Made by a program: the position numbers and the translations under genes | Shown here: one piece after another, positions 1 to 64,000 of the stretch | Position numbering within the stretch: position 1 is the first letter of the stretch | Layout of the letters: every line of letters starts with the position of its first letter | NCBI GenBank assembly: GCA_041389765.1 | Contig: JAWKRE010000002.1 | Span: forward strand, 11,908 to 75,907 | Length of the DNA stretch: 64,000 nucleotides | DNA from: Polyangiaceae bacterium | Lineage (GTDB): Bacteria > Myxococcota_A > Polyangia > Polyangiales > Polyangiaceae | Direction of reading: 5' to 3' | Notes under the pieces: model-generated | Databases searched by the model: none | What the model was told of the DNA's origin: nothing | The model's input: only the letters and a program-made list of their open reading frames with translations

Positions 1-197
1 GCCAACCTCCCCCGGCCCCCCAAGCCTCCGTGAAAGGCGCCGACCAACCCACCGCCGCGTCCTCAGCGCTTGTTCGTCCCCTGGAGCAGGAACTGGCACA
101 GTTTCGTCCGCGAGCGTTCGAAGCCCCCGCCTCACCGCTTTCTCTTCCATCGAACCCGGAGGCGCGTGCACTCGACGCGTTCTGAAGAACATCTGCG

Positions 198-548
198 TCA
201 ACCGGAGGACTCGCACGCGCCCGCCTGCTCCTCAAGAATCCGCGCAACCTCCTCCGCAGAGTATCCGAGCTCGGTCAGGTCTTCACGAGTGGCTCGACCT
301 TCCAAAAATCGGCTCTCCGGTGCAGACATCAGTCCGGCTGCCACACACTCTTCGATCGTGCGGCCAGGCTCCGACATCGCCGCGGCGCATTCTTGAGCGC
401 TCATCCCAAGCAACTGCAGGTGCTCTGCGCCTTCACGCTCCATCTTCTCGGCATATAGCCGGACGATCTCGGAGCGCTGCGATTCCTTTGAGCGTGCGCG
501 GGTTAGCTCCAGATGGTCGAGGGAGAGCGCAGTCGCCATTGGGAGCAT
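198..548 (-). CDS. hypothetical small protein; start uncertain (alternative start near 779)
   Basis: The C-terminal ~115 aa of ORF 198..779 are non-repetitive and protein-like (MLPMATALSLDHLELTRARSKESQRSEIVRLYAEKMEREGAEH...). It lies in a locally lower-GC stretch next to the PIN-toxin gene. No family recognised. Confidence 0.3.
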   Translation of the reverse strand: MLPMATALSLDHLELTRARSKESQRSEIVRLYAEKMEREGAEHLQLLGMSAQECAAAMSEPGRTIEECVAAGLMSAPESRFLEGRATREDLTELGYSAEEVARILEEQAGACESSG

Positions 549-1013
549 GTACCACGGAACGCGCCGAAATGCGAGCGCGTCATGGGGGCGGGCAGGGAGG
601 CTCGCCCACAGGAAGCGACGTCCCCGCAAGCCTCGCACCACGGATGACGATGCTCCAAAGTCACAATCGTTCAAGCTTCTGATATCGCTACGGTTTTCCT
701 CCGACCCAAGGCACTCTTGACGACGTTGCATCTCTCGGTAGCATTTCAACTTCGAGCAGCGGCAGGTCACAGTCCGCATTCAGACGTGGCGGACGCGAGC
801 GGGATATGGAGAAGCAACCCAACAACGGCTTGGAGCTGACGAACCCCGTCGCGGCGCAGGGCGTCCTCCGTCCCCCCTGCTTGCTCTCGGGCCTTGCAGC
901 ACATCCGCGCGTTCGGCAGACAGCGCTTACCAAAGACCGCCGGTCGCAGAGCCATGGAGCCGGTTGGAAGACGACAGTGTGAAAGTGAGAATCTGGACGG
1001 AGCCGACGTGTTG

Positions 1014-1391
1014 TCAGACGACGACGAGCCGGGCAGTCGGATCCAGTCGCTGAAGGTCGGACGGATCGCTGGTCACAATCGCCTGTTGAGCGCGGTGGGC
1101 GCAGATGACGACATGCGCATCGGCAATATCCGATGTGCGAGCTGCGGCGAGCAGCACACCGACGCTGGTCGCATCGGGGCCGTGGAGCGGCGCGATGTCG
1201 GTTGTTGGTTGACGCAAGAGCCTTGCGAGTCTCACTTGACGAGCCGGCTGCCGAATTGCCTGAGCAAGCGCCGTCGCGGGGACGGTAACTCGGGCGCCCA
1301 GTTCGGCTGCGCGTGCGAGCAAAACGACGACTCGACGGTGGTTGCGATCCAGCGCGATCAGCCCGCCGGCATCCAGAGTCACGCCTTTCAT
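1014..1391 (-). CDS. vapC: PIN-domain ribonuclease toxin (VapC-like, type II toxin-antitoxin)
   Basis: 125-aa ORF with PIN-like acidic residues (MKGVTLDAGGLIALDR..., ...TSDIADAHVV..., ...VTSDPSDL). Its start overlaps the stop of the upstream small RHH-like gene by 4 nt, the usual antitoxin-toxin arrangement. Confidence 0.7.
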   Translation of the reverse strand: MKGVTLDAGGLIALDRNHRRVVVLLARAAELGARVTVPATALAQAIRQPARQVRLARLLRQPTTDIAPLHGPDATSVGVLLAAARTSDIADAHVVICAHRAQQAIVTSDPSDLQRLDPTARLVVV

Positions 1392-1669
1392 GCGGCGCGC
1401 GTCCGACGGTTCTCCGTCTTCTTGACTCCCGCGAGTACGCCGTCAGCCCACGCTCGCTCGCCCTTTGTGAGCGGACCCCCCGTTTCCTCAAGAGCGCCCG
1501 CGAGGAGAGCGCCCCACCCGGCGACATCGTGCAGCGCCGTCGTGACAGCGTGCTGCACGAATCCGGAGATGCTTCCGGCCTTTCCCGCTGCCACCAACGC
1601 ACGAATCTGCCGGAGGTCGTCCTCCTGGAGGGTGATGGTCGTCTTCACGGTTGCCATACCAAGTCCCAT
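1388..1669 (-). CDS. ribbon-helix-helix antitoxin (VapB/ParD/CopG-like); start chosen at the internal Met
   Basis: The C-terminal ~90 aa of ORF 1388..1936 read MGLGMATVKTTITLQEDDLRQIRALVAAGKAGSISGFVQHAVTTALHD..., typical of RHH antitoxins. The preceding Arg/Pro-rich part of the ORF is probably non-coding. Overlaps the PIN gene start. Confidence 0.6.
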   Translation of the reverse strand: MGLGMATVKTTITLQEDDLRQIRALVAAGKAGSISGFVQHAVTTALHDVAGWGALLAGALEETGGPLTKGERAWADGVLAGVKKTENRRTRAA

Positions 1670-1836
1670 ACCAGCCCCACCGAACCGACGCAAGACAACC
1701 GGCGTTGGGTTGACCAAGCGGCACGCAGACAGCGGGGGATCTGGGGCCGCCTGGGTTTCGCGACCGGGTGTGCCAGTGTTGAAGCGCCGCGGATTGCGGC
1801 GGGTCACACGCCGGAGAGAGTCAGGCGAGAGGGGGA

Positions 1837-3078
1837 TCAGACATAATAGGACGAGAGACGGTGGATCATCTGGAGGACGCTGATCCAGGTGATGATCTCG
1901 ACGACGGCGGCGGCGGGGAGCTCGGAGGAGCGGCACTCGTCGAGGATGGATTCGTCAATGACGGTGGGGCTCCGGGAGGCGGCGCGCGCGAGCAGGAGAG
2001 CCGCTGTCAACTGGGGGTCTCCGAGCGTGGGGGGTTGGGCGTTGCCCCGGGCGAACTGGGCGAGAGACGCCAACCTGTCGGGGCGAACACGGTTCTTTTC
2101 GGCGATGCGCTGGATGTCGTCGGCGAGGGGCTTGTTTTCGACAACGGTTGAAAACACGATGCCTACCTGGGACTTGATCGAGAGGCCCACGACGCTGGAG
2201 CCGGCGTCGAGGTTGTCGCGCAAGACCACGGCGATGGCGCGAATGGCCCTCTCGTGCTTGAGCCGGGAGAGGACCTTGAAGTCCGTGCCTGTGTGCTCCT
2301 GGAGGTACTTGCCGACAGCGGGCCATGCGCGCGGGACTCCGCTGGTCCATTGGCGATCGTGCGAGAGAGCCGAAGGGATGAGGGGAATGAGAGAGAGCTT
2401 GCTCAGGAACGAGTCGGGCCGGGGCAGGGAGGCCCCGCCGTGCGCGCGAGTCGACCCGGGGACGGGGGTTGGCCGGGCGGGGGGAGGGTCGGTGGATGCC
2501 TGGTGCTTGCCGGCCTTCCAGCCGGAGGGGCCGAGGAGGGCCGATACTTCGCCGACGACCTCGCCTTCGAGCTCGATGCCCATGGCGTCCATGAACTTGT
2601 TGAGGAAGCCCATCATCGAGATCCCGAGGACGATCCACTCGACGTGGGCGGGCGAAAAGTGGCGCTGGAGCTCTGCGCGATGGCTGTCCTTGATCTCGAC
2701 GGGGACGCGGGCGAGCGCCTTTGCGACGTTCATTGCGGCGAGCTCGCCGGGGGTGTAGCCGGCTTGCTCGCCGTCGAGGGCGCGCGCGATCTTGTCGGGG
2801 TCGGCGCCGCGGCGGAGGGCGAATGCAGTGCTGTGCGCCGAGCAGTAAGCGCAGCCGGCGTTTCGGCTCGCGACGTACATGGCGAGGCCGATCAGATCGG
2901 GGGATGTGCTCACGCCCCAGAGGGCAAATGGGAGATTCAAGAAGTTGGGGACAAGGACGTTGTACGTGCGAAACGACGGCGGCCAGATCTCCATGTACTG
3001 ATCGCAGTTGGGAACGACGCCGATGAGCTTGCGGACGAGCTCGAGGAGCGCCCCGTACTGCTGATGCAGTGTCTCCAT
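1837..3078 (-). CDS. carboxymuconolactone decarboxylase (CMD)/AhpD-like family protein, two tandem CMD-like halves
   Basis: From Met149 of ORF 1837..3522 (METLHQQYGALLELVRKLIGVVPNCDQYMEIWPP...). Contains a CAYCSAHSTAF motif (CxxCxxH, AhpD-like redox motif) and a second CMD-like half after a Pro-rich linker. The ORF's N-terminal 148 aa are low-complexity and not called. Confidence 0.65.
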   Translation of the reverse strand: METLHQQYGALLELVRKLIGVVPNCDQYMEIWPPSFRTYNVLVPNFLNLPFALWGVSTSPDLIGLAMYVASRNAGCAYCSAHSTAFALRRGADPDKIARALDGEQAGYTPGELAAMNVAKALARVPVEIKDSHRAELQRHFSPAHVEWIVLGISMMGFLNKFMDAMGIELEGEVVGEVSALLGPSGWKAGKHQASTDPPPARPTPVPGSTRAHGGASLPRPDSFLSKLSLIPLIPSALSHDRQWTSGVPRAWPAVGKYLQEHTGTDFKVLSRLKHERAIRAIAVVLRDNLDAGSSVVGLSIKSQVGIVFSTVVENKPLADDIQRIAEKNRVRPDRLASLAQFARGNAQPPTLGDPQLTAALLLARAASRSPTVIDESILDECRSSELPAAAVVEIITWISVLQMIHRLSSYYV

Positions 3079-3205
3079 GGGGACGGCTTGAGACCGGAGC
3101 AGGACCGTCAGCGTAGTTTCCACGACAATATCGTACGCCAATCCCGTGCGGGCATCAATGGCGGTTGGCGGGGCGGTGCGTGCGGGTAACATCGGGGACG
3201 TGCAG

Positions 3206-4042
3206 ATGCGTCGTCTCGTTGTCACCGGGATGTGGGCGGCAGTTGCGGTCCTGGGGGCGGGCTGCTCGTCGTCAGAAACGGGCGGGGCGCCGGGGGCGTC
3301 CGTGAGGGATGGCAGCACGGGGAGCGGTGCGAGGAGCGGTGTCGGTGGGTCTGGGCCGTACGGGGAGGCGCTCGTGAGGGGGACTGTTCGGTTCACGGGG
3401 AAACCACTGGAGATGAAGGTGCCGAAGCTGCGGGCGGGGTCCGACGTGTGCAAGCGGACGAAGACTCCGCACAATGCGGTGGTGGTGGAGGATGGGAAGC
3501 TGAAAGATGTGCTAGTGCGCATCGGGGCCGGCAGTGTGGCGGGGGTGTGGAAGACGCCCGAGACGAGGGCGGAGGTTCGTCAGAGCGACTGCATGTATGT
3601 GCCGCGTATTCAGGGGGTGATGGCGGGGCAGGGGGTGGTGATCTCCAATGAGGACTCGACCCTTCACAACCAGCATGTGGTTCGGGGGTATGAGGTGGTG
3701 GCGGGGCGCGCGCAGCCCAAGGGGGCGGCGCCGTTCGAGCTGGAGGTGACGGAGGAGCCGGGGATCTACAGGTTCTCGTGCGATATTCATCCCTGGATGA
3801 GGGCGTTCGTGGTGGTGACGGACCACCCGTTCTTTGCGGTGAGCGGGGAGGACGGAGGGTTTCGGATCGAGCGGGTGCCGGCGGGGCGGTATGAGGTGGA
3901 GGCGTGGCACTCGCACTATGGGAGGTTGGAGAAACGAGGGGTGGAGGTCGGCGCGGCAGGGGAGGTCATCGTGGATTTCGAGTACGATGAGGCGATGGGC
4001 GAGCCGGAGGAGAACAAGGGAGAGCTGGTGGGGCAGTGGTGA
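3206..4042 (+). CDS. cupredoxin-like lipoprotein (putative copper-binding)
   Basis: Lipoprotein signal MRRLVVTGMWAAVAVLGAGCSS. The C-terminal motif FSCDIHPWM (C-x2-H-x2-M) resembles the cupredoxin/amicyanin copper ligand set, with beta-rich repeats. Divergent from the CMD gene. Confidence 0.6.
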   Translation: MRRLVVTGMWAAVAVLGAGCSSSETGGAPGASVRDGSTGSGARSGVGGSGPYGEALVRGTVRFTGKPLEMKVPKLRAGSDVCKRTKTPHNAVVVEDGKLKDVLVRIGAGSVAGVWKTPETRAEVRQSDCMYVPRIQGVMAGQGVVISNEDSTLHNQHVVRGYEVVAGRAQPKGAAPFELEVTEEPGIYRFSCDIHPWMRAFVVVTDHPFFAVSGEDGGFRIERVPAGRYEVEAWHSHYGRLEKRGVEVGAAGEVIVDFEYDEAMGEPEENKGELVGQW

Positions 4043-4111
4043 GGCGCGCTTGTCCGCGTGCGAGGCTGGTGGGTTGTGGCGGGGGCGGGCGGCGTGAGAG
4101 AATGAGGGGGC

Positions 4112-4489
4112 ATGTTTGATCACGTCAAGTTTGGGGTCCGGGACTATGCGGCGAGCAAGGCGTTCTTCGTGAAGGCGCTTGAGCCGCTGGGCGTTGTCGT
4201 GCTGGGGGAAGGGGTACCGGAATACGGTGTGGAGCTCGGGGCGCCGGAGGGGAAGTCTTCGCTTGTCCTGTTCGAGACTTCGGAGAAGCCGGCGCATCTT
4301 CACATTGCGTTCATGGCCGAGAGCCGGGAGCAGGTCGACGCGTTCTATCGGGCGGCGCTTTCGGCGGGGGGCACGGACAACGGCGCGCCCGGGCTCCGGC
4401 CGAAGTATCACGCGAGCTATTATGCGGCCTTTGTCATCGGGCCGGACGGGCACAACATCGAGGTGGTCTGTCACGAGCCGGGGGAGTGA
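4112..4489 (+). CDS. VOC family protein (glyoxalase/bleomycin-resistance/dioxygenase fold)
   Basis: 125-aa ORF (MFDHVKFGVRDYAASKAFFVKALEPLGVVVL...HLHIAFMAESREQVDAFYRAALSAGGTDNGAPG...GHNIEVVCHEP), typical VOC/glyoxalase I-like sequence. Confidence 0.85.
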   Translation: MFDHVKFGVRDYAASKAFFVKALEPLGVVVLGEGVPEYGVELGAPEGKSSLVLFETSEKPAHLHIAFMAESREQVDAFYRAALSAGGTDNGAPGLRPKYHASYYAAFVIGPDGHNIEVVCHEPGE

Positions 4490-4615
4490 CGCGGATCAAC
4501 CCCGCGGACTCAGGCTCAAGTTGCGGGGGGACAGATTGGATGTCGACTTGCTTCGCGGGAACAATCGGGCGGGGTCGGGCTCGAACTGCTCTTGAGGGAA
4601 GGAGTGGGGCGACCG

Positions 4616-5062
4616 ATGAGGAGCAGAGGACGAGGTCGGGGGGGATGCGGGCGATGGATCGCGGTGATCGTGGTGGGGGCTTGTTCGGCAGGGTGCTCGA
4701 CTGGCGGGGAGGCGGCTTCGGGGTCTTCGGTGTCGACTGCGAGTGTGTCCTTGTCGAGCGGGGTCGGGGTCGCGCTCGAGGTGGAGGCGCCCGGGTGGGT
4801 CGGGGATCTGGCGCGGACCTTCCTGGAAGAGCCGGTGACGAGCCCGCCGCGTTCGATCTGGCGGTATGAGTATGGCGGGGAGACTGTGTATTATGTGCCG
4901 CCGTATGGGTTTGATGGCTACTCGGATCTGCATGACTCCGGCGGGAAGGTGACTTGCCATCCAGATGGGGGGCTCGGCGGGAAGGGGTATGGGCGGTGCG
5001 GGGATTTCTTCCAGAAGAGGAAGGGCGAAAGGCGGATATGGGTCGACCCCCGGGCGGAATAG
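4616..5062 (+). CDS. hypothetical lipoprotein
   Basis: Lipobox IVVGACSAGCS after MRSRGRGRGG. Non-repetitive C-terminal sequence with high GC3 codon bias. Confidence 0.5.
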   Translation: MRSRGRGRGGCGRWIAVIVVGACSAGCSTGGEAASGSSVSTASVSLSSGVGVALEVEAPGWVGDLARTFLEEPVTSPPRSIWRYEYGGETVYYVPPYGFDGYSDLHDSGGKVTCHPDGGLGGKGYGRCGDFFQKRKGERRIWVDPRAE

Positions 5063-5243
5063 GCAGTCGGCGGGAGGTCAGAGGAGGTCTTCGCCGCAGG
5101 TGACTTGCCAGGCGCGGAGAGTGGCTATTTCGGCGGCGAGGTGCTCGTAGCGGGGGCGGAGGGATTCGTCGGAGTCGGGCGGCGTCCTTGCGGATCTGGA
5201 GGTAGCGAACCATCGACTTCCAGGGACGCGCGGGGGAGAGGGG

Positions 5244-6779
5244 TTATCGGGGGATGCGGCGGGCGGCCTGGCAGAGGGCCTGGCGGAGAGGGTCTGTCGG
5301 GAGGTCGGGGGCGGGCTTTTCTTCGCAGGCGACCTCGGGGGACAAGGGGTCCAGGGCGATGCCGAGGAAGCTGGCGCGAGGGTCGCCTTCGGGGGCGGGG
5401 TGGAGGAAGGCGTGGAGTGTCCAGTATCGGCCGCTGTGGCCGTGGACCTCTTCGGGGTGGGCGACGAGGGGTTTTGCGTTGGCGGTGTCGCCGGCGGCGA
5501 GGAGGGAGGAGGCGAGGTGGCAGCGGACGGCGGACTCCCAGGGGACGGCGAGCTGGGCAATCGAGTGCTCGACGGCGGCCTGGCGGGGGTGGCCGCGGTC
5601 CTGGAGGAGCTGGCCGAGGCGGACTGCCTTCATGACCTCCTTCATCTTGGGGAAGGTGGCGCCGGGCTTGAGCTCGGGAGGGATGTCCTTGGAGACGCCG
5701 GCGAGGTGCTGGCGCCAGCGGGCGTCCCAGGCGGCGAGATCGAGGCCGGAGACCTCTTTCAAGGCGATGGCGGCAGGGTCGGGGCCCTCGACCTCCTTGA
5801 CCTTGGCAGTGAGGCGGGGGAGGGCGTCGTCGCCAATCTCGGAGGCGAAGAAGCGGACGAAGCTGGAGACTTCGGCGTAGGCGACAGAGGCCTCCTCGGC
5901 GGAGGGGAGCATGGCAATCGAGGGGCCCAGTTTGTCGAGGGGGCGGCCGAGGCCCATGGCGATGCCGACGGCGGCGAAGGAGTCGCCGGGGGGGGTGTCG
6001 TCGTGAGGCCAGGGCTCGCGCCAGCGGGTCTCTTCGCGCTTGGCGATGCCCTCCTGGAGCCAGAGAGGGGCCTTGTCGCGGGTGCCGGCGGTGAGGGCGA
6101 GATGGGAGAGCTCGTGGGCCAGTGTGTCCATCCAGCCGTAGCCGTTGGCGCGGGGGGAGAGCATGGTGACTCGGCCCCACTTGGCGATGGCGACAGTGCC
6201 TGTTGTCTGCGCGGCTTCGTAGGGGAGGCCGGTGACGGCGGAGAGGGTCAGTTGGTCGCGGACGAGCTCGATGCGGAGAGGGGAGGGGAGGCGGACTCCC
6301 AGGTCGCGGGCGAGGGTCTCGCGGGCGCGGTCGGCGACGTCGATGATGAAGGGGACGAGGGCGGCGTCGTCGTCGTCCTGGAGGCGGACCCAGACGCCTT
6401 TTTCCTTGTCGTGGATGGTGACTGTGGCGGCGGTGGCGCGGGCGCAGCCGCGGGCGATCTCGCCGATGTGCTTGGTCTCGTCGCTGGTGGAGAGATCGCC
6501 GCGGGTGAGGAGCTCGACGGCGCGGTCGCAGTCGCCTTCGTAGAGGGCCAGTCGGGCGCGCTCGACGGCGATGGCGGGGCTCTGGCCGTCGGCGGCGTCG
6601 AGGATGGAGTGGGCGCCGGCGAGATCGAGCTCCAGGGTGCTGGAGCGGCCGAGGGCGGCGGCGATCTCGGAGAGTGAGGGGATCACGTCGGCGGCGCGGG
6701 CCTGTGGGGCTGGCGCGGCGACGGTGAGGGCCGTGAGGGCGGCGAGGGGGAGGGGGCGGAATACGCGGTGTGTTTTCAC
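5244..6779 (-). CDS. secreted HExxH zinc metallopeptidase-like protein
   Basis: GTG start at 6777-6779 overlaps the TGA of the upstream gene (GTGA). Signal-peptide-like N-terminus (V)KTHRVFRPLPLAALTALTVAAPAPQARA. LAHELSHLAL matches the HExxH zincin motif. The Arg/Pro-rich 5' part of the six-frame ORF is not called. Confidence 0.6.
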   Translation of the reverse strand: MKTHRVFRPLPLAALTALTVAAPAPQARAADVIPSLSEIAAALGRSSTLELDLAGAHSILDAADGQSPAIAVERARLALYEGDCDRAVELLTRGDLSTSDETKHIGEIARGCARATAATVTIHDKEKGVWVRLQDDDDAALVPFIIDVADRARETLARDLGVRLPSPLRIELVRDQLTLSAVTGLPYEAAQTTGTVAIAKWGRVTMLSPRANGYGWMDTLAHELSHLALTAGTRDKAPLWLQEGIAKREETRWREPWPHDDTPPGDSFAAVGIAMGLGRPLDKLGPSIAMLPSAEEASVAYAEVSSFVRFFASEIGDDALPRLTAKVKEVEGPDPAAIALKEVSGLDLAAWDARWRQHLAGVSKDIPPELKPGATFPKMKEVMKAVRLGQLLQDRGHPRQAAVEHSIAQLAVPWESAVRCHLASSLLAAGDTANAKPLVAHPEEVHGHSGRYWTLHAFLHPAPEGDPRASFLGIALDPLSPEVACEEKPAPDLPTDPLRQALCQAARRIPR

Positions 6780-9697
6780 TTGAGGAGGCCCTCGGCGTAA
6801 CGCTTGACGGCCTCTTTCAATGCGGGGTCGACGGGGCCGGAGAGGCCGTCCATGACGCGCTTGCGGAAAGCCTCGGGGCCCTTGTGCTTGTCCTTGCCGG
6901 GGATGTCGGCCTTGCCGCCGGGGGGGCGGTGGTCGCCCTCCTGATCGCCGCGGGGGCGCTCGCTGTTGCCGTCGTCGTCCTTGCGGCCCTGGGCCATTTC
7001 GAGGGCGCGCTGGGCGATCTCCTGGTGCTTCTTGCCGGCGTCGCCGTCGCCCTCTTGCAGGGCGCGCTGGGCGTCGCGCATGGCGCGCTCGGCGTCGTTC
7101 AGGCGGTCGAGGGTGGCGTCGTCGAGGGTGCGATCGCCGCGGCGGGCTTTTTCGCCGAGCTCGCGGGCGCGCTGGGCGAGCTTCTCTTCGTCCTTGCTGG
7201 ACCGGGAGAGCTCCTCTTTGGCGCGCTCGCGGGCGGACTGGCGGAGCTTTTCGAGGGCCTCTTCTGCCCATTTCAGCTCGCTTTCGAGGGCCTCGGCGGC
7301 CTTGCCGGCGCGCTCGCCGGTGGTCTCTTCGAAGAAGCCGCCGTCTCCGCCCTTGCGCTTGGACTCCTTGAGGGACTTCAAGGCTTCTCGGCCGCGCTCG
7401 ACGGCCTCCTGGAGGTTCTGGCTGTCGAGGGAGCCGGCCATTCCTTCGGCCTCCTGGCGGCCGGCGGCGGCCTCGGACTCGGCGGTGTCGGGGCGGCCTT
7501 GCTTGGGGAGGCCCTGGACGGCCTCGCGGATGCTCTTGGCGTGCTCGCGGGCGGCGTCTTTGAGGGACTCGCGCTCTTCGCGCTCGGCGCGGTCGAGGGC
7601 CTCGGAGACCTCGTTCATCTCGGTGGCGTGGTCGCGGGCGAGATCTTCGAGGTCCTGCTCGTTGCGGGCCTGTTCGGCGTCGGCGTCGGAGGCCTCGCTG
7701 GGGTTCATGGAGGGGGGGCCGCCGGACTCGACTCCTCCGCCGCCTCCGCCGGAGAAGCTGGGGTCGGGCTTGCGGAGGCGATAGGCGAGATCCTGGGCGG
7801 CGAGCTCTGTGTGCTTGTAGTCCGAGGCCTTGCGGGCGCGGTCGATGCGGCGGAGATCGGAGGCGACGATCTCGCCGAGATCGAGGCCGAGGTCGCCGAG
7901 CTTGAGGAGCTGTTTGCCGCCGGCGTCGAGGACGTCGTAGGAGGCGCCGAGCCGGATGGTGGCGCTCTCGGTGTCCATGCCGAGGGCGAGGGCGCCTGCG
8001 GCGAGGGCGGCTTCGTCGGCGACGACGGCGAGGCGCTTGGCGACAGTGCGTGTGTCGCGGACGCCGAGGGCGCGGACTCCGCCGTCGAAGGCGAGGAGGA
8101 CATCCTCTGTCTCGTGAAGGAGCTTGTCGTAGGTGGCTTGTGAAGGGGCCTTTGTGAAGGACTCAAGGGCCTTGTCGAGGAGGCTCCACTGGCCGCGGGC
8201 GAGGGCCGTCATGCGGCTGTTGGGGGGGAGGCCGGCGAAGGTCTTTCCGAGGGCCTCCATGGTGAGCTTGCGGGCCTCCTGTTGCGCGGTGGTCTCGGGG
8301 GCGATGAGGTCGCGGGGCTTCTTGGGGTCGAACTTGGAGTCGAGGCGGCGGGCGAGGAGATCGGTGAGGCGGTCTCGGGCTTTCAGGAGCTCGGCGTAGC
8401 GGAGGGCTTCGGGCTCGCCGGCTTGCGGGAGGACGACGATGACGGCCTCGCTCTTTCCCCACTTGGGGCCGCTGACCTCGTCGTTGTCGCGGGCCTCGAC
8501 GCGGACCTCGACAGGGGCGTAGGTCTTGCGGAAGAAGGGGTCGTTGGCGCCGAGCTGGTAGCTGCCTTTGTCGGTGCGGGTGTCGGTGCCGGGGCGGGAG
8601 AGGATGCGGCGCTCCTCGCGGGTGCCGGCGCGCATGGAGAGGACGACCTCGCGGAGGCCGTGATCGTCCTCGGCTTCGTAGGTGAGCTGGACGGTGGGCT
8701 CGTCGAGGATACGGACTGTGCGCGGGGCGCCGTCGACGCGGACCACGGGGGGGGCGTCGGGGATGGAAGTGACGATCTGGAGATCGGCCTGGGGGACGCG
8801 GATGTCGCCGAAGGCTGCGACGACGCGGAGGCGGGCGCTGTCGGTGAGGGGGAAGTGGACGACGAGGCCGCCGTCGCCGTCGCCGACGAAGGCTGCTTCG
8901 GTGACGCCGTCGGTGAGGAGGAGCTTGCGGCCGTCGTGGACGGGGGTCCCGCGGACGGCGATGCGCGTGCCGCGGGGGAGGGCTGTGGGGGCGAAGGGGT
9001 TCAGGAGCTCTTCGGGCTCGTGGAGGTACGCCGGGGGGGTGGCGCTCATGGAGACGTCGTCGAGCCAGAAGAGGGGGAGGGGGGCGGTGCCGTTGCGGGC
9101 GGCGAGGACGTCGATGCCTTCGACGATGCGGAAGGGGTCGGACGTGACGAGGGCGAGGGCGGTGGTGGCGATGGCGAGGGCGGCGATCGACCAGCCGGTG
9201 GCGAGGCTCGCGGCGCGGGCGCGGATGCGATCGAGCGGGGCGCGATCGAGGAGGCGGCGGAGGTGGAGGGCGGCGAGCTCGGGGGAGCCGGCGTCGTCGG
9301 TGCGGGCGGTGCGCTCGGCGAGGGTGAGGGCGCGGAGGGTGGCGGCGCCGAGCTGAGGGTCGGCGCGGCCGACGGTGCCGAGGATGGTGCGGCGAGCGTC
9401 GCGGCGGCGGCGGTGGGCGACGACGGCGCGGACGAGGATGGAGGCGAAGAGGAGCGCGAAGAGGGCGGCGGCGGCGGCGCGGGCGTTCTGTGTGCCGAGG
9501 CGTGCGAGGAGCGCGGCGCCTGTGAAGACGAGGGCGGCGAGGGCGAAGAGGAGGCGGCGGACCGAGGGGGTGAGCTCGGTGTCCCAGGCGGCGCGCAGGC
9601 GAAGGAGCCAGTCGGCGGGGATCGCGGGAGCGGGGAGCGCGGCGCGAGGATCGGGCGACGGTGCGGGGGAGGCGCCGTCTGGCTGGGCTGCGGCCAT
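6776..9697 (-). CDS. large membrane protein with a long C-terminal charged coiled-coil region (DUF4175-like)
   Basis: 973-aa ORF with N-terminal TM helices, a central beta-rich region and a ~350-aa Glu/Lys/Arg/Ala-rich C-terminus (EALESELKWAEEALEKLRQSARERAKEEL...). Translationally coupled to the metallopeptidase gene. The family assignment is from memory and tentative. Confidence 0.6.
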   Translation of the reverse strand: MAAAQPDGASPAPSPDPRAALPAPAIPADWLLRLRAAWDTELTPSVRRLLFALAALVFTGAALLARLGTQNARAAAAALFALLFASILVRAVVAHRRRRDARRTILGTVGRADPQLGAATLRALTLAERTARTDDAGSPELAALHLRRLLDRAPLDRIRARAASLATGWSIAALAIATTALALVTSDPFRIVEGIDVLAARNGTAPLPLFWLDDVSMSATPPAYLHEPEELLNPFAPTALPRGTRIAVRGTPVHDGRKLLLTDGVTEAAFVGDGDGGLVVHFPLTDSARLRVVAAFGDIRVPQADLQIVTSIPDAPPVVRVDGAPRTVRILDEPTVQLTYEAEDDHGLREVVLSMRAGTREERRILSRPGTDTRTDKGSYQLGANDPFFRKTYAPVEVRVEARDNDEVSGPKWGKSEAVIVVLPQAGEPEALRYAELLKARDRLTDLLARRLDSKFDPKKPRDLIAPETTAQQEARKLTMEALGKTFAGLPPNSRMTALARGQWSLLDKALESFTKAPSQATYDKLLHETEDVLLAFDGGVRALGVRDTRTVAKRLAVVADEAALAAGALALGMDTESATIRLGASYDVLDAGGKQLLKLGDLGLDLGEIVASDLRRIDRARKASDYKHTELAAQDLAYRLRKPDPSFSGGGGGGVESGGPPSMNPSEASDADAEQARNEQDLEDLARDHATEMNEVSEALDRAEREERESLKDAAREHAKSIREAVQGLPKQGRPDTAESEAAAGRQEAEGMAGSLDSQNLQEAVERGREALKSLKESKRKGGDGGFFEETTGERAGKAAEALESELKWAEEALEKLRQSARERAKEELSRSSKDEEKLAQRARELGEKARRGDRTLDDATLDRLNDAERAMRDAQRALQEGDGDAGKKHQEIAQRALEMAQGRKDDDGNSERPRGDQEGDHRPPGGKADIPGKDKHKGPEAFRKRVMDGLSGPVDPALKEAVKRYAEGLLK

Positions 9698-9744
9698 CGG
9701 GCGAAGCGTAGCCGGACGGCGCGTGGGGTCCAGAGACGAAAGAG

Positions 9745-10380
9745 CTACTTGTGGGCGACGCCGCGGATGGTGGGGCGGGTGAAGAACATGGCTTTGTGCA
9801 TGCTCTCGCGCTGCTCGCGATCGATGGTGAAGCCGGCGGCGCGGATGGTGTCGGCGGTGCGGCGGGTGAGGTGGCAGTTGCCGGCGAGGTGCTTCCAGGC
9901 GGGCTCGATGCGGCGCTGCCAGGCGAGGCGATCGGGGCGGTCCTCGGCGGCGACGTGCTCGAGGTAGATGAGCTTGCCGGCGGGGCGGAGGACGCGGCGC
10001 ATCTCGGCGAGGGAGCGGGCCGGATCAGGGACGGAGCAGAGGACGAGGGTGCTGACGACGGCGTCGAAGGTGCTGTCGGGGAAAGGGAGGGCGTCGGAGG
10101 GGGCGGGGGTGATGTCGAGAGCGCGGGAGGGGGAGGGGGCGCGGGCGCGCTCGTGCCAGACACGCTCGTGCAGCTTGAGGCGCATGTGACGGTCGGGCTC
10201 GGTGAGGACCAGTCGCGTGACGGCGCGGGGGTAGTGCGGGAGGTTCGCGCCGGTGCCGGCGCCGATTTCGAGGACCTCGCCGGCGAGATCGCGGAGGAGA
10301 TCGGCGCGCCACTCGACGAGGCAGGCCTCCTCCACGTTCGACATGAAGCGGTCGTAGATGAGGGACATGAACCAGGCCAT
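9745..10380 (-). CDS. class I SAM-dependent methyltransferase (Methyltransf_11/UbiE-like)
   Basis: Motif I VLEIGAGTGAN, then LDITPAPSDALPFPDSTFDAVVSTLVLCSVPD...RVLRPAGKLIYLEH, typical of small-molecule methyltransferases. Confidence 0.8.
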   Translation of the reverse strand: MAWFMSLIYDRFMSNVEEACLVEWRADLLRDLAGEVLEIGAGTGANLPHYPRAVTRLVLTEPDRHMRLKLHERVWHERARAPSPSRALDITPAPSDALPFPDSTFDAVVSTLVLCSVPDPARSLAEMRRVLRPAGKLIYLEHVAAEDRPDRLAWQRRIEPAWKHLAGNCHLTRRTADTIRAAGFTIDREQRESMHKAMFFTRPTIRGVAHK

Positions 10381-10574
10381 GGGGGCGCTCCGCGAGAAGG
10401 TGCGTGTCAGGCGCTCAGGGTGTCACCGGCTGTGGGATGAAGGGACTGGAATATTGTGCGCGGAATGCGTTCGAGCGCGCAGTGAATTCGGGCTGCGCGG
10501 GATGTCGTACCTGACGTGACGAGAAGGTTGCCGTTGCGGGTAGCGCTCGCGCGCGTCGTGATACGTTCGCTACC

Positions 10575-11786
10575 ATGGCGAAGCGCACCGGCTCCTCGGC
10601 GCACGGCGAACGTGCGACGCGCGGAATGGAGCGGAAGGATGTCGCGGGTGAGCGGACCGCTGCGGCGAAGACGCTGAAGAAGCGGCCGTCGCGCGAGGCT
10701 CCGCCGGGGAGCAGCGCGCGCGCGAAACGAGCGACGAAGGGGGGGCCGCGGGCTGCGGTCGCGCCTCCGAAGAGCACGGCGCAGGCGAAGCGAACGAAGA
10801 CGGCGGGGGCGCGCGCAGAGGCTTCGAGAGAGGCGCGCGTGGAGCCTGCGCGACGGAAGAAGATGGAGACGAAGATCGCTGTGCGCGGGGTGGGCGCGCG
10901 CGACGAGGAGCCTGCGGTGGAGACGGCGCGCGTGCCGCCGCGCATTCCGACGCCGCCGGCGCTGGCGGTGGCTCCGCGATCGATGGAGCTGGAGTGGACA
11001 GGGGATCCGGGGGGGTCGACGCCGCCCGCGGAGGCGACGTTCGATCGGTGGGTGCGGCGGGGGGATGAGCTTCTGCGGCGGCTCGCGGAGCACGGGGCGG
11101 CGAGCCACGAATACCGGGTGAACCTGGAGGACGGGCGGTTCTTCTGGGTGGATGAAGGTGGGCGCGTTTCGGCGGAGGCGAAGGCGCGGCTCGTGTGCTC
11201 GTACGTGCCGCAGACAGCGTCGCTCGCGATGGGGTGGGCCGATGGGGCGACACGGGCTGTGTCGACTCCGCGCGTGATCGGGATGGCGGCGGAGATCGAT
11301 GACATCGACGAAGAAGGGGCGTGGCGGATCGCGATGCACGCGGCGGAGGTGGCGGGGGCGCAATACCTCTATCGGGTGCGATCGGCGGCGCAGTCGCTGT
11401 TCCTTGCGCTGTCGGGGCTGACGTTCACGCCGAGCTTGCGGTCGTATGTGCCGTCGACGCCGGTGGCGATGGTGCTGGCGACGCTGGAAGAGGCGCGCGA
11501 GGCGACGCTGCTGGGGGCGGAGCCGGTGGATACGTTGCGTGCGCGGCTGTCGGCGGCGGGGGCCTCGCTGATGCAGCAGGCGGAGTTCGCGCACCGGGAT
11601 ACGGACTGGGTGGCGCGGCTGGTGCGCTCGGGGAAGAGGCTGGGGACGCTGGCGGAGCGGCTTCCGCGGCCGACGTTTCACAGCGTGGCGAAGGGGGGGG
11701 CGACGCTGTGGCTCGATCCGCACCTCGCGAGCGATCTGGTGGAGTCGATCGAGATGCTCGAAGAGGAGTGGCGGCAGTTCGCTTGA
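10575..11786 (+). CDS. hypothetical protein with a Lys/Arg/Ala-rich (histone-tail-like) N-terminus and a globular C-terminal domain
   Basis: 403-aa ORF. Its C-terminal 250 aa are non-repetitive (HEYRVNLEDGRFFWVDEGGRVSAEAKARLVCSYVPQTASLAMGW...). Preferred over the overlapping 1076-aa Arg/Pro/His-rich antisense ORF (10407..13637). Confidence 0.45.
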   Translation: MAKRTGSSAHGERATRGMERKDVAGERTAAAKTLKKRPSREAPPGSSARAKRATKGGPRAAVAPPKSTAQAKRTKTAGARAEASREARVEPARRKKMETKIAVRGVGARDEEPAVETARVPPRIPTPPALAVAPRSMELEWTGDPGGSTPPAEATFDRWVRRGDELLRRLAEHGAASHEYRVNLEDGRFFWVDEGGRVSAEAKARLVCSYVPQTASLAMGWADGATRAVSTPRVIGMAAEIDDIDEEGAWRIAMHAAEVAGAQYLYRVRSAAQSLFLALSGLTFTPSLRSYVPSTPVAMVLATLEEAREATLLGAEPVDTLRARLSAAGASLMQQAEFAHRDTDWVARLVRSGKRLGTLAERLPRPTFHSVAKGGATLWLDPHLASDLVESIEMLEEEWRQFA

Positions 11787-11909
11787 GCGCGGGTGTGCGG
11801 GGGGCGCGCTGTGGGCGGTGGGCGGTGCGCGCGGTGTGGGCGGTGGGCGGTGCGCGCGGTGGGGTGAGCGGGCTTGGCCTCGATGGGGGTGGAGGGTAGG
11901 CTCGGGCGC

Positions 11910-12809
11910 ATGCGGGTCCCTACCTTGCTGCGCTGCGCGGTCCTGGCTTCGGCCGTGGGGGCGGCTCTCGTGCCGGGCGCGATCGCGCCACGTCCTGCGT
12001 TCGCTCAGGCGGCGAAGGGGACGGTGACGCCGCTCATCCAGCGGGCGGCGGAGCTGTTCGACGATCAGCAATACGAGGAGTCGATCCAGACGCTGTCGGC
12101 GGCGCTGCTCCGGCCGGGATCTTCGATGAAGGAGAAGATCGAGATCTATCGGCTGCTCGCCTACAACTACATCACGCTGAAGCGGAACGATGAGGCCGAC
12201 GCGGCGGTGCGCGGGCTGTACGTGCTCGACGAGTCGTTCACGCTGCCGGTCACGGAGTCGCCTCGGTTTCGAGACTTCTTCGAGGCGACGCGGAAGAAGT
12301 GGGTCGAGGAAGGGAAGCCGGGGAAGAACGAAGGGACGGGCGAGACGGCGGCAGAGGCGCCGGTGAAGATCGCGCACACGTCGCCGGCGCAGGGGGCGCG
12401 GGGGATGACGATCAAGCTGACGGGCTCGATCGATGATGCGAACGGGCGCGTGCGAGGGGTGCAGCTCTATTACCGGATCGGGACGAAGGGGAAGTTTCAC
12501 ATCGTGGCGGGGACGTACACGCTCGGGAAGTTCAACACTTCGATCCCGGGGAAGGAGGTCGCGCCGCCGCTCGTGGAGTACTACCTGGAGGCGGTCGACA
12601 ACGGCGGGCTGCCGGTGGCGTCGCGCGGGGATGCGGGGGCGCCGCTGCGCATCGTGGTGCCGGAGCCGGAGCAGAACAGCGTGGTGAGGAGCCCGGCGCT
12701 GTGGGTGCCGCTCGGCGTGGTCGTGGTGGGCGTGGCGGTCGGCGTGCCGGTGGGGATGTTCCTGTTCGGGCAGAAGCAGACGGCGACCGTGAAGGTGGGC
12801 GTGAAGTAA
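11910..12809 (+). CDS. secreted hypothetical protein with an N-terminal TPR-like region and a C-terminal TM helix
   Basis: Signal peptide MRVPTLLRCAVLASAVGAALVPGAIAPRPAFAQA. A TPR-like stretch (EESIQTLSAALLRPGSSMKEKIEIYRLLAYNYITLKRNDEA). C-terminal hydrophobic helix LWVPLGVVVVGVAVGVPVGMFLF. The stop abuts the prmA GTG start. Confidence 0.55.
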   Translation: MRVPTLLRCAVLASAVGAALVPGAIAPRPAFAQAAKGTVTPLIQRAAELFDDQQYEESIQTLSAALLRPGSSMKEKIEIYRLLAYNYITLKRNDEADAAVRGLYVLDESFTLPVTESPRFRDFFEATRKKWVEEGKPGKNEGTGETAAEAPVKIAHTSPAQGARGMTIKLTGSIDDANGRVRGVQLYYRIGTKGKFHIVAGTYTLGKFNTSIPGKEVAPPLVEYYLEAVDNGGLPVASRGDAGAPLRIVVPEPEQNSVVRSPALWVPLGVVVVGVAVGVPVGMFLFGQKQTATVKVGVK

Positions 12810-13751
12810 GTGGCGAGCGCGAAGGGCGGGGGGAGGATTGTCAAGAAAAAAACGACGGGGACGGGGGCGCCTCGCTATCCGTTCGTGGCGGTGGACGTCC
12901 GTGAAGCGTATGCGGATGAAATTGCTGCGCTTTTGTTTGCGAATGGGGCGAGCGGGGTCGAGGAGCGGGACGAGCAGACGCTGCGGCGCGGGCCGGGGGG
13001 CGGGATCGTGACGGTGGTGGGGGCGTTCGACTCGCACGCGGGGGCGCGGGCGGCGATGAAGGCGGTGAAGACGTCGCGGCCGATCTTGCGGCCTCGGCTG
13101 GAAGAGGTGGTGGGGGATGCGTGGCGGGACGCGTGGAAGGAGCACTTCGCCCCGTTTGCGCTGACTCCGCGCGTGATGATCGCGCCGCCGTGGTCGGTGC
13201 CTGTGCCGCCGGCGGGGGTGCGGCTGCTGGTGCTGGAGCCGGGGCGGGCGTTCGGGACAGGGCTGCACGCTTCGACCTCGCTCGTGGCTTCGCTGCTCGA
13301 TGAACGGGCAGGTGGGCTGCGCGGGGCGGTGGTGCTGGATGTGGGGACGGGGAGCGGGATCCTGGCGCTGATGGCGCTGGCGCTGGGGGCGGAGCGGGCG
13401 GTGGGGCTCGACGTGGATCCGGAGGCGGTGGAGGTGGCGCGCGAGAACGCGGCGCGCAACGGGTTCGAGGGGAGGCTGACGGCGCGCGTGGGGTCGGCGG
13501 GGGACGCGGGGGGGCGGTATCCGGTGGTGCTCGCGAACATCGAGGCGCGGATCCTGGGGCCGATCGCGGAGGAGCTCGCGGCGACGGTGGCGCCGGGGGG
13601 GACGCTCATCGTGTCGGGGGTGCTCGCGAACGAGCATGACGCGATGGTGGCGCGGTACGAAGGGCTGGGGATGCGGCGCGTGAAGACGGTGCAGCGCGGG
13701 GAGGCTGCGGGCGAGGGGTGGGTGGCGATCGCGTTCGAAGCGCGGCGATGA
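12810..13751 (+). CDS. prmA: ribosomal protein L11 methyltransferase
   Basis: The PrmA C-terminal SAM-binding region matches (VLDVGTGSGILALMALALGAERAVGLDVDPEAVEVARENAARNG...VVLANIEARIL...LIVSGVL). GTG start immediately after the upstream stop. Confidence 0.85.
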   Translation: MASAKGGGRIVKKKTTGTGAPRYPFVAVDVREAYADEIAALLFANGASGVEERDEQTLRRGPGGGIVTVVGAFDSHAGARAAMKAVKTSRPILRPRLEEVVGDAWRDAWKEHFAPFALTPRVMIAPPWSVPVPPAGVRLLVLEPGRAFGTGLHASTSLVASLLDERAGGLRGAVVLDVGTGSGILALMALALGAERAVGLDVDPEAVEVARENAARNGFEGRLTARVGSAGDAGGRYPVVLANIEARILGPIAEELAATVAPGGTLIVSGVLANEHDAMVARYEGLGMRRVKTVQRGEAAGEGWVAIAFEARR

Positions 13752-14501
13752 GCGCGCGGGGTGAGCGACGGCTGCGGGTTCCGGTGGAGCTCTGCGGGGC
13801 GGGGGAGATCGAGCTGTCGAAGGAGGCGGCGGTGTATGTGGCGCGCGTGCATCGGCTGGGCGAGGGGGACGCGTTCACGGCGTTCGATCCGGAGCGGGCG
13901 GTGAGGCGGAGGCGGTGGTGGTGTCGGTGGGGCGGGGGGCGCGCGGTGACGGTGCGGGCCGGTGAGCTGCGGGGGCGAGCGTGCGGGCGCCTCGGGCGGT
14001 GACGCTGGTTCAGGCGGTGGGGAAGGGGGACAAGATGGATGCGATCGTGCGCGATGCGACGGAGCTGGGGGCGACGCGCGTGGTGCCGGTGGTGGCGGAG
14101 CGGAGCGTGGTGCGGGCGGAGGATGTGGCGTCGCGGGCGGCGCGGTGGAGGCGCATCGCGATCGAGGCGGCGCGGCAGTGTGGGCGGGGGGATGCTCCGC
14201 GCGTCGATGCGCCGGTCGTGCTGGGCGAGGCGCTGGCGGGGCTTCCGGTGGAGACGGGGCTGGGGGTGTGCCTCGTGCCGGGGGCTGCGCCGGGGCTCGG
14301 GGATGCGCTGCGGGGGCTCGCGGCGGGGGCTTCGGTGACGATCGTGGTGGGGCCGGAGGGGGGCTGTCGGCGGGGGAGATCGAGGCGTGTGAGGCGCGGG
14401 GGCTGGTGAGCTACGGGCTCGGGGAGCTGGTGTTGCGGACGGAGACGGTGTGCGCGGCGGTGCTGGGGGCGCTGTTGCTTCTGGGGCAGCGCGCGGGGTG
14501 A
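13748..14501 (+). pseudogene. rsmE: 16S rRNA (uracil1498-N3)-methyltransferase RsmE, reading frame broken at least three to four times by single-base deletions
   Basis: RsmE-like sequence is spread over three frames: the N-terminus (MSARGERRLRVPVELCGAGEIELSKEAAVYVARVHRLGEGDAFTAFDPERAV), then EAEAVVVSVGRG, then RAVTVRAGELRGRA, then PRAVTLVQAVGKGDKMDAIVRDATELGATRVVP...VTIVVGPEGG, and finally LSAGEIEACEARGLVSYGLGELVLRTETVCAAVLGALLLL. The junctions traced in detail are consistent with single missing G's in G runs, e.g. gagggggg where gag ggg ggg is needed. Confidence 0.7.
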
Positions 14502-14614
14502 GGTGAGCGATCGGGGAGCGGAGCGCGCGGGCGGGCGGCGCTGGGCGGGTGGCCCTCCCGGGGTGCGGTGAGCGGTGCTCGGGGTGAGGAAGGTGGCGAC
14601 CAATCGGCGCGCGG

Positions 14615-16214
14615 TTGCTACCCTCGGGCGGTCCCGTGGCCCACGCAGCGAGAAAGAGCGAAGGAGACGCCGGGAAAGGGCGGCGCGGTCCGACGATCGA
14701 GCTGTCGCGGGTGACGCGGCGGTTCGGGCGGACGGTGGCGGTGGACGGGGCGTCGGCGCGGTTCGAGCCGGGGGAGATCCATGCGGTCATCGGCGAGAAC
14801 GGGGCGGGGAAGTCGACGCTGCTCAAGCTCGCGGCGGGGGTGCTGGCGCCGTCCTCGGGGGAGGTGAAGATCGCGGGGGAGCTGCTCGTGCCGGCGGAGC
14901 CGCGGGAGGCGGCGCGGCGCAATGTGCTGATGGTGCATCAGCATTTCATGCTGGTGGGGGCGTTCACGGCGCTGGAGAACCTGATGCTCGGGAACGAGCC
15001 GGCGGGGGCGGGGGGGGTGCTCGATGAGGGGCGGGCGCGACGCGAGGTGGAGGCGCTGGCGGAGCGGACGGGGCTGACGGTGCCGCTCGATGCGCAGGTG
15101 GATGCGCTGGGGGTGGGGGACAAGCAGCGGCTGGAGATCCTGCGCGTGCTGCACCGGGGGGCGCTCGCGATCTTGCTGGATGAGCCGACGGCGGTGCTCA
15201 CACCGCAGGAGGCGGCGGATCTGTATGCGACGCTGCGCGCGCTGGCGGAGGAGGGGCGGACCATCGTCGTGGTCACGCACCGGCTCGATGAGGTGGTGCG
15301 GTTCGCGGATCGCGTCACGGTGATGCGGCGCGGGCGCACGGTGATGAGCCGGGCGCTCGATCGGGCGGGGGGGGCGAGCGCGGAGGAGCTGACGCGGGCG
15401 ATCATGGGGCAGGAGCCGCCGCCTCGGTTTGCGCCGCCCGAGGTGGCGGGGACGCGCCTGTTGCGCTGGAGGTGAAGGGGCTGGCGTACACGGACGCGTG
15501 GGGGCTCCGCAGGCTCGATGGGGTGAGCTTCGATGTGCGAAGGGGGAGATCGTCGGGATCGCGGGGGTGGAAGGGAACGGGCAGCGCGAGCTCGTTCATG
15601 CGGTGGCGGGGCTGATCCCGAACGCGCACGGGCTGGTGAAGGTGGCCGGGCGACAGATGCCGTTCAAGCTCGGCGAGGCGGACGCGGTGCGGATGCGGCG
15701 GCCGGTGTTGCGGGTGGTGCACGAGGACCGTCACGTGGAGGGGCTGCTGCTGGATGCGCCCGTGTCGGACAACCTCGTGCTCGGGCAGCTCGAAGGGCTC
15801 GCGCCGGGGGCAGAGCGGGCGGCGGTGGCGCGGCGGATCGATTCGTTCGGGGTCGCTCCGAGCGATCCTGCGCGGCGGGCGGGGGAGCTGTCAGGAGGCA
15901 ATCAACAGAAGGTGGTGGTGGCGCGGGCGCTCGATGGGTTCCTCCACGAAGGGGCGCCGCCGGGGAGCGCGGTGGTGCTCGCGCAGCCGACGCGCGGGGT
16001 CGATGTGGGGGCGGCGGCGGTCATCCACGCGGCGATCGGGCGGGCGGCGGCGGCGGGGCTCGGCGTGCTCATCGTGAGCGCGGATCTCGCGGAGCTGCGG
16101 CTCGTGTGCCACCGGCTGCTGGTGCTGCACAAGGGGCGGATCGTGGCGGAGGTGTCGCCGTCGGCTCCGGAGGAGAAGATCGGTCGGGCGATGCTCGGTC
16201 TGGAGGCGGCGTGA
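14615..16214 (+). pseudogene. ABC transporter ATP-binding protein with two nucleotide-binding domains (BMP/sugar-type), two apparent frameshifts near 15455-15545
   Basis: NBD1 has Walker A GENGAGKST, signature LGVGDKQRLEI and Walker B ILLDEPTA. NBD2 has GEIVGIAGVEGNGQ, LSGGNQQKVVVARAL and VLAQPTRGVDV. The linker APVALEVKGLAYTDAWGLRRLDGVSFDVRRG sits in a third frame. One junction is a G5 run where G6 is needed. The gene stop overlaps the permease GTG. Confidence 0.7.
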
Positions 16215-17563
16215 GCGTGTCGGTGGGCGCGGCGGGGGGCGGATCGCCGGCGCGGGGCGGATCGCCGGCACCGGGGGCGCGGCTCGCGCGGGTGAAGGAG
16301 CCGGCGCTGGTGATCGCGATCGTGATCGCGGGGCTGTGGATCCTGTTCAACCTGATCTCGTTCGCGTTCGCGGAGGCGCCGCTCGCGACGCTGGGGCGGG
16401 CGTTCGATGGGACGTGGGGGACCTCGTACGGGATCGGGCAGGTGCTGTTCAAGGCGACGCCGCTCGTGTTCACGGGGTACGCGTTTCACATCGCGCAGCG
16501 CGCGGGGCTGTTCAACATCGGGGCGGAGGGGCAGCTCGCGCTCGCGAGCCTTTGCGGCGGGGCGTTCGCGGCGTGGTTGCCCGCGGGGACGCCGGCGCCG
16601 GTCGCGCTGGTGCTGGTGCTCGGGGTGGGGGCGGCGGTGGGCGCGGCGGTGGCGGCGCCGCCGGCGGTGATGCGCGCGCGGCTCGGGGTCCACGAGGTCA
16701 TCAGCGGGATCATGATGAACCGGGTGGTGGACGTGCTCGTGCCGTTCACGCTCGCGACGGTGATCGGGGCCTCCTCGTTGCGGACGGCGGACGTGGCGAA
16801 GGGGGCGGCGCTGCCTCGGCTCGATGTGGTGTTCGGCTCGCTCGCGGGGAGCGCGGCGTCGTTCGCGTTTCCGGCGTCGGTGGTGCTGGTGGTGGGGCTG
16901 CACTTCTGGCTCATGCGCTCGCGGGTGGGGCGCGAGATGGCGTGGGTCGGCGTCAACCCGCAGGCGTGCCGCGCGGAGGGGGTGCCGGTGGGGTGGCGGC
17001 TCGTGCTGGCGATGCTGCTCTCGGGGGCGTTCGCGGGGCTGGGGATGAGCGCGACGGTGCTCGGGTACAAGGGGTACTTCGAGATCGGGCTGGGGTCGGG
17101 GGCGGGGTTCGCGGGCATCGCGGTGGCGCTGCTCGGGCGAGGCAACCCGGCGGGGATCGTGGCGGCGGCGATCTTCTTCGGGACGCTGGAGCAGGCGGGG
17201 CTCGCCATCAACGCGCGCGTGCCGAAGGAGGCGATGACCGTGCTGGAGGCGTTCGCGATCGTGTTCGTGTCGGCGGCGGGGCGGTTCGCGCGGGCGGGGG
17301 ACGCAGGGGGTCAGTCTGGGGGAGATAGTCAGTCCGGGGGAGAGGGGCAGTCTGGGGGAGATGGTCAGTCCGGGGGAGAGGGTCAGTCTGGGGGAGATGG
17401 TCAGTCCGCGGGAGATGGTCAGTCCGCGGGAGATGGTCAGTCTGGGGAGGGGGCAGCGCAGGAAGACGGGGCTGGACAACCCCATTCGAGACAAGGCGAC
17501 GGGGCCTTGAAAGCGGGCCATATTCCGGGAGATGGGGAGTCTGCGAAGGAGGGGGCGTCGTGA
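16211..17563 (+). CDS. ABC transporter permease (BMP-family/branched-chain type) with a C-terminal Gly/Asp/Gln/Ser pentapeptide-repeat tail
   Basis: GTG start overlaps the ATPase stop. Multi-TM permease sequence (LFNIGAEGQLALASLCGGAFAAWL...). The C-terminus is (GDGQS)n encoded by the 15-nt tandem repeat. Confidence 0.8.
   Translation: MSVSVGAAGGGSPARGGSPAPGARLARVKEPALVIAIVIAGLWILFNLISFAFAEAPLATLGRAFDGTWGTSYGIGQVLFKATPLVFTGYAFHIAQRAGLFNIGAEGQLALASLCGGAFAAWLPAGTPAPVALVLVLGVGAAVGAAVAAPPAVMRARLGVHEVISGIMMNRVVDVLVPFTLATVIGASSLRTADVAKGAALPRLDVVFGSLAGSAASFAFPASVVLVVGLHFWLMRSRVGREMAWVGVNPQACRAEGVPVGWRLVLAMLLSGAFAGLGMSATVLGYKGYFEIGLGSGAGFAGIAVALLGRGNPAGIVAAAIFFGTLEQAGLAINARVPKEAMTVLEAFAIVFVSAAGRFARAGDAGGQSGGDSQSGGEGQSGGDGQSGGEGQSGGDGQSAGDGQSAGDGQSGEGAAQEDGAGQPHSRQGDGALKAGHIPGDGESAKEGAS
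17305..17450 (+). repeat. 15-nt tandem repeat about 9 copies (encodes GDGQS/GEGQS) at the 3' end of the first ABC permease gene
   Basis: ggtcagtc(t/c)ggggga(g/t)a(t/g) units, seen directly. Confidence 0.85.
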
Positions 17564-18471
17564 GTGGCGTGCTCTCGCTGACGATGGTGGCGGAGACACT
17601 CCGCATCTCGGCGCCGTATGTGTGCGCGGCGGTGGGGGGGATCTGGGCGGAGCGGAGCGGGATCATCCAGATCGGGCTGGAAGGGGTGCTGCTCACGAGC
17701 GCGTTTGCGAGCGTGGCGGCGGCGCACGCGACGGGGAGCGCGGCGGTCGGGCTCGCGACAGGGGTGATGGCGGGGGCGCTGCTCTCGCTGGGGCACGCGC
17801 TGCTCGTCGAGCGGGCGAAGGTGCATGCGATCGTGAGCGGGATCGCGCTCAACTTGCTGGCCTTCGCGGCGACGCGGCTCGCGCTGCGGGGGCTGTATGA
17901 CAGCGCGTCGAACTCGCCGGGGATTGAAGGGTTTCGGTTCGGGCCGGTGGGGGCCGGCGGGGTGGCGCTGCTCGGGCGCGTGCTGGCGGATCCGGTGACG
18001 ATCGCGGCGATCGCGGTGACGGCGGCGACGCCCTGGCTGTTTCGACGGACACGGTTCGGGCTGCGCGTGCGGGCGGCGGGGGAGAACCCGGATGCGCTGG
18101 GGGCGGTGGGGCTCTCGGTGACGAAGATCCGGTGTCTGGCGCTGCTTGTTTCGGGGGCGGCGTGCGGGCTCGGCGGGGTTCACCTGGCGTTCGATCAGCA
18201 CCGGTTCGAGTCGGGGATGTCGAACGGGCGCGGGTTCATCGCGCTGGCGGCGGTCGTCGTGTCGGGGTGGCGCGCGGGGTGGGCGGCGGTGGCGTGCCTG
18301 GCGTTCGGCGTGCTGGAGGCGCTGCAGATCGTGCTGCAAGATGAGCTGCGGTCGTCGCGGGCGGGGGATCTCGTGCAGCTCCTTCCGTATGTGGCGACGC
18401 TGGTGGTGCTCGGGTTCGCGGCGGGGCGGAGTCGGGCTCCGAGGGGGCTCGGCGGGGGCATCGCAGGCTGA
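17560..18471 (+). CDS. ABC transporter permease (second permease of the same transporter)
   Basis: GTG overlaps the previous stop. Motifs IQIGLEGVLLTSAF and ENPDALGAVGLSVTKIRCLALLVSGAACGLGG are typical of BMP-family inner-membrane permeases. Confidence 0.8.
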   Translation: MSGVLSLTMVAETLRISAPYVCAAVGGIWAERSGIIQIGLEGVLLTSAFASVAAAHATGSAAVGLATGVMAGALLSLGHALLVERAKVHAIVSGIALNLLAFAATRLALRGLYDSASNSPGIEGFRFGPVGAGGVALLGRVLADPVTIAAIAVTAATPWLFRRTRFGLRVRAAGENPDALGAVGLSVTKIRCLALLVSGAACGLGGVHLAFDQHRFESGMSNGRGFIALAAVVVSGWRAGWAAVACLAFGVLEALQIVLQDELRSSRAGDLVQLLPYVATLVVLGFAAGRSRAPRGLGGGIAG

Positions 18472-18642
18472 GGTGCGGGTGCGGGTGCGGGCGTGTGGCG
18501 GGCGCGGGCGCGAGCCTGAGGTCGCGAGTGAGCCATGAGGTGCGTTGACGGCGGGGGCGGGTGCGCCTACGCCGCGGGGGTGCGCTGCTCGTACGGAAGA
18601 AGGCCGCTCCAGCGCATTGCTCGCGGGGGGATCGCGCTCGCG

Positions 18643-19188
18643 ATGGCGGCGATCGCAGCGGGCTCGATGGGGTGCGCGGAGCTTCCGGCGAATGTGCCGC
18701 GCGCGGAGGGGTTCGATGCGCGGCAGCTCAGCGGGGGGTGGCACGTGCTGGCGAGCAACTTCCCGATGTGGCTCGAAGGCAACAAGAGCGAGCCGAACTT
18801 CATCTATCGGGTGCTGCCGGGGGAGGAGCCGGTGCGGCTCGATGACATCGTGGCGTACACGGAGTCGGGGAGGCGCGAGACGATCGAGGGGACCGACACG
18901 CAGGATCCACAGTCGCCGGCGCACTTCACGTGGCGCGGAAAGGGGCTCTTGGCGGCGTTTTCGAGCGACTGGGTGGTGGTGGCGCGCGGGCCGGAGGATC
19001 GGTGGCTGGTGCTCTACTTCACGAAGACGCTGGCCACGCCGGAGGGGGTGGACGTGATCGCGCGGACGCCGGAGCTGTCGCCGGAGGATCGGGAGAGCGT
19101 CGAGAAGTTGCTGGCTAACCATTCGTTTTTGAAAGAGAAATCGAAGGGAATCCTGTGGCTCGGGCGCGCTCGGCCGGTGGGTCGCTGA
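18643..19188 (+). CDS. lipocalin-like lipoprotein (Blc-like)
   Basis: Lipobox AAIAAGSMGCAE. GGWHVLAS...FTWRGKGLLAAFSSDWVVVARGPEDRWLVLYFTKTLATPEGVDVIART resembles the bacterial lipocalin fold. Confidence 0.55.
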   Translation: MAAIAAGSMGCAELPANVPRAEGFDARQLSGGWHVLASNFPMWLEGNKSEPNFIYRVLPGEEPVRLDDIVAYTESGRRETIEGTDTQDPQSPAHFTWRGKGLLAAFSSDWVVVARGPEDRWLVLYFTKTLATPEGVDVIARTPELSPEDRESVEKLLANHSFLKEKSKGILWLGRARPVGR

Positions 19189-19245
19189 GCAGGGGGCGCG
19201 CGTGAGGAGACGCGAGGCGCGAGGCGGGGGCGGCGCTCGGCGGGG

Positions 19246-22086
19246 GTGCGCTGGCCGGGAGGTCCGTCGATAATGCCGGGCATGCTCCTTCCCACGGGCG
19301 CGTCGTTCGCCCGGTACACCGTGGAGGCCAGCCTCGGCGGAGGTGGGATGGGGCACGTCTACCGGGCGTTCGACACGCAGCTCGAACGGCGGGTGGCGCT
19401 GAAGATCCTGCACGTCGACGCGAAGGCCGGGAAAGAAGGGGCGGCGCGCGCGGCGATCCTGCGCGAGGCGCGCGCGGCGGCGGCGCTCAACCACGTGAAC
19501 GCGGTGACGGTGTTCGAGGTGGGCGAGCACGAAGGGGTGCCGTTCCTCGCGATGGAGCTGGTGACGGGGGCGTCGCTGCGAAACATCATCGGGCGGCCGG
19601 ATGTGCCGCTCGGGCGGAAGCTGCGGTGGCTGCTCGGGATCGCGGAGGCGCTTTCGGCGGCGCACGCGGCGGGGATCGTTCACCTCGACGTGAAGCCGGA
19701 GAACGTCATCGTGCGCGTGGACGACGTGGTGAAGGTGCTGGACTTCGGCATCGCGCGGCGGCGGACGATCGATCCGGAGACGTTCCTGCCGGCCGAGGCG
19801 GGGGATCACGATCTCGCGATGCTCCAGACGGTGAACAACGCGGGCGGGGCGATCGTGGGGACGCCGCGGTACATGGCGCCGGAGCAGGTGGGCGGGAGCA
19901 CGCTCGACGGGCGGACGGATCAGTTCGCGTGGGGCGCGGTGGCGTACGAGCTGCTGTCGGGGCAGAGCCCGTGGCCACCAGGGGAGGACCTGTATGCGCT
20001 GCTGTCGGCCATCGTGCGGACGAAGCCAGCGCCGCTGCGGTCGCTGCGCTCGGATGTGCCAGAGAGCGTGGCGGCGATCGTGGAGCGCGCGCTGTCGAAG
20101 CCGCGGGAGGACCGGTTCGGGTCGATGGCGGAGGTGGCGGCGGCGATGGGGGCGGCGATGGCGGAGCTGTCGCCTTCGTCGCTCATGTCGGCGGTGCGCT
20201 CGGATCTGCTTTCGTTGCCGATGGCGTCGAGCACGGCGCCGACGCTGGGGGCGGACGACGTGAACGCGGTCACGGTGGAGGCGGCGGCGATCGAGGTGTC
20301 CGCGCGGGTGTCGGACCCAGGTCGGGTGTCGGGGCCGCCTTCGGTGCGGGTCGCGGAGGGGCCGGCGACGCAGCGCTCGGGCGAGGTGGTGCCGGAGCGC
20401 GAGGCGGTCGGGGAGCGGCGGGCGCGGGCTGGCTTCTGGCGGGCGGCGCAGCTCCTGATGGTGGCGGCGGCGGCGAGCGCGGCGGTGTGGTTCTTCCTCA
20501 CACGGGGGAGGCCGAGCGAGGTGGCGAGCGGCGAGACGATCGCGAACGGGTGCAGCGAGAAGGCGCAGCGCACCTACAGCTCGGGGACGCGCGCGCTCCG
20601 AAACGGGGACTGGCAGCAGGCGCGCAAGCACTTTCAGGAGACGGTGACGGCGGATCCGGAGTGTGCGGCGGCGCACGCGCGGCTCGTCGTCATCGGCTAC
20701 TGGACCGATCCGCCGTCGCGCACGCGGGACGAGCTGCGGCGCGCGACCGATCTGCGCGAGGGCCTGTCGGAGCGGGATCGCGATCTGCTCCATTGCTACG
20801 AGTCCGTGCTGTGGAAGGCGCCGCCCGATGAGCGCGAGTTCGCGGCGTGCCTCGACGCGCTGTCGGAGGCGCGGCCCCGCGACGCGGAGCTGGCGTACAT
20901 CGCGAGCGATTTCTCGGAGTCACCGGCGCGCATGCGCGAGCTGGCGCAGCGGGCGCTCGACATCGACCCGCAATATTCGGATGCGTGGCAGGGGCTGGCC
21001 GTCGCGCTCAGCCTGGAAGAGAAGGAGACCGAGGCGCTGGACGCGCTGCAGAAGTGCGTCGACAAGACGGTGACCTCGCTCGACTGTCTCGCGCAGCGCG
21101 CGCTGCTCCAGCGGCGGATGGGGCAGTGCACCGAGCTGGAGGGGACGGCGCGGATCTGGATGACGCGCAGCCCGCAGGCGACAGGGGCGCACTACACGCT
21201 GGCGTCGGCGCTCGCCGCGCAGGGCCGGCCGCGCGCGCTCGTGGAGGAGGCGCTCGTCGCGCGATGGGCGCACCTCGCGGGCTCGTCGGACGCTCGCGAG
21301 GAGCCGCTGGAGCACGCGGCGCTGGACGCGCTCTTCGGCGACCTCACGGGGGCCCGCGAGCGCGCGCAGGAGCTGTTCGAGCGGTCGAAGGGGGCGGCCG
21401 ACGCCGATGAGCGGATCAACGCGGCGCTGTGGCTCCTCGATCTGGCGGTGGAGCTCGGGGCGACGGAGGCCGCGGGCGCGCTGGCGGAGGATCTGTGGAA
21501 CCGCAAGGCGGCGTGGGACTCGGCGTCGCGCCACAAGGGGTTCAACGCGAAGGGCGCGACGTTCGAGCCGCAGCTCCTCCGCGTGCTGTCGATCGCGAAG
21601 CGCATGGCGGGCGAGGCGATCGCGAAGGAGCAGAAGCGGTGGATCGCGTCGGTGCAGGCGGTGAGCGCGCCGGGAGCGGAGGGGCTGTGGGTGCTGGGGT
21701 CGGCGATCCCGGCGGAGACGCCCGAGGCGGCGGCGGAGGCCGTGAGGTCGATGCCCGCGTCCATCGTGAGCTCGTGGAGCTGGACGGCGAAGCTCCCCGG
21801 GCTCGTCACGTTCGCGTACGCGGGGCGCGCGCTGCTCTTGGCGGGCCGGACGGACGACGCGGTGCGGCTCCTTCGGCGGGCGACGGCGGCGTGCGCGGCG
21901 CTGGAGGATCCGGTGCTGCACACGCAGGCGCACCTGTGGCTGGGGCAGGCGCTCGCGAAGAAGGGGGAGCGCGAGGCGGCGTGTGCGGCGTTCTCGGTGG
22001 TGACAGCGCGGTGGGGGCAGGCGGCGGAGTCGCTGTCGGCGCGCGCGGCGGCGGACGAGTCGAAGGCGCTCGGCTGCGCTCCGTGA
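19246..22086 (+). CDS. serine/threonine protein kinase with a long C-terminal TPR-like/helical repeat domain
   Basis: Hanks kinase motifs: GGGGMGHVYRA, VALKIL, HLDVKPENVIV, DFGIA, GTPRYMAPE. About 600 aa of helical repeat sequence follow. 946-aa intact ORF. Confidence 0.85.
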   Translation: MRWPGGPSIMPGMLLPTGASFARYTVEASLGGGGMGHVYRAFDTQLERRVALKILHVDAKAGKEGAARAAILREARAAAALNHVNAVTVFEVGEHEGVPFLAMELVTGASLRNIIGRPDVPLGRKLRWLLGIAEALSAAHAAGIVHLDVKPENVIVRVDDVVKVLDFGIARRRTIDPETFLPAEAGDHDLAMLQTVNNAGGAIVGTPRYMAPEQVGGSTLDGRTDQFAWGAVAYELLSGQSPWPPGEDLYALLSAIVRTKPAPLRSLRSDVPESVAAIVERALSKPREDRFGSMAEVAAAMGAAMAELSPSSLMSAVRSDLLSLPMASSTAPTLGADDVNAVTVEAAAIEVSARVSDPGRVSGPPSVRVAEGPATQRSGEVVPEREAVGERRARAGFWRAAQLLMVAAAASAAVWFFLTRGRPSEVASGETIANGCSEKAQRTYSSGTRALRNGDWQQARKHFQETVTADPECAAAHARLVVIGYWTDPPSRTRDELRRATDLREGLSERDRDLLHCYESVLWKAPPDEREFAACLDALSEARPRDAELAYIASDFSESPARMRELAQRALDIDPQYSDAWQGLAVALSLEEKETEALDALQKCVDKTVTSLDCLAQRALLQRRMGQCTELEGTARIWMTRSPQATGAHYTLASALAAQGRPRALVEEALVARWAHLAGSSDAREEPLEHAALDALFGDLTGARERAQELFERSKGAADADERINAALWLLDLAVELGATEAAGALAEDLWNRKAAWDSASRHKGFNAKGATFEPQLLRVLSIAKRMAGEAIAKEQKRWIASVQAVSAPGAEGLWVLGSAIPAETPEAAAEAVRSMPASIVSSWSWTAKLPGLVTFAYAGRALLLAGRTDDAVRLLRRATAACAALEDPVLHTQAHLWLGQALAKKGEREAACAAFSVVTARWGQAAESLSARAAADESKALGCAP

Positions 22087-22144
22087 GGGGGAGCGGTCGC
22101 AGGCCCCCCGGGTTCCGGCTTCACGAAGGCGGCGAGGGAGGATA

Positions 22145-22522
22145 TTGCTTGTGCGCATGGCGAATGCGCTCGCACCCGTGAAGAAGCCCCCGAGCAAGGT
22201 CCGCGCAGGCGGAGCAGGCTCGTCTGCCGCCGCGAAGAAGCCGTCCATGAAGAAGTCGTCCGCGAAGGCCGCGGTCGCGCCGCTGCCGGCGATCCACGAG
22301 GACGCCGTGCGCGGGCTCGACCAGGGCGAGATCTTCGACGACGAGCTCGACCCGCTGGCGATGCGCGTCGATGCCGGCGCGCGCCCGCCGAACCGGTACG
22401 AGGCGCGCCCGCCGAACCGGTACGAGGCACGTCCGCCGAACCGGTACGAGGCACGCCCGCCGAACCGGTACGAGGCGCGTCCGCCGAACCGGTACGAGGC
22501 GCGCGTCGCGCCGGCGGGCTGA
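22145..22522 (+). CDS. small Lys/Ala-rich protein ending in five tandem ARPPNRYE octapeptide repeats
   Basis: MANALAPVKKPPSKVRAGGAGSSAAAKKPSMKKSSAKAAVA..., then (ARPPNRYE)x5 from a perfect 24-nt repeat. GC3-rich codon usage supports coding. Sits between the convergent kinase and glycosyltransferase genes. Confidence 0.45.
   Translation: MLVRMANALAPVKKPPSKVRAGGAGSSAAAKKPSMKKSSAKAAVAPLPAIHEDAVRGLDQGEIFDDELDPLAMRVDAGARPPNRYEARPPNRYEARPPNRYEARPPNRYEARPPNRYEARVAPAG
22378..22500 (+). repeat. 24-nt tandem repeat x5 (encodes ARPPNRYE)
   Basis: gcgcgcccgccgaaccggtacgag repeated five times with only synonymous or near-synonymous variation. Confidence 0.9.
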
Positions 22523-23512
22523 TCAGCCGAGGAGGCGGGCCGGCTCGCGGATGCGCGCGAGCACGCCTGTCGTGAGCCACTTCTCGATGCGCCGCCGGTC
22601 CGTGAGCACGGTGGCGCGGCGGAACAGGGTACGTGCCCCGCGCTCGTCGCCGGCGCAGGCGAGATCGCGCGAGGCCAGCTCGAACAGCGGCGGATACCAG
22701 GGGCGCCCGAGCAACAGCTCGCTCGAATAGGTGCCCAGTCGCTGGAACTTGCGCCAGTAGCCGTCGAATCCAGAATACGGGTAGTGCAGAATCGCCGGGC
22801 TCGACAGGCGGGCTCGGCCGAGCCCCCGCTCGAAGGGGATGTGAAAGCCATGCACGCCCGCGGGCTCGGCCCCGGGGACGGTGCGCACGGCGGCCTTCCC
22901 GTTGGCGTACGCGAGGAAGTATCCGCCGCGTGAGGCGAAGTATGGCTCGGCGGCGGCGAGGGCGTCGGGGGCGATGCAGCGCGGGTTCTTCTTGAAGAGC
23001 GTCACCTCGCGGAACGGGTCGGTGACGCCGGGGGTCTCGCAGAGCGCCTCGTGGTTGTCGTAGATGACGTAGCCGAGCCCGAGCGCGTCGAGCGCCGCGA
23101 AGTGGGCGGCGGCGTCGCGCGCGGGCGGGTGGAACAGCTCGTCGCCGTCGATGTGGAGGAGCCAGCGCATGCCCTCGCGCCGCGCGATCGAGAGGGCGAG
23201 CTTCACGTGGCAGAGCTGGCGCGCGGTGAGCTGCTCGGGCGAGCCGACGGGGGCCTCGGGCGCACCGCACAGCGGGAGGAGAGGCGCGCAGTAGGGGTCC
23301 TTCGCCATGCGGGCGCGGGCTCGCCGGTCGACGACGATCACGCGCACACCGGGCAGCGAGCGGACGAGGGCGCCGTCGCGCTCGGTGGGGTCGGCGTCGA
23401 AGAAGAGATAAAAGCGCTCGAACCCGAGGGCCGTGTGCCACCGCACCCACGAGGTGAGCTGCGAACCAGGCGAGCGGAGCGTGCTGACGATGGCGGCGCG
23501 CGAGCGGGTCAC
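22523..23512 (-). CDS. putative glycosyltransferase (GT-A-like, DxD-containing)
   Basis: GTG start at 23510-23512 with GGAGA 7 nt upstream, overlapping the upstream TGA (GTGA). WHTALGFERFYLFFDADPTE...LLHIDGDELF motifs. The Arg/Pro-rich 5' two-fifths of ORF 22523..24196 are excluded. Confidence 0.55.
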   Translation of the reverse strand: MTRSRAAIVSTLRSPGSQLTSWVRWHTALGFERFYLFFDADPTERDGALVRSLPGVRVIVVDRRARARMAKDPYCAPLLPLCGAPEAPVGSPEQLTARQLCHVKLALSIARREGMRWLLHIDGDELFHPPARDAAAHFAALDALGLGYVIYDNHEALCETPGVTDPFREVTLFKKNPRCIAPDALAAAEPYFASRGGYFLAYANGKAAVRTVPGAEPAGVHGFHIPFERGLGRARLSSPAILHYPYSGFDGYWRKFQRLGTYSSELLLGRPWYPPLFELASRDLACAGDERGARTLFRRATVLTDRRRIEKWLTTGVLARIREPARLLG

Positions 23513-24834
23513 GGCCGGTCTCCGGTGGGCGCGCGTGGCGCGCGGGTTCGAAACAGGGGCCCCAACACTGTATTTCGAATGCGATCCGCGTGGCGATCGA
23601 GGTCGGGGGCGCGGGCCTCGATCTGGCGGCGATCGAAGGTGCGCGCGAGGTGGCGGCGGATGGCTTCGGGGGTGTCCGCGCGGAGCATCGCGTGGAGGAG
23701 GGCGCGCGTCAGGGGATCGGCGGTGTCGACGCCTGCGCGGGACGTGCCGGAGACGTCGTCGAGGAAGCGCTCGATGAGGCCGATGGGGTCGGCGCCGGGG
23801 AAGCGAGCGGCGATGAGAGGGAGCATGTCGTCGCGCGTGGGGACATGGTGGAGCAGCGCGAGGAAGAAGCGCGCCGTCGGATCCGAGGTGGTGCGGCGGA
23901 GGCTCTGTGCGGCTCGCAGGCGGCGGTCCTCGCGGAGGACGTCGAGGAGCTTCGCGGCGAGGGCGGGGCCGTGGTGTGCGCGCGCGGCGTCGAGGAGCGG
24001 GGCGATGTGCGCCTCGGTGCCGAAGGTGCGGTAGGTGAGATCGAGCACGTCGAGGGTGGTGGCGAGATCGGCGCGCGCGAGGAGATCGACCGCGCGGGCG
24101 AGGGCGCGGGGCTCGTCGGTCTGGCAGAGGAGGCGGAGGGCCTGCACCTTGCGGAGGCGGGCCTCGGCGGTGTGAAACGGGTCGTGCGCGAGCCACGGGG
24201 CGCGGAGATCGAGCTGCGGGCCGGCGTCGGGATCGCTGCCCGTGCGGACGACGATCGTGGCGGACGGCTCCTCCAAGTGAACCACCGCGTGGACCAGATC
24301 GCGATTAATTTCAACCACATCGCCGGGAGTGAGCACCTCGCCGCCGAGGTGGCGCACCTCCCCCGTGAGCACCTCGCCGCCGAGGTGGCGCACCTCCCCC
24401 GTGAGCACCTCCGCCGGCGCCGCTGTCTCCGCGTTCGGCGCCACCTCCGCCTTCGCCGCCGCCTCCGCCTGCGTCGCCGGAACGAACGCGTGCCGCGTCT
24501 GCAAGCGCTCGCCCGACAGCGCCTGGAAGGCGCCCGAGAAGCCGTGGCCGTGCACCGTCGTGACGGTGCGCAGCCAGAACAGCACCTCCACGTGGAAGTC
24601 GCGCCCGCGGTACACCGTGATGGGCGGCTCGCCGAACGCCTCGGCGAGATCGTTCTGCGGCGGCAGCTCGCTCGCGGCGAAGACCCACGCGAGCACGTCG
24701 TCGGGGCCGGATCGCTCGGGGATGTGCGCGTCGTGGAGCGCGTCGGCGGCGATGCGGGCGAAGCTGCGTACGTCGCGGCCGGCGCGCTCGAAGGCGCGAT
24801 CCACGCGCTCGCCAAGCTCTCGGTAGATCTTCAT
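23509..24834 (-). CDS. cupin/cysteine-dioxygenase-like N-terminal domain protein with an uncharacterised helical C-terminal domain
   Basis: VEVLFWLRTVTTVHGHGFSGAFQALSGERL resembles the cupin metal motif of CDO-type dioxygenases (F.W....T.VH.H..G....L.GE). Contains a 36-nt in-frame duplication (VLTGEVRHLGGE x2). Translationally coupled to the glycosyltransferase gene. Confidence 0.5.
   Translation of the reverse strand: MKIYRELGERVDRAFERAGRDVRSFARIAADALHDAHIPERSGPDDVLAWVFAASELPPQNDLAEAFGEPPITVYRGRDFHVEVLFWLRTVTTVHGHGFSGAFQALSGERLQTRHAFVPATQAEAAAKAEVAPNAETAAPAEVLTGEVRHLGGEVLTGEVRHLGGEVLTPGDVVEINRDLVHAVVHLEEPSATIVVRTGSDPDAGPQLDLRAPWLAHDPFHTAEARLRKVQALRLLCQTDEPRALARAVDLLARADLATTLDVLDLTYRTFGTEAHIAPLLDAARAHHGPALAAKLLDVLREDRRLRAAQSLRRTTSDPTARFFLALLHHVPTRDDMLPLIAARFPGADPIGLIERFLDDVSGTSRAGVDTADPLTRALLHAMLRADTPEAIRRHLARTFDRRQIEARAPDLDRHADRIRNTVLGPLFRTRAPRAPTGDRP
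24341..24420 (-). repeat. 36-nt direct duplication (2.2 copies), in frame within the cupin-like gene
   Basis: gagcacctcgccgccgaggtggcgcacctcccccgt repeated exactly. Confidence 0.85.
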
Positions 24835-24977
24835 GTCGGCGACCGACGAAGGTATCGACTCCCGGGCCGGGACGCAGCCCTCCGAAAGCACGCGGGAAAC
24901 GGCCACGCGCGCGCGTCCCTCGGTCGGGGACCGGCGAGGCGGTTGTCATCGCGGGCGCTTTCTGACAAGCGTTCGGC

Positions 24978-26330
24978 GTGCTCTCCCTCGTGGTCCACCC
25001 GATGACCCGTCCGCTCACGGGCAGCGTGCCCTTGCCGGCCGACAAGAGCATCGCCCACCGCGCGCTCCTCTTCGCGGCGCTGGCGAAGGGAAAGAGCCGC
25101 ATCGCCGCGCCGGTGCTCGGCGAGGACAACGCGTCGACGGCGGGGGCGCTGCGCGCCATGGGGGTGCGCATCGACGAGGCGGAGGGCGAGGTCGCGGTGG
25201 AGGGCGCCGGGCTCGAAGGGCTCGCGGCGCCGTCGGCTCCGCTCGACTGCGGCAACTCCGGCACGACGATGCGGCTCCTGGCGGGGCTCTTGTCGGCGCA
25301 GAGGTTCGCGACGACGCTCACCGGCGACGCGTCGCTCTCGCGCCGGCCGATGGAGCGCGTCGCTCGTCCGCTGCGCCTGCGCGGCGCGCGCATCGAAGGA
25401 GAGCTGGACCCGCGCAAGCCAGGCGAGTGCACGGCGCCGCTGCGGATCGGTCCGCTGCCGGAGCCGCACGTGCTGGGCCCGCTGGAGCAAGAGATGAAGG
25501 TCGCGAGCGCGCAGGTGAAGAGCGCGCTCCTGCTCTCCGGCCTCTACGCCGATGGTCCAACGTACGTGCGCGAGCCGTCCCTCTCGCGCGATCACACCGA
25601 GCGGATGATGTCCGCGCTCGGCGTGCCCGTGCGCACCATGGGGCCGATGGTCGAGCTGGATCCCGCGGAGTGGTCCGGCCAGATCGACGCGTTCGATCTC
25701 ACCGTGCCGGGCGATCTCTCGGCGGCGGCGTTCCTCCTCGCGGCGGCGCACGTGGTCCCCGGCAGCCGGGTCGATGTGCGCGGCTCGGGCCTCAACCCCA
25801 CGCGCACGGGAGTGCTCGACGTGCTCCGCGACATGGGCGGCGCGTTCGAGGTGGAGGCGCACGGGGACGCGCTCGGCGAGCCCGTGGGCCTCGTGCGCGC
25901 CTCGTGGGCATCGCTGTCGGCTGCGCGCATCGGCGGCGAGCTCGTCGCGCGATCGATCGACGAGCTGCCGATCCTCATCGGCCTGGCGGCGCGCGCCCGC
26001 GGCGTCACGGTGGTGGCAGACGCCGCGGAGCTGCGCGTGAAGGAGACCGATCGCATCGCGGCGATGGCGGAGCTCCTGCGCGCGTTCGGCGTCGCGTGCG
26101 AGGAGCAGGCCGACGGCATCGCGGTCGAGGGCCGCCCCGACGGCCCGCTCGCCGCCGCCGACGTGAACAGCCACGGAGACCACCGCATCGCGATGACCGC
26201 CGCGGTGCTCGGCCTGGTCGCCGCTGACAAGGTGCGCGTGCGCGATGTCGCGTGCATCCGGACGAGCTTTCCGCGGTTCGTGGGGACGCTGCGCGCGCTC
26301 GGCGCGACGATCGAGGTCGAGGAAGGATGA
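24978..26330 (+). CDS. aroA: 3-phosphoshikimate 1-carboxyvinyltransferase (EPSP synthase)
   Basis: Full-length AroA similarity (LPADKSIAHRALLFAALAKG, LDCGNSGTTMRLLAGLL, SAQVKSALLLSGL, HGDHRIAMTAAVLGL). 450 aa. Confidence 0.9.
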   Translation: MLSLVVHPMTRPLTGSVPLPADKSIAHRALLFAALAKGKSRIAAPVLGEDNASTAGALRAMGVRIDEAEGEVAVEGAGLEGLAAPSAPLDCGNSGTTMRLLAGLLSAQRFATTLTGDASLSRRPMERVARPLRLRGARIEGELDPRKPGECTAPLRIGPLPEPHVLGPLEQEMKVASAQVKSALLLSGLYADGPTYVREPSLSRDHTERMMSALGVPVRTMGPMVELDPAEWSGQIDAFDLTVPGDLSAAAFLLAAAHVVPGSRVDVRGSGLNPTRTGVLDVLRDMGGAFEVEAHGDALGEPVGLVRASWASLSAARIGGELVARSIDELPILIGLAARARGVTVVADAAELRVKETDRIAAMAELLRAFGVACEEQADGIAVEGRPDGPLAAADVNSHGDHRIAMTAAVLGLVAADKVRVRDVACIRTSFPRFVGTLRALGATIEVEEG

Positions 26331-27070
26331 TGGAGGAGACGGCATCGAACGGCGGCGCGCGGCGCGCCCCCAGAGTCGCGATCGACGGCCCCGCCGGCGC
26401 CGGCAAGAGCACGGTGGCCCGGCGCCTCGCCGAGCGCCTCGGCTTCCTTCACGTCGACACGGGCGCGCTCTACCGCACGGTCGCCCTCGCCGCCCGCCGC
26501 GCAGGCGCCGCCTGGGACGACGACCCCGCCGTCGCGCGCGTCGCCGAGGCCCTCGTCGCCGACCGCCGCATTCGCATGGAGCCGCCCCCCACCACCGGAG
26601 CCATGCGCGTCCTCCTCGACGGCGAGGACGTCTCGTCGTCGATCCGCACCCCCGAGATGAGCGCGGGCGCCAGCCGCGTCTCCGCCATCCCCGCCGTGCG
26701 CGTCGCGCTCCTCGATCTCCAGCGCCAGGCCGGCGAGTCCGGAGGCGTCGTCCTCGAAGGCCGCGACATCGGCACCGTCGTCTTCCCCGACGCCGAGGTG
26801 AAGCTCTTCCTCACCGCCACCCCCGAAGAGCGCGCCCAGCGCCGCTTCGAGGAGCTCACCGAGAAGGGCGTCGCCACCACCTTCCAGGCCACGCTCGAAG
26901 AGCTGCACGCCCGCGACAAGGCCGACACCGAGCGCCCCGTCGCCCCCTTGCGCCGCGCCGCCGACGCCGTCCTCGTCGACTCCACCGGCAAGGACGTCGA
27001 CGCCGTCATCGAGGAGATGGTGCGCGTCGTCGAGGCCCGCCGCCGCGATCGCCCCGGACCCCTCGCGTGA
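26327..27070 (+). CDS. cmk: cytidylate kinase
   Basis: VAIDGPAGAGKSTVARRLAERLGFLHVDTGALYR, then VLEGRDIGTVVFPDAEVKLFLTATPEERAQRR, a typical Cmk. Start overlaps the aroA stop. Confidence 0.9.
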   Translation: MMEETASNGGARRAPRVAIDGPAGAGKSTVARRLAERLGFLHVDTGALYRTVALAARRAGAAWDDDPAVARVAEALVADRRIRMEPPPTTGAMRVLLDGEDVSSSIRTPEMSAGASRVSAIPAVRVALLDLQRQAGESGGVVLEGRDIGTVVFPDAEVKLFLTATPEERAQRRFEELTEKGVATTFQATLEELHARDKADTERPVAPLRRAADAVLVDSTGKDVDAVIEEMVRVVEARRRDRPGPLA

Positions 27071-28008
27071 CCTCGCCGCGCGCCGCCGCGCTCCTCGGGC
27101 TCTTCTCGCTCGTCGCGACGGCCTGCGGCTCCACCACCCCGGCCGGCGGTCGCCCCGCAGATCGCCCCCCCCAGCTCTCGCGCGAGCTCGACGCCACCGA
27201 TCTCCTCCCCTCCGATCTCGACGTCGTCTTCCGCGTCGACGTCGCGCGCCTCAAGGCCGGCCTCGGCCCCGCCGCCGCGCAGGCCCTCGCCGCCCGCGCA
27301 GGCCAGGAGGGCGGCGACGGCTTCATCGCCGAAGCCATGGCCGGCGCCGACTCCGTCTGGATCGGCCTCCGCCTCGCCGATCTCGACGCCGGCGATCGCG
27401 TCCTCGTTGCCGAAGGCCGCCTCCGCGACATCCACCTCACCCCCAGCGAGTGGGGCGAGACCACCCCCGCCGCCACCATCGAGGGCGTCCGCATCCTCGA
27501 TCGCAAGGGCATCGTCCCCCGCGCCTCCACCGGCCGCATCGTCACCGCCCGGGGCCGCCTCTACGCCTTCATCTCCCCCGCCGAGATCGACGCCACCAAC
27601 CGCCTCCTCCGCGAGGGCCCCGACGAAGCGCGCGGCGATCCCGCCGCCGTCGGCCTCGTCAGCATGGATGTCCGCGGCCACCGCCTCCCGCCCTCGCTCG
27701 AAAAGAAATACCCCTCCATCGCCGCCGTCATCGCCGGTGTCGCGCGCGTCCGAGGCTCGGCCACCCTCGCCGACGAGGGCCTCCGCGTCGATCTCGACGT
27801 CGTCGCCCGCAGCGAGCCCGACGCCCAGCGCGTCGACCGCTTCCTCTCCACCGTCCGCGACGCCGCCGCCGACTCCCAGAAGTACGCCCCCCTCATGAAG
27901 ACCGCCGCCGTCGAGCGTGCCGGCGTCCACGTCCACGTGAAGCTCACCGTCCCCGCGGGCATGGTCATCGACGCCCTCAGCGAGGGGGATACCAGCGCAA
28001 CGCGATGA
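27067..28008 (+). CDS. hypothetical lipoprotein
   Basis: GTG overlaps the cmk TGA. Lipobox LFSLVATACGS. ~300-aa non-repetitive secreted-type sequence. Confidence 0.55.
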   Translation: MTSPRAAALLGLFSLVATACGSTTPAGGRPADRPPQLSRELDATDLLPSDLDVVFRVDVARLKAGLGPAAAQALAARAGQEGGDGFIAEAMAGADSVWIGLRLADLDAGDRVLVAEGRLRDIHLTPSEWGETTPAATIEGVRILDRKGIVPRASTGRIVTARGRLYAFISPAEIDATNRLLREGPDEARGDPAAVGLVSMDVRGHRLPPSLEKKYPSIAAVIAGVARVRGSATLADEGLRVDLDVVARSEPDAQRVDRFLSTVRDAAADSQKYAPLMKTAAVERAGVHVHVKLTVPAGMVIDALSEGDTSATR

Positions 28009-28009
28009 A

Positions 28010-28093
28010 TTGATTAAACAAATTCATTTGGTCCGCCCATTTTTTCGAACCCCCTGAAATTTCCGCAGGGGCTCCCGCGAAAGAAGCGGCCAG
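28010..28093. promoter_or_regulatory. AT-rich island with an inverted repeat (TGAATT-N9-AATTCA) and a GC hairpin, upstream of the ECF sigma gene
   Basis: tgaattgattaaacaaattcatttggtccgcccattttttcgaa is very AT-rich for this genome. It is followed by the cccctg-aaatttccg-cagggg hairpin. Possible promoter/operator and/or terminator of the upstream gene. Confidence 0.4.
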
Positions 28094-28699
28094 GTGATGC
28101 TGATTCCACACATGGCCGGATTGCCACGCGCTCCACATCCCCACCCCGTTCGGGGGGATGCGCTGTCGGAGGAGACGGCGTCGCTGCGGCTCGTCGTGCG
28201 GTCGGTGATCGCGAACGTGATGGGTCTCGGCGCGAGCCACCCCGACGTGGAGGACTGCGCGCACGAAGCCCTCTCGCGCGCGCTCGAAGGCAAGGACAGG
28301 CTCCGGCCGGGCGAGCCCCTTCGCCCGTGGGTGATCGGCATCGCGCGGCACGTCGCGATCGACGCCCTTCGCCGCAACAAGCGCACGCGCATGCGAGCCG
28401 CGCACGAGGGCCGCGAAGAGGACGGGGAGGGGAGCGCGCTCGATCGGGTGGCGGACCCTGCCCCCGGCCCCGAAGAGCGCGCGAGCACGAACGAGCGGGC
28501 GACGCGCATCCAGCGCGTGCTCGCGGAGCTGCCGGAAGACCACCGCAAGGCGCTCGTCCTCTTTCACGTGGACGGCCTCAAATACCAGGCGATCGCCGCG
28601 CAGCTCGGCGTGCCCATGGGGACCGTGGCGACCTGGATCGCGCGCGGCCGAAAGACGATCGCCGAGTCGCTCGGCGTGGACCGTGAGGTGACATCATGA
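28094..28699 (+). CDS. ECF (sigma-70 family) RNA polymerase sigma factor
   Basis: Region 2 (DVEDCAHEALSRALEG...LRPWVIGIARHVAIDALRR) and region 4 (LPEDHRKALVLFHVDGLKYQAIAAQLGVPMGTVATWIARGRK). Confidence 0.85.
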   Translation: MMLIPHMAGLPRAPHPHPVRGDALSEETASLRLVVRSVIANVMGLGASHPDVEDCAHEALSRALEGKDRLRPGEPLRPWVIGIARHVAIDALRRNKRTRMRAAHEGREEDGEGSALDRVADPAPGPEERASTNERATRIQRVLAELPEDHRKALVLFHVDGLKYQAIAAQLGVPMGTVATWIARGRKTIAESLGVDREVTS

Positions 28700-29346
28700 C
28701 GACCGAGACCTTGTCTCGCGACGTGGCGTGGGAGCCCTCGGGGCACCTGTCGGAGGTCGCGTTGACCGCCGCCGCCGACGGCGAAGAGACCCTGCTCGAC
28801 ACGAACATGCGCGCGCACCTGGACGCGTGCGACGACTGCGCCGTGCGCCTCGGCGAGCTCGCCCTGCGCGCCGCCGACGTGGGCGCCGCCCTCGCATCGC
28901 TCCCCGGGCTCGCCCCCGCCGAGGTCGCCGACCGCGCCCCCGTGATCGAGCTCGCCCCTTCGATCGAGCCCGCGCCCGTGATCGTGCCGTCGAAGGTCAC
29001 CGCGCCCTCCTCGCTCCGCGGCTCGCAAGGCAAGGCGCAGCTCGCCCGCGAGAAGCGCAAGGTGCCGGTCGCCGCCGTCGTGGTGGGCCTGGCCCTCGCG
29101 CTCGTGAGCGCCGCCCCCTCGCTCGCAGGCCTCGTCGCGGAGGCCTCGCAGGCCACGAGCGTGCTCGTGAAGGTGATGCCCTCGCTCGTGCGGCTGGTGC
29201 CGCAGGCGGCGGCGCGTGCGTGGCACGGCTCGCTCGGTGTGGGCGCTGTCGCCGTGTGGTGCCTGTCGGTCGCCCTCGTGGCCGCCGGGTTCGGGATTGC
29301 TCGAAGAGCTTCGAAGAGACTTGTGACGGACGGAGGACGACAATGA
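28696..29346 (+). CDS. anti-sigma factor (zinc-binding ZAS-like N-terminus, single TM)
   Basis: ATGA overlap with the sigma gene. HLDACDDCAVRL matches the H-x3-C-x2-C ZAS motif. Central TM helix VAAVVVGLALALVSAAPSLAGLV. Confidence 0.65.
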   Translation: MTTETLSRDVAWEPSGHLSEVALTAAADGEETLLDTNMRAHLDACDDCAVRLGELALRAADVGAALASLPGLAPAEVADRAPVIELAPSIEPAPVIVPSKVTAPSSLRGSQGKAQLAREKRKVPVAAVVVGLALALVSAAPSLAGLVAEASQATSVLVKVMPSLVRLVPQAAARAWHGSLGVGAVAVWCLSVALVAAGFGIARRASKRLVTDGGRQ

Positions 29347-30848
29347 GGTTCCGTGGTGAAGGACGGCTGCTCGCGTGCGCGGCGGCCCTGGGAGCGGTGA
29401 CGCTGCTTTCGCCGGGCGCGATGGCGCTCGTGAAGCACGAGGGCGCCTGGCCCGGTTCGGACAAGAAGGTCACCCTCGACCTCTCGCGCGTGAGCCGCGA
29501 CGAGGCCATCCGCAAGCTCGCGGACGCCGCCGGCTGGAGCGTCGTCGTCCACGCCCCCGCCGCCGATCCTGTCGATCTGCACGTCAAGGATCAGCCCGCC
29601 GACAAGGTCCTCGATCTCCTCCTCCTCGACGCCGACTACGTCGCCACGCGCGACGGCTCGCTCCTCTCGATCCGCCGCACCTCCGCGAGCCCCGCCCCCA
29701 AGAGCGACGCCGCGAAGGACGACTCCCCCAAGTCCGACGCCCCCAAGAGCGCCGCTGCCCCGCCGGCCGTCCCCGCGCCGCCCGCCCCGCCCGAGCCGCC
29801 GGCCGTCCCCGCGGTGCCCGCCCCGCCGGCCGTCCCCGAGCCGCCCGCGCCCCCTGCTCCGCCCGTGCTCGCCGCGCCGGACGCCCCCGATGCGCCGGAC
29901 GCCCCCGACGCCCCCGACGCCGATGACGAGGAGGCCCGCGATCTCGACGTGATGGGTGAAAACGTCAAGGTCGGCAAGGACGAGGTCGTCGACGACATCG
30001 CCATCATGGGCGGCAACCTCGACGTGTACGGCACCGTCACCGGCGACATCGACGTCACCGGCGGCAACGTCCACATCCACGAGGGCGCCCACGTGCACGG
30101 CGACGTCGCCGTGATGGGCGGCAACGTCCGCGTCGACGACGAGGGCCGCATCGACGGCGATCTCGACGTCGCCGGCGGCTCCGTCAAGCGCGGCGACAAG
30201 GCCATCATCGGCGGCGACGTCCGCGGTCGCCCCGGCTCCCTCAAGGGCCGCATGGGCCACAGGCTCGGCCACGGCAGCCACGATCACGACGACGACGATC
30301 ACGACGACATGGCGAAGGCCGGCCCCACCATCGTGAAGGCCAAGGCCGCCGAGGTCGGCTCCTCGTTCGCCCGCGCCGCCCTCCTCTTCGTGCTCGGCAC
30401 CGTGCTCCTCGCGCTCTCCCCCGAGCGCATGGACAACCTCAAGGCCGAGCTCGTCGCGCGCCCCATGCGCTCCTTCGCGATGGGCGTGCTCGGCATCCTC
30501 GGCGCGTTCGCCACCTTCCTCGCGCTGTGCGTCACCGTCGTCGGCATCCCCTTCGCGCTGATCGGCGCTGTCGTCGCCCTCTTCGCCCTCGCCGCCAGCC
30601 TGTGCGCCGTCCTCGAAACCGTCGGCCGCGCCCTCGTGCGCCACAAGTCGCAGAACCCGTACGTCCACCTCGCCGTCGGCAGCCTCCTCTTCCTCGCCGC
30701 CACGTCGCTCCCCTTCGTCGGCCCCATCGTCGGCCTGGTCACCACGGTGCTCGCCGCCGGCATCCTCGTCTCGACCCGCGGCGCCGGCCTCATCCGCCAG
30801 AAGAACGGCGGCGCCGAGCCCTACCGCGCCGCCCCCACCCCCATCTGA
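29343..30848 (+). CDS. membrane protein with DUF4097/bactofilin-like beta-repeat domain and Pro-rich linker (LiaG-like putative adhesin)
   Basis: ATGA overlap with the anti-sigma gene. Signal peptide. Pro/Ala repeats (PAVPAPPAPPEPP..., PDAPDAPDAPD). Repetitive GGNLDVYGTVTGDIDVTGGNVHIHEGAHVHGDVAVMGGNVRVDDEGRIDGDLDVAGGSV. His/Asp-rich stretch, then 4-5 C-terminal TM helices. Confidence 0.6.
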   Translation: MRFRGEGRLLACAAALGAVTLLSPGAMALVKHEGAWPGSDKKVTLDLSRVSRDEAIRKLADAAGWSVVVHAPAADPVDLHVKDQPADKVLDLLLLDADYVATRDGSLLSIRRTSASPAPKSDAAKDDSPKSDAPKSAAAPPAVPAPPAPPEPPAVPAVPAPPAVPEPPAPPAPPVLAAPDAPDAPDAPDAPDADDEEARDLDVMGENVKVGKDEVVDDIAIMGGNLDVYGTVTGDIDVTGGNVHIHEGAHVHGDVAVMGGNVRVDDEGRIDGDLDVAGGSVKRGDKAIIGGDVRGRPGSLKGRMGHRLGHGSHDHDDDDHDDMAKAGPTIVKAKAAEVGSSFARAALLFVLGTVLLALSPERMDNLKAELVARPMRSFAMGVLGILGAFATFLALCVTVVGIPFALIGAVVALFALAASLCAVLETVGRALVRHKSQNPYVHLAVGSLLFLAATSLPFVGPIVGLVTTVLAAGILVSTRGAGLIRQKNGGAEPYRAAPTPI

Positions 30849-31049
30849 CCCTCCACTCCCCTGCGCCCGCCGCCCTCCCCATCTTGCGCGCGCCACTCCT
30901 CTGACACCCCCACCTCGCGCCCGCCGCCCGCCCCACCTCGCGCCCGCCGCGCACTCCCCACCTCGCGCCCGCCGCCCACTCCCCCCCTCTCGCCCGCCCC
31001 GGACACTCCCCATCTCACCCCCCGCCCGCGCATCACGCACAGCTCGTAT

Positions 31050-31976
31050 TCAATCCGCCGGCTCCTCCACGAAGTGAAACCACTGCGTCGGGTGCCGCCC
31101 GATGAAGTCGTGCATCGCGTTCGCCATCGCCTGCGCCGCCAAGTCGAGCTGCTCCCCCGTCGGCCTCCGCGCGATCCGGATCGGATCCATCACCTCCGCC
31201 TCGTATTGCATGAACGCGAGCCGCCTCGTGAAGATCGGCAGCAGCGGCGCCCCGCTCACCGCCGCCAGCGTCAGCGGCCCTTCCGGGATCCGCCACGCCC
31301 CCCCCGGCAGCCGCGCCGTCCTGTGCCGCATCCCCGGCGGCACCCGATCGAGCTGCATCGCCACCACCGCGTTCCGCCGCAGCGCGTGCAGCAACGGCAG
31401 CGCATCGAACGCGCTCTCCCCGATGTGCGCCACCTTCACCCCCGCCCGCTCTCGCGCCCGATCCTGGATCGCCCGCGCGTGCTCATCTCGCTCGCGCTGC
31501 ATCACCACCCACACCTCCCCCGGGTGAACGCTCCGCATCACCGACCCAGCGAACTCCCACCCCGCCGTGTGCGCCGTCACGATGATCACCCCCCGCCCCT
31601 CCGCCGCGCACGCCTGATACTTCTCCACCCCTCGCGGCAGCGACGCCATCGCATACCGCCGCCCGTCCAGCAGCATCGCCTCCGTCAGGCACGACGCGTA
31701 GTTCGCGAACACCGCCGCCACCTCGCGCGCCTCCTGCGCCGTCGCCCTCGGCCCCAGCACGCGCCGCAGGTTATCGCGCACGATCCTCCGCGTCTTCGGC
31801 AGCGCCGCCCAGAACCCCAGCCCCCACAGCGGCGGGCTGTACTTCACCCACGCCTCGGGCCCGTGCTCCACCCCGGCCCGCATCAGTCGTCGCCAGAACG
31901 CCGAATCGGACCGCAGCCTCTCCACGAGCTCTCGCCGCAGGCCCGCCGCGACATCCCGCAGCCTGGACGTATCCAT
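31050..31976 (-). CDS. lysophospholipid/lipid A acyltransferase family protein (LpxL/HtrB-like)
   Basis: 308 aa. Central region ...GRGVIIVTAHTAGWEFAGSVM... with the overall LPLAT architecture. Assigned by family resemblance only. Confidence 0.6.
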   Translation of the reverse strand: MDTSRLRDVAAGLRRELVERLRSDSAFWRRLMRAGVEHGPEAWVKYSPPLWGLGFWAALPKTRRIVRDNLRRVLGPRATAQEAREVAAVFANYASCLTEAMLLDGRRYAMASLPRGVEKYQACAAEGRGVIIVTAHTAGWEFAGSVMRSVHPGEVWVVMQRERDEHARAIQDRARERAGVKVAHIGESAFDALPLLHALRRNAVVAMQLDRVPPGMRHRTARLPGGAWRIPEGPLTLAAVSGAPLLPIFTRRLAFMQYEAEVMDPIRIARRPTGEQLDLAAQAMANAMHDFIGRHPTQWFHFVEEPAD

Positions 31977-32041
31977 CGCGCCCCTCCTACCACGTCCACC
32001 GCGCGCAGCGCCCCACGATCCGCCCCGCCCCGCCCCGCCGC

Positions 32042-33580
32042 CTAAAGCTGAAAGAAATTCTTGATCCGATCGATGAACTGCAAGCTCTTCAAGTCCGTAT
32101 CCCGGTCCCCCCCCGGCAGGTTCTCCGCGTGCTCATCCAGCATCATCTGCCGCTCTGCCAGCACCCGCGAAAGCTCCTGCACCATGTTCGGCGCCCCCTC
32201 CAGCACGTCGTGAAATGGCGCGTGCCCGATCACCATCAGCTCGCACTCCGTGATCGCCTTCACCGTCGCCTGCCGCCGCTCCCCCGTCACCAGCGCCATC
32301 TCCCCGAAGAACTGCCCCGGCCCCAGCCGCGTCACCTCGCTCGTCTGCTGCTTCGCCCCCGTCAGCAGCACCGCCACCGTCCCCCGCTCGATGATGAACA
32401 GCTCGTCCGCCTCCTCATCTTGCCGAACGATGATCTCCCCTGGCGAGAACAGCCGTGTCGTCGCCAGCGCCGCCAGCTTCCGCCGCACCTTCGCGTCCAG
32501 CACCGCCAGCACATCCACGTTCGCCAGCGCCCGCTCGCGCTTCTCGATCCGGTGCTCGTCCTCCCGCGCCCGCGTCTCCTCCGACACCTGATGCACATGC
32601 ACCGTCCGCTGCGGGAACGGGATCGCGAACCCCTTGCGATGCAGCGCGTAATAGATCCGATCCCGCACATCCCCATCGATCCGATCGCGCCGCTCGTAGT
32701 CCTCCGTCCAGAACCGCACCCAGTATTCGATCCCGCTATCCCCAAATTCCTTCGTCACCACGTTCGGCGCCGGCTCCACGAGCACCCCCGGTAGGTTCTC
32801 GAGCGCCGCCAGGATCGTCTCGTGCACCCGCCGCGGAGGCACCTCGTACGCCACGCTCACGTACACGCTCCGTCGCGACATCCGCGTCGGCTTCGTGAAG
32901 TTCACGATAGGCACCTTCGCCAGCAGCCCGTTCGGCACCACCACCTCGGTGTCATCGAGCGTGTGCACCTTCGTCGCCCGCCAGTTGATCTCCACCACTC
33001 GCCCGATGTGGCTCTTCTCCGAGTCGAACGCGACCCAGTCCCCCACATCGAACGGGCGCTGCATCTGGATCGACAGCCCCGCCACCAGGTTCCCCAGCGT
33101 CTCCTGCAGCGACAGACCGATCACCGCCGTCACCACCGCGCCTGTCGTCAGGATCGACCCCGGATCGAACCCCAGCGCCCGCAGCGCCCCCAGCAGCAGG
33201 AACATGTAAACGACCCCCTGCGCGATATCTCGCAGGATGGTCGGCACCGGCCGTTGCAGCCTCCGCCCCAGCAGCACCTCCAGCACCAGCAGCCCGAGCA
33301 GCCGCCCGATCCCGAACAGCAGCGCCACCAGCGACACGAACTTGATCGGCCCGAGCAGGCTCGACTCTTCCGGCACCAGGAGCCCGAGGATCAGCGCCCC
33401 GATGTGCACGAACAGAAAGAACGCCGGCACCCGCAAAAGCCGCTGGTCTTTCCGTGGCAACAGCGCCCGCGTCACCACGAACAGCACCACCGCGAACCCC
33501 AGCCCCACCAGCGCGAGCGCTGCCGAGCCCTTCAACAGATCGCGAAACTCCCTCTCAAGCGGCATCGGCGACCCGCGCAC
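32042..33580 (-). CDS. mechanosensitive ion channel (MscS family) with C-terminal cyclic-nucleotide-binding domain
   Basis: Several TM helices, then the MscS beta domain (VGDWVAFDSEKSHIGRVVEINWRATKVHTLDDTEVVVPNGLLAKVPIVNF). The cNMP-binding domain follows (FFGEMALVTGERRQATVKAITECELMVI). Confidence 0.85.
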   Translation of the reverse strand: MRGSPMPLEREFRDLLKGSAALALVGLGFAVVLFVVTRALLPRKDQRLLRVPAFFLFVHIGALILGLLVPEESSLLGPIKFVSLVALLFGIGRLLGLLVLEVLLGRRLQRPVPTILRDIAQGVVYMFLLLGALRALGFDPGSILTTGAVVTAVIGLSLQETLGNLVAGLSIQMQRPFDVGDWVAFDSEKSHIGRVVEINWRATKVHTLDDTEVVVPNGLLAKVPIVNFTKPTRMSRRSVYVSVAYEVPPRRVHETILAALENLPGVLVEPAPNVVTKEFGDSGIEYWVRFWTEDYERRDRIDGDVRDRIYYALHRKGFAIPFPQRTVHVHQVSEETRAREDEHRIEKRERALANVDVLAVLDAKVRRKLAALATTRLFSPGEIIVRQDEEADELFIIERGTVAVLLTGAKQQTSEVTRLGPGQFFGEMALVTGERRQATVKAITECELMVIGHAPFHDVLEGAPNMVQELSRVLAERQMMLDEHAENLPGGDRDTDLKSLQFIDRIKNFFQL

Positions 33581-33624
33581 GATCGCACGAAACGCCCCAC
33601 CTCACGCGCGCTAATCTGCCCCCC

Positions 33625-34328
<704 letters not shown>

Positions 34329-34332
<4 letters not shown>

Positions 34333-35843
34333 TGATCCCCCTCTCCTTCCGCACCAAGCTCCTCGTCAGCTACCTCGCCCTCGTCGCCTTCGTCGTCCTC
34401 CTCGCCACCTTCGAGCTCAACCGCTCCCTCGGCGAGGACCTCGTCCGCCAGCTCGACACCCGCCTCACTGCCCAGGCCGAGGGCGCCGCCCAGTGGATCG
34501 GCGCCGGCCGCCACCCCAACCGCCTCGCCTCCCGCCTCGCCGGAGTCGTCGGCGCCGAGATCGCCCTCATCGACAGCACTGGCCGTATCCTTGGATACGC
34601 CGACCCCAGGTCCCCCCCTGTCCGCAACACCCCCGGAGCCGCCGAGCCCGACACCCCGCCTCCCCCTCTCACCGACTCCGCCCCTCGCCCCGAGATCGAC
34701 TCTGCCCGCACCACAGGAAAAGGCTTCGCCACCCGCTCCGCCCCCGGCGGCCAGCCCATGCGCTACGTCGCCGTCGCCGCCCCCGGCGGCCTCGTCCTCC
34801 GCCTCGGAGTCCCCCTCTCCGGAGTCGAGGACACCTTGCGTTCCATGCGCACTCGCCTCCTCTTCGCCGCCGCCCTCGCCATGGCCGCCGCAGTCCTCCT
34901 CGGCATCGCCGCCTCCCGCCTCGTCGCCCGCCCTCTCCGCGAAATGTCCGCCGCCGCCCGCAAGATCGCCGCCGGCGACTACAAGGTTCGAGTCCCCGAC
35001 ACCACCCCTGACGAGCTCGGCGATCTCGCGAAAGCCCTCGCCTCCATGGCCACCCAGCTCGAATCCCGCATCGGCGATCTCACCGCCGAGCGCGACCGCC
35101 TCGAAGCCTTGCTCACCCAGGTCCGCCGCCTCGAAGTCGTCCGTCGCGACTTCATCGCCAACGTCTCCCACGAGCTCCGCACCCCTGTCACAGCCATCCA
35201 GGGCTACGCCGAGACCCTCCTCGAAGCCCCCCCCGACTCCCCGCTTCCCCCCGAGACCGCCTCTCGTTTCCTCGCCACCATTTACCGCCACGCCCAGCGC
35301 CTCGCCCGCCTCCTCGAAGACCTCCTCCAGCTAAGCTCCCTCGAATCCCGCCCTGAGGGTGACACTCCGAAGGAGCCAGTCCCCCTCCTCCCCCTCGCCC
35401 AGGAGGTCGCCGCCACCGTCCGCGACCGCTGCCGCGACCGCAAAGCCACTCTCACCCTCGAAGTCCCCGAAGACGCCATCGCCGAAGCCGACCCCGCCGC
35501 CCTCGAACAGGTATTGGAAAACCTCACCGACAACGCCCTCAAGCACACCCCCGAGGGGACCACCGTCACCCTCCGCGCCTCCCTCCACCCCACCACAGTC
35601 CGCATTCAGATCCTCGACACCGGCCCCGGCATCCCCCCCGAGCACCTCCCCCGCCTCTTCGAGCGCTTCTACCGCACCGACCCCTCCCGCTCCCGCGACC
35701 AGGGCGGCGCCGGCCTCGGCCTCGCCATCGTCAAGCACCTTGTCGAGCGCATGCAGGGCACCGTCACCGCGGACAGCACCCTCGGACAGGGCAGCACCTT
35801 CACCGTCACCCTGCCTCGCTCCACCGCGGATCGACCGTCCTGA
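34329..35843 (+). CDS. sensor histidine kinase (HAMP-HisKA-HATPase, PhoR-like)
   Basis: ATGA overlap with the regulator gene. Two TM helices, HAMP, H-box FIANVSHELRTPVTAIQGY, N-box LENLTDNALKHT and G-box GGAGLGLAIVKHLV. Confidence 0.85.
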
Positions 35844-35882
35844 CCTCCTCCCCCCGCCGAAACAGCCCCTCGAAGCAGGGCC

Positions 35883-37304
35883 TCACGATCTCCCGCACCG
35901 CCTGCCGTCGCAGCTCCAGCAGCGCAGTCGTCGAAAGCAGCCCATGCTCCGGCGCCACGATCTCCCCGAGTCAGCGACTCCCCCACCCCGCGCATCGCCT
36001 CTTCGAACACCCTCCGCGCCAGACTCACAGAGCTCCGGCCGCTCCGAGAGCATCCACGAGAGCGCCCGCCACCCCAGCTCCGCGTGCCGCCCCTCCTCCT
36101 CCGCGATCCGCCCCATCGCGGCCCTCACCGCCCGATCCCCCACCATCCCCGCGATCGCCAGCGCCTCCGCCGCCGCCACCGTCTCCCCCACGCAGGCCTC
36201 GCGCACCAGCGCCGCCACGATCTCCGCCGGATCCGTCGCCGGCACCACCCCTGTCACCGGCAGCCCCCCCGGCCCCACCGGCACGCCTGAATACGCGCTC
36301 GCCAGCCCGTAGCAGAGCCGCGCATGCCCCGTCTCATCCATCATGGCCTGTTGCGTCGCCAGCAAGAGATGAGGCGGCGCCCCCATCGCCAGGAGCTCCA
36401 GCGAGAACCGCGCAAAGCTCCCGATGCTCGCGTGCTCCATCGCCCCCATCGCCGCATAATGCTCCGCCAGCGCCCCCCGCACCTCGGCAGTCAGCCCCGC
36501 AGTCTCCGGCGCCATCTCCCCACCTGCCCAGTCCTCCCGCGCACACCTCGGCGCGACCCGGAGGCTCCCCTCCGCGAACAGCGGCCGCCCGATCGTACAC
36601 GTCTGATCGTGACACTCCCACGCCTCCGCCGCCCCCGTCTTCGCGCACTGCTCCCCTGCTGGACAGTCCTTGTCGGCCAGGCAGGCCCCGCCCCCATCCT
36701 GACAGTACAGCCACCGACTCTTCCCGCACCCGTCATCATAGATCGACAGCCCGCACTCCGCCCCCGGGCAATCCTCGCCAGAGTGGCAATCTCCCGCCGT
36801 CACGCACACCGGCGACGACGCGCCATCCACCCCCGCGCACATGCAAGCTGCCCCCGCCTCGCAGTCCTCATCTGTCGCGCACTCGTAATAGCACCCGCAC
36901 CCCGTGATCGTCCCAGGCCCTTGATACGTGTAGTGCTGGCAGTGCCCGTTCGGCAGCGCCGTACAATCCGCGTCCGTCACACACTGCAGCTCTTCCTCGT
37001 TCCCCTCGCACGTCTGCGTCGCCGTCAGCTCACAGGTGACCTTCTTCTCCCGATAGATCCTCCCGTCATCGCACTGCACGAACCCGCTCTCCTCCCCGCT
37101 CGGCTGCAAGATCGCCGTCGCCCCATCGCACGCCGCGGCTCCCCCGCCGCTCCCCCCGTCCCCCCCGGTCCCCACATTCCCATTCCCCCCACAGGCCGAC
37201 ACCGACACCCCGATCGCCGCCAGCAGCGCCCCCCGAAACCCCGCAAAAGAAAGCGAATTCGCGCCCATCGACCCCACCAAGCGCACCCGTGAAAAGCTCG
37301 TCAT
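35883..37304 (-). CDS. lipoprotein with Cys-rich N-terminal domain and ferritin-like diiron C-terminal domain
   Basis: ATG at 37302-37304 with GGAGG upstream. Lipobox GVSVSACGG. About 30 Cys in the first 230 aa. Then ExxH/DExxH/EExxH motifs (MEHASIGSF, MDETGHARL, EEEGRHAELGW). The last ~40 aa look low-complexity, so a frameshift near 36010 is possible. Confidence 0.55.
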   Translation of the reverse strand: MTSFSRVRLVGSMGANSLSFAGFRGALLAAIGVSVSACGGNGNVGTGGDGGSGGGAAACDGATAILQPSGEESGFVQCDDGRIYREKKVTCELTATQTCEGNEEELQCVTDADCTALPNGHCQHYTYQGPGTITGCGCYYECATDEDCEAGAACMCAGVDGASSPVCVTAGDCHSGEDCPGAECGLSIYDDGCGKSRWLYCQDGGGACLADKDCPAGEQCAKTGAAEAWECHDQTCTIGRPLFAEGSLRVAPRCAREDWAGGEMAPETAGLTAEVRGALAEHYAAMGAMEHASIGSFARFSLELLAMGAPPHLLLATQQAMMDETGHARLCYGLASAYSGVPVGPGGLPVTGVVPATDPAEIVAALVREACVGETVAAAEALAIAGMVGDRAVRAAMGRIAEEEGRHAELGWRALSWMLSERPELCESGAEGVRRGDARGGGVADSGRSWRRSMGCFRRLRCWSCDGRRCGRS

Positions 37305-37468
37305 CCTGAACCTCCACCCGGCAGGATAGCCTGTTTGGCGGCCCGGGTACCCTCCCGTCTCCAGATCGCCGCCCATCTCCAGGACTACCTGTCCCGCACA
37401 CCCCGCTTACCCATCCCGAAGCACATTCGTGATGGCGCCCCACCCCCGTTTCGAGCGACACTCCCCAC

Positions 37469-38278
37469 ATGCTCCCCCCGGGCGCCCCCCTCCTCCTCGC
37501 CCTCGCCTCTCTCCTCGCCGTCAATGCGGCCTGGCTCCACTACCTCTGGCTCATCCCGAAAGAGAAGGTCCCCGCCCGCCCCACAGGCCATCTCCTCGCC
37601 TTCGCGACAGCCTCTCTCGTCGCCACCGCCGCCGTCGTCACCGGCGCCCTCGCCCACACCTGGCTCACCCCCGCTCTCCTCGCCGCCCCCGCCCTCGGCC
37701 TCGCCGCCTTCTTCCTCTACCTCCTCCGCCAGGCCCCCCTGCCCGACACCCAGCTCACCGTCGCCGTCGGCTCCCCCCTCCCTCTCATCGAGGCCACTGC
37801 CCACGACGGCGGCCCCCGCAGCACCCGCGATCTCGCTGGCCAGCGCTTGCTCATCAAGTTCTTCCGCGGAAGCTGGTGACCGTACTGTTCCGCCGAGTTG
37901 CGGCGGTTCGCAGAGATGGCCCCTCTCCTCGACAGCCACCGTGTCCGCGTCCTCGCCCTGAGCACCGACACGGTCTCTCAGGCCGCCGCCCACAAGCAGC
38001 GCGACGCCCTCCCCTTCGATCTCCTCTCGGACTCTGACCTTCGTATCCTCCGCAAGCTCGGCCTCGTCCACGAGAAGGGCCTCGCCTTCAAGACATGGAC
38101 CCTCGCCGGCATCCCCCTCGGCGTCCCCTCCGGCAAGAAGAGCATGGCCATCCCCACAACCCTCCTCGTCGACGAACAAGGCATCATCCGCTGGATCGAC
38201 CAGGCCACCGACTACCGCATCCGCGGCGACGAGCACCGCATCACCGCCGCGCTCGCTGCGGTGTTCGGCGCGCCCTGA
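37469..38278 (+). CDS. membrane-anchored thioredoxin-fold redoxin (AhpC/TSA/Redoxin-like); candidate selenoprotein with U-P-Y-C active site read through an in-frame TGA at 37877-37879
   Basis: ORFs 37469..37879 and 37898..38278 share one frame and are separated only by TGA. Translation reads ...LIKFFRGSW-[TGA]-PYCSAELRRFAEMAPLLDSHRVRVLALSTD.... The TGA is exactly where the first Cys of the WCPYC redoxin motif should be. A 6-bp GC stem with AGUUG loop (37890..37906) lies 10 nt downstream at bacterial-SECIS-like spacing. Three N-terminal TM helices. Confidence 0.6.
37877..37906 (+). promoter_or_regulatory. in-frame UGA plus candidate bacterial SECIS hairpin (ccgccg-aguug-cggcgg)
   Basis: Hairpin stem 37890-37895/37901-37906 (6 G:C pairs), apical loop AGUUG with G/U at about +21 to +23 from the U of UGA. 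Comparable to the fdhF SECIS geometry as recalled from memory. Confidence 0.45.
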
Positions 38279-38311
38279 CGCTCACTCTCCGAACAGCACG
38301 GCACCCCCTCC

Positions 38312-38341
38312 CTTGTTGTCGCTTGAACGTGCGACAACAAG
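38312..38341 (+). terminator. perfect 11-bp inverted repeat hairpin (cttgttgtcgc-ttgaacgt-gcgacaacaag) just after the redoxin stop
   Basis: Seen directly in sequence. No U-tract follows, so it could be a terminator-like or operator element between the redoxin and Rpn genes. Confidence 0.4.
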
Positions 38342-38379
38342 CCAATTGCCGCCCTCTCTCTGCGTGATACGTAGTCGAC

Positions 38380-39459
38380 ATGCCGTCGACTCTGCACAAC
38401 GTCGTCACGGAGGTCGTGAAGGCCCACCCCGAGGTCCTTGAATACTTGCTGGCCCTCGCGGGGTCGCCGCCCGCAGGTCCGCTCCACGTCACGACGGACA
38501 CGCAGGCCCGCACCATCTCCGTGGAGCGGCGAGTCGACGTCGCGTTCCTCGTGGGCTCGACGAAGCGCCCATCCAGCTTCCTCCTTGTCGAGGTCCAGCT
38601 CGATCCCGACGAGAACAAGCGCTTCGAGTGGCCGTTCTACCTCGAGCTCTGGCGTTCTCGGCACCGGTGCGAGGGGGCCGTCGTGGTCCTGACCATCGCG
38701 GATCGCGTCCGCCGCTGGATCGACAGCGTGATTGTCCCCGCGTCCGGCGTCCACGGCACTTCTCGCCAGATGCGGCCCACCGTGGTCGCCCTCGACCAGA
38801 TCGCCCCCGCCCTCCTCCTGCGGAGCGAGCTGCCCTACCTCGCCCCCCTCGTGGTGGCGGGCCACATCCACGCGCCGGACGCCCCCGAGATCGCCGAACG
38901 CGCCCTCGATCTCACGGTCGCGACCCTTCCATTGCGCTTGGCAAGACCGCAGTTGGATGCCATCTTCGGCATGGCCAACGCCGCGCTACACGCGCGCTTA
39001 AAGAGGCGCCTCATGGACAACCCCACTTACCGCAGCGCGCTCTTCCGCAGCATCGCCGAAGAAGCAAGCGTCGAAGCCAGGGCAGAAGGCAAGGCCGAAG
39101 GCCTGGCAGAAGGCAAGGCCGAAGGCTTGGCAGAAGGCAAGGCCGAAGGCTTGGCAGAAGGCAAGGCCGAAGGCTTGGCAGAAGGCATGGCAGCCGCCGC
39201 GGCCAAGAGCCTCTTCTCCGTCTTCGCCGCCCGCAACCTCCCGGTGAGCGCCGCCGTGAAGGAGCGCATCGAGTCCTGCACCGACATCGCCCTCCTCGAT
39301 CTCTGGATCCAGCGCGCCGTCACTGCGAAGACCGCCCGCGCCGCGATCGCCTCGCCCCGCACGCAGCGCCCGCCCGCCAAGGCCCCCTCCGCCGCCAAAC
39401 AGGCCACCTCCCGCGGAACCAGCTCCAAGCCCCGCTCGCCATCCGCCAAGAAGAAGTAA
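38380..39459 (+). CDS. Rpn-family recombination-promoting nuclease/putative transposase (PD-(D/E)XK, YhgA-like) with C-terminal DUF4351 domain
   Basis: N-terminal nuclease core (RRVDVAFLVG...FLLVEVQLDPDENKRFEWPFYLELW = D...ExQ motif). Internal (EGKAEGLA)n repeats. C-terminal DUF4351-like CTDIALLDLWIQRAVTAKTARAAI. Confidence 0.7.
   Translation: MPSTLHNVVTEVVKAHPEVLEYLLALAGSPPAGPLHVTTDTQARTISVERRVDVAFLVGSTKRPSSFLLVEVQLDPDENKRFEWPFYLELWRSRHRCEGAVVVLTIADRVRRWIDSVIVPASGVHGTSRQMRPTVVALDQIAPALLLRSELPYLAPLVVAGHIHAPDAPEIAERALDLTVATLPLRLARPQLDAIFGMANAALHARLKRRLMDNPTYRSALFRSIAEEASVEARAEGKAEGLAEGKAEGLAEGKAEGLAEGKAEGLAEGMAAAAAKSLFSVFAARNLPVSAAVKERIESCTDIALLDLWIQRAVTAKTARAAIASPRTQRPPAKAPSAAKQATSRGTSSKPRSPSAKKK
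39080..39192 (+). repeat. 24-nt tandem repeat about 4.5 copies (encodes EGKAEGLA) inside the Rpn gene
   Basis: gcagaaggcaaggccgaaggcttg repeated, with one ctg/ttg variant. Confidence 0.85.
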
Positions 39460-39596
39460 CGCAGCCCACCGAGCGGACCCGGCCCAAGCTCCCGAGCCGC
39501 CGCCCACTCTTCCCGGAACGACTGGACTTCTCACTCAATTCGTCGGAGGCTGACGTCGGGTCGCGCCCACGCTCACCACCCTTCGGGTACGAGATC

Positions 39597-40157
39597 ATGG
39601 AGACCCACAACAAAGCCCGCCTTCTGCTTCAGTCCATCTTCGAAGAAGGCATCCTCGACGGCAAAGCAGAAGCTCGGGGCGAGCCTCCCGTCGAACAACC
39701 AGTATCCCGGGTCCCCGCCGTGCGGGTCACCTACTTCCCCGACGATCGCGTGCAAGTGCTCTACTACCATCGTGTGGTGCGCCCCCCCGCCTCCGCCCCC
39801 AAGTACCGCAGCGAGCTCTTCCAGAGCATCTACGTGGCCGGCAAGGAGTCCGGCAAGGCCCTGGTCAAGGCCGATGGCGTGGCGCTTGACATGGCCAAGG
39901 GCACGGCGCGATGCATCCTCCTCGTTCTCGACGCCCGCCGTATCCCGCCGAGCGATGCAGGGAAGGACATCATCCTCGGCTGCCGGGACCAAGCCATCCT
40001 GAACGAGTGGCTCACTCGTGCCGTCACCGCGGAGCTCATCCACGACGTCATCGCCCCCGCGTGTCGCCCCCCCGCCGAGTCCTCCTCCCCCGCCCCGAAA
40101 AAACAAGCCCCGTCCCGCAAGGTCGCCAAGAAGCGCGCGCCTCGCACCCAGCCCTGA
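39597..40157 (+). CDS. DUF4351-domain protein; 5'-truncated Rpn-family paralog retaining only the C-terminal region
   Basis: METHNKARLLLQSIFEEGILDGKAEARGE...ARCILLVLDARRIPPSDAGKDIILGCRDQAILNEWLTRAVTAELIHDVI parallels the C-terminus of the upstream Rpn gene. The upstream part of the same frame (ORF 38628..) is Arg/Pro/Gly-rich and was not examined for nuclease motifs. Confidence 0.5.
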   Translation: METHNKARLLLQSIFEEGILDGKAEARGEPPVEQPVSRVPAVRVTYFPDDRVQVLYYHRVVRPPASAPKYRSELFQSIYVAGKESGKALVKADGVALDMAKGTARCILLVLDARRIPPSDAGKDIILGCRDQAILNEWLTRAVTAELIHDVIAPACRPPAESSSPAPKKQAPSRKVAKKRAPRTQP

Positions 40158-40324
40158 ACCACCTGCGCCCCTCCGCGCGCCCGCCCCCACAAAACACCGA
40201 CAGCCTGCCCGCCCGCCTTGACACCGCATCTCCCCCACAAAGCACCGACAGCCTGCCCGCCCCCCCCGACATCCGGGTTGAGCAGACAGGCTGTCTGCAC
40301 TTCACCACTCTGTGAACGGTCAGC

Positions 40325-41713
40325 TCACTGGAGCGGATTGATGTTCACAATCCCATCCAGCGAAGGCCCGTTGTAGAGCTCCTGCACCCGCTTCATATCC
40401 CCCTTCGCCACCGCGAAGGCCACGGCCGCGCCGGCCGACGCGCTCGTCGCGTCGCTCGACTGGCCAGGCACGGTGTTGCCCGTCGACGGGTCGAAGCCGT
40501 CCACGTTGCCGTTCGCGCGGACGCCGCCGAACCAGCCAGTCTTCAGGTAGCCGTTGCCCATCGCATACAGCCAGTTGCTGTTCGCGGGGGTGCCGTCCGG
40601 CCAGCCGTTGTTGTTGCGCGGGTCCTTCGGGGTGTCCCCGTGGACCGTGATGACCACGTCGTCCGCGATCGTGCGCGTCGAGCAGAGCGGGTCCTGCTCC
40701 TCGCCGAGGTCCTTCAGGAACTGGTCGAGCATCTTGCCGAGCTGGGCGACCGTGCTGTTCAGCGTGCCCATGTTCTGGAACGCGCCGTGCGGATCGTCGC
40801 GCATCGCAGGCAAGATCACGCTCTGCGTGAGGCCCTTCTTGAACGCCTTGGACGCGGTGATCAGAATACGGCCAATCTGAGAGAGCTTGTTGGGCGTGCC
40901 CGCGTTGATGCCGAATCGCATCAGGTCGTCCGCCGTGGGCTCCAGATCCTTCGCCAGGTTCTGTCCGAGGAAGTTCGCCGCCGTCTTGCCGACGCGCAGC
41001 GGGCGCTGCATCGTCGAGCGCGCAGCGGCCTTGTTCATGCCGAGGAACGCCTTGTAATACGCCTCGTACATCGCGGCGTCCTGCGGCACGCTCAGGATCT
41101 CGCGCGAAGCAGCGCTGTTGAAGAGCTGCACGAGCCCGTCCGCGTCGCCGACGGTGGCGATGTCCGGCGCGCCCTTCGCGTTGCCGAAGTTCACCGGGTT
41201 CACGCCGATGACGGGCAGGAGAGAGGGAGTCGAGCGCTGGATGGAGGCGCACGCCGCGAGCATGCCAGTCCCGCCGCCGAGCTGCGCGGCCGACCCCGGA
41301 GTCGGCGTGTGCGTCTGGTTCGTCCCGGCCATGAACGCGGTGATCCGCTTGCCCTTGTCCAGGTCCTGCCAGGGCGCCTCGGGCGTCAGCTCGAAGTCCT
41401 TGTCCGTGTCCTGCGCCTTCACCGACTTCCCGAACGCGTGGAACGCGAACCCCTGATTGTTCGACCGCGCGATGTCGATGTGCGGCCACAGGAGCTGGAA
41501 CCAGGCGAAACCGCCGTCGCCCGCCACGATGTGGACCGACCGCATCGTCAGCGCACAGGACCCCTCGTCCGCGAGCGCGGTGCCGCCCGAGTCCGAGATC
41601 ACGTTCAGCACGTTCGCGCGATCCACGGCCAGCGCCGCGCCGGCGGCCGTCGCCCAGCGGAGGAAGTTGCGGCGAGAGCGACCTTCCAGGTTCTTCAGCC
41701 TATCGTCGACCAT
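40325..41713 (-). CDS. Tat-signal secreted protein, DUF1552-like (partner of DUF1588-type proteins)
   Basis: Twin-arginine motif SRRNFLRWATAAGAALAV. 462-aa non-repetitive sequence. Genomic pairing with a CxxCH DUF1588-like gene as in Planctomycetes and Myxococcota. DUF number is from memory and tentative. Confidence 0.6.
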   Translation of the reverse strand: MVDDRLKNLEGRSRRNFLRWATAAGAALAVDRANVLNVISDSGGTALADEGSCALTMRSVHIVAGDGGFAWFQLLWPHIDIARSNNQGFAFHAFGKSVKAQDTDKDFELTPEAPWQDLDKGKRITAFMAGTNQTHTPTPGSAAQLGGGTGMLAACASIQRSTPSLLPVIGVNPVNFGNAKGAPDIATVGDADGLVQLFNSAASREILSVPQDAAMYEAYYKAFLGMNKAAARSTMQRPLRVGKTAANFLGQNLAKDLEPTADDLMRFGINAGTPNKLSQIGRILITASKAFKKGLTQSVILPAMRDDPHGAFQNMGTLNSTVAQLGKMLDQFLKDLGEEQDPLCSTRTIADDVVITVHGDTPKDPRNNNGWPDGTPANSNWLYAMGNGYLKTGWFGGVRANGNVDGFDPSTGNTVPGQSSDATSASAGAAVAFAVAKGDMKRVQELYNGPSLDGIVNINPLQ

Positions 41714-41725
41714 GACATTCCTCCG

Positions 41726-42460
41726 TCACTCGCAAGAGTGCACAGCACTCATCAGAGCTGCGATTGCAACCTTCTTGCCAGTCTCCACATCGGAGGAGTT
41801 GGCGACGGCGCTGTTGCAGATGGCCACGTGCTCGGCGGTCGCCGGCTTGCCCATCATGCAGGTGAGCGCGTCCGCGTTGCAGTGGTTCTCCTCGTCGAAC
41901 ACCTGCGGCCCGACCCCGTCGATCTGGCACTGAGGCATGTTCGGCAGGTTCGCGATGATCTCCGGCGCCGCCTGCACCCAGATGTCGAACATCTTCGCCG
42001 CGCCCGCCGCCGTCCACACGATCGCCTCCCCCACGCGGGCGTCGTAGTTCGCCGAGCCGAGCGCCCCTGTCCCTTCCTTCACGAGCTGCCCGGCCGTCGG
42101 CGGGTTGCCCGTCGCGTCCAGGTTCACCCCGAGGCTCGACAGGATGTTTCGCAGCGTCGTGATCTGCAGCTTCTGGCACGAGTGGAGGCGCGTCCGGATC
42201 TCCGCCGGCCCCTCTTCCTCGCGCTGCTTCAGCACCTCGAACGCGTCCTTGGGGGCCTCGTCGCCGAGCCCCGCCATGTGATCGAACGTGTTGTCCGGCC
42301 CGCCGGCATAAGCCCCGTCCTTCTCTTCCACGTTGTTCGTGGGGTCTTCCTGATAAGGGCTGTGGGGCGGCGGGTTCACCTTGTCAGGGCGGCTGTCGCA
42401 GGCTGCGGCCGAGAGGCCGCAAGCGACGGCGAGCGAAATCACGATCTTCGTCGTCTTCAT
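41726..42460 (-). CDS. hypothetical lipoprotein
   Basis: Lipobox ISLAVACGLSAAACDS. 244 aa with several Cys pairs. Lies between the DUF1552-like and DUF1588-like genes. Confidence 0.55.
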   Translation of the reverse strand: MKTTKIVISLAVACGLSAAACDSRPDKVNPPPHSPYQEDPTNNVEEKDGAYAGGPDNTFDHMAGLGDEAPKDAFEVLKQREEEGPAEIRTRLHSCQKLQITTLRNILSSLGVNLDATGNPPTAGQLVKEGTGALGSANYDARVGEAIVWTAAGAAKMFDIWVQAAPEIIANLPNMPQCQIDGVGPQVFDEENHCNADALTCMMGKPATAEHVAICNSAVANSSDVETGKKVAIAALMSAVHSCE

Positions 42461-42474
42461 GGCTTGCTCCTCTC

Positions 42475-43668
42475 CTAGAACCGCACGAAGTCGGCGCTCT
42501 TGAAGATCGACGCGAGCGTCGCCTTCAGGTTGAGGCCGTTCTGGTAGTAGGTGATCATGTACTCGTCGAGCACCTCGTAAGGCACAGTCGCGAGGTCATT
42601 GACGATGTCCTCTTTGGACATCGCGAAGTTGTAGAGCCTTGAGACCGCGCACTCGCCCACGTCCGGGTCGCTCGCCACCGCCTGCCCCAGCTCCGCCAGG
42701 TCCGCCACCGGCTCGCCGAAGCGCCACGCCGTCGTCTCCCCCGGCTTCAGCCAGTGCGAGATCTCCGTCGTCACCGGCGTCGCCGTCGGCGTCATCACGC
42801 TGATCCCGTTCTGCCACTTGCCGTTCTGGTCGAAGTTCCCGAACAGCGGCGCGATGTGGTTGATCGAAGTGTGGCAGTTCGCGCACACGACGCTCTGCGT
42901 ATCCTGGAAGTCGATCGGCTCCGTCGCGATCGACTCGAACGCCCACGGAGAGATGTAGTCCGCGCCGCCCTTCGACACCGGCTTGTCCGAGTACTCCGCC
43001 GGGAACTTCGTACAGACGAAGACCTCCTGCAGCCACCGCACGCGCCGGAACGCCATGCTCCCGTAGAACTGATAGTTCATCCCCGGGTTGGTCAGCACGC
43101 CCGCCTCGACAGGAGCGCCGCTGTTGCACTCGCCGTCGGTGAAGGTCTTGGTGTTGCCGTCGTATTCAGGGCAGTTGTTCGAGCCCTGCGTGAACAGGTC
43201 GGTGAAGGGCTTCCCCTCGACCGTGATGCGCGCCGCCAGGTTGGGCGCCGTGTTCCGGCTCGGCTTCCCGTCGGCCGCGCCGCCCGCGAGCCGCATCGTG
43301 TCGCGCCAGAACTTGATCATCCGGTCCGTGAACCGGCCATCTTCCAGCATCTTGTCGATCTCTTCTTCGTACGCCCGCTTCGGGTCCGGCGCGTTCTGGA
43401 CCTTCTTGATCTGCTCCAGTGTCGGCAGGGCGCGCACGATCTTGATCGACGCCGTCCGCAGCGCTTCGCTGTAGTCCTTCACGCGCTCATCGAGCACGGT
43501 GTGAGTCACCTCGGGCCGACTCGCCTCCGGGTTCTCCGGGGTCGGCAGAGCGGGCTTGTCGTCCCCATCACTGCCAGTCTCACTCCCCGTCCCAGGAGCG
43601 GTCTCACACGCCGTCACCGCGAGCGCCGCGCTCGCCAGGAGGCCGAAGATCATCGAGATCCGTCGCAT
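42475..43668 (-). CDS. DUF1588/DUF1592-like lipoprotein with a c-type-cytochrome-like CxxCH motif
   Basis: ATG at 43666-43668. Lipobox LAVTACET. The VVCANCHTSINHIAPLFGNFD motif is characteristic of the Planctomycete-type DUF1585-1595 family. The upstream 95 codons of ORF 42475..43953 are low-complexity. Confidence 0.6.
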   Translation of the reverse strand: MRRISMIFGLLASAALAVTACETAPGTGSETGSDGDDKPALPTPENPEASRPEVTHTVLDERVKDYSEALRTASIKIVRALPTLEQIKKVQNAPDPKRAYEEEIDKMLEDGRFTDRMIKFWRDTMRLAGGAADGKPSRNTAPNLAARITVEGKPFTDLFTQGSNNCPEYDGNTKTFTDGECNSGAPVEAGVLTNPGMNYQFYGSMAFRRVRWLQEVFVCTKFPAEYSDKPVSKGGADYISPWAFESIATEPIDFQDTQSVVCANCHTSINHIAPLFGNFDQNGKWQNGISVMTPTATPVTTEISHWLKPGETTAWRFGEPVADLAELGQAVASDPDVGECAVSRLYNFAMSKEDIVNDLATVPYEVLDEYMITYYQNGLNLKATLASIFKSADFVRF

Positions 43669-44349
43669 ACAGCGCCAACCTTTCACAAGAGGCTCCCCTC
43701 CACCGTCGCAACCCTCGTGCCACCAAGAAATCCACGAATCCCAGGATTTTTCCGCTCCCGTTGTCGCCGAAAGCCCAGCTCCAGGCCCAATCCCAGGACC
43801 ATCCCCCACAACCTGGATCATCAAAAATCCATCCCCGGTCCCTCCCCGACCACCCACTCGCCCCATCGCCTGCGCCCCATCGACTCGCCCCCGCCGCCAC
43901 CGCGCTCGCTGCCCCACCCTGAACCGATGTCCGCCGTTTCGAGCCGGGTGCAATGAGGCTCAAGTCGAGGATGAGGGCGAAGCCGAAGTCCCGGCCCCGT
44001 GCTCGTCGAAGCTCTCCAAGAGGTCCACTGCCCCCCACCGCGCTCGTCGTCCGCTCCGCTCCCTCCTCGCTTCCGCGCCCCCCCGGCGCCGTGCTCGCGG
44101 TCTCCGCCCGCTGCGCGCGTGCGGGGGGCGCCCGCCGCCTGTATTCAGACGATAATACACCTCGCGGATTCGTGGACCGGAGAGGGCCCCCGCCCCCGCG
44201 GCGTCAGCGTGACCGTGTTCGTGGACGGAGAGCGCGAGGACAGGTAAAGACGAAACGTCGACTCTCATTGATCGAGCCGAGCGAGGAAGATCGCTGTTGG
44301 GGGAGCCGCGAGGGGGTGGCGCATGCCTTGCAAAAATCGCCGGCAACCC

Positions 44350-45066
44350 ATGAAAACAGCGACGTTTGCCCCCACGAGCCCTCACCGACGTGCAGACCGC
44401 CTCTCGAAGCGTGCAGTCCGCCGCACAGCGGCGCGTGCGGCCCTCCTCACGGGGCTCGGGCTCGCGGCGCTGACTCCCTCGTTCGCCCGCGCCGAGCCGC
44501 CGGGCCCCGCGCCCGTTCCGGCGCCTCCGCTGGGCTGTCCGCCGGCCGCCGCCGGGTCCGCGCCTGCGCCTGGCTGTCCGCAGCCGGCGGCTCCTCCGAA
44601 CGGGGTGTGGGCGGCTCCTCAGCCCATCGATCCGGTCACGGCGGCCTATCTTGACGAATACGACAAGGAGCAGGGCGAGCGGGCGCGGAGCAAGGCTCGC
44701 CGCGCGGATCCCCCGGAGCTGGTGAACAACGCCGAATATCAGCGGCTGAAGGGGCAGCGGAACGCCGGGATTGTCATGCTGTCGGTGGGCGGCATGGGGG
44801 TGCTCGTGGGCGCGGTCTGGCTGATCAGCGCCAGTCTCCGACACTGGGATCTCTTCAAGGGGTCCGAACCGGACCGCAGCGGTCAGGCCGGGGCCGGCGT
44901 CATGATGGGGCTGAGCGCCTCCACGATGGTCGCCGGAGGGGTCCTCCTCGGGGTGTCCAGGTCCGGCATGAAAGAGATGCGCGAGCGGTATTTCACGGTG
45001 GGGCAGGGGCTGTCGTTCGATGTCCACGTCGGGCTCGGGTCTGCGGGGATCTCCGGCTCGTTCTGA
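44350..45066 (+). CDS. hypothetical secreted/membrane protein
   Basis: MKTATFAPTSPHRRADRLSKRAVRRTAARAALLTGLGLAALTPSFARA signal-like region, Pro/Ala-rich segment, and two C-terminal hydrophobic helices. Preferred over the antisense 774-aa Arg/Pro ORF. Confidence 0.45.
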   Translation: MKTATFAPTSPHRRADRLSKRAVRRTAARAALLTGLGLAALTPSFARAEPPGPAPVPAPPLGCPPAAAGSAPAPGCPQPAAPPNGVWAAPQPIDPVTAAYLDEYDKEQGERARSKARRADPPELVNNAEYQRLKGQRNAGIVMLSVGGMGVLVGAVWLISASLRHWDLFKGSEPDRSGQAGAGVMMGLSASTMVAGGVLLGVSRSGMKEMRERYFTVGQGLSFDVHVGLGSAGISGSF

Positions 45067-45195
45067 CGCGAGGCGCGCGAGGGCTCCGGCGCGAGGGGCC
45101 GAGAGCGCGCGGGCGTCGGGGGCGAGAGACGCGGAGCCTCGCGAGGAGGGCGTGGGAGGGCTTCGTCGCGCGGGGAGGCGTGGTATCGTCCGCGA

Positions 45196-46137
45196 ATGAG
45201 GCGTGTCGCGACTCCGCTGCTGGCCACACTGGCGCTCTCCTGCGCGCAGGCGAGCGAGGAGCCGGCGGGGGCTGTCGTGGTCGGGATCACCGCGGACTTC
45301 CAGCCAGGGCCCGACATCGCGCGGCTCTCGGCCGATGTGCGGGTCGATGGGGAGCTGTTCGATTCGCGGGTGTGGATCGCGAAGGGCTCTCCGGAGCTTT
45401 CGTTTCCGCTGGAGCTCCCGGTCTCGGGGCTGGCGGACGGTGCGCGGGTCGATGTCGAGCTGCTCGGGTTCGAGACCATGGGGGAGAACGAGGCGCCGTT
45501 CGTGCGGCGCGACGCGGCGACAGCCATCCTCGTGGGGCAGACACTGCTCCTCCGGGCACACATGGAGTGGGAGTGCGTGCCGAGCTTTCACCTCCCGGGC
45601 GGCGAGCTGGCGCCGACCTGCGCGAGCCCGCTGACGTGCGTCGCCGCCGGCTGCGAGGACCCCTTTGTCGACCCGTCGAAGCTCTCTCCGTATTCCATCG
45701 ACTGGGCGGTGGACTATGCGGACGAGTGCAGGCCAGAAGACGCGGGCGAGCCGGCGGTGGAGGTGGGGCGAGGGCTGGAGTCGTTCGAGGCCCTCGCGCC
45801 CGGAGGGCCGGTGCCGATGGTGAAGGGGCCGCAAGGGGGATTTCATGTGTGGCTCGCGCTGCGCGCGCGGAACCTGCACCGGCAAGGGTCGGTGACGCAT
45901 CTCCAGGTGACGCGGCAAGACTCGGGAGAGGAGCTCTGCGCGGTGGAGGTGCCGTGGGACTTCGAGCCTTCGGGGGACGGGAGCTGCGATCTGGCAGGGA
46001 TCCAGTGTGTCGTGAGCTACGATGTCGCGGGGGCGGCGGCGCTCACCGGGCAGGCGGCGCTCGTCTCGGCGAAGGTGGTCGACTCGACAGGGGATGTCGG
46101 GTTCGGCGAGCAGGTGGTCACTCTGTCGGTGGAGTGA
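45196..46137 (+). CDS. hypothetical lipoprotein
   Basis: Signal/lipobox MRRVATPLLATLALSCAQAS. 313 aa, non-repetitive, several conserved-looking Cys. Confidence 0.55.
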   Translation: MRRVATPLLATLALSCAQASEEPAGAVVVGITADFQPGPDIARLSADVRVDGELFDSRVWIAKGSPELSFPLELPVSGLADGARVDVELLGFETMGENEAPFVRRDAATAILVGQTLLLRAHMEWECVPSFHLPGGELAPTCASPLTCVAAGCEDPFVDPSKLSPYSIDWAVDYADECRPEDAGEPAVEVGRGLESFEALAPGGPVPMVKGPQGGFHVWLALRARNLHRQGSVTHLQVTRQDSGEELCAVEVPWDFEPSGDGSCDLAGIQCVVSYDVAGAAALTGQAALVSAKVVDSTGDVGFGEQVVTLSVE

Positions 46138-46186
46138 GCGGGGCAGGGGAGGGGAGGGAGAGTGGCAGTCTGAGGAGGCGGCGAGA

Positions 46187-47950
46187 TCAGGGGACGACGG
46201 ACCTGCGGGCCACCTTGTGCAGGAGAGTGACGAGGTCGGCCACGTCGAAGGGCTTCTCGATGTAGCGGTTGGCCACGTTCTCAAGGAACTCGCGGGCGTT
46301 CCGCGTGAAGGCGCCGCCGGTCATGAAGACCATGCGGGGGAGGAGCTCGGGGGCCTCGCGCTGCACCCACGCGTGGACCTGCATGCCAGAGGTGTCGGGC
46401 ATCATGAGATCGCAGAGGATGACGTCGTAGTCGCGGGCGGTGATGAGGAGATCGAAGGCGGCGGTGCCGGACTCGGCGAGCACCACCTCGAAGCGATCTT
46501 CCAGGAGGGCGGCGAGGGTGGAGCGGAGGGTGCTCTCGTCGTCGATCACGAGCACGCGCGGGCGGCGGGCCTCGTTCGCGAGCGGGATCTGCGTGCTCGG
46601 CGGCGAGAGGCCGGCGTCGGCGACCTCGCCGACAGGGAGGTGGATCGTCAGCTTGGTGCCGCGGCCAACCTCGCTCTCCACGTCGATGCGACCGCCGTGC
46701 GCGCGCACGATGTCGCGGCAGATCGAGAGGCCGAGGCCCGCGCCCTGGCCGCGCTCCTTCGTGGTGAAGAAGGGATCGAAGAGGCGCTGGAGGTGCTCGG
46801 GCGCGATGCCGTGGCCCGTGTCGGCGACGGCGATGCGCACCTCGCCGGCGTCGTGCGAGGTGGTGACGCGCACGGTGTTGCGCTCGGGCGCGCCCTCGTC
46901 GATGGCGTGCGCGGCGTTCACGAGCAGGTTGAGGAAGACCTGCGAGAGGCGGCCCTCGTTCGCGGAGACGAGGGGGAGATCGCCGTAGCTGCGGACGACG
47001 CCGGCGCGGAAGCGGAGCTCGTTCGCGGCGATGTCGAGGACCTTGTCGAGCAGCGTGTTCACGTCGACGGGGCCGAGGCTGTCGTGCTCGACACGCGCAA
47101 ACGCCTTCAGATCTCGGGCGATCCGGCCCACCTGGCGGGCGCCCTCGGTGGCGGTCTGCGCGCGCTCCACGAGCATCTCCAGGGCCGCGAGCGCGCGCGC
47201 GCCGCCCCCGCGCTCGAAGAGGTCCGTCGCGCGATCTTCCCCCAGCTCGCAGGCGAGCTCGTCGCGAAGGTTGGAGAGCGAGCGGGTCACCTGGGGGAGC
47301 TCGGTGCGCAGGCGCTCCAGGTTGAGGAGCACGTACGTGATGGGGTTGTTGACCTCGTGCGCGACGCTCGCCGCGAGCATGCCCATGCTCGCGAGCTGAT
47401 CGCGCTGCGCGAGCTCGGCGAGGAGCTGGCGCTTCTCGGTGACGTCGTTCGCGACGGCGGCGACCGCGGGCTCGCCCTCCCACAGCACCTGGATGCCCGT
47501 GACCTCGGCGACGAACATGCTCCCGTCGCGCCGCAACATGCGCCGCTCGCGCATGGGGAGCGCGTTGTTGCCGCCCTCGATCGCGCGCACCCGGCGCTGG
47601 CTGATCTTGCGCTCGTCGGGGTGGATGAGGTCCATGACGTCGATGCCGGCGAGGCTCTTGAGGCTGTCGTAGCCGTGCATCCGCACCGCGGCGGGGTTGG
47701 CGTAAACGACGCGCCCGGCGCGGTGGACGATGACGGCGTCGGGCAGCGTCTCGATCAGCGAGCGGAAGCTCTCCTCGGAGCGCACGGGCGGCGAGGGATC
47801 GGATGGGGCGCGGGGCGGGGGATCGCTGTCGCGGCGCGACGTGTCGGCGGGGCGCGCGACGTCCTCGCGAACGCTTGCCAGCGCCGCCTCCCCCCCACGA
47901 TCCGGAAGGTCGTCATCGCGCCCCTGCATCACGCGGCGGACTCCTAGCAC
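46187..47950 (-). CDS. hybrid sensor histidine kinase/response regulator (PAS-HisKA-HATPase-REC)
   Basis: PAS region (FRSLIETLPDAVIVHRAG...). H-box LAASVAHEVNNPITYV. N/G boxes NLLVNAAHAI, GAGLGLSICRDIV. C-terminal receiver domain (RVLVIDDESTLR...VILCDLMMPDTSG). Confidence 0.85.
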   Translation of the reverse strand: MLGVRRVMQGRDDDLPDRGGEAALASVREDVARPADTSRRDSDPPPRAPSDPSPPVRSEESFRSLIETLPDAVIVHRAGRVVYANPAAVRMHGYDSLKSLAGIDVMDLIHPDERKISQRRVRAIEGGNNALPMRERRMLRRDGSMFVAEVTGIQVLWEGEPAVAAVANDVTEKRQLLAELAQRDQLASMGMLAASVAHEVNNPITYVLLNLERLRTELPQVTRSLSNLRDELACELGEDRATDLFERGGGARALAALEMLVERAQTATEGARQVGRIARDLKAFARVEHDSLGPVDVNTLLDKVLDIAANELRFRAGVVRSYGDLPLVSANEGRLSQVFLNLLVNAAHAIDEGAPERNTVRVTTSHDAGEVRIAVADTGHGIAPEHLQRLFDPFFTTKERGQGAGLGLSICRDIVRAHGGRIDVESEVGRGTKLTIHLPVGEVADAGLSPPSTQIPLANEARRPRVLVIDDESTLRSTLAALLEDRFEVVLAESGTAAFDLLITARDYDVILCDLMMPDTSGMQVHAWVQREAPELLPRMVFMTGGAFTRNAREFLENVANRYIEKPFDVADLVTLLHKVARRSVVP

Positions 47951-47959
47951 TTTGCGGCG

Positions 47960-50152
47960 ATGGCGGCACCGGCTTCCCCGCGCCGGTTGCCGGTGCTACT
48001 CCCCCCACCCCCCGCAGCCATGGCCACGCCGAGCCCCGAGTCCCCGCAGCCTTCGAGAGTCCTCCGGCTCGGGGAGGCGTGCGTGTTCGGCGTGTGTGTC
48101 GGCGCGCTCGCCGCCGTGCCCACCGCGCTCCGCACGACCGCGCACGGCGCCGGCTTCTTCGACGGGCTCATCATCGGGGTCGCGGCGCTGCTGCCGCTCG
48201 TGACGCTGTCGATCGTGATGCTGCGCGCGGCAGGGCGGGGGATCCGTGGGCTCATCGGGCAAGCGCCTAACCGCTCGATTGTGCTGCGGATTGCGCTGTG
48301 GGTGGGGCTCGCGCTGCCGGCGCTCTCGGTGCTGGCGACGCTGCTGAAGGCGGTCACGCACCACCGCGGGCTCGGGGGCGCGACGTTCGGTGTGTTCGGC
48401 CTCGCGGCGGTCGCGGGCTCGGCGCTCGTCGCGTACAGGCTCGTCGATCTCGGGGAGACGCTCGCCGCGCGGGGGGTGCAGTCGTGGGTGCTCGCGGCGA
48501 TCGGCGCGGCGATCGGCGTGGCGCCGGTGCTGGTGGTCGCGGGTCCGCTCGCGGGGCCTGCGGCGGGCGCTGTCGGGGCGGCGATCGTGGACGGGCTCAT
48601 CGCGGCGATCGCGATGGCGCTCGTCGTCACCGTCGATATCGGAGAACGGTGGCGGAGGCTCGCGGGGCTGTGGGGGATCCCGTTCGCGGGCATCGTCCTC
48701 GTGACGGCGACCGTTCGCGTGGAGGCGACTCCGCAGGTGGGGCGCGCTGTCCAGGCGGGCGGCGGGCTCCCGGCGACCTTGCTGCACGGGCTGGAGAGCT
48801 GGACCGATCGCGACGGCGACGGCGAGGGCGCGCACTTCGGCGGCTCCGACTGCGACGAGGGCGACCCCGCGCGCAGCTCGCGCGCCGTCGAGATCCCCGG
48901 TGACGGCATCGATCAGGACTGCGACGGCGCGGACCTCCCGGCTGCGGGCGCGGCGGCGGCGGTCCCCACCGCGCAGGCTTCGGCGAGCGCAGCCGCGTCG
49001 AGCGCCGCTCCTGCGACGCCCTCGGCTTCTGCTTCGGCGGCGTCTCCCTCGGGCGGCAAGCCCGACATCCTGCTCATCACGGTGGACTCGCTGCGCGCGG
49101 ATCGAAGCTCTGCGTACGGCTACGAGAAGGCCACGACCCCGCACATCGCCGAGGTCGCGCAACGCGGCGCCTTGTTCGAGCGCGCCTATGCGGCGGCGAG
49201 CGACACGCAGCGCGCCTATGCGCCCATCGTCACGGGCCGGCGCTTCGCGGCTGCGGCGCGGGACAAGCGCGAGTGGCCCACCTTCCTCTCGGACAACGAC
49301 ACCCTCGCCGAGCGGCTTCACCGCGCCGGATACGTCACCGCGGCGGTCACGTCGTTCACGTGGCTGAGCAGCGAGCGCGGCTTCGATCAGGGCTTCGATC
49401 GCTTCGAGACCGTCTACAAGGAGGCGCACCCCGAGCGCGGCGTCACCGGGCCTCACACGGTCCGCGCGGCGCGCAAGATCCTGAGCGATCTCCAGGACCG
49501 CGCGCAGCCCCTCTTCGTGTGGGTCCACCTCTTCGACGCGCACGAAAAATACATGGATCACAAGGGGATCGACTTCGGCAAGGGCCGCTCCGGCGCCTAC
49601 GACGGCGAGGTCGCATTCGTCGATCAGATGATCGGGAACCTGCTCGACACGGTGGCCAAGAGCTCGCGCGCCGGCCGCACGGTGATCGCGATCCACGGCA
49701 CCAACGGCGAGGGGCTCGGCGAGCACGAGGTGAACGGGCACAACGGCGAGCTGTTCGAGGAGATGCTGCGCGTCCCGTTCGTGCTGTCGGTCCCAGGGGC
49801 CTCTGCGCGCAAGATCCCGTCGCCCGTGAGCATCGTGGACCTCGCCCCCACCCTGCTCGAAATCGGCGGCGCCGACCGCAAGGACACGGACGGGACCTCG
49901 CTCCTCCCGCTCGTCCGCGGCGACGAGGGGGCCACCGCGGGGCCGGTCGCTGTGCGATCGAAGAAAGGAGCGGCCTTGATCGACGGCTCGCTCAAGCTCA
50001 TGGTTCTTGAACGCAAGAAGGGTGATCTCTCCTTGCTCTTCGATCTTGCGGCCGACCCGGGCGAAAAAACGGATCTCGCGCCCGAGCGCGCCGCCGACAT
50101 CGAGCGCCTCACCAAGCTCCTCGGTGACATCGAGGGTGACTCGACGAAGTGA
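47960..50152 (+). CDS. membrane-anchored sulfatase-like hydrolase/transferase (alkaline phosphatase superfamily)
   Basis: About 300 aa of TM helices, then PDILLITVDSLRADRSSAYGY...VWVHLFDAHEKY...GRTVIAIHGTNGEGLGEH. The canonical sulfatase C/S-x-P-x-R motif is absent, so it is more like LtaS/EptA-type transferases. Confidence 0.75.
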   Translation: MAAPASPRRLPVLLPPPPAAMATPSPESPQPSRVLRLGEACVFGVCVGALAAVPTALRTTAHGAGFFDGLIIGVAALLPLVTLSIVMLRAAGRGIRGLIGQAPNRSIVLRIALWVGLALPALSVLATLLKAVTHHRGLGGATFGVFGLAAVAGSALVAYRLVDLGETLAARGVQSWVLAAIGAAIGVAPVLVVAGPLAGPAAGAVGAAIVDGLIAAIAMALVVTVDIGERWRRLAGLWGIPFAGIVLVTATVRVEATPQVGRAVQAGGGLPATLLHGLESWTDRDGDGEGAHFGGSDCDEGDPARSSRAVEIPGDGIDQDCDGADLPAAGAAAAVPTAQASASAAASSAAPATPSASASAASPSGGKPDILLITVDSLRADRSSAYGYEKATTPHIAEVAQRGALFERAYAAASDTQRAYAPIVTGRRFAAAARDKREWPTFLSDNDTLAERLHRAGYVTAAVTSFTWLSSERGFDQGFDRFETVYKEAHPERGVTGPHTVRAARKILSDLQDRAQPLFVWVHLFDAHEKYMDHKGIDFGKGRSGAYDGEVAFVDQMIGNLLDTVAKSSRAGRTVIAIHGTNGEGLGEHEVNGHNGELFEEMLRVPFVLSVPGASARKIPSPVSIVDLAPTLLEIGGADRKDTDGTSLLPLVRGDEGATAGPVAVRSKKGAALIDGSLKLMVLERKKGDLSLLFDLAADPGEKTDLAPERAADIERLTKLLGDIEGDSTK

Positions 50153-51246
50153 ACCGCGGCGGGAGCAGCGACTTTCGCATGACGAATCTTGGCCCTTCCA
50201 AAGACAAGCCCGCAAAGTCCCGCACCATGAGCGTTCGGGTCGCGGCCGCCGTCGGGTTTGCGCTCGGCGTCGTCTCGCTCGCGGCCGTCGTGAAGAGCCT
50301 CCGTGTCGATGTCGACCCCGCGCTCCTCACCGCTGCGGCCGGCCCCCGCCCCCTCGCTCACACGTGGCGCCTCTTCCGCGAGCACCACTGGCAGATCGTC
50401 ACCGACAAGCCCATCGAGAGCCGCGACGTGACCGACGCGGCCGAGGGCAACCGCGGAGTCTGCCCCGCCGGCATGATCGAGGTGAAGGGCCAGATGAAGC
50501 TCGACCCCTCGCCCAACGCCTTCTACGACAAGAAGAGCGTCGAGGAGATGCAGAAGACCACCTGCACGCGCTGGATCAACCGCGACTTCCCCGAGCGATG
50601 CGCCGAGTTCGATCGCGACAAGTGGCTGGAGCTGTCCAAGGACCTCGCCACCAAGCCCATGCACTTCTGCATCGACCGGTTCGAATACCCCAATCAGAAA
50701 GGGGCGTTCCCGGTCATCATGGTCAATTACCACGAGTCGCAGGCCCTCTGTGAGGAGCAGGGAAAGCGCCTCTGCGACGAGGCCGAGTGGACGTTCGCGT
50801 GCGAGGGCGACGAGGCCCTCCCCTACCCGTACGGCTACTCCCGCGACGACGACGCCTGCACCATCGACAAGAAATGGCGCGCCTACAACGGCGCCGCCTT
50901 CGCCAATCGCGAGGCCGACCCCGCGCGCGACGAGCTCGATCGCCTCTGGCAAGGCAAGGCCTCCGGCGCCATGGCGCGCTGCAAGAGCCCCTTCGGCGTC
51001 TACGACATGACCGGCAACGTCGACGAGTGGACGCGCACCGTTCGCGAATACGAGCGCCCATCCATCCTCAAGGGCGGCTACTGGGGCCCTGTCCGCACGC
51101 GCTGCCGCCCCTCCACCCGCTCGCACGACGAGAACCACACCTTCTATCAGCAGGGCTTCCGCTGCTGCTCCGAAGCGTCGACCAAACCCCGCCGCGTCGA
51201 GGCCGAAGACCCGGCGATCGCCCCGCTCCCGCGCCAGCTCAAGTAA
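50149..51246 (+). CDS. formylglycine-generating-enzyme (FGE-sulfatase/SUMF1-like) domain protein
   Basis: FGE-sulfatase-like motifs (YPYGYSRD, YDMTGNVDEWT, GGYWG). N-terminal TM anchor. Start overlaps the upstream stop. Confidence 0.75.
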   Translation: MNRGGSSDFRMTNLGPSKDKPAKSRTMSVRVAAAVGFALGVVSLAAVVKSLRVDVDPALLTAAAGPRPLAHTWRLFREHHWQIVTDKPIESRDVTDAAEGNRGVCPAGMIEVKGQMKLDPSPNAFYDKKSVEEMQKTTCTRWINRDFPERCAEFDRDKWLELSKDLATKPMHFCIDRFEYPNQKGAFPVIMVNYHESQALCEEQGKRLCDEAEWTFACEGDEALPYPYGYSRDDDACTIDKKWRAYNGAAFANREADPARDELDRLWQGKASGAMARCKSPFGVYDMTGNVDEWTRTVREYERPSILKGGYWGPVRTRCRPSTRSHDENHTFYQQGFRCCSEASTKPRRVEAEDPAIAPLPRQLK

Positions 51247-51479
51247 GCCCCGCGCAGGCGAGCCCGCCGGCACGGGCGAACCCGCGGGCCCAGGCGAGCC
51301 CGCCGGCCCAGGCGAGCCGCGCGCACGAGCCCACGCTCGCCAGCCACGCGCGCTGCAAATGACGCAGGCGAGCCGCGCGCGCGCACGACGGGCACTCCCT
51401 ACCGCCCGACGCGCGCCTGCGCTCCACAGGGGGAGGCCGCGCGCGCGGCGGGCACGTCGAACCCCCGGGGAGGTACCCC

Positions 51480-52223
51480 ATGAGCTCCATCTTTTCGTTC
51501 CCGAAGATGGCGGCCGTTTGCAGCCTGTTCGCGCTCACCGGCGCGGGCTGCGACCGATCGCCGGAGACCGCCTGTGCCGATCTCGCCGTCGCAGAGTGCG
51601 CCCACCGCGAGCGCTGCGCCCCCGCGCTGCTCGTCGACACAGGCGATCTCGACACCTGCCGTCGCGACGCCGCCGTGCGCTGCGAGGGCCTCCTCGACCT
51701 CGACGGCGCCGCGCTCACGATCGCGGACCTCGACGCGTGCGCAGCCGCGTACGACGACACGCCGTGCGAGTCGCTCCTCTTCGGCGCGCCCCCCCCGGAG
51801 TGCCGCTTCCACGGTACTCGCCCCAACGGCGCCGCCTGCACCGCCGGCGCCGAGTGCCAGTCCTCCCGCTGCGAGCACGATCTCCATGGTGAATGCGGTC
51901 AGTGCGCATCCCAGCGAGAGATCGCCGCGCTCTGCTCGAAGGGGGGCAGCCCATGCGCGCCGGGCCTGTATTGCGGCCCGTCCGGGCGCTGCGTCCCCTT
52001 CGGGAGCGCGGGCGAGCCGTGCAGCCCTGCCGAGCCGTGCAACCCGCTCTTCTGGTGTGACGACGGGGCCTGCGCCGCGCCCGTCGGCCTTGGCGAGCCT
52101 TGCCCGGGAGACACCACCTGCGATCTCCTCGCCGGCCTCGTCTGCGATCCCGTGGCGCGCGTGTGCTGGGCTGGCGAGCCCTCCGCGCTCGCGAGCGTCC
52201 TCGCGCCGCCCCTGTGCAACTGA
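51480..52223 (+). CDS. Cys-rich repeat lipoprotein
   Basis: Lipobox LFALTGAGCD. About 36 Cys in 247 aa in a repeating pattern (CxxGxxCxSxxCxxxxxGxCGxC...). Confidence 0.55.
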   Translation: MSSIFSFPKMAAVCSLFALTGAGCDRSPETACADLAVAECAHRERCAPALLVDTGDLDTCRRDAAVRCEGLLDLDGAALTIADLDACAAAYDDTPCESLLFGAPPPECRFHGTRPNGAACTAGAECQSSRCEHDLHGECGQCASQREIAALCSKGGSPCAPGLYCGPSGRCVPFGSAGEPCSPAEPCNPLFWCDDGACAAPVGLGEPCPGDTTCDLLAGLVCDPVARVCWAGEPSALASVLAPPLCN

Positions 52224-52262
52224 TGTGACGCAGGTTCGCTGTCGCGCTACCCTCGCGCCTGA

Positions 52263-52847
52263 ATGAGCCCGTCCGCGCGGAACCCCACGCCAGACCCCAA
52301 AGCGCCGGCCCCCTCCGGCGTCGCGCGCTGGCTCGATCTGGTGACGACCGCCGTCCTCGGCCTCGTGGTGCTCCTCGTGCTCGCCGTCGCCGCGCCCTCG
52401 CTCCTCCGCGCGGGCGAGAAGGCCAGCGCCGAGCCGGACGCGTTCCCGCCTCCCTACCGCGCGAACCACCCCACCCTCGTCCCCCGCGATCACCCGCGCA
52501 GCTTCCCCATCGACGACGAGCCCTTCGTCGAAGAGCCCCCGTCGCTCCCCGGCCAGCGTGGCCGCGACGTGCGCCCCAACGACCCGCGCGCCGCCCCGCC
52601 CTCGCTCCCCGGCCGAGAGCCCGACGACGACGACGAGTCCGGCGCGATGCTCGGCCTGAAGGGCGGCATCACCGTCAAGCCTCTCCTCCTCCGCGACCGC
52701 GCCACCGGCACCGTCGTGCACGAGGTCAAGCCCGGTCAGCCCGTCTCGATCCTCCGCGAGGACGGCGACTGGGTGTTCATCCTCCAGCGATCGCGCGACG
52801 AGCTCGTGAGCGGCTGGGCCCGACGCAACGAGCTTCTCCTCCGATGA
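52263..52847 (+). CDS. membrane-anchored hypothetical protein with SH3-like C-terminal domain
   Basis: TM helix LVTTAVLGLVVLLVLAVAAP, Pro-rich linker, C-terminal GTVVHEVKPGQPVSILREDGDWVFILQRSRDELVSGWARRNEL. ATGA overlap with the next gene. Confidence 0.45.
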   Translation: MSPSARNPTPDPKAPAPSGVARWLDLVTTAVLGLVVLLVLAVAAPSLLRAGEKASAEPDAFPPPYRANHPTLVPRDHPRSFPIDDEPFVEEPPSLPGQRGRDVRPNDPRAAPPSLPGREPDDDDESGAMLGLKGGITVKPLLLRDRATGTVVHEVKPGQPVSILREDGDWVFILQRSRDELVSGWARRNELLLR

Positions 52848-54109
52848 CCGAGCCCACCCCCCCTCCGCCGCGCATCTACCGCGCGCGCATCCTCACGCCC
52901 GTGCCCGCGCCCGGCGCCGCTGTGCCGCCCCTTCGCTTCGAGGAGGACGGCGCGCTCGTTGTCGGCGCCGACGGCCGCATCCTCTCCGTCGAGCCCTACG
53001 CGCGCGCCGCGCACCCCATCGCGCTCGATCTCCACCCGCATGTCCTCACTCCAGGGTTCGCCGACGTTCACCTGCACTTCCCGCAGACGCGCGTGATCGG
53101 CCGCGCGACAGGCCCCCTGCTCGACTGGCTCGATCGCACCGTCTTCCCGGAAGAGCAGCGCTTCTCCGACGAGGCCTACGCGCGCGAGGTCGGCGCCGAG
53201 CTGATGACGCGCATGCTCTCCGCCGGCACCACGTGCTCCGGCCTCTACGCGTCGTCCTCCCCCGTCGCCACGCGCGTCGCCTTCGAGGTCGCCGAGCGCG
53301 CCGGTGTGCTCGCACAGATCGGCCTCGTGCTGATGGACCGCGGCGCCCCCGACGGCCTGCTCGCCCCGCGCGATCGCGCCCTCGCCGATCTCGCGGCTCT
53401 CCTCGCCGACTGCCACCGCCCCTCGGGCGATCTGCGCCTCGCGATCACCCCGCGCTTCGCCCTGTCGTGCTCTCCCGAGCTGCTCCGCGCCGCCGGCGCC
53501 TTCGCCGGCGAGCACGCGCTCCTCGTGCAGACGCACCTCTCGGAGAACGAGGTCGAGTGCGAGGCGACCCTCGCCGCCTTCCCCGGCACCGCCGACTACC
53601 TCGGCGTGTACGAGGCGTGCGGCCTCTCCGCCGATCGCTCCCTGTTCGCGCACGCCATCCACCTCACGGACAGCGAGTGGGATCGGATCGCCGCCGCGAA
53701 GGCTCGCATCGCCCACTGCCCCGACTCGAACTTCTTCCTCGGCAGCGGCCGCATGCGCCTGCGCGAGGCCTTGCGCCGCGGCGTCCGCGTGGGCCTCGGC
53801 AGCGACGTCGCCGCCGGCCGCACCTTCGACATGCGCCGCATCGCCGCCTCCGCCTACGACACGGCCCTCGCCGAGCGCGATCCCGTCACCCCCGAAGAGC
53901 TCTTCTCGCTCGCCACCTGGTGCGGCGCCGACGTCCTCGGCTTCGGCGATCGCACAGGCGCCCTCACCCCCGGCCGCCGCGCCGACTTCCTCGCGCTCGA
54001 CGTCCCCGCCTACGCCCGCACCTGCGAGGAGGTCCTCGCGCACGTGCTGTTCGCGAGTGACGCCACGCCTGTCCGCCGCACCTACGTCGCGGGGCAGATT
54101 CCGCGATAG
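52844..54109 (+). CDS. guaD: guanine deaminase (amidohydrolase superfamily)
   Basis: PGFADVHLHFPQTRVIG metal-binding start, then HLSENEVE and GSDVAAG motifs typical of guanine deaminase. Confidence 0.75.
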   Translation: MTEPTPPPPRIYRARILTPVPAPGAAVPPLRFEEDGALVVGADGRILSVEPYARAAHPIALDLHPHVLTPGFADVHLHFPQTRVIGRATGPLLDWLDRTVFPEEQRFSDEAYAREVGAELMTRMLSAGTTCSGLYASSSPVATRVAFEVAERAGVLAQIGLVLMDRGAPDGLLAPRDRALADLAALLADCHRPSGDLRLAITPRFALSCSPELLRAAGAFAGEHALLVQTHLSENEVECEATLAAFPGTADYLGVYEACGLSADRSLFAHAIHLTDSEWDRIAAAKARIAHCPDSNFFLGSGRMRLREALRRGVRVGLGSDVAAGRTFDMRRIAASAYDTALAERDPVTPEELFSLATWCGADVLGFGDRTGALTPGRRADFLALDVPAYARTCEEVLAHVLFASDATPVRRTYVAGQIPR

Positions 54110-54434
54110 CAGATCTGCTGGGCGGGCGCTTGGCGGCGCTTCCCATCAAATCGGGCCTTCCGACGGTCTCGCCGAGCTCTCGTTTTCGTCTGGCGGCCAT
54201 GGCCACAGAGCACGTCGGAGCGGGCCTGATGCGCCACGCTTTTCGCCTTTCCGCTCGGCGGCGGGCCGCGCCACGTGGGGCGTTTCCCCAAGACCGGGAC
54301 GGTGCTTCGCAAGACGTTGTGGGTGAGATCCAGAGGGTGCCCGGAGGCGTCCGGGCTGCACGGAGAGGGTCAGTCGCAGGAGCTTGTGGGTGAGATCCAG
54401 AGGCTGCCCGGGCGTCCGGGTTGCACGGAGAGGG

Positions 54435-56517
54435 TCAGTCGCAGGGGGCGCTGACGCCGGCGCCGGCGGGGACGGTGGGCTGGCCCTTCGCGAAGGTCTG
54501 GAGGAAACACCGATACTGGTGCTTCGGCTCCTCGCGCTGAAACACCGCCTCGTGGCCGTCTTCGATGCCGTCTTCTTCGTGCTGCACCACGACGGCGGTG
54601 GACACACTGCCACCTTCGTGAGGGATGTTGCCAGTCGCCGGAAAGTCGATCGCCTGCCCGCCGCTCAGGTCCAGCACGCTCGCCAGCGGCGCGAACACGC
54701 TCAGCTCCTCGGACTCGGCGTCGAGCCCCTCGCCCGCCAGATCCAGGCCCAGGCACAGCGCCGTCGAGTTCGCGATCGGAGGCATGATGTAGCGGTCGAC
54801 CACGCCCTCCACCATCAGGATGTGGTGAGCCTCCCCGCTCACCGGCTCGCGCAGGATCCGCCTCGCATACGCCTGTGTGTCCGCGGGCTCCGCCGCCCAT
54901 TGCAGGAGCGTCATCACCGGATCCAGCTCCGTCAGCTCGCGCTCACCCACGTATTGCAGGAGCAGCTCCGCGAACGCCTTCGCCTCGATGGGCTTCTTCT
55001 TGTAGAGGATGTTCGCCAGGTAGCTCGACCCAGCGCCGCTCAGGATCGCCGCCCGCAGCCGCGGCTCGAACGCCATGGACAGAGGCGCGATCGACGCCCC
55101 CATCGAGTGCCCGAAGGCCGCCATTGTCTTCACGTCGAAGTGGGCCTTTCCGCCGTTGGGCGTGGTCAGCCCGGGACATGCGGACGCGTCGATCTGGATC
55201 GTCTCCAGGAGGTGCGCCTGGAGCACAAGCTCCACCGCCGATTGCCGCACGTTGTCGCGCAGGGCCAGCGGATTGAAGACGTTGAAGACAAGGAATTGCT
55301 CGTCCTTCCCCGACACGTTGCGGAGCCCGCCGTGCGGCCCGTCGATCTGGCTCCCGGCGAAGCCGACCTTCGCGAACTCCATGGCTGGGCCCGTGCCCGG
55401 CAACACGGCCTCTCCGCCGGGCGTCGCCCGCACGCCGCGGTCCACGAGCGGCCTCTCCCCGCCGGCCCCGGTGCGACTGAACACCACCACGGGGAACCCC
55501 TCCGCCGGCATCGGCCCGCGCGGCAGCGTCACCACGAAATTGGCCTCCTCGTTCGCCTGCACCACCGGATTGCCGTCCGCGTCGAAGGCCCAGCCGCCCC
55601 CCTCGGTGTCGTAAGGGGGAGTCCCGGACTGGTACGTCGGCATCTTGATGGTGGTGTGATAGACGCAGAAGTCGTCGAACACCTCGGCTGGCTCGAAGTC
55701 CGCCTCCGGGGCCGGCATGGGCTGAGAGAGCAGGTGCTCCACCACGCGGCCAAACTGCTCGTCGGGGTGCCCGGTCCGGAACACCGAGAGCCCCGCCACG
55801 TCCCCCGAGGAGACCCCTTGTTTGGCGAGGGCGACGATCGCCTGCCGGTACGCGCTCACCGACGCGTCGCTCATCCCCTCGGGCGACAGGCCGGCCGCGA
55901 TGCGCTGCACCACGCGCGACGCCGACAGCTCCTTGCCGGCCGCGTCATGCACGCTCGTCCGCACCACCGCCGCGTACAGCGTGCCTGGCCGGAGCGGCAC
56001 CCCCTGATAAGGCAACATCGCGAGCAGGTTGGGCGCGCCGAACGGCCCGCCGTCCACCTCGAAGCCCACCTTCACCGGATAGCGCTGCCCGAAGTCGGGC
56101 GCCTCGGCGTCCACGCTCACGAGGAACACCCCGGCTCCTTCTGCCGTGCTCGCGCGCATGTCGACTGGCAAGCTCGCTGGATCGAGCGCGTCCGTCAGCG
56201 AGAAGTAGATGCCGGACGTGGTGCCGAATCCATCGGCGTCGTGACCGACGATGTCCGCGATCTTGGTGACGAGCTCGATGCCATTGGGATTGGGGAAGGA
56301 CCCCATCTCGATCGTGCCGTCGGCCCGGCGGCGGTGCTCGCTGGGGAACGGCGCCGCATAGAAATCCGTGGCGGCGGCCATGTCCATGCGGACGGTGGTG
56401 CCCTGTTCAGGGACGACCGTCGCGCTGCCGGAGCACCCGTCCCCGTCCGCACCGAGAAGGATCAGGGCCCCGAGGGCCGCGCAGAACGTCGACAATTTTC
56501 GAGCGGTCACTGCCATT
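54435..56517 (-). CDS. secreted alpha/beta-hydrolase (lipase/esterase-like) lipoprotein
   Basis: ATG at 56515-56517 with GGGAGA upstream. Lipobox ILLGADGDGCSGS. GHSMGA nucleophile elbow (GxSxG). Large N-terminal beta-domain. The upstream Arg-rich 49 codons are excluded. Confidence 0.65.
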
Positions 56518-56764
56518 CTCCCGTGTGCTCTCGCCATCGCGGCGCAGCGCAAAGAACGCCCTCTTCCTACCAGCGCCGGCGTTCGATCGCCACCGCCGCG
56601 CAAGGTCTTTCGCGCACGGCCGGACTGCGCCCCGCGCCGCGGTTTCCGGCCTCTGCTGCCCACCTGTCCAGCGCTTCTTTTGGGGAGCGGCGACGATTTC
56701 GAAATGGATCGCGCCCGAAATCCCCATTCTTCGCGCGAGGGGGATTCTCAGGGTGGAGGGAAAA

Positions 56765-58285
56765 GTGGAGATCAGCGACAAGCCGACGTTCGAGCAGATC
56801 GTCCGGGAGCACGGCTCGTTCATTCGCCGCACGCTGTCGCACCTGGGCGTGCGCGCGCGCGACCTCGGCGACGTGGAGCAGGAGGTCCTGCGGGGCGTGA
56901 GCCGCGGCTTGCCCGCGTTCGACCCCAGCCTGGCCCATCAGGCCGGCAGCCCCGTTCGAGGCTGGCTGTTCGGCATCTGCGAGCGACAGGCCGCCAGCCA
57001 TCGCCGCACGGAGGCTCGGCGCAGCGAGGTCCTCCTCGCCACCGAGGAGCTCGACACCTCCGAGAGCGTCGCCGAGGGCAGCGAGGAGCGCTTCATCGCC
57101 GAGGAGCGAAAAGCCCTCCTCGGCCGCCTGCTCGCCACCCTGGAGCCGCGCCGCCGCCGCGTCCTCGAAGCCTACGAGATTGACGGCCTCCCGATGGCCG
57201 ACATCGCCACCATCGAGTCCATCCCCGTCAACACCGCCTGGAACCGCCTGCGCCTCGCCCGCGAGGATCTCCGCGCCGCCTGGCACCGGATGGACAGCTC
57301 GCGCCGCCGCCTCGGCGCTCCTCCGCCCCCGCCCCTCGGCGTCCTCTTCGCGCAAGTCTGGGCCAGCGGCACCGGCCTCGCTGGCCTCACCGCCGCCGCG
57401 GGCGCCACAGCCACGCAGGCGAGCACGTCAGTCACCGCCGGCAGCGCCACAGCCACGCAGGCGAGCACGTCAGTCACCGCCGGCAGCGCCACAGCCACGC
57501 AGGCGAGCACGTCCGTCACCGCCGGCAGCGCCACAGCCACGCAGGCGAGCATGGCAGTCTCGCACGCGAGCGCGGCGGTCCCCCACGCCGCCGCGACCGT
57601 CACGCAGGCGGGCGCGGTCGTCGCCACGGGGGGCGCCTCCAGCGTGGGTGTCGTCCTCGGCGGGGTCGGCGCGGCTGTCGCCATCGCGGCGCTGGCGCTC
57701 CCGTCGATCCTGAGGCCCCCTCCGCCGCCCGTCGCACACGAGGTCTCCGAACGAGCGTCCGCCGCCGTCCTGTCCTCCCCGCGCGACGCCCCCGAGCTCG
57801 ACATCACCTCCCCTCCCGAGGCCGAGCCCGAGGGCGAGCCCGACACACTCCTCGTCTCTCTGCCCCCCTCCGCTCCTCTCCTCTCAGGCCCCGTTTCCAC
57901 GGCGCGCACGGCCCCGTTGCCCGGACGTGTGGCGCGCGCCGGGTCGCATGCCGCGGCGAGGGCCTCCTCCCCGCCCGCATCCGCCTCGGTCCACGCGAGG
58001 CCGCCCAGGGACGTCGCCTTCAAATACGAGGCCGACCGCATCGCCGACGCCCAGTCCGCCCTCGACAAGGGGGATGTCGCCGCGGCCGAGCGCGCGCTCC
58101 GTGCGCACGAGCGCGCGTTTCGCACCGGCCAGATGGCCGGCGAACGAGAAGCCTTGATGACCCGCCTCCTGCTCGGGGAGGGACGCAGGAGCGAGGCCAC
58201 GGACCGCGCCCGCGCCTTCCTCGCCGCGAACCCGAACAGCCCGGCTCGCCGCCAGATCGAGGCCCTCCTCGGAAAAGTCGACTGA
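56765..58285 (+). CDS. ECF sigma factor fused in frame to a C-terminal extension with one TM helix, (SATATQASTSVTAG)n repeats and TPR-like helices
   Basis: GTG at 56765 after GGAGGG. Sigma region 2 (VEQEVLRGVSRGLPAFDPS...VRGWLFGICERQAAS) and region 4 (LPMADIATIESIPVNTAWNRLRLAREDL). No stop before TM helix VVLGGVGAAVAIAALALP. C-terminal ANPNSPARRQIEALL helices. Could instead be two genes if an internal start is used. Confidence 0.6.
   Translation: MEISDKPTFEQIVREHGSFIRRTLSHLGVRARDLGDVEQEVLRGVSRGLPAFDPSLAHQAGSPVRGWLFGICERQAASHRRTEARRSEVLLATEELDTSESVAEGSEERFIAEERKALLGRLLATLEPRRRRVLEAYEIDGLPMADIATIESIPVNTAWNRLRLAREDLRAAWHRMDSSRRRLGAPPPPPLGVLFAQVWASGTGLAGLTAAAGATATQASTSVTAGSATATQASTSVTAGSATATQASTSVTAGSATATQASMAVSHASAAVPHAAATVTQAGAVVATGGASSVGVVLGGVGAAVAIAALALPSILRPPPPPVAHEVSERASAAVLSSPRDAPELDITSPPEAEPEGEPDTLLVSLPPSAPLLSGPVSTARTAPLPGRVARAGSHAAARASSPPASASVHARPPRDVAFKYEADRIADAQSALDKGDVAAAERALRAHERAFRTGQMAGEREALMTRLLLGEGRRSEATDRARAFLAANPNSPARRQIEALLGKVD
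57400..57556 (+). repeat. 42-nt tandem repeat about 3.5 copies (encodes SATATQASTSVTAG)
   Basis: agcgccacagccacgcaggcgagcacgtcagtcaccgccggc repeated with 1-nt variants. Confidence 0.85.
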
Positions 58286-58596
58286 CACCCCGCGCGCGAG
58301 CGCCCCTTCGTTGCCAGTCGCCCGCGCCGCATTCACGGCCAGTGCGCACCGAGCTGAAATGGCCCGTTGGATGCCCGCGCCCGGCCCGCCATTCACGCTT
58401 TTCGCCCTCCCGAAATCATCTTCGGAAAATGCAAGAATCAGCTTAAAATCAAGGCGATCGTGATCAAAGGGTGCCAGTCGATTCCGGTTGACGGGAGGCC
58501 CCCCCATCCTCGATTCTGTGGAGCGTTCGCGCGCGGCTGCCCGCCGGGCAGGCCAGCGCTTTCGGCTTCACCCGTTCTGCACTGTCGAGGTCTCCC

Positions 58597-64000: not shown

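Follow-up and report, generated by a model that had tools for sequence, protein, structure and literature searches.

In the 64-kb window (the whole stretch of 64,000 nucleotides of Polyangiaceae DNA that was analysed), rsmE and the adjacent gene for a two-domain ABC transporter ATPase can be read only through changes of frame. The breaks amount to seven single-base deletions, of which rsmE has five and the ATPase gene the other two. They are very probably errors of assembly or consensus, in an organism that most likely has working copies of both genes.

The split frames were recognised by three-frame translation and by a tblastn search whose queries were the intact orthologues from L002, a related MAG. 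The pieces of rsmE lie, in order, in frames 2, 1, 2, 1 and 0 (coordinate modulo 3), and those of the ATPase gene in frames 2, 1 and 0. Insertion of one G after each of positions 13903, 13932, 13939, 13981, 14363, 15451 and 15546 gives an uninterrupted RsmE of 252 aa and an uninterrupted ATPase of 501 aa; adjustment of the run lengths alone thus returns full-length, conserved ORFs. All seven lesions are losses of one G, in runs of G4, G6, G6, G4 and G5 and in two GG pairs, and no insertion, stop codon or larger deletion is found among them in the window's copies of the two genes. An earlier, sequence-only reading of this DNA had ascribed each junction that it traced to one missing G, which holds for the entire set, and had called for two further frame hops in the ATPase gene, which correspond to the -1 lesions at 15451 and 15546. 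Its four rsmE junctions are likewise recovered, whereas its count of hops is too low: the junction after SVGRG comprises two adjacent deletions, so that the total for rsmE is five -1 lesions. An interpretation of this junction as a +1 event was rejected, since alignment to the conspecific contig and to homologues shows two adjacent -1 events. The features are collected in Table 1.

Table 1. Coordinates of the genes and frame-breaking lesions in the window. L001 is the matching contig of another assembly of this species.
Feature	Position	Strand	Description
prmA (ribosomal protein L11 methyltransferase)	12810..13751	+	intact; PF06325 E=5.3e-50
rsmE (16S rRNA m3U1498 methyltransferase family)	13748..14501	+	five single-base deletions
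Lesion 1	13903	+	lone G where GG is expected (ggtGagg); frame lost after FDPERAV
Lesion 2	13929..13932	+	G4 run; G5 in L001
Lesion 3	13934..13939	+	G6 run one base short; common to window and L001
Lesion 4	13966..14000	+	one base lost, most simply GCGGTG to GCGTG at 13981; common to L001
Lesion 5	14358..14363	+	G6 run one base short; inside the GPEGG/LS motif of the SPOUT domain
Two-NBD ABC transporter ATPase, sugar/nucleoside-importer type	14711..16214	+	two single-base deletions
Lesion 6	15448..15451	+	G4 run, G5 in L001; linker between the two NBDs
Lesion 7	15542..15546	+	G5 run, G6 in L001; just before the Walker A of NBD2 (GEIVGIAGVEGNGQ)
Two ABC permease genes, same operon	16211-17563, 17560-18471	+	intact
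Ferritin-like-domain gene	35883..37376	-	shifted at 3' end (codon scan, homologues, tblastn frames, alignment)

RsmE (YggJ in E. coli) is a SPOUT-class 16S rRNA m3U1498 methyltransferase, whose gene commonly adjoins prmA. In the window, the prmA stop overlaps the rsmE start (ATGA), and rsmE runs from an ATG at 13748 to a TGA at 14499-14501. The corrected protein matches the family models over its full length (PF04452, E=5.6e-39, 133.8 bits, cut-off 23.9; TIGR00046, 137.7 bits, cut-off 41). Its exact substrate is predicted from sequence, the equivalog-level models scoring below their cut-offs. The corrected RsmE is collinear, without internal gaps, with homologues that are up to 74% identical to it. 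A set of 11 homologues has 82 invariant columns, and the corrected protein retains 80 of these, with GKGDKMD, GPEGG and LRTETV included. The window gene differs from the known family only by its frame breaks in the deposited sequence.

The ATPase gene shows ABC_tran matches on both halves, and the corrected product matches models of two-NBD importer ATPases from end to end; the best of these (NF047930, E=4e-102) nevertheless falls under that model's cut-off. Its real start probably lies upstream of 14711, at an in-frame TTG at 14615 or GTG at 14633. Elsewhere the gene is intact, as a single ORF of 502 aa in L001 and as one of 514 aa in L002. The two permease genes of the operon have BPD_transp_2 and NCBIfam permease matches, and the codon scan described below places no frame switch in them.

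An exact-protein look-up of PrmA led to contig JAWKRI010000159.1 (L001) of a second assembly of the species, GCA_041389705.1, whose PrmA is identical to that of the window. Of the four window genes used in such look-ups for further assemblies, PrmA returned this assembly only, and the other three returned nothing. L001 is 98.87% identical to positions 2834-19937 of the window (~17 kb) and carries the G's at 13903, 13932, 15451 and 15546, such that four of the seven lesions are absent from it. The fifth lesion is garbled differently, and the remaining two (13939 and ~13981) are common to both assemblies; two of the five rsmE lesions are thus shared, compared to none of the two in the ATPase gene. 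The rsmE of L001 is itself broken, by the two common lesions and by a -1 of its own at 14262.

At the first lesion, L001 reads GGTGGAGG, and the one added G restores EAEAVVVSVG. At the third, the window and L001 both need one extra base in order to give GAGGRAVTVR, as the closest homologues read. The fourth is bounded by the last stop of the downstream frame (13963-13965) and the next stop of the upstream frame (14000); the L001 sequence is identical here, and the homologue alignment calls for exactly one extra base. In the place of the fifth, L001 has a different garbled G-rich string, GTTGGGGGGGGGGCGGGTGGGGGGG, instead of the GPEGG codons. Beside the seventh, the codons of the two assemblies differ only synonymously (CGA AGG versus CGG CGG).

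From 13000 to 14195 (1.2 kb), the window and L001 show no substitutions at all, only the G indels at 13903 and 13932. A paired T insertion and A deletion at 14216/14218 in the BLAST alignment was dismissed as merely two substitutions. Elsewhere, the indels between strains that fall inside genes have lengths divisible by three (3 nt at 15370, 18 nt at 16264-16272 and 3 nt at 42967), and the remaining indels between the window and the sister assembly lie in intergenic DNA. Real strain differences such as these thus follow another pattern than the lesions.

A comparison with orthologous loci in related genomes, which the sequence-only reading had proposed, was made in one GTDB genome per species and covered at least about 80 prmA loci, with PrmA identities of at most 71% among the matches listed. 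In at least about 64 Polyangiales loci, rsmE directly follows prmA, as it does in the window, and occupies a single uninterrupted frame. The entire prmA-rsmE-ATPase-permease-permease block is intact in L002. An exact 32-mer scan of JGI metagenomes returned a single relative (contig L082, 76% identical), in which both rsmE and the ATPase gene are intact and the five-gene block is likewise complete. The single-frame orthologues in all of these loci speak against recoding, by which programmed ribosomal frameshifting or transcriptional slippage would bypass the breaks and leave the genes functional as written. Nothing points to such an arrangement beyond the position of some breaks in G runs. A 252-aa protein that depended on five separate corrections would be made in vanishingly small amounts, no slippery site is conserved, and the break sites differ between the two strains; the idea is extremely improbable.

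With the frames corrected, the window and L001 differ at 30 sites of the ATPase gene, 23 of them at third codon positions; 24 of the differences are synonymous and 6 non-synonymous (dN/dS 0.095). The corresponding ratio for rsmE is 0.34, and all nine of its non-synonymous differences fall at family-variable positions; the 118 positions with a conservation of 90% or more are all spared. Relaxed selection, with dN/dS near 1 and hits at conserved residues, is contradicted by these values. The rsmE ratio, together with the spared conserved residues, is unlike that of a gene which was dead before the strains split.

These data bear directly on two readings in which the deletions, or some of them, are genuine. 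In the first, both genes would be decaying, and all seven deletions would be real mutations of the sequenced strain. In favour of this, the deposited sequence does contain the lesions, and their local grouping might result from a relaxation of selection on a single operon. The ATPase gene, however, is intact in a 99%-identical strain, its dN/dS between the two strains is low, and the seven indels come with neither a stop codon nor the loss of any conserved residue. Bacterial pseudogenes that are real normally have more substitutions than indels; here, across part of rsmE, two indels stand against zero substitutions between the assemblies. Moreover, rsmE and the ATPase gene, though adjacent, have unrelated functions, and the transporter operon's permease genes are untouched. 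Decay of both genes is therefore very unlikely.

The second reading confines the loss to rsmE, as a real pseudogene by way of the two common frameshifts (13939 and ~13981), the other lesions being errors or very recent slips. Both of these lesions lie in sequence that is identical across two assemblies which otherwise show real-looking strain polymorphism, and a lesion common to both would also be the look of an ancestral, real frameshift. A search of a 5.8-billion-protein collection for an intact, near-identical RsmE returned none, the best match being 74% identical, so that no intact copy from the same species is on record. RsmE is dispensable in E. coli, and its loss could thus be tolerated. 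Against this reading stand the dN/dS of rsmE and the absence of changes at conserved codons, an avoidance that would be unexpected if the gene had already been dead in the common ancestor of the strains, as well as the retention of nearly all invariant residues and the intact gene in the relatives. In addition, both assemblies can be shown to contain indel errors that cluster in genes rich in G, as set out below. We consider this reading unlikely.

Genuine frameshift pseudogenes share with the present case the interrupted frames and, here, two lesions common to two strains. They differ from it in that the window's genes bear no sign of relaxed selection, no stops and no larger lesions, in an excess of indels over substitutions much too great for decay, and in the intact ATPase gene of the sister strain and the intact copies in the relatives listed.

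The distribution of frame breaks over the window was assessed with a codon-usage Viterbi model, trained on 17 long ORFs, which segmented the 64 kb into six coding frames and non-coding DNA. Of 150 single-base deletions that were simulated, the scan recovered 149; the remaining window is thus essentially free of uncompensated frameshifts, and the seven lesions in 1.64 kb form a true cluster. Same-strand switches away from stop codons occur in only three places: the rsmE/ATPase region, the 3' end of the ORF at 35883-37376 on the minus strand, and the in-frame TGA of a peroxiredoxin-like gene. Switches at 23549, 29292 and 63553 proved on checking to be ordinary gene boundaries and were discarded as lesions. 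The uneven spread of lesions noted in the sequence-only reading is thus borne out, but the window has one other lesion site, the ferritin-like gene, which is shifted near 35964-36030. In addition, the 587-aa ORF (26245-28008), which had been taken for one intact gene, is actually cmk (26252-27070) followed by a separate gene that reads in the frame of the ORF.

A further observation concerns an AhpC/TSA gene, in which a TGA (37877-37879) coincides precisely with the codon of the first Cys in a WCxxC motif; a hairpin lies 13 nt downstream of it. The combination of the TGA at a Cys position and the downstream hairpin makes this gene a selenocysteine candidate. Rfam and tRNA scans of the window returned nothing.

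The ferritin-like gene constitutes the second lesion site. In the window, GG is missing at 35964, and a further shift near 36025 is common to the window and to contig L083 of GCA_041389705.1, which is 99.4% identical to positions 32993-47174. All frame-breaking indel differences between L083 and the window fall within this one ORF. The L083 copy carries about ten further lesions (G deletions, A insertions and a 2-nt deletion), and one of its A insertions creates a TAG; at these lesions the window reads through, matching homologues such as MEHASIGSFARF. The comparisons with L001 and L083, taken together, show that each assembly has its own local indel clusters in G-rich genes.

Both lesion clusters lie in or beside patches that differ by several per cent between the assemblies, mostly at synonymous sites, and these patches are probably recombination tracts. 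The 600-nt segment 13801-14400 ranks first of 212 in G richness (GC 0.77, G fraction 0.548) and also in the number of G/C runs of at least 5 (13, compared to a mean of 3.5); the area of the ATPase lesions and the ferritin-like gene are likewise among the top segments for G richness or runs. The lesion region nonetheless contains only ~7% of all runs of at least 5 in the window. The density of G runs by itself thus fails to account for the clustering, and some additional local influence, for instance coverage or the mixing of strains, has to be assumed.

The window as a whole has ~71% G+C, and its plus strand is strongly G-rich over 2-24 kb. The strong GC skew tracks the DNA strand, independent of gene orientation: at 2-24 kb, the plus-strand genes have a G3 of ~0.65-0.76 and the minus-strand genes a C3 of ~0.74. 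The polarity of the skew flips near 25-26 kb and stays reversed through ~38 kb; no dif site of the proteobacterial type turned up when the surroundings of this switch were searched. The skew at third codon positions is 0.5-0.7 in the window's lineage, and the absolute skew at the syntenic position is below 0.06 in more than 60 related loci among those listed. The G richness of the rsmE region thus reflects a strand asymmetry that is specific to the lineage.

This setting invites a reading in which the G tracts are hypermutable: -1 slippage would be real and frequent, perhaps promoted by G-quadruplex-prone DNA on the 55%-G strand, and the two assemblies would have sampled different slipped alleles of a heterogeneous population. 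The lesions do lie at G runs in the G-richest DNA of the window, they differ between strains, and the lineage has an abnormal strand-specific enrichment in G. The runs, however, are short (1-6 G), far under the lengths of high-slippage contingency loci, and the window contains many further G5-G8 runs that bear no lesion; the A insertions and garbled bases of the sister assembly look like errors, unlike slippage. A phase-variable contingency locus has one long tract (typically 8 or more) in a surface or restriction-modification gene, as opposed to the seven separate short sites found here in a housekeeping methyltransferase gene and a transporter ATPase gene. Such slippage is an extremely unlikely source of the lesions. 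Similarly, it is very doubtful that the deletions are real products of an unusual mutational regime of the lineage, one also behind the extreme G enrichment of one strand; the corollary that G-tract-rich genes such as rsmE recurrently slip by -1, and are lost or heterogeneous in natural populations, is very improbable too.

Errors of assembly or consensus account best for these observations. The sequence-only reading had offered a locally low-quality stretch as one of two options, and this option gains support on three sides: every lesion is a -1 at G, and most of the lesions differ between assemblies, even within otherwise identical stretches; the sister assembly has a lesion cluster of its own in another gene, where the window is intact; and the genes are under purifying selection, their corrected proteins being conserved and of full length. 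According to two published reports, long-read consensus sequences keep homopolymer indels, which fragment gene calls unless polished, and the problem is worst in low-coverage metagenome bins (PMC9262707; PMC8812927). Like such long-read errors, the present lesions are single-base homopolymer indels with a bias to deletion, after whose correction the gene calls are whole, and most of their sites are not the same in the two assemblies of the species. Unlike those errors, which are spread along a contig, they form two short clusters, and GG pairs or short runs, as opposed to long homopolymers, account for three of the seven sites.

The underlying cause would be a read or consensus error, for example in long-read homopolymer length, combined with failed short-read polishing. 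Single G's would have been under-called in G runs and GG pairs, with the G-richest and G-run-densest part of the contig having escaped polishing, presumably where coverage or strain mixing was unfavourable. In the divergent patches, co-existing strains may have lowered the effective coverage and made polishing harder. The two lesions common to both assemblies would then represent the same systematic error made twice.

The host, an uncultured Polyangiaceae bacterium known from MAGs, would thus most likely possess an intact rsmE and an intact ABC ATPase gene. The rsmE, ATPase and ferritin-like gene calls, here and in GCA_041389705.1, are unfit as evidence of pseudogenes or gene loss, and the case shows that a frameshift found identically in two assemblies of one species may still leave both of them suspect. 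If the deletions were true, a free-living myxobacterium would have lost an rRNA methyltransferase that is nearly universal, which would be of mild interest.

The window and its conspecific assembly (GCA_041389705.1) differ by several per cent at 14195-16300 and at 35000-36000, with the flanking kilobases identical. Within these patches the changes are mostly synonymous (pS ~0.05), and on this alignment the patches look like recombination tracts between strains. Both overlap or adjoin the indel clusters, namely the single-G lesions in rsmE and the neighboring ABC ATPase and the site in the gene for a ferritin-like domain protein. The 3' end of the window copy of the latter is frame-shifted, with GG missing at 35964, and a further shift near 36025 is common to both assemblies. 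The conspecific copy, on contig L083, carries about ten indels and is annotated as a 352-aa fragment only. Four genes are listed in the table below.

Genes re-delimited or reinterpreted in the window
Gene	Position	Strand	Remarks
cmk	26252-27070		PF02224, E=3.5e-69; frame other than that of the 587-aa ORF
Gene following cmk	27066-28008		Frame of the 587-aa ORF itself
Ferritin-like-domain gene	35883-37376	-	Counterpart on L083, 9900-11330
AhpC/TSA-family gene	37467-38278	+	PF00578, E=5.6e-25 with Cys substituted

The start of the ABC ATPase is ambiguous. In the conspecific assembly the ATPase is annotated from a GTG (14711), upstream of which the conserved N-terminal strand PTIELSR is encoded. 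Upstream of 14711 the only in-frame starts are TTG 14615 and GTG 14633, and with either one the ORF would include a GAAGGAG Shine-Dalgarno-like motif. The ATG of the orthologue aligns with an AAA codon in the window. The first permease differs in length by 18 nt between the two assemblies at its N-terminus (16264-16272), with the frame preserved, and its C-terminal tail (17301-17563) is a low-complexity repeat (GGDSQSGGEGQSGGDGQSGG...), scored as non-coding by a codon-usage model trained on 17 long ORFs of the window.

The sequence-only reading had counted the 587-aa ORF at 26245-28008 among the intact long genes; this stretch instead comprises two genes in different frames, cmk and its downstream neighbor. 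The same codon model assigned long non-coding stretches to 1-1861 (where GC content is lower, 0.64), 4485-5250 and 43658-44623. A Pfam search with the ORF at 4434-5213 (- strand) gave no match, and the two assemblies differ by a single G at 4524, within one of the non-coding stretches.

The AhpC/TSA-family gene contains an in-frame TGA (37877-37879) at the exact position of the first Cys in FFRGSW[*]PYC. The TGA is a candidate selenocysteine codon rather than a nonsense mutation. A CCGCCG/CGGCGG hairpin with the loop AGUUG begins 13 nt past the TGA, and its fold is no better than that of shuffled sequence (z = -0.81). Neither tRNA-Sec nor sel genes were found within the 64-kb window.

A very strong GC skew extends over positions 2000-38000, at about +0.3 and then about -0.3, with the switch in polarity near 25000-26000. 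The skew tracks the strand of the DNA, irrespective of how the genes are oriented. At third codon positions, G3 is 0.64-0.76 in the + strand genes of 2-22 kb and C3 is 0.74-0.75 in the - strand genes of 5.2-10.4 kb, and the pattern is reversed at 26-38 kb. The window has only five AT-rich islands, and one of them (27994-28049) lies directly past the switch, in the intergenic gap upstream of the gene at 28094-28699; this island harbors the imperfect palindrome ATGAATTGATTAAACAAATTCAT. A search near the switch for a dif site of the proteobacterial type found none. Related Polyangiales have an absolute skew below 0.06 at over 60 syntenic loci, and only the nearest relatives share part of the skew seen here (+0.12 in locus L002 and -0.14 in locus L011). 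This pattern could mark a replication terminus or a rearrangement, in a lineage whose mutation bias is strand-asymmetric to an unusual degree.

Follow-up and report, generated by a model that had tools for sequence, protein, structure and literature searches.

An in-frame TGA as candidate selenocysteine codon in the gene of a membrane-anchored UxxC redoxin from a Polyangiaceae bacterium

The plus-strand region 37469..38278 of the window (the whole 64-kb stretch of DNA analysed here) raises the question whether two genes lie one behind the other, or whether one gene contains a stop codon that is decoded as selenocysteine (Sec). The first-pass annotation had described two open reading frames (ORFs) in the same frame, parted only by the TGA at 37877-37879, and this description held: a single frame of 269 codons runs from the ATG at 37469 to the TGA stop at 38276-38278, and its sole internal in-frame TGA is the one at 37877-37879. 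We regard the region as one gene for a 269-aa selenoprotein whose internal TGA specifies Sec, with a probability of about 0.85. The read-through product of 269 amino acids contains the stretch ...LLIKFFRGSW-U-PYCSAELRRF..., and the features of the gene are as follows.

37469..37876, plus strand: first part of the coding sequence (codons 1-136), with three transmembrane helices and the first redoxin strands, up to ...FFRGSW
37481-37546, 37592-37648 and 37670-37726, plus strand: the transmembrane helices of this first part, seen as hydrophobic segments (residues 5-26, 42-60 and 68-86)
37766-38194, plus strand: AhpC-TSA domain by Pfam match (residues 100-242)
37877..37879, plus strand: in-frame TGA, the proposed Sec codon U137, first position of the U-P-Y-C redox motif
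37880..38278, plus strand: second part of the coding sequence (codons 138-269 and the TGA stop at 38276-38278), with the remainder of the AhpC-TSA/Redoxin domain
37886-37888, plus strand: TGT codon of C140, the second redox residue of U-P-Y-C
37890..37906, plus strand: bSECIS-type hairpin within the coding sequence (codons S-A-E-L-R-R), assigned by comparison and by published bSECIS criteria

The domain match does not end at the TGA. The Pfam AhpC-TSA match extends across it over residues 100-242 (E 5.6e-25, 88.1 bits against a cut-off of 26), as does the match to Redoxin (PF08534, E 9.5e-17), and with the three hydrophobic segments in front of this domain the earlier proposal of a membrane-anchored redoxin on read-through was borne out. 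The codon bias, claimed to be kept in the downstream half, is indeed the same on both sides (GC3 0.89 before and 0.89 after the TGA, in a window of 71% GC).

Protein search of 5.8 billion sequences returned 51 relatives of the redoxin, mostly of 260-283 aa and with the same architecture. It was clearly demonstrated that the residue replaced by the TGA is a cysteine: all 22 full-length homologues aligned (260-283 aa) have Cys in this column, where it is the first Cys of an invariant W-C-P-Y-C, and Cys at column 137 is invariant across 44 homologues. The placement of the stop on the first Cys of a CxxC motif, for which an alignment of this kind had been suggested as a check, was thereby confirmed. 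The same column is occupied by TGA in 11 other relatives (L001, L003, L004, L094, L105, L113, L120, L133, L164, L172 and L178). The protein P0032 corresponds to a C-terminal half only, and its contig, L001, reads through the TGA at this column; L003 (a Nannocystales MAG) and L004 (a Pseudomonadales MAG) are the two loci with TGA among the eight closest in a scan of species-representative genomes. In metagenomes the DNA pattern [FY]RGxW-TGA-PYC was found on at least 120 contigs, nearly all with a frame that is open before as well as after the TGA. Among the 120 matches listed, 116 of the [FY]RGxW-U-PYC ORFs were homologous to the window protein at E < 1e-5 and eight belonged to the same membrane-anchored subfamily, the closest subfamily relative among the matches listed being L133, with 62% amino acid identity to the window protein. 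In an unbootstrapped neighbour-joining tree, Sec-forms turn up between Cys-forms at no fewer than five places; this branching suggests repeated Sec/Cys switching within the subfamily.

The hairpin noticed earlier, a 6-bp all-GC stem with an AGUUG loop starting 10 nt past the UGA, was found at 37890-37906 as described: CCGCCG (37890-37895) and CGGCGG (37901-37906) enclose the 5-nt loop AGTTG (37896-37900), with a dG of -11.1 kcal/mol. By itself this hairpin is unremarkable and within chance in DNA of 71% GC, as the 71-nt fold around it reached only z = -0.95 in a shuffle test and the surrounding 1151 nt contain 33 inverted repeats of 6 nt or more, so that its significance derives only from the comparative evidence. 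The extended lower stem of the 71-nt fold is not conserved in the relatives and was dropped from the element, and a scan of the window at the Rfam gathering thresholds gave no match.

Among the Sec-forms (the window gene and its 11 relatives) a stem of 6-7 bp is present in 12 of 12, with dG values from -8.9 to -12.1 kcal/mol, and the loop is A-G-U-U-G/A (AGUUR) in every one of them, 16 nt after the UGA. Counted from the T of the TGA, bases 12-18 pair with bases 30-24 around this loop, the stem being 7 bp long in most relatives compared with 6 bp in the window. The stem is absent from all 11 Cys-forms of the subfamily (Fisher p = 7e-7), six of which code for the same xAELRR peptide. Accompanying this, the Leu codon in the loop is TTG or TTA in 12/12 Sec-forms against 1/11 Cys-forms (p = 1e-5), although TTG is rare in the window (5% of Leu codons), and the Cys-forms use CTG or CTC for Leu and CGC for Arg at the hairpin site. 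The contrast of the Sec-forms with Cys-forms of identical peptide sequence shows, therefore, that the element is written with synonymous codons. Over the wider superfamily, a hairpin of -8 kcal/mol or lower occurs in 61% of 94 Sec-forms versus 6% of 84 Cys-forms, and at a GC content of at least 0.6 in 76% versus 10% (Mann-Whitney p = 4e-10).

The stem also covaries. Across the Sec-forms 95% of the cells are paired and double-sided changes occur in three pairs; pair 14/30 is seen as GC, UA, CG and GU, and pair 18/26 has changed from CG to UA twice, coupled to an Arg-to-Gln replacement. This covariation score was matched by none of 500 shuffles, and slid controls scored far lower. A leave-one-out covariance model, built from the 11 other Sec-forms with the window left out, found positions 37877-37912 in the 64-kb window with 51.5 bits (E 8e-13), the runner-up having 9.2 bits, and gave 8-27 bits at the homologous sites of the Cys-forms.

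The bSECIS model of Zhang & Gladyshev (2005), in the form quoted in Fig. 2 of PMC13188914, asks for an upper stem of 4-16 bp and an apical loop of 3-9 nt, the loop lying 16-37 nt from the UGA and having a G within its first two positions (as a rule with G or U as the next base), and for a minimum free energy of -7.5 kcal/mol or lower. The window hairpin agrees with all four constraints, having a 5-nt loop on a 6-bp stem, G-U at loop positions 2-3, a sufficiently low energy (-11.1 kcal/mol) and a spacing of 16 nt (37880-37895), which is the lower limit of the range. Like the bacterial SECIS consensus and the SECIS of E. coli fdhF, it is a stem-loop that lies within the ORF right behind the UGA, with a small apical loop, G then U at positions 2-3 and dG at or below -7.5 kcal/mol; unlike them it is compact, with 6-7 bp and without a conserved lower helix, and its spacing is the minimum that the consensus allows. 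A hairpin that fits the published model, that is present in all Sec-forms and in no Cys-form of the subfamily, and that covaries is, as far as comparison of sequences can establish it, a SECIS element, in agreement with the first-pass annotation.

Whether the organism is able to decode Sec has to be considered separately, since neither selA, selB, selD nor tRNA-Sec was found within the 64-kb window; ARAGORN detected no tRNA or tRNA-Sec there, nor in the 11 Sec-form loci. The AroA protein of the window is about 70% identical to those of Sorangium, Chondromyces and Minicystis. According to Table S2 of Peng et al. 2016 the Sec users include Haliangium, Plesiocystis, Myxococcus and Stigmatella, and Sorangium and Chondromyces, cultured Polyangiaceae, are absent from them; our literature search on Sec use in Polyangiaceae found nothing specific. 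The absence of these two genera would fit a relic selenoprotein gene, that is, one in a lineage which has lost its Sec machinery, so that ribosomes now terminate at codon 137 and the gene has died recently. The annotation of a second assembly, L208 (GCA_041389705.1, JAWKRI010000215.1, "Polyangiaceae bacterium"), reached by a search with the neighbouring genes, would fit it as well, as NCBI gives there the 136-aa N-terminal piece only. We consider this alternative improbable, because the gene does not look like a dead one. The downstream ORF is intact over 132 codons with its GC3 of 0.89, and the SECIS element is without flaw, down to the rare TTG codon. Between L208 and 32993-47174 of the window (99.4% identity) there are 88 differences, none of which falls in 37300-38400, where the TGA and the hairpin are identical; thus the gene has acquired no substitution, in spite of the 88 differences in its vicinity. 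Furthermore, dN/dS against L133 is as low downstream of the UGA (0.18, 0.296/1.68) as upstream (0.29, 0.365/1.24), with dS saturated, and judged by these ratios both halves of the gene are under purifying selection. The earlier claim that the downstream half is conserved and not a dead gene was supported by these values. If the gene is functional, it implies Sec decoding by this Polyangiaceae-like myxobacterium.

An ordinary pseudogene or a sequencing or assembly error, in which a Cys codon TGC or TGT was mutated to or misread as TGA, would take one base change, and MAG assemblies do contain errors. Nevertheless, the same TGA is present in the independent assembly L208 and at the same column in the 11 divergent relatives, and a random nonsense mutation is not expected to be accompanied by a Sec-specific hairpin that is absent from the Cys-forms, so this explanation is very improbable.

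It is just as hard to believe that there are two genes, one for a 136-aa membrane protein and a second for a redoxin fragment of 120-126 aa re-initiated at the TTG 37898 or the ATG 37916, even though gene callers yield exactly these halves. A protein started there would contain neither the redox motif nor the first beta-strands of the fold, and every Cys homologue is one full-length polypeptide. Four relatives, L004, L133, L172 and L178, have TTA, which is no start codon, in place of the TTG, and the ATG 37916 is not conserved; what is conserved instead is the frame and the hairpin. Finally, low-level UGA read-through occurs in many bacteria, yet a genome-wide reassignment of UGA to Trp or Gly, or a near-cognate insertion of Cys or Trp, deserves hardly any credence, as UGA is not reassigned (TGA terminates 25 of the 31 window genes), the whole 64-kb window has one credible in-frame TGA, at 37877-37879, and simple read-through needs no conserved SelB-type hairpin with a GU loop.

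With Sec decoding as the preferred reading, the insertion can be pictured from the position of the hairpin. The ribosome would reach UGA-137 with the AGUUG loop presented 16 nt after the UGA, the hairpin would recruit SelB-GTP-Sec-tRNA(Sec) and Sec would be inserted at position 137, whereupon the ribosome would melt the hairpin and translate the stem-loop as S-A-E-L-R-R. The resulting active site, U137-P-Y-C140, would form a thioredoxin-like UxxC centre on a peroxiredoxin (Prx) scaffold.

The scaffold was modelled by AF2 on the Cys homologue P0002, as a stand-in for the window protein. The model (pLDDT 94.5) has a Prx fold with transmembrane helices 4-25, 36-60 and 62-87 and the CxxC at the start of a long helix, and its nearest folds in the PDB are Bcp4, BcpB, AhpE and BCP (target TM-scores 0.82-0.88). 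Sequence alignment to BCP (5enu) places C140 at the peroxidatic Cys and U137 at the catalytic Thr of PxxxTxxC, and the Pro position of this motif is taken by the invariant Arg133. Since Thr is replaced by U or Cys and Pro by Arg within a Prx fold, the protein is best described as a Prx-scaffold redoxin with a thioredoxin-like UxxC and not as a canonical peroxiredoxin. The loop 29-41 is rich in K and R, and R87 follows the third transmembrane helix; by the positive-inside rule this suggests an N-out, C-in topology, with the redox domain held at the membrane on the cytoplasmic side. The predicted redox cycle is most likely one between the selenol/thiol and the selenenylsulfide forms, by which the protein, with a putative substrate and a putative reductant, would act as a thiol:disulfide oxidoreductase or as a peroxidase at the membrane.

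Comparison with the families already described brings this protein close to the "Prx-like thiol:disulfide oxidoreductase" (PF00578, UxxC/UxxU), a predicted prokaryotic selenoprotein family (PMC13188914 Table 1, PMC9312934, PMC1794560) that was predicted by Kryukov & Gladyshev 2004, is represented by WP_010940744.1 of Geobacter sulfurreducens, and is found in Geobacter, Syntrophus and Desulfotalea. The window gene has what the published definition of this family names, a PF00578 domain together with UxxC (U137-P-Y-C140), and by domain and motif, with WP_010940744.1 compared by description only, it appears to be a member of this already described UxxC AhpC/TSA selenoprotein class. The two are alike in the AhpC-TSA domain, in Sec as the first residue of UxxC, in the existence of Cys homologues, and in a SECIS element immediately downstream within the coding sequence. 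They differ in that the subfamily of the window gene has an N-terminal anchor of three transmembrane helices, the signature KFFRGxW-U-PYCxAELRR and its own compact AGUUR hairpin, and that the gene comes from a Polyangiaceae MAG and not from anaerobic Desulfuromonadales or Syntrophales. Likewise, the "Redoxin family protein" selenoprotein (PF08534, UxxC) of marine metagenomes (PMC13188914 Table 1), an entry compared by description only, shares with the window protein the PF08534 match and the UxxC motif.

Sec peroxiredoxins (Prx/PrxU, PxxxTxxU) share the fold, the nearest solved structures being Bcp, AhpE and PrxQ, but there Sec is the peroxidatic residue, whose position in the window protein is held by Cys140, and the Sec of the window protein replaces the catalytic Thr three residues upstream, with Arg133 in place of the Pro. 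Of the features of a canonical peroxiredoxin, the peroxidatic Cys at the first turn of helix alpha-2 is present (C140, by its alignment with BCP 5enu), whereas the catalytic Thr and Pro of PxxxTxxC are absent (U137 and Arg133). TlpA, ResA and DsbE are similarly membrane-anchored and have a WCxxC motif which starts helix alpha-1; however, they have a single anchor, a periplasmic domain and a thioredoxin-like fold, in contrast to the three helices, the predicted cytoplasmic domain and the Prx-type fold of the window protein. No NCBIfam model reached its cut-off in a scan with the window protein (PrxU 20 bits against 270, TlpA 26 against 230, ResA 24 against 170, DsbE 21 against 123).

The three-helix anchor is without mention in the selenoprotein catalogues consulted. 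A further reading, which we put forward tentatively and at less than even odds, is that the gene represents a distinct membrane-tethered UxxC Prx-like subfamily (three transmembrane helices, KFFRGxW-U-PYCxAELRR), not singled out in these catalogues, with a minimal SECIS element lying in the conserved A-E-L-R-R codons and with Sec and Cys interleaved at five or more places of the tree. If it is true, repeated Sec/Cys switching would have been possible through one TGA/TGY change and about three synonymous changes, and Sec decoding would be extended to the Polyangiaceae, a family without cultured members on the list of Sec users. Independently of this, the window gene gives the UxxC redoxin selenoproteins a membrane-anchored representative. 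The current understanding of selenoproteins is left unchanged by it; the public records merely annotate a truncated product wrongly.

Such truncation seems to be common in the subfamily. An exhaustive phmmer search of a 1.8-billion-protein library was carried out with the C-terminal half; among the best 25 representative clusters, which were inspected, about nine consist of proteins of 112-128 aa beginning just after the CxxC, several of them with the loop's Leu-TTG as their first codon ("MRRWEEL", "LRRFEH"). They are probably further split Sec-forms. Since L208 is called as a 136-aa fragment and about 9 of the 25 best clusters look like C-terminal halves, a sizeable part of the subfamily is probably split systematically in the databases. 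In P0191, P0195, P0219 and P0227, as at 37898 of the window, the TTG of the SECIS loop has been taken for the start of the spurious downstream half, and because of this habit of gene callers entries which begin with M/L-[RQ]-R-[FW] are a simple mining signature for split Sec-forms of the subfamily. The locus L004 (Pseudomonadales MAG PW6.metabat2.7, about 2700-3120) has a normal redoxin domain and hairpin, and its frame is broken upstream, at the expected transmembrane anchor, by several stops; this interruption may be a frameshift, or the locus may encode a truncated soluble variant.

Concerning the genomic neighbourhood, no conserved partner gene was recognized, as the window neighbours were not found beside other Sec-form genes. 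The Cys-forms P0030 and P0033 (loci L204 and L205) are divergently transcribed from a gene of a TetR-family regulator, and no such regulator flanks the redoxin gene of the window. A screen of the window for a second selenoprotein gene yielded antisense artefacts only, and the same-frame ORF pairs 11868/12810, 18532/19189, 40325/41726 and 44272/45067 were rejected as separate genes or as pairs without a domain across the junction. The minus strand carries at 1837-3579 a 580-aa ORF with a CMD/AhpD-like domain and without in-frame TGA; this family has Sec members elsewhere (CxxU).

Beginning 34 nt past the redoxin stop, a perfect 11-bp inverted repeat with an 8-nt loop is located on the plus strand at 38312-38341 (CTTGTTGTCGC / GCGACAACAAG). 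The repeat lacks a T tract, and the terminator scan did not report it; it may be a hairpin at a transcript end, and its assignment to the redoxin gene is uncertain. The adjoining plus-strand ORFs 38380-39459 and about 39560-40157 have similar C-terminal modules, the first ORF with a run of tandem (K)AEGLAEG repeats, and in both no Pfam family was found above the cut-off, only a weak match to Yae1_N. On the other side of the redoxin gene, the segment 35500-36500 contains a cluster of 48 of the 88 differences from L208, in the 3' part of the gene of a ferritin-like lipoprotein (35883-37376, minus strand) and in the region just downstream; due to this clustering the homologue P0318 is only 82% identical over 65% coverage, and either hypervariability of the segment or a fault of assembly may lie behind it. 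Farther away, at 47948-51246 on the plus strand, the gene of a sulfatase that has a MopE-like metal-binding motif precedes one for an FGE-sulfatase (formylglycine-generating enzyme), and the two look like a maturation pair.
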